The notes beneath the pieces were generated by a model. It did no database searches, was not told the origin of the DNA, and was given only the letters and a program-made list of their open reading frames with translations. A DNA stretch of 42,077 bases from Acidobacteriota bacterium (GTDB taxonomy: Bacteria > Acidobacteriota > Vicinamibacteria > Fen-336), in the NCBI GenBank assembly GCA_031369785.1, contig JANMPI010000044.1:1-42077 (forward strand), in the 5' to 3' direction. Position 1 is the first letter of the stretch; the number at the start of each line of letters is the position of its first letter. Below are positions 1 to 42,077 of the stretch, one piece after another. The translations under genes were made by a program, and so were the position numbers.

Positions 1-900
1 CCCCACCTTCTTCGTCTCCGGCACGAAGTGGACGGGATGCAGGATCTTCCGCAGCACGACGGGCTGCCGCCGCTCGAGCAAGCGCAGCACGTCCTTGATG
101 TAGACGAGGCCGATGACGTTGTCCGGCGTGTCGTCGTAGACCGGGATGCGCGTGTAGCCGCCCTCCACGATCAGGTGCTCCACCTCGCCCGGCGCGGAGC
201 CGACGTCGAGGGCAAAGATCTTCGGCCGCGGGACCATCACCTTCTTCACCGGCGTCTCCGAGAACTCGAAGACGCTGTGGATCAGCTCCTCCTCGGTCTG
301 GTCGAGCACGCCCTGGTGACGGCCCTCGGTGACCATGTGCTTGATCTCCTCCTCGGAGACGAGCAGGTGGTGGCCGATGTCGCGCAGGCGGAAGATCCAG
401 AGCACGCCGCGCGTGGAGGCGGTGAGCACGGCCACGACGCCGCGCGCGAAGCGCGCCAGCCACCAGAGCGGCCCCGCGACCAGCATGGCGACGGTGTCCG
501 TGAAGCGGATGGCCACCGCCTTGGGCACGAGCTCGCCGACGATCAGCTCGACGTACACGATCGCGCCGCCCACGATGAGGGTGGCGGCGAGCGGGACGGG
601 TATCCACGCCGCGATCACCGTCTTCGCCAGCCACGGCTCTACGTGCAGGCTGGCCAGATACCCGCCGAGGACTCCGGCGAGCGTGCCCCCCACGGTCACC
701 CCGATCTGGACCGTGGCGAGGAAGCCGTCCATGTTCGACTGGAGGTCCTTCAGCCGCTTCGCGGACTTGCGGCCCTCGGCGATCAGGGCGTCGATCCGGC
801 TCCGCCGCATCGAGAGGACGGCGATCTCGGAGCCGGAAAAGAAGCCGTTGACCAGCAACGCGGCGACGATGGCCACCACGATCCAGAGGGCCGTTCCCAT
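1..900 (-). CDS. CNNM/TlyC/CorC-family membrane protein (DUF21 + CBS pair), 3' end cut by the window edge
   Basis: Absent from the ORF track because it runs off the edge. Reverse translation from ATG (900-898) gives MGTALWIVVAIVAALLVNGFFSGSEIAVLSMRRSRIDALIAEG... (DUF21 N-terminus, several TM helices). It continues ...ELIHSVFEFSETPVKKVMVPRPKIFALD...GYTRIPVYDDTPDNVIGLVYIKDVL (CBS pair). The + strand ORFs 28..915 and 329..2605 translate to Arg/Gly/His-rich nonsense. Confidence 0.8.
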   Translation of the reverse strand, partial: MGTALWIVVAIVAALLVNGFFSGSEIAVLSMRRSRIDALIAEGRKSAKRLKDLQSNMDGFLATVQIGVTVGGTLAGVLGGYLASLHVEPWLAKTVIAAWIPVPLAATLIVGGAIVYVELIVGELVPKAVAIRFTDTVAMLVAGPLWWLARFARGVVAVLTASTRGVLWIFRLRDIGHHLLVSEEEIKHMVTEGRHQGVLDQTEEELIHSVFEFSETPVKKVMVPRPKIFALDVGSAPGEVEHLIVEGGYTRIPVYDDTPDNVIGLVYIKDVLRLLERRQPVVLRKILHPVHFVPETKKVG

Positions 901-959
901 TGGCGCCGATGTTAGCATTGGGCGTTCGGGTCCCGCGGACGCACATCCAGGAGGCAGAT

Positions 960-2378
960 TTGGCCAGCGAGGAGTTCGATCTCACCGTCATCGGCAGCGG
1001 TCCCGGGGGCTACGTCGCCGCCATCCGCGCGTCGCAGATGGGCCTGAAGACGGCGGTCGTCGAGCGCGATCCGGGCGGCACCGGAGGCACGTGCCTGCTG
1101 CGGGGCTGCATCCCGACCAAGGCCCTGCTCCACACCGCCGACCTCTACGACGAGATGAAGCACGGCAAGGACTACGGGATCCTAGTCGAAGGGCTGAGCC
1201 TCGACTTCGCAGCCGTCCAGAACCGCAAGAACCGCATCGTCAATCGCCTCTCCAAGGGGATCGAGACCTACCTCTTCAAGAAGAACAAGATCACCTTGTT
1301 CAAGGGGCAGGGCCGACTCGAGGGCGGGCGCAGCGTCGTGGTGAAGGGCGAGGGCGGCGAGACCCGCATCAAGACGAAAAACGTCATCCTCGCCACGGGA
1401 TCGAAGCCGCGCAGCATCCCCGGCCTCACGCCGGACGGAAAGTCGATCATCACCTCCGACGAGATCCTGCAGATCGACCACGTGCCGAAGAGCCTGGTCG
1501 TCATCGGCGCGGGCGCGGTGGGAATGGAGTTCGCCTCCATCTTCGCGCGCTTCGGGTCCGCGGTGACGGTGATCGAGATGGCGCCCCGCGTCCTGCCCCT
1601 GGAGGACGAGGAGATCTCCGCCGAGGCCGGGAAGCTGCTGGCCAAGTACATCACCATCCACACCGGGGCCAAGACCGAGGGCGCGCTCAAGGGCGCGCAG
1701 GGCGTCGAGGTCGCGTTCCGGGACGCCAAGGAGACGGCAACGTCCGTCACCGGCGAGGTCCTCCTCGTTGCCGTGGGCCGCGGGCCGGTCACCGACGGCC
1801 TCGGGCTGGAAACGACGAAGGTGCAGCTGGAGCGCGGGTACATCCGCGTGAACGAGCGCATGGAGACGGACGAGCCCGGCGTCTTCGCCATCGGGGACGT
1901 GGTGACGGTGGGCGGCCGGCCGCACGCGCAGCTCGCCCACGTCGCGTCCGCGGAAGGCATCGGCGTGGCCGAACGGCTGGCGGGCAAGAACACCGAGCCC
2001 ATCAACTACGACCACGTGCCGTCGGCGACGTATTGCATGCCGGAGGTCGCGGGCGTCGGCCTCACCGAGGCGGAGGCGAAGAAGCGCGGCTTCGACGTGA
2101 AGGTCGGCCGGTTCAACTTCGGCAACATCGCAAAGCCGCGGATCATCGGGCAGGACGGCGGGTTCGTGAAGGTGATCTCGGAGGGCAAGTACGACGAGGT
2201 CCTCGGCGTGCACATGGTCGGCCCGCACGCCACCGACCTCATCTCCGAGGCGTGCCTCGCGCTGCGCCTCGAGAGCACGAGCGAGGAAATCGCGCGCACC
2301 ATCCACCCGCACCCGACGCTGCCGGAAGCGCTGATGCAGGCCGCCGAGGCGGTGTACGGCCACGCGATCGACGCGTAG
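960..2378 (+). CDS. lpdA: dihydrolipoyl dehydrogenase (E3)
   Basis: ORF 900..2378. Start moved to in-frame TTG 960, 5 nt after AGGAGG (949-954). Contains FAD motif GSGPGGY, redox disulfide GGTCLLRGCIPTK and the C-terminal HPHPTLPE interface motif. Confidence 0.9.
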   Translation: MASEEFDLTVIGSGPGGYVAAIRASQMGLKTAVVERDPGGTGGTCLLRGCIPTKALLHTADLYDEMKHGKDYGILVEGLSLDFAAVQNRKNRIVNRLSKGIETYLFKKNKITLFKGQGRLEGGRSVVVKGEGGETRIKTKNVILATGSKPRSIPGLTPDGKSIITSDEILQIDHVPKSLVVIGAGAVGMEFASIFARFGSAVTVIEMAPRVLPLEDEEISAEAGKLLAKYITIHTGAKTEGALKGAQGVEVAFRDAKETATSVTGEVLLVAVGRGPVTDGLGLETTKVQLERGYIRVNERMETDEPGVFAIGDVVTVGGRPHAQLAHVASAEGIGVAERLAGKNTEPINYDHVPSATYCMPEVAGVGLTEAEAKKRGFDVKVGRFNFGNIAKPRIIGQDGGFVKVISEGKYDEVLGVHMVGPHATDLISEACLALRLESTSEEIARTIHPHPTLPEALMQAAEAVYGHAIDA

Positions 2379-2390
2379 GGTTCTGCGCCG

Positions 2391-3428
2391 GTGAAACCGC
2401 CGGCGGCCGATCTCACCCGCACCCACCTGCTCGAGCTCTATCGATTCATGCGGCTCAACCGCATGGTCGAGGAGAAGCTCACCAACCTCTACCGGCAGGG
2501 CAAGGTGGTGGGCGGTCTGTACCGCAGCCTCGGCCAGGAAGCGTGCTCGGTGGGGAGCGCGTACGCGCTCGAGAAGGGCGACATCTTCACCCCGCTCATC
2601 CGTGACCTCGGCGCCATCTTCGTCATGGGCGGGCAGCCCCGCCACGTCCTCGCCCAGTACATGGCCAAGGCGACGGGGCCCACCGGCGGCCGCGACTTGA
2701 ACACGCACTTCGGGTGGATCACCGAGGACAGCGTGATGCCGTCGGTGATCTCGATGCTCGGCGACATGGTGCCGATCCTCGTGGGCGCGGCCATGGCCGC
2801 GCGCATGCAGGGGAAGCGCTCGGTGGCGCTCAACTGGATCGGCGACGGCGGCACGTCCACGGGCGCGTTCCACGAGGGGCTGAACTTCGCCTGCGTGCAG
2901 AAGGCGCCCTTCGTGCTGATCGTCGAGAACAACAAGTGGGCGTACTCGACGCCGGTGCACAAGCAGACCGCGAACCCGCGCTTCGTCGATCGGGCCCGTG
3001 CCTATGGGTGCTACGGAGAGCAGGTGGACGGCAACGACGTGCTCGCCGTGTACGAGGTGACGCGCCGCGCTCTCGATCGCGCGCGCAGCGGGCAGGGCCC
3101 GACACTCATCGAGGCGGACACGATGCGGATGCGCGGGCACGCCGAGCACGACGACATGAAGTACGTGCCGCGGGAGATGCTCGACGACTGGGCGAAGAAG
3201 GATCCGATCCTCCGCTACGAGCGCCGTCTCACCGGGAGCGGGATGGCGACCCAGGACGACCTCGCCGCCATCGTCACCGCGCTCGACACGCAACTCCAGG
3301 ACGACCTGGCCTGGGCGGAGGCGAGCCCGATGCCGGAGCCGACCGACGGCATGTCGCGCGTCTACGGCGATCGCGAGGTCGCGCATCCCACTCCCCCGCT
3401 GGTCGCGGAGTGGGAGAAGCGCCGCTAG
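2391..3428 (+). CDS. TPP-dependent 2-oxoacid dehydrogenase E1 alpha subunit (branched-chain/pyruvate/acetoin type)
   Basis: ORF 2391..3428. Contains LYRFMRLNRMVEEK, YRSLGQEA, TPP motif GDGGTSTGAFHEGLNFA, VENNKWAYSTP and RMRGHAEHDD. Confidence 0.85.
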   Translation: MKPPAADLTRTHLLELYRFMRLNRMVEEKLTNLYRQGKVVGGLYRSLGQEACSVGSAYALEKGDIFTPLIRDLGAIFVMGGQPRHVLAQYMAKATGPTGGRDLNTHFGWITEDSVMPSVISMLGDMVPILVGAAMAARMQGKRSVALNWIGDGGTSTGAFHEGLNFACVQKAPFVLIVENNKWAYSTPVHKQTANPRFVDRARAYGCYGEQVDGNDVLAVYEVTRRALDRARSGQGPTLIEADTMRMRGHAEHDDMKYVPREMLDDWAKKDPILRYERRLTGSGMATQDDLAAIVTALDTQLQDDLAWAEASPMPEPTDGMSRVYGDREVAHPTPPLVAEWEKRR

Positions 3429-4402
3429 TGCCCATCCTCACGTATCTGGAGGCGATCCGGCAGGCCATGCTCGAGGAGATGGACCGCGACCCGCGCGTGT
3501 TCGTCATCGGCGAGGACGTCGGCACGTACGGCGGGGCGTTCCGCGTCACCGCCGGGTTCCTCGAGCGGTTCGGCGAGACGCGGGTCATCGACACGCCGAT
3601 CAGCGAGTCGGCGATCATCGGCGCGTCCATCGGCGCCGCGCTCATGGGCATGCGCCCGATCGCGGAGATGCAGTTCATCGACTTCATCTCCTGCGGCTTC
3701 GACCAGATCGTGAACTACGCGGCCAAGAGCCGATACCGCTGGGGCGGCGGCGTGCCCATGGTCATCCGCGGGCCGGCCGGCGGCGGCGTACACGGCGGCC
3801 CCTTCCACAGCCAGAACCCCGAGAGCTATTTCATGAACGTTCCGGGGCTGAAAATCGTCGCCCCCGGCACACCCACCGACGCCAAGGGATTGATGACGGC
3901 GGCCATGCGCGACCCCGATCCCGTGCTCTACCTCGAGCACAAGTTCCTGTACCGGCGGCTGAAGGAAGAGATCCCCGACGGCGAGCTCGTCGTGCCCATC
4001 GGAAAGGCAAAGGTCGCGCGGGCGGGCAAGGACGTCTCGATCATCACCTACGCGGCGATGCTGCAGGTGGCGCTGGAGGCGGCGACCGCGGCGGAGGCGG
4101 ACGGCATCAGCGTCGAGGTGCTGGACCTGCGCACGCTGCTGCCGCTGGACGTGGACGCGATCCTCGCCACCGCGGGCCGGACGGGCAAGGTCGTCGTCCT
4201 GCACGAGGCGACCCTCACCGGCGGCCCCGGCGGCGAGATCTCGGCGCTGATCGCGGAGCGCGCCTTCGAGTACCTGGACGCTCCGGTCGTACGCATGGCG
4301 CCCCCGGACACGCCGGTGCCCTATTCCCCGCCGCTCGAGGAGTATTTCCTGCCGAACGCGGCGAAAGTGGGCAAGGCCATACGCGCGCTCTATGATTACT
4401 GA
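3428..4402 (+). CDS. 2-oxoacid dehydrogenase E1 beta subunit
   Basis: In-frame GTG at 3428 shares 1 nt with the E1-alpha TAG. Sequence VPILTYLEAIRQAMLEEMDRDPRVFVIGEDVGTYGGAFRVT...IDTPISESAIIG is typical of E1 beta. The upstream part of ORF 2714..4402 is the wrong frame over E1 alpha. Confidence 0.85.
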   Translation: MPILTYLEAIRQAMLEEMDRDPRVFVIGEDVGTYGGAFRVTAGFLERFGETRVIDTPISESAIIGASIGAALMGMRPIAEMQFIDFISCGFDQIVNYAAKSRYRWGGGVPMVIRGPAGGGVHGGPFHSQNPESYFMNVPGLKIVAPGTPTDAKGLMTAAMRDPDPVLYLEHKFLYRRLKEEIPDGELVVPIGKAKVARAGKDVSIITYAAMLQVALEAATAAEADGISVEVLDLRTLLPLDVDAILATAGRTGKVVVLHEATLTGGPGGEISALIAERAFEYLDAPVVRMAPPDTPVPYSPPLEEYFLPNAAKVGKAIRALYDY

Positions 4403-4435
4403 GCAGCCGTCGTTTTCATCGAGAGGATGCTGTCA

Positions 4436-5902
4436 ATGACCGACGTCATCATGCCCCAGATGGGCGAGTCCATCGCCGAGGGCACCATCACCAAGTGGAT
4501 GAAGAAGGTCGGCGACACCGTCGAGCGCGACGAGCCGCTGTTCGAGATCTCCACCGACAAGGTGGACGCCGAGATCCCCGCCCCCGCGGCGGGCGTGCTG
4601 CAGGAGATCCTGGTCGAGCCGGGCGCGACCGTCGCCATCAACACCGTGGTGGGGAGGATCGGCGCGGCGGGCGGTGCGGCGGCGAGTGCTCCCGCCGCCG
4701 GCGCGCAACCGGCTGCGCCTGCTGCGTCGGCAGGTCCTGCGGCGTCGGCTGCGCCTGCTGCGCCTCCTGCGCCTGCCGCGTCGACGCCCGCGGCTCCGGT
4801 GCCGTCGGCGCCGTCAGCATCCGCGCCTCCGCCCGTCGCACCGGGCACCGCGGCCAGACCAAAGGAGACGCCGCAGTCCGACGGCGGCTCGACCGCGTCG
4901 CCGTCCTCGTCGCAAGCGACGAGCCCCACGGCTCCTTCGCCAGCATCTGTTGCGCCGGAAAAGCCGCGCAGCGAGATGACCGTCGACGAGCTGCGGCAGA
5001 CGCGCTCGTCACCCGTCGTGCGCAAGATCGCCGCCGAGCACAACGTCGACATCCGACAAATTCCGGGGACGGGGATCGCCGGCCGCGTGACGAAGAACGA
5101 CATCCTCGGTCACATCGAGACGCGCCCGGCCGACGCCCCCGACCGGCCGCAACCGGTGGCGCCGTCCTCCGCGCCCGCCACGCCCTTCGTGCCCGCCTAT
5201 CAGCAGGGCGAGCGGATCGAGGTCGTGCCCATGTCGCCCATCCGCCGCAAGACGGCGGAGCACATGGTCCTCTCCAAGCGCATCTCCGCCCATGTCACCA
5301 CCGTCTTCGAGATGGAGCTGACGCGGGTCGATCAGCTGCGCAAGAAATACCGCCAGCAGTACGAGGAGCGGAGCGGGGTGAAGCTCACCTACCTGCCGTT
5401 CATCCTCAAGGCCACGGTGGACGCGATCAAGGCCTTCCCCATCGTCAACTCCAGCGTGGAGGGCGACTCGATCGTCCACAAGAAGGACATCAACATCGGG
5501 ATCGCGGTGGCGCTCGACTGGGGGCTCATCGTCCCCATCATCCGGAACGCCGACGAGAAGAACATCCTCGGGCTGGCCCGCGCCGTCAACGATCTCGCCG
5601 AGCGCGCGCGGGGCAAGAAGCTGAAGGTGGACGAAGTCCAGGGCGGCACGTTCACGGTCACGAACCCCGGCGTATTCGGATCGCTGTTCGGCACCCCGAT
5701 CATCAACCAGCCGCAGGTGGCGATCCTCGGCATCGGGACGATCGAGAAGCGCGCCGTCGTCCGTGACGACGCCATCGCCATCCGCACCATGGCCTTCTTC
5801 GCGCTCAGCTTCGACCATCGGATCGTGGACGGCGCGGACGCGGACAAGTTCATGGCCCACATCAAGAAGGGCCTCCAGGAGTTCGACGAATCGGCGCTGT
5901 GA
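4436..5902 (+). CDS. dihydrolipoamide acyltransferase (E2)
   Basis: Lipoyl domain (EISTDKVDAEIP), long Ala/Pro/Ser linker and a peripheral-subunit-binding domain (SSPVVRKIAAEHNVDIRQIPGTGIAGRVTKNDI). The catalytic domain carries SFDHRIVDG. Start set at the second ATG (4436), 9 nt after GAGAGG. ATG 4427 is the alternative. Confidence 0.85.
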   Translation: MTDVIMPQMGESIAEGTITKWMKKVGDTVERDEPLFEISTDKVDAEIPAPAAGVLQEILVEPGATVAINTVVGRIGAAGGAAASAPAAGAQPAAPAASAGPAASAAPAAPPAPAASTPAAPVPSAPSASAPPPVAPGTAARPKETPQSDGGSTASPSSSQATSPTAPSPASVAPEKPRSEMTVDELRQTRSSPVVRKIAAEHNVDIRQIPGTGIAGRVTKNDILGHIETRPADAPDRPQPVAPSSAPATPFVPAYQQGERIEVVPMSPIRRKTAEHMVLSKRISAHVTTVFEMELTRVDQLRKKYRQQYEERSGVKLTYLPFILKATVDAIKAFPIVNSSVEGDSIVHKKDINIGIAVALDWGLIVPIIRNADEKNILGLARAVNDLAERARGKKLKVDEVQGGTFTVTNPGVFGSLFGTPIINQPQVAILGIGTIEKRAVVRDDAIAIRTMAFFALSFDHRIVDGADADKFMAHIKKGLQEFDESAL

Positions 5903-6552
5903 GATCTCCGCTCCTCGTCCGCCACCTCGGGCGGGTTCCGTACGCCGAGGGATTGCAGATCCAGGAGCAGCTCGTCGCCGAGCGGCAGGCGGGCCGGATC
6001 GTCGACGTCCTCCTGCTGCTCGAGCATGACCCCGTCTTCACCATGGGCCGCAACGCGCAGGCGGAGAACGTGCTGCTGTCGAAGGACGCGCTGGAGGCGA
6101 AGGGCTTCCAACTCTTCGAGACCGGCCGCGGCGGCGACGTCACCTACCACGGGCCGGGGCAGGTGATCGGCTATCCGATCCTCGAGCTGCCGCCGGACCG
6201 CCGCGACGTCCACCGCTACGTCCGTGACCTCGAGGAAGTGATGATCCGCGCCTGCGCCGACTACGGTGTCGCGGCCACGCGCATCGGCGGCAAGACGGGC
6301 GTCTGGGTGGGCACGGAGAAGGTGGGCGCCATCGGGGTGCGCATCGCGCGCTGGGTGACGTCGCACGGCTTCGCCCTGAACGTGGCCAACGACCTCGAGC
6401 CGTTCGCGTTGATCGTGCCCTGCGGGATCCGTGACCACGGCGTGACCAGCCTGGCCAGGCTCGTCGGCCGCGACGTCACGTCGGGCGAAGCGGCGGACCG
6501 CCTGTCCGTCCATTTCGCCGAGGTGTTCAACGTCGAGATCGTCGCCGGCTGA
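5899..6552 (+). CDS. lipB: octanoyltransferase
   Basis: GTG 5899 overlaps the E2 stop (GTGA). Contains LLLLEHDPVFTMGRNA, RGGDVTYHGPGQ, KVGAIGVRI, HGFALNV and PCG. Confidence 0.9.
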   Translation: MRSPLLVRHLGRVPYAEGLQIQEQLVAERQAGRIVDVLLLLEHDPVFTMGRNAQAENVLLSKDALEAKGFQLFETGRGGDVTYHGPGQVIGYPILELPPDRRDVHRYVRDLEEVMIRACADYGVAATRIGGKTGVWVGTEKVGAIGVRIARWVTSHGFALNVANDLEPFALIVPCGIRDHGVTSLARLVGRDVTSGEAADRLSVHFAEVFNVEIVAG

Positions 6553-6650
6553 CTCCGGGCCCGCCAAAAAACCACTCCCGATTCCCCGCCGGCCGTCTTT
6601 TCGTGGGCAAGATGGTTGGAGCCCGTCCACCATCCATCAGGAGAAGATCC

Positions 6651-8987
6651 ATGGCCAACGCCCCGCGCAAGCCCGCCCGCAAGACGCCGAACACACCAGG
6701 CGCGACTCCACCACCGCCCGACAGCGCCCGGAAGGACATCGAGCAGCGTGCGGGTGCGCCCGGCCAGCCGACGTCGTCGAAGCCGATGGAGCCCGGCGCC
6801 AAGGCGCCGCCCCCGTCGCCGAAGCCCCGCCGCGCGAGCGCGAAGATCGCCGACCTGGAGCAAAACCGCGAGAACGCGGACGGCGCCGCGCTCACCACCG
6901 CCACCGGGGTGAAGATCGAGGACGACCAGAACTCGCTGAAGGCCGGCGTCCGCGGCTCCTCGCTGATGGAGGACTTCCACCTCCGCGAGAAGATCACGCA
7001 CTTCGACCACGAGCGGATCCCCGAGCGCATCGTGCACGCCCGCGGGAGCGGCGCGCACGGCTTCTTCCAGGTCTACGAGCCGCTCGGCAAGTGGACGAGC
7101 GCCGGTTTCCTGAACGATCCACAGCGGCGCACGCCGGTCTTCGTGCGCTTCTCCACCGTGGCCGGCTCGCGCGGCTCCAGCGACCTCGCCCGCGACGCGC
7201 GCGGCTTCGCGGTGAAGTTCTACACCGAGGAAGGGAACTTCGACCTCGTGGGCAACAACATCCCCGTCTTCTTCATCCAGGACGCGGTGAAGTTCCCCGA
7301 CTTCGTCCACTCCGTGAAGCCGGAGCCGCACAACGAGATGCCGCAGGCGGCCTCGGCCCACGACACCTTCTGGGACTTCATCTCCCTGATGCCGGAATCG
7401 GCGCACATGATCATGTGGGTGATGTCGGACCGCGCCATCCCGCGCAGCTACCGGATGATGGAGGGCTTCGGGGTCCACACCTTCCGCTTCGTCAACGACC
7501 GCGGCCAGGCGCGCTTCGTGAAGTTCCACTGGAAGCCGCTGCTCGGCCTGCACCAGGTGGTCTGGGACGAGGCGCAGAAGATCTCGGGCAAGGACCCGGA
7601 CTTCCACCGCCGCGACCTGTGGGACGCCATCGCCAGCGGCAACTTCCCGGAGTACGAGCTCGGGGTGCAGATCGTCGAGGAGAAGGACGAGCACAAGTTC
7701 GACTTCGACCTCCTCGACGCGACCAAGCTCATCCCCGAGGAGCTGGTTCCGGTGCAGCGCATCGGCAAGCTGACCCTCGACCGCAACCCCGACAACTTCT
7801 TCGCGGAGACGGAGCAGGTGGCGTTCCACGTCGGCCACCTCGTCCCCGGCATCGACGTCACCGAGGACCCCCTGATGCAGGGGCGCCTCTTCTCGTATCT
7901 CGACACCCAGCTCATCCGACTCGGCGGCCCGAACTTCAACGAGATCCCGATCAACCGCCCCGTGGCGCCCGTGCACACCCTGCAGCGCGACGGACACATG
8001 CGCCAGGAGATCAACCAGGGGCGCGTCGCCTATGAGCCCAACTCGCTCGGCGGGGGCTGCCCCTTCCAGTCCGCGATGAAGGACGGCGGCTTCCGCACCG
8101 TCCCCCGCGCGGTAGAGGGAACGAAGATCCGCAGCGCGCGCCCGGAGAAGTTCTTCGACCACTTCTCGCAGGCGCGGATGTTCTTCATCAGCCAGACCGC
8201 ACCCGAGCAGCAGCACATCGTCGATGCCCTGCAGTTCGAGCTCGGCAAGCTGACCGTGCCCGCGATCCGCGAGCGCATGGTGGCGATCCTGGGGATGATC
8301 CACGACGGGCTGGCGGGCAAGGTCGCGGAGGGGCTCGGCCTCCCGCGGGTCCCGAAGATCGAGGGCCCGATCAACCTCGGCTTCCCCGCGGGCGTGAACC
8401 CTCGCGACTGGCAGCCCCGGCCGGTGAACGCGAGCGTGAAGCCGTCACCGGCCCTGAGCATGGCCAACCTCCCGGGCGACGCGGTGAAGACGCGGCAGGT
8501 CGCGATCGTCTTCGGCGAAGGAAGCGACGGGGCGGCGATCGGGGCGATGCAGAAGGCCCTCGCCGCCGCCGGCGCGCAGGGGCGGCTGGTGGGACAGCGC
8601 CTCGGCCCCATCCCCACCACCACCGGCGATCTCGCCCCGGAGTTCAGCGTGTTCACGACGAGCTCGGTGCTGTTCGACGCCGTCTTCGTGCCCGGCGGTC
8701 CCGGGGCGGAAGAGCTGGCATCGGACCCGATGGCGCTAGACTTCGTCTGCGAGGCGTTCAAGCACTACAAGCCCGTCGCCGCCACCGGCGCCGGTGCGCT
8801 GATTCTGGACGCGGCGGGTGTCACCGGGGCGAAGGCGCATCCCAAGGCCGGGCCCGACGCCGATCCCGCGGCGGGCGTGGTGCGCGGGACGGACGCGCAG
8901 GCGGCCCGGGTGGCCCGGGACTTCGTGGCCGTGCTCGGCACGGGCCGTCAGTGGGCGCGGGGTTTGAAGCCGCCGATACTCGCCTGA
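6651..8987 (+). CDS. katE: large-subunit (HPII-type) monofunctional heme catalase
   Basis: ATG 6651 lies 6 nt after AGGAGA (6639-6644). Catalase core: [51 protein letters not shown]. About 778 aa, with a Pro/Ala/Lys-rich N-terminal extension and a C-terminal DJ-1/flavodoxin-like extension as in large-subunit catalases. Confidence 0.9.
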
Positions 8988-9012
8988 TCGCCTCATCGTT
9001 CGTACCGCTTCC

Positions 9013-10230
9013 ATGAGGGCGACCGTGCGGCGCGACCTCCGCACCGGGACGCCGGTCTGGCTCCGCCGCGGCGGTGCCCGTGTGCATGCCCTGCCGCTGG
9101 CGCGGAACATCAGGGCCGACATCGCCATCGTCGGCGCGGGCGTCACGGGCGCGCTGGTAGCGGACGCGCTCCTTTCGACGGGAAAGAGCATCGTCGTGCT
9201 GGACCGGCGCGGACCCGGGAAGGGGTCCACGGCGGCCAGCACGGCTCTTCTCCAATTCGAGCTGGACCAGCCCCTCACCCACCTGACCCGGAAGATCGGG
9301 CGCGCCCGCGCGGCTCGCGCCTACTGGCGGTCGGCGGCCGCAGTCGATTACCTGCGGGGGCGAATCGCGGACCTCGGATTGCGGTGCGGCTTCCAGGACC
9401 GCCTTTCGGTGTACCTGCCGGGAAACGTGCTCGACCTCGCGGGCCTCCGAAGGGAAGCGGAGCAAAGGGCGCGCATCGGACTGCGGTCGCGGTTCATCGA
9501 CCGGGATTTGTTGCGGGCCTTCACCACGATCGAGAAGCCGGGCGCGATCCTCTCCAGCGGCGCGGGCGAAGTGGACCCGGTCGTCCTCGTCGCAGGGCTG
9601 TGGCGCTCTGCCCTCTCACGCGGCGCAGAGATCTACGCACCGGCCGACGTCGTCGACGTCGACCCCGGGCGGTCCTCCGTGATCCTGACCACCGCCGATG
9701 GACTCGAGGTCCGCGCCGGTCATGTGGTCTTCGCGACGGGATACGAGCACCTCGCCCTCGTCAAACCGAAAAAGCACCAGGTCGTCTCGACGTGGGCGCT
9801 GGCCACGGCCCCCCAGCCGGACCGCGTGTGGCCGAGTCGCTGCCTCATCTGGGAAGCCTCCGATCCCTACCTCTATCTGCGCACCACCAACGACGGCCGG
9901 ATCCTGGTGGGCGGCGCGGACGAGGAGTTCTCGGACGAGCGGAAGCGCGATGCGTTGATCCCGGCGAAGATCAAGGTCATCCGCCGCCGGCTCGAGTCCT
10001 TGTTGCCGGGGGTGGACAGCGCGCCGGAGTTCTCCTGGGCCGGCTGCTTCGGCACCAGCGACACCGGCCTGCCGTCCATCGGTACCGTGCCCGGCGCCCG
10101 CCGCTGCTTCGCCGTGCTCGGCTACGGCGGCAACGGGATCACGTTCGCGACCATCGCCGCGCAGCTGATCCAGAGGGCGGTGGTCGGGTTGCCGGACCCG
10201 GACGAGGACCTCTTCGCCTTTGCGGCCTGA
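9013..10230 (+). CDS. FAD-dependent oxidoreductase (DAO family)
   Basis: ORF 9013..10230. N-terminal Rossmann motif DIAIVGAGVTGAL...VVLDRR and C-terminal GYGGNGITFA. Substrate not assignable from sequence. Confidence 0.75.
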   Translation: MRATVRRDLRTGTPVWLRRGGARVHALPLARNIRADIAIVGAGVTGALVADALLSTGKSIVVLDRRGPGKGSTAASTALLQFELDQPLTHLTRKIGRARAARAYWRSAAAVDYLRGRIADLGLRCGFQDRLSVYLPGNVLDLAGLRREAEQRARIGLRSRFIDRDLLRAFTTIEKPGAILSSGAGEVDPVVLVAGLWRSALSRGAEIYAPADVVDVDPGRSSVILTTADGLEVRAGHVVFATGYEHLALVKPKKHQVVSTWALATAPQPDRVWPSRCLIWEASDPYLYLRTTNDGRILVGGADEEFSDERKRDALIPAKIKVIRRRLESLLPGVDSAPEFSWAGCFGTSDTGLPSIGTVPGARRCFAVLGYGGNGITFATIAAQLIQRAVVGLPDPDEDLFAFAA

Positions 10231-10271
10231 GCGGCCGGCGGCGCCGCGCTCGACGCTCGTCGCGCGCGGGA

Positions 10272-11288
10272 TCAGTCCCGCTCCCGGCGCGCCTCCGAGA
10301 AGAGCCGCGCGTTCCGGAGCGCCACGACCAGGAACTCCGCGATCGTCTCCCCCACCGCGACGTCGTCGAGGTCGAACGCGCGCGGCTGCGAGGTCTGGAA
10401 GTCGATGGCGCCGATGGCTTCGCCGCCGTCGAGCAGGGGAATGACCATCTCGGCGTGCGTGCCGGGCACGTCGGGGTGGTAGTCGGGATCGCGCGAGACG
10501 TCGGCCACCACCTGCGGCGCCTTCTTGCGCAACGCGCGCCCGATCACTCCGCCCGCCGGCCCCTGCGCACGGCCCGCGCTCCGGCGGCCGATTCCCCCGC
10601 GCCCCGCCCAGCGGCCGACCAGCACGCCCTCGTCGTCCAGCACGACCACCGCGACGTACGAATGATTCATCCGCGCCTGGATCGTCTCCGCCGCTTCCTG
10701 CATCAGCCGCTCGGGGTCGAGGATGGCGGCCAGGCGGTGCGCGACGCTCCCGAGGAGTGCGATCTGCTCCGCGCGGTGCTCGCTCTCCGCCTCGGACTTC
10801 CGCAGGGCCTCGTTGGAGCGGGCCAGGGCGCGCGCCTTGTCCGCCGCCTGCGCGGCCTGGTCCTGCGCGTCGGCCAGCCGCCGCACGAGCTCCGCCTCCT
10901 GTGCGCGCAGGAAGACCTCGAGGCGGTGATCGAACAGCTCGTGCAGCGCAGTGAGCGCCTCCGCGAGCGCCTGCGGATCGGGCGCCGTCTCGATGAGCGT
11001 GGGAACGCAAGCGCGATAGAACGCGCCCACCGCCATCAGCACGATCGGCAAACTGTTGAGCGACGCCGCGGCGTCCTTCTCGTCGTCCGCCTTCAGCCGC
11101 GCCAGCTCTCCGGTCTCGAGGCGCGCCAGCAGCGTGTCCACGTTCTTGCCGGCGTACGTGCGCAGGTCCGGCGCGATGCCCGGCGCGACCTCGGCCAGCT
11201 CGCGCGTCCACGCGTCGACCAGCCGGTCCCGGTGCGGCTTCAGCTGCGCGGCGGCCTTCTGGAGGGCGAGCGCGAGGGGGGTCGTCAT
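10272..11288 (-). CDS. GAF-domain protein with an N-terminal helical domain and coiled coil, no recognisable output domain
   Basis: C-terminal part of ORF 10272..11456. Start at ATG 11288 (MTTPLALALQKAAAQL...), which overlaps the ubiE stop as ATGA. The GAF-like C-terminus reads AAILDPERLMQEAAETIQARMNHSYVAVVVLDDEG...AEMVIPLLDGGEAIGAIDFQ. Confidence 0.7.
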   Translation of the reverse strand: MTTPLALALQKAAAQLKPHRDRLVDAWTRELAEVAPGIAPDLRTYAGKNVDTLLARLETGELARLKADDEKDAAASLNSLPIVLMAVGAFYRACVPTLIETAPDPQALAEALTALHELFDHRLEVFLRAQEAELVRRLADAQDQAAQAADKARALARSNEALRKSEAESEHRAEQIALLGSVAHRLAAILDPERLMQEAAETIQARMNHSYVAVVVLDDEGVLVGRWAGRGGIGRRSAGRAQGPAGGVIGRALRKKAPQVVADVSRDPDYHPDVPGTHAEMVIPLLDGGEAIGAIDFQTSQPRAFDLDDVAVGETIAEFLVVALRNARLFSEARRERD

Positions 11289-11992
11289 CCGTGTCTCTCT
11301 CCGATGTAAAGGTGGGCGATGCCCCCCGTCAAGCGCTCCCACCGCACGGCGGAGAACCCGGCCGCGGTCATCAGGGCGCCGAACTGCTCCGGGCGCGCGA
11401 AGCGCTCGACCGACGCCGGGAGGTACGCGTAGGCGCCGGCATCGCCGCTCACCCATCCGCCGATCCGCGGCAGCACACGTGTGAAATACAGCCGGTAGGC
11501 GCCGCCGAAGGTCCCGCGCGGCATCGAGAACTCGAGGACCGCGATCCGCCCGCCCGGACGGAGCACGCGGTGCATCTCGCGGAGCGCGGCCGGTGCATCG
11601 CCGACGTTCCGGATGCCGAAGGCGACGGTCACCGCATCGAAGCCCCCGTCCCGCAGGGGGAGCCGTTCCGCGTCCCCGGCCGCGAGGACGCCGCGCAGGC
11701 CGCCACGCGCGAGCTTGGCCGCCGCGCGCGACAGCATCTCCGTGGACAGGTCGATCCCGACGCCGCGCCGCCCCGCCGGATCGCGCCGCAGGAACTCGAT
11801 CAACAGGTCGCCGGTCCCCGAGCAGACGTCGAGCGCCTCCGTCCCGCCCACGGCGTCGATGCAGCGGCGGCGCCAGCGGACGTCGATCCCCGCGGACAGG
11901 ACGCGGTTCAACAGGTCGTAGCGCGGGGCGATGCGGTCGAACATCGTTCGCACCGCGGCCTTCTCCGGCGCGCCGGGAGTAGGTGCGCTCAC
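11285..11992 (-). CDS. ubiE: demethylmenaquinone/ubiquinone C-methyltransferase
   Basis: C-terminal part of the fused ORF 11285..12934. Contains MFDRIAPRYDLLNRVLSAG, SAM motif LDVCSGTGD, FGIRNV and LRPGGRIAVLEFS. GTG 11992 overlaps the upstream stop (GTGA). ATG 11944 is the alternative start. Confidence 0.85.
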   Translation of the reverse strand: MSAPTPGAPEKAAVRTMFDRIAPRYDLLNRVLSAGIDVRWRRRCIDAVGGTEALDVCSGTGDLLIEFLRRDPAGRRGVGIDLSTEMLSRAAAKLARGGLRGVLAAGDAERLPLRDGGFDAVTVAFGIRNVGDAPAALREMHRVLRPGGRIAVLEFSMPRGTFGGAYRLYFTRVLPRIGGWVSGDAGAYAYLPASVERFARPEQFGALMTAAGFSAVRWERLTGGIAHLYIGERHG

Positions 11993-12855
11993 CGCGCGGC
12001 GGCGATGGCGCCGAGCGTCACCGCCAGGTATCCGACGCTCACCCACCCGTTCAGGGTGAAGAAGGCGGCGTCCACCCGCGAGAGATCGTCCGCCTTCACG
12101 AGCGAGTGCTCGTAGGCGAGGAGGACGGCGATCAGGGCGACGCCGAACAGATACCCACGATGGAGGCCGGCCAGCGGCTGCACGGCGGCCAGAAAGACGA
12201 TGGCGGCGACGTGGAGCGCGCGCGCGGCGAGAAGCGCGCGGCGGACGCCGATCCGCGCGGGCAGCGAGTGAAGCCCGGCCGCGCGGTCGAACTCCGCATC
12301 CTGGCAGGAGTAGATGGTGTCGAACCCGGCCACCCAGGCCAGGACCGCGAGGCCGAGGACGACGGCGACGGGCGAGAAGGCTCCGCGAATGGCCAGCCAC
12401 GCGCCGACGGGTGCGATGGCCAGCGCGAGGCCGAGCACGACGTGGGACAGCATCGTGAAGCGCTTGGTGTACGAGTAGCCGAGGACGATGGCGAGCGCTA
12501 CCGGCGAGAGCGCGAGGCACAGCGGACCCAGCATCGCCGATGCCACGACCAAGGCCATGGCGGACAGGAGCACGAGCACCCACACCTCGCGGCGGGCGAG
12601 GACGCCGCGGGGCAGCTCGCGGGCGGCGGTGCGCGGGTTCCGGGCGTCGATCTCGTGATCGGCCAGGCGGTTGAAACCCATGGCCGCGCTGCGGGCGCCC
12701 ACCATCGCGAGCACGATCCACCCCACCTGCGGCCAGCGGTAGCCCTCGCGGGCGGCGAGGGCGGCGGAGGCGAGCGCGAACGGCAGCGCGAACACCGAGT
12801 GCGAGAACTTGATCATCCGGCCGTAGGTGACGGTGCGCCCGAGGACCGCGCTCAT
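11989..12855 (-). CDS. mqnP: UbiA-family aromatic prenyltransferase, probable 1,4-dihydroxy-6-naphthoate prenyltransferase
   Basis: C-terminal 288 aa of ORF 11989..13383. Polytopic membrane protein with Asp-rich motifs NRLADHEIDARNPRT and DTIYSCQDAEFD. ATG 12855 overlaps the upstream stop (ATGA). The mqn operon context supports the mqnP call. Confidence 0.75.
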   Translation of the reverse strand: MSAVLGRTVTYGRMIKFSHSVFALPFALASAALAAREGYRWPQVGWIVLAMVGARSAAMGFNRLADHEIDARNPRTAARELPRGVLARREVWVLVLLSAMALVVASAMLGPLCLALSPVALAIVLGYSYTKRFTMLSHVVLGLALAIAPVGAWLAIRGAFSPVAVVLGLAVLAWVAGFDTIYSCQDAEFDRAAGLHSLPARIGVRRALLAARALHVAAIVFLAAVQPLAGLHRGYLFGVALIAVLLAYEHSLVKADDLSRVDAAFFTLNGWVSVGYLAVTLGAIAAAR

Positions 12856-14033
12856 ACCGCGATCGTCCGCAAGCGCGCCTGGCCCGAGAGGACGTACGCC
12901 TCCGGATCCGGGACGAGGCGCGCGGACGGGGCATAGGCGAGCGCCGCCGTCATCCCGGGCGCGATGGCGCCGAGGTCCGGCATCCCGAGAGCACGCGCGC
13001 CGTTGGCGGTCGCCATGCGCAGCAGCGTGCCCGGCGCCACGATGGGAAACGCGCGATGGAGCGCCACCACGTCGTCGAGGACGTCGAGCGTCGGAGCGCT
13101 GGCGAGGCTGTCCGTGCCCACGCACACGTCGACGCCGGCTTCGAGCAGCTCCGGCAACGCCGCCATCCCGACGCCGAGGTTCGCGTTGCTGCGCGGACAG
13201 AGGACGACGTGCACGCCGCGGTCGGCGAGGAGCGCGTGGTCGGCGCCGCCCGCCTGCACGCAGTGGGCGGCGATCAATCCCGGATGGAGCGCGCCCCTGG
13301 CGGCCGCGTAGGCGACGGGGCTGAGCCCCGGCGGCTCGAAGGCGACGTGGGCCAGGCCCCTCCGCGCGAGAAAGGCGCCCCACGCGCCGTTGCCGTCGCG
13401 CAGGAATGCGACCTCGTCGGGCGACTCGGCCAGATGCATCGCCGCCGGACCGCCGCCGGCCACCATCAGCTCCATCAAGCGTGGCGAAACGGAGTGCGGG
13501 GCGTGCGCAGCCAGTCGGATGGAAACGCGGCCCGGCGCGTCATGGGCCGCGATGCGCGCGAGCCCACCCTCGAAGATGGCCATCGCGCCGTCCGGGTCCC
13601 AGCCGAGGAGCTCGTGCAGGACGAGGGCGCGCAACCCCGAGGCGCGGAGCGCGGGGAGGTGCCCGAGCGTGTTGGAGACGTCCCCCACCGCGGCGGTGCC
13701 GCCGCGCGCGAGATGGAGGATGGCCGCCCTTGCCGCGGCCTGGACTTCCTCGTCGGGCACCGTTCCCCGGGCGGCCACCACGGACTCGATCCACGGCACG
13801 AACCCGCCGGCGGACGGCGTCTTCCCCTCGAGGTACGACAGCTCGAGGTGGCAGTGCGCATTCACGAGCCCGGGCATGAGGACGCCCCGGCCGAGCTCGC
13901 GCAGCGGCCCCGGGGGCATCGCGGGGTCTCCCGCGGCGCCGACCCAGGTCACGCGGCCGGCTTCGACCGCGACCCGCCCGTCACGGATCGGCGGCAGTCC
14001 GATGGGCAGCACCCAGCCCGCGGCGAGGATCAT
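12852..14033 (-). CDS. amidohydrolase-superfamily deaminase, candidate aminodeoxyfutalosine deaminase
   Basis: C-terminal 393 aa of ORF 12852..14420, from ATG 14033 (MILAAGWVLPIG...). Metal ligands LVNAHCHLELS, ...AHAPH... and VCVGTDSLAS, as in cytosine/SAH/MTA-deaminase-like enzymes. Embedded in the mqn operon. The fold call is solid. The substrate is inferred from context. Confidence 0.65.
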   Translation of the reverse strand: MILAAGWVLPIGLPPIRDGRVAVEAGRVTWVGAAGDPAMPPGPLRELGRGVLMPGLVNAHCHLELSYLEGKTPSAGGFVPWIESVVAARGTVPDEEVQAAARAAILHLARGGTAAVGDVSNTLGHLPALRASGLRALVLHELLGWDPDGAMAIFEGGLARIAAHDAPGRVSIRLAAHAPHSVSPRLMELMVAGGGPAAMHLAESPDEVAFLRDGNGAWGAFLARRGLAHVAFEPPGLSPVAYAAARGALHPGLIAAHCVQAGGADHALLADRGVHVVLCPRSNANLGVGMAALPELLEAGVDVCVGTDSLASAPTLDVLDDVVALHRAFPIVAPGTLLRMATANGARALGMPDLGAIAPGMTAALAYAPSARLVPDPEAYVLSGQARLRTIAV

Positions 14034-14707
14034 CACCGATCGATCACGACCGCGTCGGACACCACGAGGCCGGACACGACGCGGCCACGCGGGCGCGGGA
14101 GCAGGGTGAGGGCCACGAGATAGACGAGCACGACGAAGAACGCGACGTACCCCGTCACCGGCGCGAACGGCGCGTGCTGCAGCGTGCCGAGCGCGACGCC
14201 TTCGAGGAGCGCGGTCAACGCGCGCCGCATCATGCCGCCCTCGGGATCGTAGAGGGAGGCGAGGGCCACGTATTTCAGGAGGAACGCCGACCCGAAGATG
14301 ACGAACAGGCTGTGGAGCAGCCGCAGGCGATCGGGGGCGGCGGCGAGCGTGTTCCACAGGAGCACGGTCATGAACGTGTAGTACAGCACGTGGAGGAGGC
14401 CCGACTCCGGGGCGAGGCACTGGACGACCTGCGCCGAGGCCAGAAAAAGAGAGACCAGCACGACCGCGCCGGACGCATTCTCGAGGCCGGTGCGGTCGTC
14501 GCCCACCAGCGCTCCCGCAGTCAGCAGACCCGCCCGCGCCATGACACCCATCAACAGCACGGCGAGGACGAGCGCCATCAGCGGCGGCGCCACGAACTGC
14601 ATCCCGTTCCCCTCCGCCGGCACGCGGAAGCCTCCGGCGGCGGCGACGCTCAGGAACAGGATCGGGAGCGTGAACGACTCGCGCAGGGCATCGGGACGCG
14701 CGCTCAC
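14033..14707 (-). CDS. hypothetical polytopic membrane protein (about 6 TM by eye)
   Basis: C-terminal part of ORF 14033..16174. GTG 14707 overlaps the upstream stop (GTGA). ATG 14602 is the alternative start. Hydrophobic segments include FTLPILFLSVAAAGGF, PPLMALVLAVLLMGVMA, AVVLVSLFLASAQVV, LHVLYYTFMTVLLW, LFVIFGSAFLLKYVAL and GYVAFFVVLVYLVALTLL. No family recognised. Confidence 0.55.
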   Translation of the reverse strand: MSARPDALRESFTLPILFLSVAAAGGFRVPAEGNGMQFVAPPLMALVLAVLLMGVMARAGLLTAGALVGDDRTGLENASGAVVLVSLFLASAQVVQCLAPESGLLHVLYYTFMTVLLWNTLAAAPDRLRLLHSLFVIFGSAFLLKYVALASLYDPEGGMMRRALTALLEGVALGTLQHAPFAPVTGYVAFFVVLVYLVALTLLPRPRGRVVSGLVVSDAVVIDR

Positions 14708-15213
14708 TTGCGCTTCTCCAGCAGGCGCATCGGGTTGAGGTCGGACGGATCCTTCTTCAGGCCGCGCGCGAGCTCGGCCCGCAGCTCGTCGGCGGTGCGC
14801 ATGTCGACGGACGGATCGCCGACGTCGAGCCGGTGGTCGGGCGCCACCGCGATCGCACGCTCCACCGCCTCCAGCCCCTTCGCGAACAACGCGTCGTCGT
14901 TGTACATCCGACCCCAGCCCTGCCGGTAGTAGCTGTACGCCACGTAGAACTGCGTCGTCGGATCCTGCCGCGCGGGATCGGCGCGGGCGAGGGCGCTTCG
15001 CGCCTCTTCGAACTGCTCGTTGCGGAAGAACTGCAGCCCCTGGTTGAAGGCGGGGCGATCGACGGCGTAGGCGCCGACGCTTGCCGCCATTCCGCCGGTG
15101 AGCTGGGCCATCGTTCGCGGCTGCGCCGCATACACCCAGGTGATGAGCGCGGCGTAGAGCACCGCCACCAGCAGGCCGGCCCCGCGCACCGCGGCGTCCT
15201 TCACGCGGGCCAT
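14704..15213 (-). CDS. hypothetical membrane-anchored protein with a TPR-like helical domain
   Basis: ORF 14704..15213. N-terminal TM (GAGLLVAVLYAALITWVYA) followed by helical-repeat-like FNQGLQFFRNEQFEEARSALARA...QFYVAYSYYRQG...ALFAKGLEAVERAIAVAP. No family recognised. Confidence 0.6.
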   Translation of the reverse strand: MARVKDAAVRGAGLLVAVLYAALITWVYAAQPRTMAQLTGGMAASVGAYAVDRPAFNQGLQFFRNEQFEEARSALARADPARQDPTTQFYVAYSYYRQGWGRMYNDDALFAKGLEAVERAIAVAPDHRLDVGDPSVDMRTADELRAELARGLKKDPSDLNPMRLLEKRK

Positions 15214-15228
15214 TGTAGGCCGCGGAGG

Positions 15229-16365
15229 CTAGCGCGCAGCGCTGGTGGGCTGGGCTTCCGCGTCCGCGGGGACCTCCGCCGCGGGATGCGTCCAGCAGTA
15301 CGGGTCGCCGACGATCTCGTAGTGCATCGTCCGGCGCTTGGGCACGAAGCCCGCATCCTGGATGTTGCGCGCGATCTCCGCCTCGGTCAGCCGGAAGTGC
15401 GCGCCGGCGGCGGAGACGACGTTCTCCTCGATCATCAGGCTGCCGAAATCGTTGGCCCCGAAGCGCAGCGACACCTGCCCGATCTTGCCGCCCTGGGTGA
15501 CCCACGACGCCTGCACGCTCGGGAAGTTGTCGAGCATGATCCGCGAGACGGCGAGCGTGCGCAGGTACTGGAAGGACGTGAGCTCGTCGCCCGCCATCGC
15601 GGTGTTGGTGGGCTGGAACGTCCACGCGATGAACGCGGTGAACCCGTGCGTGCGGTCCTGCAGGTCGCGCAGGTGGATGAGGTGGTCGACCCGCTCCGCC
15701 AGCGTCTCGACGTGGCCGAACATCATCGTGGCCGTGGTCTTCAGGCCGAGCCCGTGCGCGACCTCCATCACCTCCAGCCAGTCGCCCGTCGTGCCCTTCG
15801 CGATCCCGATGACGTTGCGGACACGGTCCGACAACACCTCCGCCCCGCCGCCGGGGATGGAGTCGAGCCCGGCGCCGATCAGCCGCCGCACCGTCTCCTC
15901 CGTGGTCAGGGACGACACGCGCGCGATGTGCTTCACCTCCGCCGGCGAGAGCCCGTGGATCCAGATCGGATACGTGGCCTTGATCCAGCGGAACAGCTCC
16001 TCGTAGAACTCGATTCCGAGGTCGGGGTGCAGCCCGCCCTGCAGGAGGATCTGGTTGCCGCCGAGGGCCAGCGTCTCCTCGATCTTGGAGGCCAGCTGCT
16101 CCTTGCTGAGCAGGTAGCCTTCCTTCGAAGGCAAGTCGCGGTAGAACGCGCAGAACGCGCACTGCGCGACGCACACGTTCGTGTAGTTGATGTTGCGGTC
16201 GATGATGTAGGTGACGACGTTTTCGGGGTGCAGGCGCTGGCGGACGGCGTCGGCGAGCATCCCCAGCTCGAGCAGCGACGCGTCCTTGATGAGGGTCACG
16301 CCCTCGTCGCGGGAGAGCCGCTCTCCGCCGAGGACCTTCCTCTCGATCGACTCAGGAACCGCCAT
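15229..16365 (-). CDS. mqnC: radical SAM enzyme, probable cyclic dehypoxanthine futalosine synthase
   Basis: ORF 15229..16365. Contains NINYTNVCVAQCAFCAFY (CxxxCxxC), LLQGGLHPD, IPGGGAEV, ATMMFGHVET, FTAFIAWTFQP, ASWVTQG and LMIEENVVSAAG. The last three motifs are what I recall as MqnC/CofH-like rather than MqnE-like. The mqnC versus mqnE assignment is from memory of family signatures. Confidence 0.75.
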   Translation of the reverse strand: MAVPESIERKVLGGERLSRDEGVTLIKDASLLELGMLADAVRQRLHPENVVTYIIDRNINYTNVCVAQCAFCAFYRDLPSKEGYLLSKEQLASKIEETLALGGNQILLQGGLHPDLGIEFYEELFRWIKATYPIWIHGLSPAEVKHIARVSSLTTEETVRRLIGAGLDSIPGGGAEVLSDRVRNVIGIAKGTTGDWLEVMEVAHGLGLKTTATMMFGHVETLAERVDHLIHLRDLQDRTHGFTAFIAWTFQPTNTAMAGDELTSFQYLRTLAVSRIMLDNFPSVQASWVTQGGKIGQVSLRFGANDFGSLMIEENVVSAAGAHFRLTEAEIARNIQDAGFVPKRRTMHYEIVGDPYCWTHPAAEVPADAEAQPTSAAR

Positions 16366-17137
16366 GGAACCTCAGCTCGGGGACCGCGGGGATGAGCCCC
16401 TGCCGTTGGGCCCGCCGGTAGAACTCGGACAGGCCGAGAAGTTCGGCCGGCCCCAGCGCATAAGCGATATTCGAACGCAGGTAGCTCTCGTTCAGGGCCG
16501 CGCGATCCGGGCCATGGCCATTGTACGACACCGCGATTCGCGGCAGATCCGCGAGCCCGGAGCGCAGCGCGGCCTGCAGTCGGGCCACGTGAGCCCCGGT
16601 CAGCGCGCCCAGCGGGCCCGCCCAGAAGGCGAAGACGAACGGCAGCCCGGTGAGCATCTGCCAGCCTTCGCCGAGGTCGAGCCGCTCGGCGTCGGTGTCC
16701 GCGTAGAGCGCGGGATCGCCGATGACGAGGGCGGCGTCGGCATCCGCCAGCATGCGGTCGAGGCTCGGCGGGCGATCCACGTACTCGGGATCGCGGCCGA
16801 GGCGCTCCCGCAGCAGGATGCGCGCCAGGGCCACGCTGGTGCGGCTGCTCGTATCGAGCGCCACGCGGCGGACCTGGTCCAGCTTGCCGCGCAGGTAGAG
16901 GTTCACCGAGCGCACGGGACCGCGGCTGCCGATGGCGATGCCGGGGACGATGGCGTAGGCGCCGCGCGCGTACTCGATGGACGGGATCATCCCGATGTCG
17001 ATCGCGCCCGCGTGCAGGCGCTCGGCGATCTTCGACGGGACGTCCGCGGTGAGCGCGAAGGCGGGATCGCCGGCGAGGCCGTGCACGAGGGGCGCGGCGT
17101 TCAGGAAGGAGACCGCGCCGAGGCGGACCGGGGTCAC
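16352..17137 (-). CDS. mqnA: chorismate dehydratase (futalosine pathway step 1)
   Basis: C-terminal 261 aa of ORF 16352..17863. GTG 17137 overlaps the mqnE stop (GTGA). Contains VRLGAVSFLNAAPLVHGL, IDIGMIPSIEY and PFVFAFWA. It lacks the SPCPND signature I associate with MqnD. Confidence 0.8.
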   Translation of the reverse strand: MTPVRLGAVSFLNAAPLVHGLAGDPAFALTADVPSKIAERLHAGAIDIGMIPSIEYARGAYAIVPGIAIGSRGPVRSVNLYLRGKLDQVRRVALDTSSRTSVALARILLRERLGRDPEYVDRPPSLDRMLADADAALVIGDPALYADTDAERLDLGEGWQMLTGLPFVFAFWAGPLGALTGAHVARLQAALRSGLADLPRIAVSYNGHGPDRAALNESYLRSNIAYALGPAELLGLSEFYRRAQRQGLIPAVPELRFHGGS

Positions 17138-18240
17138 CACTCCTTGACGGTGTTGAAGACGGTGTCGCGCTCGACGGGCTTGCGGCCCGCTTCGCGGATC
17201 AGGCGGACCAGCTCGTGCACGGTCATCGACTGCGCGGTGGGGGCGCCGGCGTCGTGCGCGATCTTCTCTTCCGTGACCGTTCCGTCGATGTCGTCCGCGC
17301 CGAAGCTGAGGCCGACCTGGGCCAGCCGCGGCCCGATCATGATCCAGTACGACTTGATGTGCGGCACGTTGTCGAGCATCAGCCGCGAGACCGCGATCGT
17401 CTTCAGATCGTCGAAGCCGGTGGTCTCGGGCAGGCTCATGGCCGGCGCTTCCCAGGGTTGGAAGGCGAGGGGGATGAAGGTCATGAACCCGCCGGTCTCG
17501 TCCTGCAGCTCGCGAATCCTGATCATGTGATCGACGCGGTCCTCCGCGGACTCGATGTGCCCGTAGAGCATCGTCGCGTTGGTCGGAATCCCCTGCCGGT
17601 GCGCTTCGCGCATCACGTCCAGCCATTGCGGCCCATCGGCCTTGCCGCGGACGATCTTGTCCCGCGTCTCCTTCGCGAAGATCTCCGCGCCGCCGCCGGG
17701 TAGCGAGTCGAGGCCCGCGTCCTTCAGCTCCGAAAGGACCTGGGCCACGCTCATCCGGTACAGGCGATGGAAGAAGAAGATCTCCACCGCGGTGAAGGCC
17801 TTGACGTGGATGTCCGGCCGGACCTGCTTGATGCCCTTCACCATGTCGATGAAGTACGACCACGGCAGGTCGGGGTGAAGGCCGCCGACGATGTGGACTT
17901 CGCGCACGGCCGCCGGCAGCGCCCGGACGTTGGCGAAGATGTCGGGCAGCCCCATGGTGTAGGCGCGCGGCTCGCCCTTTTTGGCGGCGAAGGCGCAGAA
18001 GTCGCAGGTGGCCGCGCAGACGTTGGTGTGGTTGATGTGCGTGTTCCAGACGAAGTACGCCGCGTCCCCGTGCATGCGCTCGCGGACGATGTTGGCCAGG
18101 TGGCCGATGGCCAGCAGGTCGTGGCTCTTGAAGAGCGTCACGCCGTCCTCGAACGAAAGCCGCCGGCCGGCCAGGACCTTGTCCTTGATGGCGGCGAGGC
18201 CGGTGCCGGTGAACCGCGCGTCGACGAGTGCTGTGGCCAT
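17134..18240 (-). CDS. mqnE: radical SAM enzyme, probable aminofutalosine synthase
   Basis: C-terminal 368 aa of ORF 17134..20130, from ATG 18240 preceded by GGAGA. Contains INHTNVCAATCDFCAF, HIVGGLHPD, IHVKAFTAVEI, LPGGGAEIF, ATMLYGHIES, FMTFIPLAF, HIKSYW and DGTVTEEKIAHDAG. The remaining 630 aa of that ORF are antisense to the UbiD-like gene. Confidence 0.75.
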   Translation of the reverse strand: MATALVDARFTGTGLAAIKDKVLAGRRLSFEDGVTLFKSHDLLAIGHLANIVRERMHGDAAYFVWNTHINHTNVCAATCDFCAFAAKKGEPRAYTMGLPDIFANVRALPAAVREVHIVGGLHPDLPWSYFIDMVKGIKQVRPDIHVKAFTAVEIFFFHRLYRMSVAQVLSELKDAGLDSLPGGGAEIFAKETRDKIVRGKADGPQWLDVMREAHRQGIPTNATMLYGHIESAEDRVDHMIRIRELQDETGGFMTFIPLAFQPWEAPAMSLPETTGFDDLKTIAVSRLMLDNVPHIKSYWIMIGPRLAQVGLSFGADDIDGTVTEEKIAHDAGAPTAQSMTVHELVRLIREAGRKPVERDTVFNTVKEW

Positions 18241-18291
18241 GACTCTCCGTGTTGGGTGCGGCCGAACGCCTAGGTTAGCATCATCTCCCCC

Positions 18292-20106
18292 ATGGACGCG
18301 CCTGCCTTCCCCGACCTGCGCGCGTACCTGGACGTGCTGCGGCGCGACGGCGATCTCGTGACCGTCACCGCCCCCGTAGATGCCCGGCTGGAGGTCGCCG
18401 AGATCCACCGGCGGGTCATCGCCGCGGGGGGCCCTGCCCTCCTGTTCACCAACGTGAATGGCGCCGCGTTCCCGCTGGCGACCAATCTCTTCGGCACGCG
18501 CGCGCGGGTCGAGAGGGCGTTCGGCCGCCGCCCGCTCGACCTCGTCCGCCGCGTGGCCGCGATCGCCCAGCGCGGCGCGCCGCCGACCCTCGGCACGGTG
18601 TGGAAGGAGCGCGACCTCGTCCGCCAGCTCCTGAAAGTCGGCACCCGGCGCACGCGCATGGGCGCGGTGGCCGACGTGGTGTCGAAGGAGGTGCGCCTCG
18701 AACGCCTGCCCGTCATCACGAGCTGGCCGGAGGACGGCGGCCCGTTCGTCACGCTGCCCCTCGTCTACACCGAGCACCCGGAGGGCAAGGGGCACAACCT
18801 CGGCATTTACCGGATGCAGGTGTACGGCCCGCACACCACGGGCATGCACTGGCAGATCGGCAAGGGGGGCGGCTTCCACCACGCGGTGGCGGAAGCGAAG
18901 GGCGAGGCGCTCCCGGTGACGGTGTTCCTGGGCGGCCCGCCGGCGCTGATGCTCGCCGCCATCGCACCGCTGCCGGAGAACGTGCCCGAGCTGATGCTCG
19001 CGTCCCTGGTCGCGGGCCGGCGGCTGTCCACCGTGCCCGGGCCGGGGCCGCACCCGCTGATCGGCGACGCCGAGTTCGCGCTCGTCGGCCACGTGCCCGC
19101 CGGCCTCCGTCATCCGGAAGGGCCCTTCGGCGACCACTACGGCTACTACTCGCTGCAGCATGACTATCCCGTCTTCGAGATCGAGGCCATCGCGCACCGC
19201 AAGGGCGCGATCTACCCCGCGACCGTCGTGGGCAAGCCGCGGCAGGAGGATTTCTTCCTCGGCGATTTCCTCCAGGAGCTGCTGTCCCCGCTCTTCCCCC
19301 TGGTGATGCCCGCCGTCGAGCGGCTGTGGTCGTACGGCGAGCCGGGCTTTCACTCGCTGGCGGCGGCGGTCGTGAAGCAGCGCTACGGCCGCGAGGCGAT
19401 GGCGAGCGCGTTCCGCATCCTGGGCGAGGGACAGCTCTCCCTCACGAAGTTCCTGCTCCTCACCGATCGACCGGTGGACCTGCTCGACTTCAAGGCCACC
19501 CTCGAGCACGTGCTGGAGCGCACGCACCCCGAGACCGACCTCTACGTGTTCTCCAATCTGTCGATGGACACCCTCGACTACACGGGCCCGAAGGTGAACG
19601 AAGGGTCGAAGGGGGTGTGGCTCGGCCTCGGCGATCCCGTGCGCAACCTGCCCCGCGAGTTCACGGGCGGCGCGTCGCTGCCCCCGGAGATCTTCCGCCC
19701 CATCGTCTTCTGCGGCGGCTGCCTCGTCGTCGGCGGACCTCCCTTCGCCGCCGATCCGCAGGCCGCGAAGAGGATCGCCGCCCATCCGGCGTTCGCGGGC
19801 TGGCCGCTCGTGGTCCTCTCCGACGAGCCCCGCCGCGCCACCGCGAGCACGGTCAACTTCCTCTGGACGACGTTCACGAGATTCGAGCCCGCGGCGGACA
19901 TCCACTCGGCGTCCGCCGACGTGACCCGCAATCACATCGCGCGCAAGTCCCCGATCGTCATCGACGCCCGGCTCAAGCCCGGCTTTCCCGCCGAGCTCTT
20001 CTGCGACGAGGAGACGGCGCGCACGGTGAGCCGCCGCTGGCTCGAGTATTTCGACCGCCCGGTCGAGATGGGCGACTCCGGGGCCGGCCACCTCGACCCA
20101 GGCTGA
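18292..20106 (+). CDS. UbiD-family decarboxylase, menaquinone (futalosine-branch) type
   Basis: ORF 18292..20106. N-terminus DLRAYLDVLRRDGDLVTVTAPVD...GPALLFTNVNGAAFPLATNLFG is typical of UbiD. The roughly 600 aa length matches the long UbiD homologues found with mqn genes (MqnL-like). Divergent from mqnE. Confidence 0.85.
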   Translation: MDAPAFPDLRAYLDVLRRDGDLVTVTAPVDARLEVAEIHRRVIAAGGPALLFTNVNGAAFPLATNLFGTRARVERAFGRRPLDLVRRVAAIAQRGAPPTLGTVWKERDLVRQLLKVGTRRTRMGAVADVVSKEVRLERLPVITSWPEDGGPFVTLPLVYTEHPEGKGHNLGIYRMQVYGPHTTGMHWQIGKGGGFHHAVAEAKGEALPVTVFLGGPPALMLAAIAPLPENVPELMLASLVAGRRLSTVPGPGPHPLIGDAEFALVGHVPAGLRHPEGPFGDHYGYYSLQHDYPVFEIEAIAHRKGAIYPATVVGKPRQEDFFLGDFLQELLSPLFPLVMPAVERLWSYGEPGFHSLAAAVVKQRYGREAMASAFRILGEGQLSLTKFLLLTDRPVDLLDFKATLEHVLERTHPETDLYVFSNLSMDTLDYTGPKVNEGSKGVWLGLGDPVRNLPREFTGGASLPPEIFRPIVFCGGCLVVGGPPFAADPQAAKRIAAHPAFAGWPLVVLSDEPRRATASTVNFLWTTFTRFEPAADIHSASADVTRNHIARKSPIVIDARLKPGFPAELFCDEETARTVSRRWLEYFDRPVEMGDSGAGHLDPG

Positions 20107-20152
20107 CATCGCCGGGAGCGTAATCGTCAAAAAAGTCAGCCCGGAAACGGAC

Positions 20153-20180
20153 TTGACCCGCCCCTGCTCATCCGTATACT
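20153..20180 (+). promoter_or_regulatory. candidate sigma70-type promoter (TTGACC-N16-TATACT)
   Basis: TTGACC at 20153-20158 and TATACT at 20175-20180 with a 16-nt spacer. It sits in the only sizeable, visibly less GC-rich intergenic region here (20107-20262), upstream of the M23 peptidase gene. Confidence 0.4.
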
Positions 20181-20262
20181 AGCGACCAATTCCAGGCGGT
20201 CGTAAACATCAGGACAGGCGGGAGGGTTTCTGGAGCGATCCGGCAAGAAGTCGCGTTTCGGA

Positions 20263-21519
20263 ATGAAGTCCCGTTGCGCCCTCGGCGCGCTCGCCCTCCT
20301 CCTGCTGCCGCCGAAGGTGCTGCCCAATCGAATGGAGAGCATCCCGTTCGAAACGCCGATCCTCGACGAGGGCCGCTTCGCGGTCGCGACGAGCGTCCAG
20401 GCTTCCGTCCCCGAGCTGCGCGTCCTCAAGGGCCAGGTCGGCCGGAACGCCACTCTCGGCAGCATGCTGCGCGAAGCGCTGTCGCCTTCGGGCGTCCACA
20501 CGATCGTCGAAGCGGCGCGGCCGGTGTACGACCTCGCGCGGCTCTCCGTCGGTCATCCCTTCGGCGTGACCTTCGGACCGGACGGGCTGGTGGCTGCCTT
20601 CACCTACGGCATCGACGAGCTCCGCACTCTGCACGTCATCCGCCACGAGGGCACGTACAAGGCCGAGGTGTTGACCCGCGAGTACGAGGTGCGCCCCTCC
20701 GTCGTGCACGGCCTCATCACGTCGAGCCTCTACGGGGCGGTGTCGGACGCGGGCGAGGACGACCAGCTCGCCGTCGACCTCGCGGAGATCTTCGCGTGGG
20801 ACGTCGACTTCAATACCGAGCTGCGGAGCGGTGACTCGTTCCGCGTGGCGGTGGAGAAGATGTACCTCGACGGGCGGTTCGTGCGCTACGGCCGCGTCCT
20901 TTCCGCGGAGCTCGTGCGCGGGGCGCGCGTCGTGCAGGCGCTCTGGTTCTCCAGCCAGAACGGCCCCGGCTACTACACCCCCGACGGCAACCCCATGCGC
21001 AAGGCCTTCCTGCGCTCGCCGCTCAAGTTCAGCCGCGTGAGCTCGGGCTTCACGCATGCCCGCTTCCATCCCATCCTGAAGACCATGCGGCCGCACCTCG
21101 GCGTCGACTACGCGGCGCCGGTGGGAACGCCGGTGCGCGCCTCGGGCGATGGCGTCGTCACGCGCGCGGGCTGGGACCGCGGCTACGGGAAGGCAGTCAA
21201 GCTCCGCCACCCGAACGGTTACGAGACGCTGTACGGCCACCTTTCGCGCATCAACGTGAAGCTCGGGCAGCGTGTCGCCCAGGCGGAGATCATCGGAGCC
21301 GTCGGCACCACCGGGATGTCCACGGGACCGCACCTCGACTACCGCATGATCAAGTCCGGGGTGTACATCGACCCGCGCGCGCTGAAGTCGCCGCCCGCCG
21401 AGCCGATCACGCGGGCCGAGCGCGGGGCGTTCGAAGACGAGCGCACACGGCAGCTCGCGCTGCTGGGCACTTCCGCCCCGACGGCGACCGCGCTGTCCGA
21501 CGTCCCGGCCGCGCGCTAG
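20263..21519 (+). CDS. M23-family peptidoglycan DD-endopeptidase (MepM/Csd3-like architecture)
   Basis: ORF 20263..21519. Signal-like N-terminus MKSRCALGALALLLLPP. The M23 catalytic region reads HLGVDYAAPVGTPVRASGDGVV...GYGKAVKLRHPNGYETLYGHLS...GTTGMSTGPHLDY. Confidence 0.85.
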   Translation: MKSRCALGALALLLLPPKVLPNRMESIPFETPILDEGRFAVATSVQASVPELRVLKGQVGRNATLGSMLREALSPSGVHTIVEAARPVYDLARLSVGHPFGVTFGPDGLVAAFTYGIDELRTLHVIRHEGTYKAEVLTREYEVRPSVVHGLITSSLYGAVSDAGEDDQLAVDLAEIFAWDVDFNTELRSGDSFRVAVEKMYLDGRFVRYGRVLSAELVRGARVVQALWFSSQNGPGYYTPDGNPMRKAFLRSPLKFSRVSSGFTHARFHPILKTMRPHLGVDYAAPVGTPVRASGDGVVTRAGWDRGYGKAVKLRHPNGYETLYGHLSRINVKLGQRVAQAEIIGAVGTTGMSTGPHLDYRMIKSGVYIDPRALKSPPAEPITRAERGAFEDERTRQLALLGTSAPTATALSDVPAAR

Positions 21520-21528
21520 AGTAGGGCC

Positions 21529-22608
21529 GTGGGACGATTGCTGACGGTCGCCAACATCCTCCGGCTTCTCCTCGTCTTCGTTCCCGTCGCGATCTACCTG
21601 GGGCTGACCCACGCCTCGCCCACCTGGGTGTTCCTCTTCTGCTGCCTCGCCATCCTGCCCCTCGCCGGGTTGATGGGGGAAGCCACCGAGCACATCACCC
21701 ATCACACCGGACCGGGCATCGGCGGGCTGATGAACGCGTCGTTCGGCAACGCGGCCGAGTTGATCATCGCCTTCATCGCGCTCAAGGCGGGCGAGACGGA
21801 GATCGTCAAGGCGTCGCTCACCGGATCCATCATCGGAAACCTCCTGATGGTCCTCGGGCTCTCGATGCTCCTGGGCGGCTGGAAGCACAAGGAGCTGAAG
21901 TTCAGCCGCATCGCCGGCGAGAGCGGCAGCAGCATGATGGTGCTGGCCGTGGTCGCGCTGGTGATCCCCGCCATCTATGCGCAGGTCACGCAGCACCGGT
22001 ACCCCGGCCACATCGAGTCGCTGAGCCTCGACATCTCGTGGGTGCTGCTGTTCACCTACGCGGCCAGCCTCGTCTTCTCGCTGAAGAGCCACAAGCACCT
22101 CTTCGCGGGCGAGGGCGACGACCTCGCGGAGAAGGGTCACGCGGAAGGCGTCTGGTCGATCGGAAAGAGCGTAGCGGTGCTGATCGGCGCGGCCTCGTTC
22201 GTGGGCTGGATCAGCGAGTTCCTCGTCCACGCGGTGGGCCAGGCCGGCGCCGCGATGGGCATGAGCAAGGTCTTCATGGGCGTGGTCGTGGTGGCCATCG
22301 TCGGCAATGCCGCCGAGCACTCCACCGCCATCCTCGTCGCCATGAAGGGAAAGATGGACCTGGCTCTCGGCATCGCCATGGGCTCGTCGATGCAGATCGC
22401 GCTCTTCGTGGCCCCGGTGCTGGTCATCGCCGGCCACTTCATGGGCACCCCGCTCGGCCTCGAGTTCACGATCCTCGAGGTCGTGGCGGTGTTCCTGTCC
22501 GTCGGCCTGGTGTCCCTGCTCGTGCTCGACGGGCGCACCAACTGGTTCGAGGGCGTGCAGCTGCTGGCCGTCTACGCCATCCTCGCGATGGCGTTCTACT
22601 TCGTCTGA
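21529..22608 (+). CDS. CaCA-family cation(Ca2+)/H+ antiporter
   Basis: ORF 21529..22608 (GTG start). Polytopic membrane protein with two alpha-repeat signatures, GNAAELIIAFIALKAG and GNAAEHSTAILVAMKG. Confidence 0.85.
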   Translation: MGRLLTVANILRLLLVFVPVAIYLGLTHASPTWVFLFCCLAILPLAGLMGEATEHITHHTGPGIGGLMNASFGNAAELIIAFIALKAGETEIVKASLTGSIIGNLLMVLGLSMLLGGWKHKELKFSRIAGESGSSMMVLAVVALVIPAIYAQVTQHRYPGHIESLSLDISWVLLFTYAASLVFSLKSHKHLFAGEGDDLAEKGHAEGVWSIGKSVAVLIGAASFVGWISEFLVHAVGQAGAAMGMSKVFMGVVVVAIVGNAAEHSTAILVAMKGKMDLALGIAMGSSMQIALFVAPVLVIAGHFMGTPLGLEFTILEVVAVFLSVGLVSLLVLDGRTNWFEGVQLLAVYAILAMAFYFV

Positions 22609-23207
22609 CCGGGACCGGGGGCGGTGCTCGGATGCGGCGGCGGCGCCGCGTTCCCGCCGGGGATCTGCGGGCCCTCGCGTCCGAGGAAGCGCGGGCGCCC
22701 GGCCAGGAAGAGCCACTGGTCGTAATGATCCTGCCCGTTCATGACGCGCAGGCTTTCGTCGGTGTTGGTGCTGGTCACGCCGACGAAAGGCGCGACGCTG
22801 TCGCCGCGGGCGCCCGTCCCTGACCGCGGCTCGGGGCTCGGGACCGGGCGTCCCGGCATCCCCATGCCGGGCAATGCGGGCATCCGCGGGACCACCACCT
22901 CGCCGGCCTTGATGAACTTCCACTTCCCGTCCTTCGCCATCGGGTCCTCGTAGGCCTGGCGGAGGAACTTGCCCTTCACGAGCACGGCGAGGCTCGGGGG
23001 CGGGGCGCCGCCGTTCTTCTTCTGGTAGCGCTCGATGGCGGACGCGATCTGGTCGCCGCGGAAGTAGAGCTCCTGTTCCCGCTCGTTCTGGGCCACGTAC
23101 TTCCAGCTCGGCATGGCCGCGCCCATCAGGATCAGCATGATGGTCATCGCCGCCATCAGCGCGACGAGGGAGAAGCCGGACTCGGACCCGCGGCCCGCCC
23201 GGCTCAC
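22596..23207 (-). CDS. prepilin-type (pseudo)pilin lacking Glu5
   Basis: ORF 22596..23207. GTG 23207 overlaps the SLT stop (GTGA). N-terminal class III signal G/FSLVALMAAMTIMLILMGAAMP has Ala at +5. The following EREQELYFRGDQIASAIERYQ...FLRQAYEDP...W resembles the two upstream pseudopilins. Pro/Gly-rich C-terminus. Confidence 0.7.
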   Translation of the reverse strand: MSRAGRGSESGFSLVALMAAMTIMLILMGAAMPSWKYVAQNEREQELYFRGDQIASAIERYQKKNGGAPPPSLAVLVKGKFLRQAYEDPMAKDGKWKFIKAGEVVVPRMPALPGMGMPGRPVPSPEPRSGTGARGDSVAPFVGVTSTNTDESLRVMNGQDHYDQWLFLAGRPRFLGREGPQIPGGNAAPPPHPSTAPGPGQTK

Positions 23208-23872
23208 CGGGACTTGGCGGGCTTCGGGTTGGCTGCGGCGGCCTTTTCGGCCCTGGCGGCGCGCTCGTAGCGGGTCATCACGCGGCTGATGTAGTGGTGG
23301 GTCTCGCGGTAGGGCGGAACGCCGCCGTGGCGCTTCACCGCGCCGGGGCCGGCGTTGTAGGCGGCCAGCGCCTTGCCGATGTCGCCGCCGTACTGGGCGA
23401 CGAGCATCCGGAGGTAGCGGGTGCCGCCGTCGAGGTTCTGCGCGGGATCGAGCGCATCCGCGACCCCGAGCTCACGGGCGGTGGCGGGCATCAGCTGCAT
23501 CAGGCCCTGGGCGCCCTTGTTGGACACCGCGTCGGCCTGGAAGCCGGATTCGACCGAGACCACGGCCAGCACCAGGTTCGGATCCAGCCCGTGGCGGCGC
23601 GCGGTGGCGATGGCCAGGGCCCGGATGTCCGTCCCCGCCGCGACGGGGGCCAGGACCTCGTCGATGACCTCGTCGGGAACGAAGCCGCGGATCTCGGCGG
23701 CCACGACGCCGACTTCCCCGCCGCCCTTCAGGCTCAAGAAGATGCGGTCGGCCTCGACCCGGCGACCGGTGACCTTCAGGGTCTGCCCGTTGGCGAGGAC
23801 GGCGATCTCTGCGCGGGCGGACGCCGCCCCGCCCAGGGCCAATAGCGCGATCGTCACGGGAAGGAGCTTCAT
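23204..23872 (-). CDS. secreted lytic transglycosylase (SLT domain)
   Basis: ORF 23204..23872. Signal peptide MKLLPVTIALLALGGAASARA. SLT motifs AVVSVESGFQADAVSNKGAQGLMQLMPATA and AYNAGPG. Confidence 0.85.
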   Translation of the reverse strand: MKLLPVTIALLALGGAASARAEIAVLANGQTLKVTGRRVEADRIFLSLKGGGEVGVVAAEIRGFVPDEVIDEVLAPVAAGTDIRALAIATARRHGLDPNLVLAVVSVESGFQADAVSNKGAQGLMQLMPATARELGVADALDPAQNLDGGTRYLRMLVAQYGGDIGKALAAYNAGPGAVKRHGGVPPYRETHHYISRVMTRYERAARAEKAAAANPKPAKSR

Positions 23873-24555
23873 AGGACGGGGATCGCGAGGCCCCCCGACG
23901 TGATGATACCGCCGGCGGTCGGGACCGAGGCTTTGACGGTGATCACGCCGACGGTGTTACGGACCGTCCGCAGCAGGTCCTCCGCCTCGCCGTTGTTGTT
24001 CGTGAACACCGGGTGCCCCGCACTCTCCAGGAAATCCGTCCGAGGGTCCTCGACGACGAAGAAGGTGACGGGAACGTCGGCCACGGGGTTGCCATTTCCG
24101 TCCACCACGGTGGCGATGACGTGGGTCGTGTTCGAGTTCGTGATGCGCGCGGGCACGGCGCGCAGGCGGATGGCCCGGACGTTGACGTTGCCCACCGTGA
24201 TGACCACCGGATTCGGCGTGCCGACCGTGCTCCCCGAGAAGGCGCGGATGTTGGCGTTCCCGGAGCGGCTGTCGGAGACGAAGCGCGCGGTGGCGACGCC
24301 GTTTCGCGTGCGCGTCTCGGGATCGATCGTGCCGAGGTCGGTCGTCCAGCGCACCACCGTCCCGTCCGGGGCGTAGGTGCCGGCGGGCTCGATCACGAAC
24401 GCGGTGATGTCCGACGTCCCGCCGTGCGCGGCGACGAAGGAAGGATTGGCGCTCAAGGTGATCGTCGAATCCGTGGGCGCGGTCAGGTATGCGCCCCCGC
24501 ACGAAAGCGCGAGGACGGCGGCGATCGCGACGGACGTGCGGCGCAGGGCGCTCAC
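23869..24555 (-). CDS. secreted or lipoprotein-like protein with two Ig-like (Big_1-type) domains, paralogue B
   Basis: C-terminal 228 aa of ORF 23869..25155. GTG 24555 overlaps the upstream stop (GTGA). Contains VSALRRTSVAIAAVLALSCGGAYLTAP..., then THVIATVVDGNGNPVADVPVTFFV...FTNNNGEAEDLLRT...ITVKAS. Confidence 0.7.
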   Translation of the reverse strand: MSALRRTSVAIAAVLALSCGGAYLTAPTDSTITLSANPSFVAAHGGTSDITAFVIEPAGTYAPDGTVVRWTTDLGTIDPETRTRNGVATARFVSDSRSGNANIRAFSGSTVGTPNPVVITVGNVNVRAIRLRAVPARITNSNTTHVIATVVDGNGNPVADVPVTFFVVEDPRTDFLESAGHPVFTNNNGEAEDLLRTVRNTVGVITVKASVPTAGGIITSGGLAIPVL

Positions 24556-25361
24556 TGGACGGGGATCTCGAGCGACCGCACCGCGGGCACGAAACCGCCG
24601 GGGCCCGCGGCCGAGGCGGTCACCGTGATCGTCCCCGGCGTCGTCCGCCGCGTGCGCAGGATGTCCTCCGCCTCCCCGTTGTTGTTGGTGAAGACCGCCG
24701 CGCCGGCGCTCTCGAAGAAGTCGACGTCCTTGTTGATCAGCACCTCGAAGAACACGGGCACGTTTGCCACCGGATTGCCGTCCTTGTCGGTCACGGTCGC
24801 GATCACGTGCGTCGTACGCGACGTCGTGATCCGCGACGGAAACGCGCGCAGCTGCACGAACTTCACCAGCGCGTTGCCGATCGTCACCGTCGTGCGGTCG
24901 ATGTTGTCCGTTCCCGCGACGAAGGAGGCGCTCCCCGCGGACTGCGCGCCGGTGCCCGGGATACGGAGCGTCGTGCTCGTGGTCACCGTGGACGTCGGCG
25001 TCCCCGGGCTGGGGTTCGTCGGCGGGAGCGCGTCGGCGCCCGATTGCGCAGTCACCTCCGCCACGCCGGAGCGGCTGTCCGACACCAGGCGGTTGCGGGC
25101 GATCCCGCGCACCGTCCGCGTCTCGCGATCCACGTGTCCCAGGGTCGTGGTCCACAGCACCACGGTGCCGTCGGGGACGTCGGTCCCGATCGGCTCGGTG
25201 ACGACCGCCATCAGCTCCGACACTCCCCCGTGGGAGGCAATGAAGGTCGGATTGGCGACCAGGGTCAGCGTCGAGCCGGGCGGCGCGGTGAGATAGGCGC
25301 CGCCGCAGCGCACGAGGGCGACCGCGATCGCCGCCGCCGCGAGCGCGGCCCTGCCCTTCAT
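24552..25361 (-). CDS. secreted or lipoprotein-like protein with two Ig-like (Big_1-type) domains, paralogue A
   Basis: ORF 24552..25361. ATG overlaps the secretin stop (ATGA). Contains MKGRAALAAAAIAVALVRCGGAYLTAP... and THVIATVTDKDGNPVANVPVFFEV...FTNNNGEAEDILRT...ITVTAS. Collinear with paralogue B but carries an extra Ser/Thr/Pro-rich inter-domain insert of about 40 aa. Confidence 0.7.
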   Translation of the reverse strand: MKGRAALAAAAIAVALVRCGGAYLTAPPGSTLTLVANPTFIASHGGVSELMAVVTEPIGTDVPDGTVVLWTTTLGHVDRETRTVRGIARNRLVSDSRSGVAEVTAQSGADALPPTNPSPGTPTSTVTTSTTLRIPGTGAQSAGSASFVAGTDNIDRTTVTIGNALVKFVQLRAFPSRITTSRTTHVIATVTDKDGNPVANVPVFFEVLINKDVDFFESAGAAVFTNNNGEAEDILRTRRTTPGTITVTASAAGPGGFVPAVRSLEIPVQ

Positions 25362-27889
25362 TGCGCCACCGCGATGCGGGCCGGCGTCACGACGAGCGTC
25401 GTGGGCCGGCCGCCGGTGGTCACGCTCAGGCTCTGCACGCTGAGCGTCGACGAGCCCGCCTTCAGCGCGCGGAACGTGATCGACGCCACCACGCCGGAGC
25501 CGGCGGTGCCAACGGTCCGCGCGAAGCGTGCGCGCACGCGGCCCGTCTCGAGGCCGCGCTCGGCGGCCACCGGCTGGCCGTCGAGGGTGAGGAGGGAGCC
25601 TGCGGTCACGTCCACCGCTTCGAGGATGGCCGGATCGTAGGCGACGGCCAGATCGACCGCGGTCAGGTCCTGGACTCCCATCACCACGATTCCCACCGTC
25701 GCCGTTCCCCCGGCCCCCACGCGCACTTCGGGCGGGCTGAAGGACGCCGATGCCCTCCCGCTCCCATTCATTCTACCAGCCGGCGACGGCGCGGCCCCTG
25801 CGGCCGGCGTGCGGCCGGGAGCGCGGGTTGGCGACGGCGAAGGCGCCGGCGGACCGAAATCGTCGGGCGCGGGAAACCGCGTCGACGGGGCCAGGGTCGG
25901 AAGCCCCGGCGTCCCCGGTTCGGGTGTCGGCTCGGGAACGAGTGGACCCTGCTCCGGCGGCGGCACGAAGTCGGGCTCGCGCGCGGGCAGCGGCGTCGGC
26001 ACCACCGACGGTGTCGGCGGCGGCGTGGCCGCCGGCGTGCGCACCGCATCCACGTCCGGCATCGACCCCGATACCGTCCCCGGCGGACGGCCGGTCGAGG
26101 GACCGGGCGGCGGCCCGGGGGAGGCGACCGCGGGCGACGGCGAGGGAGTCGGCTCGGGCAGGCCGAACAGGTCGTCGCCCGCGCCCGGGACGCGGACGAC
26201 TTCCTGCGTGCCGATGAACATCGACCGCAGGTCCTCTTCGCTGATCTTCGGCGCGCGCACCAGGTGCGGCGTGATCGAAAAGAGGATCTCGGTCTGGTTC
26301 TTCTTCTTCTTGGTGCCGGTGAGGACGCGGTTCAGGATCGGGATGCTCTGCAGGCCGAGGATCCCGCTGAATGTCTCGCCCTCGTTGTCCTGGAGCAGGC
26401 CGCCGAGCAGCGCGGTCTCGCCGTCCCGGAGCCGCAGGGTGCCGTTGACGTTGCGGGTCAAAAAGGTCGGGAGGGTCTGGCCCGCGAGCGCCGAGTCCCC
26501 GCCGGGAAGGCTGAATTCGGCCGCCATCTCCAGCACGATGTCGCCGTTGGGCGTGACGCGGGGTGTGAGCTCGAGGTTCACCCCGACGTTCCGGTACTGG
26601 AAGGACGTGGCCGGCGCGAACGTGCCGCCCCCACCGCCGGTCTGGGCGGAGGTGAAGGTGGTGACCGGGACGGGCACCTCCTGCCCGATCTTGAGGCTCG
26701 TCTTCTTGCCCTCCGCGGCGCGCAGGCGCGGCGAGGCCAGGATCCGCGTATTGCTCTCGGTCTGGAGGAAGGTCGCGAGGAGAGTGGAGGGAATCGTGAC
26801 GACGAAGTCGGACGCGTTGATCGACGACAGGAGATGCGCACGCAGACTGACTCGGCCGCCCGCGGGGTCCTCGTTCGGCGCGAAGGTGAGCGAGGCCCCC
26901 GAGTTGGCGTTGGCGAGCTCGATCCCGTAGTTCTTGATCCGCTCGCGGTCGACCTCGAGAATCTGCACCTCGACCACCACCTCGCCGTGCGCCTTGTCGT
27001 TCAGGTCCAGCAGCCGCGTCACGATCGCGATCTGGTCCGAGGTGCCGATCACGTTGATGGCGCCGAGGAGCGGGTTGGAGACGATGCGCGCCGTGGTGCC
27101 GACGGCGGTCTTGATGATCGTCTCCACGTCCTTGGTCTCGGCGTTTTGCAGGTAGAACGTCTGCATCAGCATCGCGTCGTAGGCGCGGCGCTTCGCCTGG
27201 GACTCCGCGATGATGATGATCGTGTTCTGGTCGAGGACCTTGTAGAAGAGGCGGTTGACCATCGTGATCTGGTCCAGCGCCTCGCGGAAGGTCACCCCGG
27301 AGAGGCTCACGGTGACGTTCTTGTCCCGGAAGCCCTCGTCGAAGAGGACGTTCACGCCCGCGAGCTTCCCCAGCGTTTCCAGGAGCCGCTGCAGGCTCTG
27401 GTCGCGATAATTGAGCGCGATGGGGGCCAGGCTCCGCGCCGACAGCACGGGCACCGACGGGCGGGCCGCGGCGCGGGCGCGCTTGCTCTCGAAATCGGAC
27501 ATCTCGTTGCGCTGCGCATCGCGGGTGCGGATCCGCCCGCGCACGAGCGCGAGCTCGTCTGACGCGGACTTGTTGCTGGGGTCGTACTTGCTCGCGATGT
27601 CCAGCTCGTCGGCCGCCTTCTCGAGGTCGGCGGCCTGGATGTGCTTGCGCGCGAGGTCGTAGTGCATGCGGCTGGCCTGGATGCGCGCGTTCTCGAGGGT
27701 GATGCGGTACCCGATGTTGTCGGGATCCTTTTGCAGGGCGCGAGTGAGACGGGCCACGGCCAGGTCCCAGTTCCCCCGCTTCGCCTCTTCCTGCCCCTGG
27801 TGGTAGGCCAGCCTCCCCGCGCACGCGACGCCGGCGAGGGCGGCCACGGCCAGGATCACGGCGAGACGGCGATTCACGGCTCTCTGCAT
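25358..27889 (-). CDS. secretin (GspD/PilQ family) with an N-terminal TPR module and a C-terminal Pro-rich linker plus cohesin-like domain
   Basis: ORF 25358..27889, 843 aa. TPR-like region at aa 25-120. N-domains include FYLQNAETKDVETIIK...INVIGTSDQIAIVTRLLDLNDK. Secretin core: VVVEVQILEVDRERIKNYG...ILASPRLRAAEGKKTSLKIGQEVPV...FQYRNVGVNLELTPRV...RLRDGETALLGGL...GLQSIPILNRV...EILFSITPHLV. Then a Pro-rich stretch at aa 575-715 and a beta-rich domain at aa 716-843. Confidence 0.9.
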   Translation of the reverse strand: MQRAVNRRLAVILAVAALAGVACAGRLAYHQGQEEAKRGNWDLAVARLTRALQKDPDNIGYRITLENARIQASRMHYDLARKHIQAADLEKAADELDIASKYDPSNKSASDELALVRGRIRTRDAQRNEMSDFESKRARAAARPSVPVLSARSLAPIALNYRDQSLQRLLETLGKLAGVNVLFDEGFRDKNVTVSLSGVTFREALDQITMVNRLFYKVLDQNTIIIIAESQAKRRAYDAMLMQTFYLQNAETKDVETIIKTAVGTTARIVSNPLLGAINVIGTSDQIAIVTRLLDLNDKAHGEVVVEVQILEVDRERIKNYGIELANANSGASLTFAPNEDPAGGRVSLRAHLLSSINASDFVVTIPSTLLATFLQTESNTRILASPRLRAAEGKKTSLKIGQEVPVPVTTFTSAQTGGGGGTFAPATSFQYRNVGVNLELTPRVTPNGDIVLEMAAEFSLPGGDSALAGQTLPTFLTRNVNGTLRLRDGETALLGGLLQDNEGETFSGILGLQSIPILNRVLTGTKKKKNQTEILFSITPHLVRAPKISEEDLRSMFIGTQEVVRVPGAGDDLFGLPEPTPSPSPAVASPGPPPGPSTGRPPGTVSGSMPDVDAVRTPAATPPPTPSVVPTPLPAREPDFVPPPEQGPLVPEPTPEPGTPGLPTLAPSTRFPAPDDFGPPAPSPSPTRAPGRTPAAGAAPSPAGRMNGSGRASASFSPPEVRVGAGGTATVGIVVMGVQDLTAVDLAVAYDPAILEAVDVTAGSLLTLDGQPVAAERGLETGRVRARFARTVGTAGSGVVASITFRALKAGSSTLSVQSLSVTTGGRPTTLVVTPARIAVAQ

Positions 27890-28440
27890 CAGTTCCCCTT
27901 GAGAGGTATGCGTTGGACCTGTTCGGATCCGACCTGCTGGACGTCGACCGACTCGATCCCTATCTTCACGATGCGGAAGCGGTTCCCCACCATCTCACCG
28001 ACCTGCCCGGTGAGGATCTCGCCGCGATCCGTCATCAGCATCGCCACCTTCACGCCCCGGCGCTCCACCGCGCCGATGTACTTGACGTTCAAGGGCGGCA
28101 ACGGCGTCGGCGTGGGCACGGTGACGGGCGGCGGCGCCTCGCGCGCGGCGATCTCCTCCGGGGTCTCGGGGACCGGCGACGGCATCGGCGGCGGCGGGGG
28201 GGCGGCGAAGTCGAACAGGTCGCGGGTGCCGAGCCCGGGGGCGGGGGCCGGGTTCGCGATGCGCGCGAAATCGATCACCGGCAGCGGCGACGGCGGCGGC
28301 CCCGCCTTGCGGCTGCGCTCTCCCGCGCGCACCGCCGCCGTGGGGCCGGGCGCATCCGCCGGCAGCAGCAGGTAGGCGACGAGCAGGAGCGCCGCTCCCG
28401 CGCCGGCGAAGATCACCCATCGCGGCCGGTCCCTCACCAT
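27889..28440 (-). CDS. PilP/GspC(HR-domain)-like inner-membrane-anchored connector protein
   Basis: C-terminal 183 aa of ORF 27889..28554, from ATG 28440. TM anchor WVIFAGAGAALLLVAYLLL, Pro-rich linker, then a small beta domain YIGAVERRGVKVAMLMTDRGEILTGQVGEMVGNRFRIVKIGIESVDVQ. Lies directly upstream of the secretin and shares 1 nt with its ATG. Confidence 0.55.
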   Translation of the reverse strand: MVRDRPRWVIFAGAGAALLLVAYLLLPADAPGPTAAVRAGERSRKAGPPPSPLPVIDFARIANPAPAPGLGTRDLFDFAAPPPPPMPSPVPETPEEIAAREAPPPVTVPTPTPLPPLNVKYIGAVERRGVKVAMLMTDRGEILTGQVGEMVGNRFRIVKIGIESVDVQQVGSEQVQRIPLKGN

Positions 28441-28829
28441 TCGTTGTACGGCGAGCCCATCGTCGACAGCATCTCGGAGGCGCTGTGGACGTCGTAGATG
28501 CCCGCCGGCTCGTCGGGATTCTCGGCGTCGGGCTCCGCCGGAACCTCCTGCCAATCGGCCTGATGGGTGAACGGGTCGATGGGGATCTTGCGCAGGTAGC
28601 CGGCGGCGACGATCGCCTCCAGCGACTCCGGGTACTTGCCCTTGTCGGCCTGGTACTGGTCGATGAGATCGCGGAACCGGTACAGGTCCTCGCGGAGCAC
28701 CGCCTCCTTGGCCTGGATGATCGCGGACTTGTAGTTGGGAAGCGCGATCGCGGCCAGGATCCCGAGGATGCTCACCACCACCACGAGCTCGATGAGCGTG
28801 AAGCCGCTCGCGCGCGTGGCCTTCACCAT
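28434..28829 (-). CDS. GspG-like major pseudopilin
   Basis: C-terminal 131 aa of ORF 28434..28946, from ATG 28829. Contains MVKATRASG/FTLIELVVVVSILGILAAIALPNY (Glu5 present), then DLIDQYQADKGKYPESLEAIV..YLRKIPIDP...W...YDVHS...YNEW, as in T2SS GspG. Confidence 0.8.
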   Translation of the reverse strand: MVKATRASGFTLIELVVVVSILGILAAIALPNYKSAIIQAKEAVLREDLYRFRDLIDQYQADKGKYPESLEAIVAAGYLRKIPIDPFTHQADWQEVPAEPDAENPDEPAGIYDVHSASEMLSTMGSPYNEW

Positions 28830-29296
28830 GCGGCGTACTTCGACCCGTCGAGGGCCGTCCCCCCGCTGCGGGAGTGGATGTCGTACACGTTCTCGCCGCA
28901 CCAGCTGCGATCGTCGGCGTCGTCCTGGTAACAGCGCATCTCCCATTCCGCCTTTCCGGTCATCGGGTCGAGGGGGATCTGGCGCAGGAACTTGAGCTTC
29001 GTGTCGAGCTTCCCCACCTGGCTCACGCCCTTCACGAGGGTCTCGAGATCGGGCGGATAGCCCTCGCTCCCGAGCTTCACGTCGGTGCCGCCGATCTTCC
29101 CCTGGTCGACCGCGAGCTTGTAGCGGTCGATGGCCGTGCGCAGCACGCGCAGCTCGCGGCGGAGCTCGATCTCCTTGTTGCGGGTGCGCATCACTTTCGC
29201 CGTGGGAAGGATCGCGGAAGCCAGGATGAGGAGGATCGTCGCCGTGGCGATGAGCTCCAGATAGGTGAACCCCGCCGCGGCGTGCTCAGTCCGCAT
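28823..29296 (-). CDS. GspG-like pseudopilin (second paralogue, with a Cys pair)
   Basis: ORF 28823..29338. Start ATG 29296 (or 29305). Contains MRTEHAAAG/FTYLELIATATILLILASAILP (Glu5 present), KEIELRRELRVLRTAIDRYK, FLRQIPLDP, RCYQDDADDRSWCG and a C-terminal YAAW. Confidence 0.75.
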   Translation of the reverse strand: MRTEHAAAGFTYLELIATATILLILASAILPTAKVMRTRNKEIELRRELRVLRTAIDRYKLAVDQGKIGGTDVKLGSEGYPPDLETLVKGVSQVGKLDTKLKFLRQIPLDPMTGKAEWEMRCYQDDADDRSWCGENVYDIHSRSGGTALDGSKYAAW

Positions 29297-29852
29297 CGCC
29301 GACATCCGTGTCCACGAAGTACACCGAGAGGACGACATTCAGGCTCGTCGAGTGGCCGGAGCCGCCGCTGTTGTCCTCGCGCAGCGCGATCGAATCCACG
29401 GTGACGATGTGGGGGAGGGCCTCCAGCCGTTGCAGGAACGACGCGACCTGCGGGTAGCTGCCGGAGATCGGCATCGTGATGCGGAAGCGGGCCAGGTTGT
29501 CGCTCCCCTTCACCGCCTCCTTCTGATAGGACCGGCTGCCCAGGGTGAGGCCGAGCTGGCGCGCAATCCCGGCGATCGCCTCCTGGATCATCAGCAGCGA
29601 TTCCTTGCGGCCGAGGGCCTGGTAGAAGCGCGTCACGTCGGTGGTGTTGGCTTCGATCGTCCGCGCCCGCTCGCGAACGCCTTCGACGCGCGTGCGCTCC
29701 TCGGCGACTTCCTGGCGCAGCACTACCGCCTGGGCGGCGATCGTACGCTCCTGCGACGCCCGCGGATGCGTGTAGGCGAGGTAGGTGCCGACGTTCAGGG
29801 CCAGCAAAACGAGGGCGGGCACGAGCAGCCGCCGCCGCCAGAAGGGCCTCAT
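29286..29852 (-). CDS. PilO/GspM-like inner-membrane platform protein
   Basis: C-terminal 188 aa of ORF 29286..30554. ATG 29852 overlaps the pilN-like stop (ATGA). Single TM LLVPALVLLALNVGTYLAY, a coiled coil, then ARFRITMPISGSYPQVASFLQRLEALPHIVTVDSIAL. Confidence 0.6.
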   Translation of the reverse strand: MRPFWRRRLLVPALVLLALNVGTYLAYTHPRASQERTIAAQAVVLRQEVAEERTRVEGVRERARTIEANTTDVTRFYQALGRKESLLMIQEAIAGIARQLGLTLGSRSYQKEAVKGSDNLARFRITMPISGSYPQVASFLQRLEALPHIVTVDSIALREDNSGGSGHSTSLNVVLSVYFVDTDVGDAD

Positions 29853-30430
29853 GGGCCACCCGTGGGCGCGGGAGCGGGCGGACCCACCAGCGCGGCCGTG
29901 GCCTGCGGGCGGTATCGGATCCCGTAGCTGAAGGAGTTCCCCGTCTCGCTCTTCGGATAGACGCCGTAGAAATCCCCGCCCCCCTCCAGCACGCGGACGA
30001 ATTCCCAGCCCGCTTCCCGCGAGCGCACGGTCGCCTCGACGTCCAGCTCGACCTGGCCCTTGCGCAGCGACGGCGAGATGGAGGTGAGCCGGACGCCCAT
30101 CGGCATCAGCTGCTCCAGGCGCACGAAGAGGCCGGTCCACGAGAAGGCGCGCCGGTCCACGATCTCCTTCACCATGTTCCATTGCGCGAGGGTTGCCGGC
30201 GGCGGCGTCTCCGTCTTCAGCGTGCGCCCCTCGTTCTGGAGCGTGGCCAGCTCGAGCTGAAGGGCCGCCACCTCGCGATGCCGCTCGGACGTCCGCGCGG
30301 GGAGCAGGTTGCGGATCACCACCGCGTGCCACCCGGTGAGCGCGACCAGAAGGACGGCGGCGGCGGCGAAGCTGGTGGCGGCCAGGCGCTCGTTGCGGAA
30401 GGGGCGCTCGGCGAGGTTGAGCGGCTTCAC
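29849..30430 (-). CDS. PilN-like inner-membrane platform protein
   Basis: C-terminal 193 aa of ORF 29849..30721. GTG 30430 overlaps the pilM-like stop (GTGA). Contains VKPLNLAERPFRNERL, TM FAAAAVLLVALTGWHAVVI, a coiled coil and a periplasmic domain. Confidence 0.65.
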   Translation of the reverse strand: MKPLNLAERPFRNERLAATSFAAAAVLLVALTGWHAVVIRNLLPARTSERHREVAALQLELATLQNEGRTLKTETPPPATLAQWNMVKEIVDRRAFSWTGLFVRLEQLMPMGVRLTSISPSLRKGQVELDVEATVRSREAGWEFVRVLEGGGDFYGVYPKSETGNSFSYGIRYRPQATAALVGPPAPAPTGGP

Positions 30431-31446
30431 GCGGGGGCCCCGAGCGATGCGGCCGCGCCGGCCAGGGCCTGCGAGACTTCGGCGGGCGCGCCCCCGAGCA
30501 TCGTCCACGCATCGAGCACGGACGGCACGAACCCGACGGCGGGGGCCAGCCCATCGACGGCTTCGCCCGGCGAGACGACCGAGGAGCGGACGAACGCGCT
30601 GGCGATGCCGCTGCCGCCGAGCCGCTCGCGGTAGTAGATGAGCGTGCTCGAGACCTCGCGCATGACCTCCGCCGGAGACGCCGCGGCGGCGCCGGACAGG
30701 GTGCGCAGCAAAATCGGCCATCCGTCCCGCACGAGGACGAGGGTCACGTACCCCTCGTCCCAGTTGACGAGGAGACCGTCGCCCGGCACCCGTGCCGGGA
30801 ACGCCGCGCGCACGAGGGCGAGGCCGGCGATCTCCACCAGGCCCGGCTCGAGGCCGAGGCCGCGGCAGGCTTCCTCGTATTGCGCGACCACGGGACCGAG
30901 GGTCGCCGCGACCACGATGGTGTCGGCCGGGGTGTCGCCGCCGATCGCGTAGGCCACGCGCGCGTCACGGATGTCGAACGGGATCGACTTCCGGAGGCGG
31001 AAGCGGAGGAGCTCGTCGATCTCGCGCGGCTTGCGCGGCCGGACCTCGACCGCGGGCACGAGGGTCACGCGCGCGATGGTGTCCGGAAGCACGAGCGCGA
31101 CCCGCGCTCCGCCGAGAATGCCGGCCCGCTCGAGAGCGCCGTGGATCGCCTGGCCGAACCGCGACACGTCGGTGATGTTCGGCTGCGTGAGGCTGAGGGC
31201 GAGCGCCCCCGGCGGAAGGTCGAGCACGGCCGCCGCGGCCACGAGGAGCCGGCCCTTCTCCCTCCGCAGGCGCAGCACCCCCACGCTGGAGGCGCGCACT
31301 TCGATCGCGACCAGGGGACGGTCGGGCTCGAGGAACTGCCGGCGCATCCAGGCCAGCCCGCGCGCGCCCACCGGCGCCGCGGCCGGCGGCCTTGCCTCCG
31401 GCGCCACGGGATCGCGCATCACGACGTCGCCCGCGGGGCTCGCCAT
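30427..31446 (-). CDS. PilM-like (actin-fold, GspL-cytoplasmic-domain-like) platform protein
   Basis: ORF 30427..31449. Contains LVAIEVRASSVGVLRL...ARVALVLPDTIARVTLVP...EIDELLRFRLRKSIPFDIRDARVAYAI...LVNWDEGYVTLVLV. No TM segment. Start uncertain: ATG 31446, GTG 31449 or ATG 31347. Confidence 0.65.
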   Translation of the reverse strand: MASPAGDVVMRDPVAPEARPPAAAPVGARGLAWMRRQFLEPDRPLVAIEVRASSVGVLRLRREKGRLLVAAAAVLDLPPGALALSLTQPNITDVSRFGQAIHGALERAGILGGARVALVLPDTIARVTLVPAVEVRPRKPREIDELLRFRLRKSIPFDIRDARVAYAIGGDTPADTIVVAATLGPVVAQYEEACRGLGLEPGLVEIAGLALVRAAFPARVPGDGLLVNWDEGYVTLVLVRDGWPILLRTLSGAAAASPAEVMREVSSTLIYYRERLGGSGIASAFVRSSVVSPGEAVDGLAPAVGFVPSVLDAWTMLGGAPAEVSQALAGAAASLGAPA

Positions 31447-31471
31447 CACGCGGCCGGCGACGCGCGTCGCG

Positions 31472-33096
<1,625 letters not shown>

Positions 33097-33097
<1 letters not shown>

Positions 33098-34317
33098 TAG
33101 ACCTGCTTCTCCACCGCGCTGATCGCCTCGAACAGCGGCAGGTAGAACGCGAGCAGCATGCCGGCGACGATCACCGCCATCAGCACCAGCATGATCGGCT
33201 CGACCAGCGCGATGGCCTTGGCCATGCGGTTCTCGAGCTCCTCGTCGTAGAAGTCGGCGACCGCGGTGAGCATGTCGCCGAGGGCCCCCGTCTGCTCGCC
33301 GACCTTCACCATCTCGAGAGCGAGGTTGTCGACCATCGCCGTGGTCTCGAGCGCCGTGGTGAGGCTCTTGCCTTCGCGGATGTGATGGGTGGCGGACGAG
33401 ATCGCCTCCGCCATGGCGCGGTTCCCCACCGACGCGGCCGCGACGTCCATGGCATTCACCAGCGGAAGCCCGCCGGTCAGGAGCGCGGAGAGGGTGCGCG
33501 CGAGCTGGCTGGTCGCGTACATGCGCATGAGGCCGCCGATGTACGGCACGCGCAGCATCGCGCGGTCGAGGACGATCCCCGATCCCTCGCGGCGAAGCCA
33601 CGTGGCGACGCCGATCCACGCCCCGGCGATCACGAGCACGAAGAGCAGCAGGTGGCCGCCGACGAAATCCGCCATCGCGATGAGGACCCGCGTGATCAGC
33701 GGCAGCTCGACGTTCAGCCCCTGGTAGAAGTCCTGGAACTGCGGGATCACCTTGACCATCAGGATGATGACCAGCGCAATCATCATCACCAGCAGCATGA
33801 TCGGGTAGACGGAGGCGGAGACGGCCTTCTTCTTCAAGGACTGGTTGAGGCGCATGTACTGAACGAAGCGCCGCAGCATCCCCTCCAGGCTGCCGCTGCG
33901 CTCGCCGGCCGCGATGCTCGCGGCCAGCATCGGCGGGTAGAGGGCCCCTTCGGTGCGGAACGCCTCCGAGAGCGCGATCCCCGACTTCACCTTCTCGCGA
34001 ATCGCGGTCAGCGACCGGCGGAAGACCTCGTCGCGCTGCCGCTCGAGGAGGATGTCCAGGGCCTGCAGGAGCGGGAGGCCGGCCTTCAGGAGGGCCGCCA
34101 TCTCCTGCCCGAAGAGGAGGAGCCGGTCGGGGTCGACGCGCGGGCGGCGGAGGCCCAGCTGTTTGAGGCCCATTCCCCGGCGGACGGAGAAGAGGTAATA
34201 CCCCTTCTGGTCGAGGTCGTTGCGCAGCGCCGCCTCGTCCGGAGCGGTGAATGTCTGCTCCACCACCTCGCCCGTCGGAGTCCCCACCCGGCAAACGTAT
34301 TCCATGGCTGTAGCCAA
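33097..34317 (-). CDS. GspF/PilC-family inner-membrane platform protein
   Basis: ORF 33097..34317 (TTG 34317, or ATG 34305). Two T2SSF repeats: LLFGQEMAALLKAGLPLLQAL...SEAF...YPPMLAASIAAGERSG, and TSQLARTLSALLTGGLPLVNAM...TTAL...LALEMVKVGEQTGAL. Confidence 0.9.
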
Positions 34318-34323
34318 CCGGCT

Positions 34324-34351
34324 ATTCTACCAACCTCGCGCTAACCCTCAA
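34324..34351 (-). promoter_or_regulatory. candidate sigma70-type promoter (TTGAGG-N16-TAGAAT) reading into the gspF-like gene
   Basis: On the minus strand: TTGAGG (34351-34346), a 16-nt spacer, then TAGAAT (34329-34324). Located in the 46-nt gap between the response-regulator stop and the gspF-like start. The -10 element ends 6 nt before TTG 34317 and 18 nt before ATG 34305. Confidence 0.35.
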
Positions 34352-34363
34352 AACGACCACGAC

Positions 34364-35050
34364 TTACGTCGGGTCCACGAATTTGTACCCCGTCCCGTGG
34401 ATGGTCATGATGAAGCGCGGCTCGGATCCGGAATCGCCGATCTTGGCCCGCAGCTTCGCGATGTGCGTATCGACGGTACGGGTGGAGGGATAGCTCTCGT
34501 AGCCCCACACGTCCTCGAGCAGCTGATCGCGGGAAACGGTGTCGCCCTTGCGCTCGATGAGATAGCGCAGGAGCTCGAACTCCCGCGGCGAGAGGTCGAG
34601 GGGCTCCCCGCCCTTCTTGGCGCGGTACACCTCGAAGTCGAGCTCGATGTCCGAGAAGCGGTAGCGCGAAAGGCGCTTCTTGCCGCCTTCGGTGCGGCGC
34701 AGGATGGCGCGCACGCGGGCCAGCAGCTCGCGGATCGAGAAGGGCTTGGTCACGTAGTCGTCGGCCCCGAGCTCGAGGCCCACCACCTTGTCGATCTCCT
34801 GCCCGCGCGCGGTTAGCATCACGATGGGGGCGTCGAACCCTTCGCCGCGCAGCGCCTTGCACACCTCGAGGCCGGAGAGGACGGGCAGCAAGATGTCGAG
34901 GATCACGAGGTCGGGCTTCAACGTCCGCGCCTTCTCGAGGCCGACCGCGCCGTCCCCGGCGGTGATCACCTCGTACCCCTCGAACTCGAAGTTGTCCTTC
35001 AGCCCGAGCACCATGTCGGGTTCGTCCTCGACGATCAGGATCTTGGCCAC
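34364..35050 (-). CDS. OmpR/PhoB-family response regulator
   Basis: C-terminal 228 aa of ORF 34364..35302, from GTG 35050. Receiver KILIVEDEPDM...DLVILDILLP...MLTA...DDYVTKPF. Winged-helix output LSPREFELLRYL...TVDTHIAKLRAKI...IHGTGYKF. Confidence 0.9.
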   Translation of the reverse strand: MAKILIVEDEPDMVLGLKDNFEFEGYEVITAGDGAVGLEKARTLKPDLVILDILLPVLSGLEVCKALRGEGFDAPIVMLTARGQEIDKVVGLELGADDYVTKPFSIRELLARVRAILRRTEGGKKRLSRYRFSDIELDFEVYRAKKGGEPLDLSPREFELLRYLIERKGDTVSRDQLLEDVWGYESYPSTRTVDTHIAKLRAKIGDSGSEPRFIMTIHGTGYKFVDPT

Positions 35051-35060
35051 CGGTCTACCT

Positions 35061-36599
35061 CTATGCCTTCTGCGCCACGGGAATGACGAGCGTGAACGTG
35101 CTCCCCTTACCCGGAGTGCTGTCGATGTCCACCGTGCCGCCGTGCGCTTCCATGATGTGCTCCACGAGCGAAAGCCCCAGGCCGCTGCCCTTGGTCTCGT
35201 GCACGAGGCTCGCCTCGCCCCGGTAGAACTTCTCGAAGATCTTCCTGTGCTCCGCCTTCGGCACCCCGATCCCGCGGTCGGAAACCGAGATGGTGACGGC
35301 ATCGCCGGCGCGTCGCACGGTCAGGGCGATCGACTTCGCCTCGCGCGAGTACTTGATCGCATTATTGACGAGGTTCAGCAGCGCCTGGCCGAGCGCCTCG
35401 CTGTCCGCTTCGACTTCCGGCAGGTCGGGCTCGATGTCGACGGTGAGCTCGAAACCCTGCTGCTCGATCGGAAAGCGGTAGGCCTCGAGGACCTCGTTCA
35501 CGATCCGCGCCACGCTCGTGGGCGCGAACCGGTACTCCTTGCGCCCGGCCTCGATGCGCGAGAAGTCGAGGATGTTGTTGATGAGCTGGGTGAGCCGCTG
35601 GCTCTCCTTGTTGATGACGCGGTAGTACTGCCGGGCCTTGTCCTCGGAGGGGACGCGGCCGAGCTCGAGGGTTTCGGCGAACAGGCGGATGAGGGCGAGC
35701 GGCGTCTTCAGCTCGTGGCTCACGTTGGCCACGAAGTCGCTCTTCAGGCGCGACAGGTGCGCCTCGCGCCGCACGTTGCTGTAGACGAGGAAGAGCCCCG
35801 CGCCGAGCATCAGGTCGATGAAGCCGATGAGGGCCAGGGTGCCCATCTCCCAGCGGCGCACGTCCTGCTCGATGGAGAGATCGCGGTAGCGCAGGGCGAG
35901 GCGCAGTCCACGCAGCGACGGCGTCTCCATCGCGCGCTCGACCTCGAACTTGCCGTGGGGCGTGGGCGCGGTCTCGTAGACGGTGCGGCCGACGGCGTCC
36001 GTGACGCGCACGACGGTGGCCTGGTCGGGGTTCACGAAGTCGTGGGCGAAGTAGTCGGGGATGAGCTGGTTGAGGATGAAGTCGGGCTTGAAACGGAAGC
36101 GGAGGACGCCCGCCGCCTTGCCCTCGGGGTCGACCCACGGCATCACGTCCTCCGTGCGTGGCGCGGCCGGGCCCAGGCCCTTGAGGATGTCGCGCGGCGA
36201 CTGCGCGCGGCTCTCCTCCACCGGCAGCCAGTGCCGGCTCGGCGATGAGGCGCCCTCGAGGTGCAGGGTCTCGAAGATGTGGCCGTCGAGGCCGGCGCTC
36301 TCGAGTGCGATCGCGATGACGTGCTCGCGGCCGTCGAGCAGGCGCTCCCACCCGACCATCTGCGCGGACTCGAGGGCGCGGGCCTGGGCGGCGCGCGCGA
36401 GGTCCTTCTCGATGTCGGCGAGGGTGTTGGCGGCGCGCTTGAAGCCCATCTCCTTGTTCGCCTTCGCGAGCTGGGGCACGAACTCCACGGACACGTACGA
36501 AAGCGCCAGCGACGGGAGCAGCACCGCGCCGACGAAGATGGACGCCAGGCGACCCTTTGGATCGTGGGGCGCCGTGACGCGATTCAGGGGGTCGGACAT
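35061..36599 (-). CDS. sensor histidine kinase with two TM helices and a periplasmic domain of about 240 aa
   Basis: ORF 35061..36599. H-box FVANVSHELKTPL, N-box LLNLVNNAIKYS, G1 SDRGIGV and G2 GSGLGLSL. TM2 runs directly into the DHp domain with no obvious HAMP. Confidence 0.9.
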   Translation of the reverse strand: MSDPLNRVTAPHDPKGRLASIFVGAVLLPSLALSYVSVEFVPQLAKANKEMGFKRAANTLADIEKDLARAAQARALESAQMVGWERLLDGREHVIAIALESAGLDGHIFETLHLEGASSPSRHWLPVEESRAQSPRDILKGLGPAAPRTEDVMPWVDPEGKAAGVLRFRFKPDFILNQLIPDYFAHDFVNPDQATVVRVTDAVGRTVYETAPTPHGKFEVERAMETPSLRGLRLALRYRDLSIEQDVRRWEMGTLALIGFIDLMLGAGLFLVYSNVRREAHLSRLKSDFVANVSHELKTPLALIRLFAETLELGRVPSEDKARQYYRVINKESQRLTQLINNILDFSRIEAGRKEYRFAPTSVARIVNEVLEAYRFPIEQQGFELTVDIEPDLPEVEADSEALGQALLNLVNNAIKYSREAKSIALTVRRAGDAVTISVSDRGIGVPKAEHRKIFEKFYRGEASLVHETKGSGLGLSLVEHIMEAHGGTVDIDSTPGKGSTFTLVIPVAQKA

Positions 36600-36678
36600 G
36601 CGCTGTCAAAATGTACACTACGACCCGTAAGCCTTTGTGCCTCAAAACGCAACCGCGGGTTAAACGTGGTGCGGCGGC

Positions 36679-38460
36679 CTAGGGCCGGTAGCGGACGAGC
36701 ACGGCTTCGGCGAGGTTCCAGCCGCCGATCGCCACCTGGCCCGCGACCAGCGTGACGGCGGCGGCGCGCCAGGCCCCCCCTCGCGCGTACAGGGCGACGG
36801 CGCCCCGCCCCCCGGCGGCGGCGACCGCCGGCGCCAGCGCGTAGAGGTAGCGGACCTCGAGCGGAGAGACGATCGCGGGCACGGCGAGCAGGCCGCAGCC
36901 GACCCACCATGCCGCGAGGTCGCGATCGAGACCGCCGGCGTGCCACCGCGGCCGTCCAAACCACGCCAGGACGGTCACCGCCGGCCCCCAGCCGAGAATC
37001 GCGCCCATCAGCTGGGCCCCGACCGCGGCCGTCAGGCCTCCGCCCTCGGCGCCGCGACCGCCCTCCAGAAGGCGCGGCAGCTGCGACGCCACGAGACCCA
37101 CGTGGTGCGCGTAATAGGCGGCGGACAGCGTCACGCCGAGCACGAGTGCAACCGTCCGCGTCCGATCCCTTTCGTCCCGTCTCGCGATGGCGAGGGCGGC
37201 CGCGAGTGCGATGACGACGACGAGGCTCGAGAAGTGCGCGGTGGCGGCGAGGGCGAGCAGGATGGCGCCGGTCGGCCATCGTCCCGCCGCGCGCCCGGCC
37301 CACCACGCGAAGAACACGATCGTCGCGGACTGGCCAAAGGCGTTGGAGAGATTGCCGTACGAGTACGGGACGTCGAAGGTGGCGGGGAGCAGCTGGAGAA
37401 GGACCACCGCGAGCCCCGCGATCGCCGCGCCGCTCTCCAGCAAAACGACGAAGAGCGCCGCCGACGCGAGGATTCCCGCGATCGCGGCGCCGAGGCGCAC
37501 GAGGGTGACTCCGTCGATTCCGGCCCGGAGCAGCGGCGCCAGCAGCGCGTAGAACGAGACGCCGTACGGAAAGCGGAATGGCGGCGCGTGCTGGGTGATG
37601 CTGGTCGGAAACAAGTCGCCGGCCGCGACACGCGCCAGCGTGTTCGCGTGGAAGACGGCGTCGCTCACCACCATCACCGGTGACGTCGCGAGCACGCCCT
37701 GGACGATCCAGGCCGCTGCCATCGCGACGAGCGCCCACCGCGCGGCGCCCGGCCGTCGACGATCCATCCACCAGGCGAAGGCGCCGGCGGCGACGAGGCC
37801 GGTCACGATCAGGACCGCGAGCCGCGTCGCGTACGGCGCGCGTGAGAGACCGCACGGCCACAGGATCGCCGTCTGCACCACGGTGACGACCATGGCCAGC
37901 GTCGCCGCGCCCACGCCGCCGAGCCGCGCGCCGCGGCCCACCACCGCCGCGACGAGCGCGGGGAGGATGAAGAGAGCGAGCAGGCCGAGCGCGGGAGCGG
38001 AGCTGCTCGACGGCCGCAGGGACACGCGTTGAAGGCGCGTGCCCAGCTGGCGGCCATCTCCCGCCGCGAAGGCGGGAACCTCGAGCTGGACGCTGCGGGA
38101 CGAGCGGGCAGTCGCGGCGAGATGAAACGTGCCCGTCGTGGCGCCGACGGGGACGACGCCCACCACTATCCCATCGGCGGCGACGACCACCGGACCACGG
38201 TGACCCGCGACCGCCACCTCGAGGTCGGCCTCGCCGGCGGGGAGGCGGTCGAATGCAAATGCGACACGGCCGGTCGTCCACCGGATGGGCGCCTGGCGGG
38301 GTGGGAGCTCCCGGCGGTGGAGTCCCGTTGCGAAGGCGTCCTCGGTCCCGCGGCCCGCGTCCGCCGATGGCGCCGGACCCCATTGATCGACGGCGACCGC
38401 TGCCATGGCCGCGAAGAGCGCGGCGGCGAGCAGGGCCATTCCCGTCGCGGACCGCGCCAT
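36679..38460 (-). CDS. large polytopic membrane protein, possibly a GT-C-fold glycosyltransferase
   Basis: ORF 36679..38460, 593 aa. Signal/TM, then a beta-rich domain of about 130 aa (GLHRRELPPRQAPIRWTTGRVAFAFDRLP...), then about 12 hydrophobic helices. The first large loop reads VVSDAVFHANTLARVAAGDLF...FRFPYGVSFY, reminiscent of GT-C (PMT/GT87-like) loops. The family call is tentative. Confidence 0.55.
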   Translation of the reverse strand: MARSATGMALLAAALFAAMAAVAVDQWGPAPSADAGRGTEDAFATGLHRRELPPRQAPIRWTTGRVAFAFDRLPAGEADLEVAVAGHRGPVVVAADGIVVGVVPVGATTGTFHLAATARSSRSVQLEVPAFAAGDGRQLGTRLQRVSLRPSSSSAPALGLLALFILPALVAAVVGRGARLGGVGAATLAMVVTVVQTAILWPCGLSRAPYATRLAVLIVTGLVAAGAFAWWMDRRRPGAARWALVAMAAAWIVQGVLATSPVMVVSDAVFHANTLARVAAGDLFPTSITQHAPPFRFPYGVSFYALLAPLLRAGIDGVTLVRLGAAIAGILASAALFVVLLESGAAIAGLAVVLLQLLPATFDVPYSYGNLSNAFGQSATIVFFAWWAGRAAGRWPTGAILLALAATAHFSSLVVVIALAAALAIARRDERDRTRTVALVLGVTLSAAYYAHHVGLVASQLPRLLEGGRGAEGGGLTAAVGAQLMGAILGWGPAVTVLAWFGRPRWHAGGLDRDLAAWWVGCGLLAVPAIVSPLEVRYLYALAPAVAAAGGRGAVALYARGGAWRAAAVTLVAGQVAIGGWNLAEAVLVRYRP

Positions 38461-38616
38461 TGGGGTCGGAGTCTATCCCACCGGACGGCCGCGGCGCCGT
38501 TGACACAAACGCCGGTGGCCCGGCGCTTGCATAGGAAATGTCACCGAGCGTGACTCGCCGCCACCTGGTCCGACGACGCGAACGGCGTCACGCCCCAAAC
38601 AAGGAGATCAATAACG

Positions 38617-39150
38617 ATGGCCGACTACAAAGACCCGAACAAGGATCTGAACACTGCGGCGAACAGGGACGCGAACCGTGACCCGCTCTCGGGCGCGCCC
38701 GGTGCGCACCCGGTGGGTGTCGGCGCCGGCGCTTCCGGCGGTGGCCTGACCGGTGCGGCCATCGGCGGAGCGGTGGGCGGGCCGATCGGCGCCGTGGTCG
38801 GCGCGGCGGTGGGCGCCGTGGCGGGCGGCCTGGCCGGAAAGGGCGCGGCCGAGGCCGTGAACCCGACCGTCGAGGACGCCTACTGGCGCGACAACTACCG
38901 CACGCGTCCGTACGCGACCGCGGGGACGAGCTATGACCAGTACCGTCCGGCGTACCAGTACGGCTGGGAGTCGGCGGGCCGGTACAAGGGCCGGAAGTTC
39001 GACGAAGTCGAGCCCGAGCTGCGCAAGAGCTGGGAGTCCAATCCCAGCAACGCGAAGCTGCAGTGGGAGCAGGCCAAGCAGCCGGTGCGTGACGCGTGGC
39101 ACCGTATCGAGCGCGCCATTCCCGGCGACGCCGACCACGACGGTCGGTAA
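38617..39150 (+). CDS. glycine-zipper protein with a conserved Tyr/Trp-rich C-terminal domain (stress-protein-like)
   Basis: ORF 38617..39150. AGGAG (38602-38606) lies 10 nt upstream of the ATG. Gly-zipper GVGAGASGGGLTGAAIGGAVGGPIGAVVGAAVGAVAGGLAG, then EDAYWRDNYRTRPY...YDQYRPAYQYGWES...W...RDAWHR. Confidence 0.7.
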   Translation: MADYKDPNKDLNTAANRDANRDPLSGAPGAHPVGVGAGASGGGLTGAAIGGAVGGPIGAVVGAAVGAVAGGLAGKGAAEAVNPTVEDAYWRDNYRTRPYATAGTSYDQYRPAYQYGWESAGRYKGRKFDEVEPELRKSWESNPSNAKLQWEQAKQPVRDAWHRIERAIPGDADHDGR

Positions 39151-39165
39151 CAGCTAGTCGGACAC

Positions 39166-39200
39166 GGGGGACCGCCGCGCGACGAGCGCTCCGGTCCCCC
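39166..39200 (+). terminator. candidate intrinsic terminator hairpin
   Basis: GGGGGACCG (39166-39174) pairs perfectly with CGGTCCCCC (39192-39200). An inner GCGC/GCGC pairing surrounds a GACGA loop. Followed by CTTCGTCGTT (T-containing but not a clean U-tract). Begins 16 nt after the stop of the glycine-zipper gene. Confidence 0.45.
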
Positions 39201-39230
39201 CTTCGTCGTTGGCTCGCTCGTTGCGATACG

Positions 39231-40316
39231 ATGCCCGCCATGCGGGCGGTCGCGGTGGTGCCGGGACAACCCGGCAGCACTCATCTCGAGAACGACGCGC
39301 CCGACCCCCTCGTCGGCAACGACCAAGCGCTCGTGCGCGTGCTGGAGACGGGGATCTGCGGCACCGACGTGGAGATCTACGACGGCCTCTACGGTGAAGC
39401 GCCCCCCGAGTCGCCCTTCCTGATCCTCGGCCACGAGAACCTCGGCGTCGTCGAGTCCTGTCCGTCGGGGACGCACCTCCAGTCCGGAGACCTTGTCGTC
39501 TGCACCGTGCGGCGGCCCTGCCCGGAGCGCTGCGCGCCGTGCGCGCGCGGACAGATGGACATGTGCGTCACCGGCCACTTCCGCGAGCGCGGCATCCGCG
39601 GCCTGCACGGCTTCATGTCGGAAAGGTACGCCGAGTCCCCCGCGTACCTGGTGAAGCTCGGCGCTCACCTGCGCCCCTTCGCGGTCCTGCTCGAGCCGAT
39701 GAGCATCGTGCAGAAGGGCGTCGGCCATGCGTACCACATCCAGGAACGGCTCTCCTGGCAGCCTCGGACCGCCGTGGTCCTCGGCGCGGGCCCGGTGGGG
39801 ATCCTGGCCGCCGCCACGCTGCGCCTGCGCGGGCTCGACGTCACCGTGGTCGCCCTCGAGGCCGAGGGCTCGTTCAAGGACCGCCTGTTGCGCGAGGCCG
39901 GCATCCACTACCTGAGCAGCGTGGGCACGCCGCTGGCCGAGCTGCCGCGGCGCCTCGGTAGCATAGACATCGTCTTCGAGGCGACGGGGGCTCCGGGCGT
40001 CCTCTTCCCCGCCATGCGATTGCTCGGTCCCGACGGCGTCTGCATCCTGTCGAGCGTGACCGGCGGCACGTCGGCGGCGACGGTCGACGTCGCCACGTGG
40101 AATCGGGACATGGTCCTCGGCAACCGCGTGGTGTTCGGCACCGTGAACGCCGGGCGAGCGCACTTCGAGTCCGGGGCGCGCGACTTCGAGCTCGCGGAGG
40201 AGCGGCTTCCCGGATGGCTCGGCCGCCTGATCACCCGCCGGGTTCCCTTCACCGACGTCACCACGGCGCTCGACCGCCGTCCCGAGGACATCAAGACCGT
40301 CCTCGTCTTCCACTAG
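39231..40316 (+). CDS. zinc-dependent MDR-family glucose 1-dehydrogenase (archaeal/Sulfolobus type)
   Basis: Part of ORF 39096..40316. ATG 39231 (or 39240). Contains GICGTDVEI, LGHENLGVV, GDLVVCTVRRPC...C..C, GLHGFMSERY, YLVKL, LEPMSIVQKG, GAGPVGIL, VFEATGA and GTVNAGRAHF. Collinear with the Sulfolobus/Thermoplasma GDH pattern as I recall it. Confidence 0.75.
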   Translation: MPAMRAVAVVPGQPGSTHLENDAPDPLVGNDQALVRVLETGICGTDVEIYDGLYGEAPPESPFLILGHENLGVVESCPSGTHLQSGDLVVCTVRRPCPERCAPCARGQMDMCVTGHFRERGIRGLHGFMSERYAESPAYLVKLGAHLRPFAVLLEPMSIVQKGVGHAYHIQERLSWQPRTAVVLGAGPVGILAAATLRLRGLDVTVVALEAEGSFKDRLLREAGIHYLSSVGTPLAELPRRLGSIDIVFEATGAPGVLFPAMRLLGPDGVCILSSVTGGTSAATVDVATWNRDMVLGNRVVFGTVNAGRAHFESGARDFELAEERLPGWLGRLITRRVPFTDVTTALDRRPEDIKTVLVFH

Positions 40317-40325
40317 GGCGGCGCA

Positions 40326-40796
40326 GTGGCCGACCACACCGCCCGCGACAAGGTCATCGCTTCCAACCGGAAGGCGCTCTTCAACTACGAGATCTTCGAG
40401 CGCGCGGAGGCCGGGATGGTGCTCGCGGGATCGGAGGTGAAGTCGATCCGCGACGGGGGGCTCAACTTCCGCGACTCCTTCGTCGACTTCCGCGGCGGAG
40501 AGCTCTGGCTCGTCGGCTGCCTGATCGGGCCCTACAGCCATTCGAACATCCAGAACCACGCGGAGGGCCGCGAGCGGAAGCTCCTTCTCCATAAGAAGGA
40601 GATCCTGAAGCTCGGGGGCAAGGCCAGCGAGCGCGGCTACACGATCATTCCCCTGAAGGCGTACTTCAAGAACGGCCGGGTGAAGATCGAGATCGGCCTC
40701 GCGCGCGGCAAGAAGTCGCACGACAAGCGCGAGTCGATCAAGCGCAAGGACATCGAGCGCGACACCAGGCAGGCGGTCCGGGACCGCGATCGCTAG
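40326..40796 (+). CDS. smpB: SsrA-binding protein
   Basis: ORF 40326..40796 (GTG start). Contains NRKALFNYEI.E..EAG.VL.GSEVKSIR, RKLLLHKKEI, GYTIIPLKAYFKNGRVKIEIGLARGKK and a basic C-terminal tail. Confidence 0.92.
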   Translation: MADHTARDKVIASNRKALFNYEIFERAEAGMVLAGSEVKSIRDGGLNFRDSFVDFRGGELWLVGCLIGPYSHSNIQNHAEGRERKLLLHKKEILKLGGKASERGYTIIPLKAYFKNGRVKIEIGLARGKKSHDKRESIKRKDIERDTRQAVRDRDR

Positions 40797-41785
40797 CGGG
40801 ACGCGAGACGGCGGCGGCTCGCGACCAGCGTCGACGCGAGCTCGATGGCAGCCAGGAGGCTCCCCGCGTCCGCCGTCCCCGTGCCGACGATGTCGAAGCC
40901 GGTGCCGTGATCGACCGAGGTCCGCACGAACGGCAGGCCGAGGGTCACGTTCACCGCGTGCCCGAAGGAAACGAGCTTCACCGGGATCAAGCCCTGGTCG
41001 TGATACTGCGCGATCACGGCGTCGAACTCGCCGCGGACCGCGCGCACGAACAGGCTGTCGGCGGGAAAGGGCCCCGAGACCTCGATCCCTTCCGCGCGCA
41101 GTCGCGCGATCGCGGGGGTGAGGACCTCGATTTCCTCGCGCCCGAAGAGCCCCGCCTCGCCGGCGTGGGGGTTGACCGCGCAGAGCGCGATGCGGCGCCG
41201 CTCCGCGCCCAGCGCGGGCAGCTCGCGGTGGACGAGGCGCACGACGCGCGTCACTTCGTCGTGGGTCACCGCGTCGGGCACGGAGCGCAGCGACCGGTGG
41301 ATCGTCACCAGCGCGACGCGCAGCCCGCCGCCGACGAACAGCATCGCCACGTCGCTCACCTGCGCGACGTCGGCCAGCATCTCGGTGTGCCCCGGCCAGG
41401 GGTGCCCGGCCGCGGCCAGCGACTCCTTGTTGAGGGGCGCGGTGACGATGCCATCGATCCGGCCGGCCAGCGCGTCACGCGATGCGGCCAGCACCGCCGC
41501 CGCCGCGACCCGTCCGCCGCCCGCCGATGCGCGGCCCTCCGCCACGTCGCGCGCCGGCCCCACGTCGACGAAGCGCACGCCCTCCGGCGGCCCGGCCATC
41601 TCGAGCTGCCGCGCGCGGTCTTCGAGCACGTCGGCGGGGCCGTAGATCGAGAACTCGCCCGCGGGCGGGGTCGCCGCGGCGAGCGCCTTGATCACGATCT
41701 CGGGGCCGATTCCTGCCGGATCGCCCGCGGTCACGGCGAGCCGCGCGATCACGCGCCGCCCCTCATTCGGCCGCTCGTCCAGCAC
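40793..41785 (-). CDS. pdxA: 4-hydroxythreonine-4-phosphate dehydrogenase
   Basis: ORF 40793..41785 (GTG 41785, or GTG 41752). Contains LAVTAGDPAGIGPEIVIKA, VTAPLNK, GHTEML, NPHAGE, QYHDQGLIP, NVTLGLPFVRTSVDHGT. Confidence 0.9.
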   Translation of the reverse strand: MLDERPNEGRRVIARLAVTAGDPAGIGPEIVIKALAAATPPAGEFSIYGPADVLEDRARQLEMAGPPEGVRFVDVGPARDVAEGRASAGGGRVAAAAVLAASRDALAGRIDGIVTAPLNKESLAAAGHPWPGHTEMLADVAQVSDVAMLFVGGGLRVALVTIHRSLRSVPDAVTHDEVTRVVRLVHRELPALGAERRRIALCAVNPHAGEAGLFGREEIEVLTPAIARLRAEGIEVSGPFPADSLFVRAVRGEFDAVIAQYHDQGLIPVKLVSFGHAVNVTLGLPFVRTSVDHGTGFDIVGTGTADAGSLLAAIELASTLVASRRRLASR

Positions 41786-41834
41786 GCGGCGACACTAGCA
41801 GAATCACGGTTCAAACGTGCTACCGTCACGTCCA

Positions 41835-42077
41835 GTGAGCAGCAGCCCGGCCCGCGTACTGCGCGGCATCCGCGTCCTCATGGTCGAGGACGACGAGGAC
41901 ACGCAGGCCACCATGCGTCTCATGCTCGAGATGGAAGGCGCGATCGTCGCCTGCGCGCGCTCCGCGGCGGAAGGGCTGCGCGCGTTCTTCGCGCAGCGTC
42001 CCGACGTCCTCGTCTGCGATCTGGGGCTTCCGGGGGCGGACGGATACGCCTTCATCCGCCAGATCCGCGAGCTGCCC
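41835..42077 (+). CDS. response-regulator receiver domain protein, 3' end cut by the window edge
   Basis: Absent from the ORF track because it runs off the edge. Translation from GTG 41835 gives VSSSPARVLRGIRVLMVEDDEDTQATMRLMLEMEGAIVACARSAAEGLRAFFAQRPDVLVCDLGLPGADGYAFIRQIRELP. This has the DD acidic pocket and the phospho-acceptor Asp in VLVCDLGLPG. The minus-strand ORF 41804..42055 is its antisense artefact. Confidence 0.75.
   Translation, partial: MSSSPARVLRGIRVLMVEDDEDTQATMRLMLEMEGAIVACARSAAEGLRAFFAQRPDVLVCDLGLPGADGYAFIRQIRELP

Follow-up and report, generated by a model that had tools for sequence, protein, structure and literature searches.

Why should an outer-membrane secretin carry a TPR-like module at its N-terminus and, at the end of a long proline-rich tether, a cohesin domain? 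This question is raised by the open reading frame at 25358-27889 (minus strand) of a 42,077-nucleotide stretch of DNA from an Acidobacteriota bacterium, termed the window below. Type II and type III secretion, type IV pili and filamentous-phage export all rely on secretins as their gates in the outer membrane. The 843-residue product of this frame forms the outer-membrane channel in a T2SS/T4P-like (type IV filament) machine conserved among Acidobacteriota. Its parts follow one another in the order signal peptide and TPR-like hairpins, N-domains and secretin core, Pro-rich linker, and cohesin (Table 1), with third-position GC of 0.83-0.95 throughout all four. A preliminary description had set out this anatomy; Pfam, AF2 and Foldseek agree on it, and the coordinates given there were correct for every part.

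Table 1. Parts of the secretin and of its gene cluster, in window positions
Feature	Position	Strand	Basis
Signal peptide and lipobox-like end (aa 1-23, ...AGVA-C23)	27821..27889	-	Read from sequence; Cys23 sole Cys, invariant in homologues
TPR-like helical module (aa 24-142), two helical hairpins and a long helix	27464..27820	-	AF2, profile and Pfam matches
N0-like domain (aa 159-227)	27209..27415	-	Pfam FecR_C and STN, both under threshold; NCBIfam PilQ alignment starts at aa 156
Secretin_N (N1/N3-type) domain (aa 242-299)	26993..27166	-	Pfam PF03958, E 2.9e-4, under threshold here
Secretin channel domain (aa 375-545)	26255..26767	-	Pfam PF00263, E 3e-36; alignment to solved GspD
Conserved post-secretin segment (aa 546-574, APKISEEDLRSM..VRVPG..LFG), S-domain position	26168..26254	-	Conserved alignment columns
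Pro-rich tether (aa 575-715, 141 aa)	25745..26167	-	Composition
C-terminal cohesin domain (aa 716-843)	25361..25744	-	Pfam, AF2, Foldseek, homologues
OmpR-type response regulator and histidine kinase, cluster head	34364..36599	-	Pfam Response_reg, Trans_reg_C, HisKA, HATPase_c; syntenic in 32/49 loci
Platform protein (GspF/PilC-like)	33097-34317	-	Pfam T2SSF, E 3e-57
Assembly ATPase (GspE/PilB-like)	31472-33100	-	Pfam T2SSE, E 6e-132; MshEN
PilM-like	30427-31449	-	NCBIfam PilM under cut-off; conserved synteny
PilN-like	within 29849-30721	-	Position; conserved synteny
PilO/GspM-like	about 29286-29900	-	Pfam PilO, T2SSM_b; NCBIfam GspM under cut-off; synteny
Two GspG-like pseudopilins	28434-28946, 28823-29338	-	N_methyl motif; TIGR01710 GspG under cut-off
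Upstream gene: membrane anchor, Pro-rich stretch, small beta domain	27889..28554	-	Synteny in 20 loci (tblastn)
Two tandem Ig-like (Big_1) lipoprotein genes	24552-25361, 23869-24555	-	Pfam Big_1; lipobox-like LALSC/LVRC ends
Lytic transglycosylase	23204-23872	-	Pfam SLT, E 4e-30; syntenic in 41-47 loci
Third pseudopilin-like gene, without Glu5	22596-23207	-	Pfam N_methyl; syntenic in 41-47 loci

The channel domain scores 124.9 bits against the Pfam secretin model, for which the gathering threshold is 27.5. Solved T2SS GspD structures are the best matches to N3 and the secretin core (6i1x, 6hcg and 5wq7; E from 6e-30 for 6i1x to 1e-23), and the channel aligns with those of solved GspD, PilQ, RcpA and pIV. 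Among the solved relatives matched, each entry lists 12-15 copies of a single chain. PF03958 matches are listed for many homologues in precomputed Pfam, and the conserved segment that follows the channel may, judged solely by its position, be S-domain-like. At the level of equivalogs, the protein reaches 142.4 bits with the T2SS GspD model TIGR02517 (cut-off 351 bits, N0-N3 set) in a match that covers only aa 298-548, 105.7 bits with the T4aP PilQ model TIGR02515 (cut-off 284 bits), and 104.3 bits with the MSHA MshL model TIGR02519 (cut-off 250 bits). PilQ secretins have AMIN domains at the N-terminus, and their systems include the retraction ATPase pilT. A Pfam scan found no AMIN or other cell-wall-binding domain in the secretin, and no PilT gene occurs among the window ORFs scanned.

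The surrounding genes form a conserved and translationally coupled operon of a T2SS/T4P-like machine. The order HK-RR-GspF-GspE-PilM-(PilN)-PilO/GspM-two GspG-like pseudopilins-(PilP-like)-secretin-Ig lipoprotein-SLT-pseudopilin is syntenic in about 40 loci, and the GspG-like pseudopilins adjoin the secretin in both of the clades described below. The PilM-, PilN- and PilO/GspM-like genes are alignment-complex genes. The ATPase and platform protein are intermediate between the PilB and GspE models; with these two and the secretin all far under the equivalog cut-offs, the machine can be assigned to neither the T2SS nor the T4P class. Stop and start codons overlap at both ends of the secretin gene. 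On one side, its start overlaps the stop of the upstream gene (TGATG), whose product matched no family or PDB entry and may, from its position, be PilP/GspC-like. On the other, the secretin stop forms an ATGA overlap with the start of the first of two tandem Ig-like genes, the products of which are paralogues with 49% identity. Of 49 Vicinamibacteria-type loci, 41-42 have an Ig-like gene, and in nearly all of these it immediately follows the secretin.

The N-terminus of the secretin reads MQRAVNRR-LAVILAVAALAGVA-C23, a signal peptide in which a hydrophobic h-region is followed by a lipobox Cys. Cys23 is the only cysteine of the protein, and a sole Cys is also found in 216 of 227 full-length homologues from two clades. 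Position -1 to the lipobox Cys is G, A or S in every homologue; in about 40% of clade-1 homologues the lipobox is atypical, with P or E at -2/-3, and does not satisfy a PROSITE-style pattern. An invariant and sole Cys in this place strongly indicates a lipoprotein signal on the secretin, as the preliminary description had suggested, and fits a self-targeting "liposecretin".

Beyond the cysteine, AF2 models aa 24-142 as five helices (pLDDT 88.7), comprising two TPR-like hairpins and one long helix. The earlier assignment of TPR-like repeats to aa 25-120 is consistent with these hairpins and with a family profile that matches consensus TPR proteins in the PDB at E 1e-11 over the first repeat, while all Pfam TPR models (TPR_19, TPR_2, TPR_11) remain slightly under their gathering thresholds (TPR_19, 23.3 vs 25). 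The further claim that the module is pilotin-like is not supported. Foldseek matches it to designed or consensus TPRs (TM about 0.35), PilF, PilW and Tgl are all missing from the best 50, and with the secretin as query the NCBIfam PilW and Tgl models give 20.3 bits (cut-off 154) and 15.4 bits (cut-off 225). The module is thus generic TPR-like, with about two repeats rather than the multi-repeat superhelix of the PilF/PilW/Tgl/TadD family, and has no specific likeness to pilotins.

The tether consists of 31% Pro and 72% P+S+T+A+G, compared to 3.8% Pro in the remainder of the protein. In homologues the linker is 54-168 aa long (median 107) with 24-43% Pro; its composition is kept while its length varies, as expected of a spacer. 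The domain at its end, described earlier as cohesin-like, is confirmed as a cohesin by Pfam (PF00963 on aa 721-819, 41.5 bits, threshold 24.1), by a family profile that matches cohesins in the PDB at E 6e-6, and by structure. The AF2 model of aa 701-843 (pLDDT 93.8) has the nine-strand jelly-roll of cohesins, and all of the best 50 Foldseek matches in the PDB are cohesins, led by the non-cellulosomal cohesin 2xdh of Archaeoglobus fulgidus (TM 0.75-0.78, E 2e-9). A search for the paired calcium-loop motif of dockerins found none in the window or in 50 related loci (0.94 Mb in total).

This architecture is widespread. Among the best 120 homologues, which form a first clade, 118 end in a cohesin, and a second, deeper acidobacterial clade has the same architecture with the cohesin at the end in 119 of 120 proteins. 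It is found in 44 of 49 species-level genome loci, nearly all from Vicinamibacteria MAGs; the other five comprise three short contigs in which the gene runs off the contig end, one fragmented match (L040) and one locus with only a distant secretin (L049). The TPR module and the cohesin tail are both peculiar to this family of secretins, and both deep clades keep the two together. As judged from these alignments, the whole architecture is under strong purifying conservation. Homologues are labelled in databases as "cohesin domain-containing protein" or as "general secretion pathway protein D"/"GspD". The preliminary description asked whether this might already be a common, annotated secretin subtype: it is common and machine-annotated, but no curated or published subtype and no paper describing such proteins was found. 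The TPR-secretin-cohesin design is therefore not rare across Acidobacteria, though undescribed in the literature found.

Domain content, conservation and operon follow from the evidence above, and from these we infer a mechanism. The reading that we prefer, with a probability of roughly 0.55, is that the protein is a self-targeting liposecretin whose periplasmic C-terminus bears one tethered cohesin per protomer as a partner-docking module. The precursor would be exported, lipidated on Cys23, and sorted by the Lol pathway to the inner leaflet of the outer membrane. There, the lipid anchor, together with the two-hairpin TPR module next to it, would replace a separate pilotin, as in HxcQ, a liposecretin that is self-piloted by its lipid anchor according to PMC12475490 (citing Viarre 2009). 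Protomers are predicted to form the usual multimeric secretin barrel, from which the polypeptide would exit on the periplasmic face, at the S-domain position of GspD and RcpA. PMC10499894 reports that lipoprotein pilotins of the outer membrane are bound by the C-terminal S-domains of secretins, and that the TPR groove of TadD accommodates the final four residues of RcpA; these contacts place secretin C-termini on the periplasmic side. The module had been placed at the outer-membrane pore by the preliminary description. That placement should be refined: by analogy with solved secretins, the module most likely hangs into the periplasm. A flexible Pro-rich spacer of 54-168 residues would lead from the barrel to the cohesin. 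Because each protomer has its own tether and cohesin, each pore would have a crown of tethered cohesins that sweeps the periplasm, with a reach of tens of nanometres if extended. These cohesins are putative protein-docking modules that would hold a partner at the machine. The partner is probably neither a classical dockerin encoded nearby nor the adjacent Ig lipoprotein; candidates are a cargo protein or some other component of the envelope.

Several known systems share parts of this design. HxcQ-type liposecretins (Pseudomonas aeruginosa Hxc T2SS) likewise have an N-terminal lipoprotein signal on the secretin itself, with a lipid anchor able to replace a separate pilotin, and both lie in a T2SS-like gene cluster. 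To our knowledge, however, HxcQ has neither a TPR module nor a C-terminal globular domain; the secretin described here has both TPR module and cohesin, and its lipidation is predicted from sequence. T2SS GspD is the best match to N3 and the secretin core, and the operon contains GspE/F/G/M-like genes, but the partners are of the PilM/N/O type instead of the GspL type, and a 141-aa tether and a cohesin extend past the S-domain position. PilF/PilW/Tgl of T4aP and TadD of Tad are also secretin-associated outer-membrane TPR lipoproteins (here with predicted lipidation). These are separate proteins, whereas in the present protein only about two hairpins occur, as part of the secretin's own N-terminus; PilF has 13 helices (PMC10499894). 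The non-cellulosomal cohesins of A. fulgidus (2xdh) and the cohesin-like domains of Clostridium perfringens (2jh2, 2w1n) have the same nine-strand jelly-roll (TM 0.63-0.78), and each is a single cohesin in a protein unrelated to cellulose degradation. What differs here is the host protein, a secretin of the outer membrane, together with a probable periplasmic location and the lack of any dockerin in the 0.94 Mb searched.

What the cohesin binds is where other readings diverge. The preliminary description had it dock the adjacent Ig-like proteins at the pore, an idea favoured by the position and translational coupling of the Ig-like gene and by the Ig-like X module that accompanies type II dockerins. 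Yet the Ig proteins have no dockerin-like motif, and two sister-clade loci keep TPR, tether and cohesin in a secretin gene that is followed by only two pseudopilin genes, with no adjoining Ig lipoprotein. In addition, exploratory mirror-tree comparisons among secretin parts and neighbours gave the Ig protein a partial correlation of 0.50 with the secretin core but 0.08 with the cohesin, which suggests that any Ig-secretin contact occurs at the barrel or N-domains, and makes Ig docking by the cohesin very unlikely. It is also highly doubtful that the cohesin is exposed at the surface, where it would retain dockerin-bearing secreted enzymes beside the pore in a minimal cellulosome-like display. 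All well-studied cohesins known to us are extracellular, so a periplasmic one would be unusual; outside the secretins, the nearest relatives of this cohesin are surface scaffoldin-like proteins that have several cohesins and a T9SS sorting tail; and Pro/Thr-rich linkers are typical of scaffoldins. Such display would nonetheless have 12-15 folded domains cross the outer membrane by no evident route, no dockerin genes are near any locus scanned, and PMC10499894 describes the S-domain of solved secretins as periplasmic and bound to inner-leaflet lipoproteins.

The N-terminal TPR of one protomer could bind the tail or cohesin of another as a built-in pilotin/S-domain pair that drives or stabilises assembly, in line with the joint retention of both modules in this family and with the binding of secretin C-terminal peptides in the groove of TPR pilotins, as in RcpA-TadD (PMC10499894). 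We hold this to be quite improbable: TPR and cohesin correlate at a partial r of just 0.10, the extreme C-terminus in the AF2 model is the last cohesin beta-strand with no free peptide, and the conserved linker motif GRPPGTVS...PTPLP is missing in short-linker members and clade 2. Rather unlikely, too, is that the cohesin-like beta-sandwich docks no soluble partner and is instead an envelope anchor or spacer, which would bind peptidoglycan or another glycan, or pack into an extra ring, in the role that AMIN has in PilQ. The lack of any cell-wall-binding domain elsewhere in the secretin, the lytic transglycosylase in the same operon and the general likeness of the cohesin jelly-roll to carbohydrate-binding modules would suit such an anchor, as would partial correlations of the cohesin with inner-membrane and pseudopilin components (0.21-0.28) that are weak and slightly above those with outer-membrane parts. 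On the other hand, the best 50 fold matches are all bona fide cohesins and not carbohydrate-binding modules, the variable tether length argues against a fixed ring, and nothing points directly to glycan binding. A more speculative reading, which we regard as rather unlikely, is that the crown of cohesins is a cargo receptor of a T2SS-like machine, with a docking code borrowed from cellulosome-type assemblies, that selects and concentrates exoproteins at the periplasmic mouth or keeps them attached to the pore after export.

Secretin targeting to the membrane and cargo recognition by the T2SS are still active questions, and secretins that join a predicted lipid anchor to a TPR module and a tethered cohesin appear to be in use throughout a phylum that is abundant in soil. 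Should cargo or an envelope partner prove to be the ligand of the cohesin, the domain would offer a concrete, testable handle on recruitment at the pore and would extend cohesin-type docking to the Gram-negative envelope. As a cargo receptor, it would represent a new principle of substrate recognition in type II secretion, the secretion signal of which has long been elusive. If the cohesin acts only as a spacer or anchor, the family would still be a clear-cut case in nature of a secretin that has taken up pilotin functions by fusion.

The secretin is encoded by a single open reading frame (see the table), whose parts agree in position and character with the preliminary description according to the reading frame, Pfam and composition. 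Third-position GC stays between 0.83 and 0.95 across all four segments, which indicates one continuous gene. A false fusion caused by assembly error or frameshift was rejected, because the single reading frame is shared by more than 200 independent assemblies and codon-position GC is unbroken. The protein is a secretin-superfamily member with a true cohesin, and by the criteria of the individual families it does not qualify as GspD, PilQ, MshL or a TPR pilotin. Among solved secretins, T2SS GspD channels are its nearest relatives. An NCBIfam match to the N-terminus of Myxococcus TraC (E 1.5e-7) was dropped as a sign of relationship, as it reflects only the generic similarity of a signal peptide followed by a TPR lipoprotein (PMC8546572).

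Coordinates of the secretin, its parts and other features of interest (positions in the window unless a locus is named)
Feature	Residues	Nucleotides	Remarks
Secretin ORF		25358-27889, minus	843 codons, open throughout
TPR families, several	28-105		Pfam, all slightly under threshold
STN/FecR_C-like segment	159-227		Pfam
Secretin_N	242-299		Pfam
Secretin domain	375-545		Pfam, E 3e-36
Pro-rich tether	575-715		31% Pro, 72% P/S/T/A/G; remaining protein 3.8% Pro
Conserved tether patch	~598-645	~25950-26100, minus	GPxxGRPPGTVSP...TPAA...PTPLP
Cohesin PF00963	721-819		Pfam, 41.5 bits, gathering threshold 24.1
Big_1 Ig-like lipoprotein genes		23869-25361, minus	tandem duplicates, 49% identical
Last cluster gene		22596-23207, minus	pseudopilin-like
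Polytopic membrane protein		36679-38460, minus	593 aa
Flanking genes		14704-20106	MqnC/CofH-type radical SAM, UbiD family, M23 peptidase, Na/Ca exchanger
L047 (sister-clade locus)		193-3249	minimal unit
L050 (sister-clade locus)		10001-13087	minimal unit

At the N-terminus, a signal peptide with typical n- and h-regions ends at Cys23, which is the sole cysteine of the protein, as it is in 216 of 227 full-length homologues. The residue at position -1 is G, A or S without exception in the homologues, and about 40% of the sequences in the Vicinamibacteria-type clade have unusual residues at -2/-3. There is strong sequence evidence that the secretin is a lipoprotein. The segment that follows (aa 24-142) is modeled as five helices, arranged as two hairpins plus one long helix (pLDDT 88.7), and its first hairpin is similar to consensus TPR proteins (E 1e-11). 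A structure search with the same segment gave matches of low TM, all of them to generic or designed TPRs, with no PilF, PilW or Tgl among the top 50, and the PilW and Tgl family models reach only about one tenth of their cut-off scores on this protein. The module proposed to be pilotin-like is thus TPR-like, but not specifically pilotin-like.

The suggestion of a cohesin-like domain at the C-terminus was borne out by three independent routes, whose agreement confirms its identity. In addition to the Pfam match, a profile built from aa 701-843 and 19 homologous tails matched cohesins among PDB sequences (E 6e-6). The AlphaFold model of the tail is all-beta (pLDDT 93.8, pTM 0.85), and the best 50 Foldseek matches in the PDB are cohesins without exception, led by the non-cellulosomal cohesin 2xdh of Archaeoglobus fulgidus (TM 0.75/0.78, E 2e-9). 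A search with the cohesin profile yielded 8141 clusters (50% identity) at E<=0.001. The nearest relatives outside secretins are four proteins with 3-5 cohesins and a CarboxypepD_reg domain each (P0122, P0124, P0126 and P0132), three of which end in a T9SS C-terminal sorting domain. These have the look of surface proteins of the scaffoldin type from Gram-negative bacteria, which shows that the secretin cohesin comes from a lineage used in protein docking.

With the full-length secretin as query, 1119 proteins are found at E<=1e-10, and the best 120 of these, each above 850 bits, end in the same cohesin in 118 cases. The full-length alignment, run against a single genome for each species, gave 49 loci, almost all in Vicinamibacteria or Acidobacteriota MAGs, the search patterns being specific to the Vicinamibacteria clade so that cultured acidobacteria were possibly missed. 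A cohesin can be detected at 44 of the 49; the other five comprise three short contigs on which the gene reaches the contig end, a fragmented match (L040) and a locus with a distant secretin only (L049). At L047, which lies in a Terriglobia MAG, a 736-aa protein has the same plan of lipobox, TPR, secretin, short Pro linker and cohesin. Used as query, this protein recovers 275 proteins of other acidobacterial MAGs, which form a second, sister clade, and among the 120 listed the tail profile detects a terminal cohesin, often missed by Pfam, in 119.

Among homologues, the linker can be as short as 54 or as long as 168 residues while its Pro content always lies between 24 and 43%, which is the behavior expected of a spacer with selection acting on composition. 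The tether patch listed in the table, possibly a short linear motif, is kept in many Vicinamibacteria homologues and absent from short-linker members and the sister clade. The recurrence of the cohesin in all three sets and the spacer-like linker argue that the TPR-secretin-tether-cohesin architecture is old, widespread and under purifying selection in Acidobacteriota.

The databases label these proteins 'general secretion pathway protein D' (JGI) or 'cohesin domain-containing protein [Vicinamibacteria bacterium]' (NCBI). The architecture is common and machine-annotated, but no NCBIfam model scores at or over its cut-off on the secretin, and full-text literature searches, including one for liposecretin, found no paper linking secretins with cohesins. 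The family is common in sequence databases and uncharacterised so far. One locus, on a 3.1-kb contig (L043, CAYWOO010000241.1), carries a secretin-Ig-SLT fragment of the usual Vicinamibacteria type in a MAG classed as 'Dehalococcoidia'. Dehalococcoidia are not known to have an outer membrane, and the contig is most likely mis-binned.

The minus-strand cluster begins with a histidine kinase and an OmpR-type regulator, followed by a GspF-like platform, a GspE/PilB-like ATPase with an MshEN domain, PilM-like, PilN-like and PilO/GspM-like ORFs, and two GspG-like pseudopilins. Next come a Pro-rich protein that has a membrane anchor and a small beta domain and is PilP/GspC-like by position only, and then the secretin. 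After it lie two paralogous Big_1 Ig-like lipoproteins (most related loci are apparently single-copy), an SLT lytic transglycosylase and a third pseudopilin-like protein. PDB sequence searches with the PilP-like protein and the Ig lipoprotein gave nothing useful. The secretin start overlaps the upstream stop (TGATG), its stop overlaps the first Ig gene start (ATGA), and roughly 40 of the 49 loci share this gene order. In score the ATPase falls between the PilB and GspE models and the platform is nearest to GspF, all under equivalog cut-offs, and no PilT occurs among the window ORFs scanned. Together with the GspD-nearest secretin, these features lead us to call the machine a putative divergent type IV filament system with mixed T2SS and T4P features.

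The last cluster product, which has an N-terminal motif without the usual Glu5 (GFSLVAL...) and a Pro/Gly-rich tail, could be a minor or tip pseudopilin. Immediately upstream of the two-component system lies a polytopic membrane protein that has no match in Pfam or NCBIfam and is conserved beside the cluster in only 3 of 49 loci. The remaining window genes are housekeeping (2-oxoacid dehydrogenase complex, catalase, UbiD, PdxA and others). Of the flanking genes, those for UbiD, the M23 peptidase and the exchanger are syntenic with the cluster in 9-28 of 49 loci, which indicates a stable chromosomal context and not a mobile island. In the Terriglobia-type sister clade, the TPR-secretin-cohesin gene and two GspG-like pseudopilin genes form a minimal unit, with no ATPase, platform or PilMNO genes within 10 kb in L047 or L050.

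Solved secretins have their C-terminal S-domain on the periplasmic face, where it binds pilotins that are lipoproteins of the inner leaflet (PMC10499894). The tether and cohesin, by analogy, most probably extend into the periplasm, with one copy on each protomer. The likeliest picture, with a probability of roughly 0.55, is of a self-targeting liposecretin whose periplasmic tail would present tethered cohesins as docking modules for some partner. It is improbable that this partner is the adjacent Ig-like lipoprotein, as had been proposed. The L047 and L050 secretin genes have only the two pseudopilin genes downstream; nearby genes for an Ig lipoprotein, an ATPase or an SLT (the last within 9 kb) are absent, so that the Ig lipoprotein is not an obligatory companion of the cohesin. 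In an exploratory mirror-tree comparison of 26 loci and the window, controlled for GspE/GspF divergence but with non-independent sequences and paralogous Ig genes that complicate orthology, the partial r was 0.08 for cohesin and Ig, 0.21-0.28 for cohesin and PilM, PilO or pseudopilins, and 0.50, the matrix maximum, for Ig and the secretin core. This last value hints at an accessory role of the Ig lipoprotein at the outer membrane, in association with the secretin.

Surface display of dockerin-bearing enzymes would fit the scaffoldin-like, T9SS-tailed relatives of the cohesin, but a regex search (strict and relaxed-paired) found no dockerin-like calcium loops in the window or 50 related loci (0.94 Mb in total), and we consider such a role doubtful. 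Similarly small odds attach to the cohesin as a cell-wall or glycan anchor, and to the TPR module and tail as a built-in assembly pair. TadD of the Tad system holds the last four residues of RcpA in its TPR groove (PMC10499894); the exploratory partial r between TPR and cohesin here is only 0.10 (26 loci and the window). As a whole, the preliminary description is partly supported, in that its four-part anatomy and its cohesin hold, while a specifically pilotin-type TPR and docking of the Ig proteins are not supported. Should the cohesin of this secretin prove to be a cargo receptor, the significance of the secretin-cohesin family would rise sharply.
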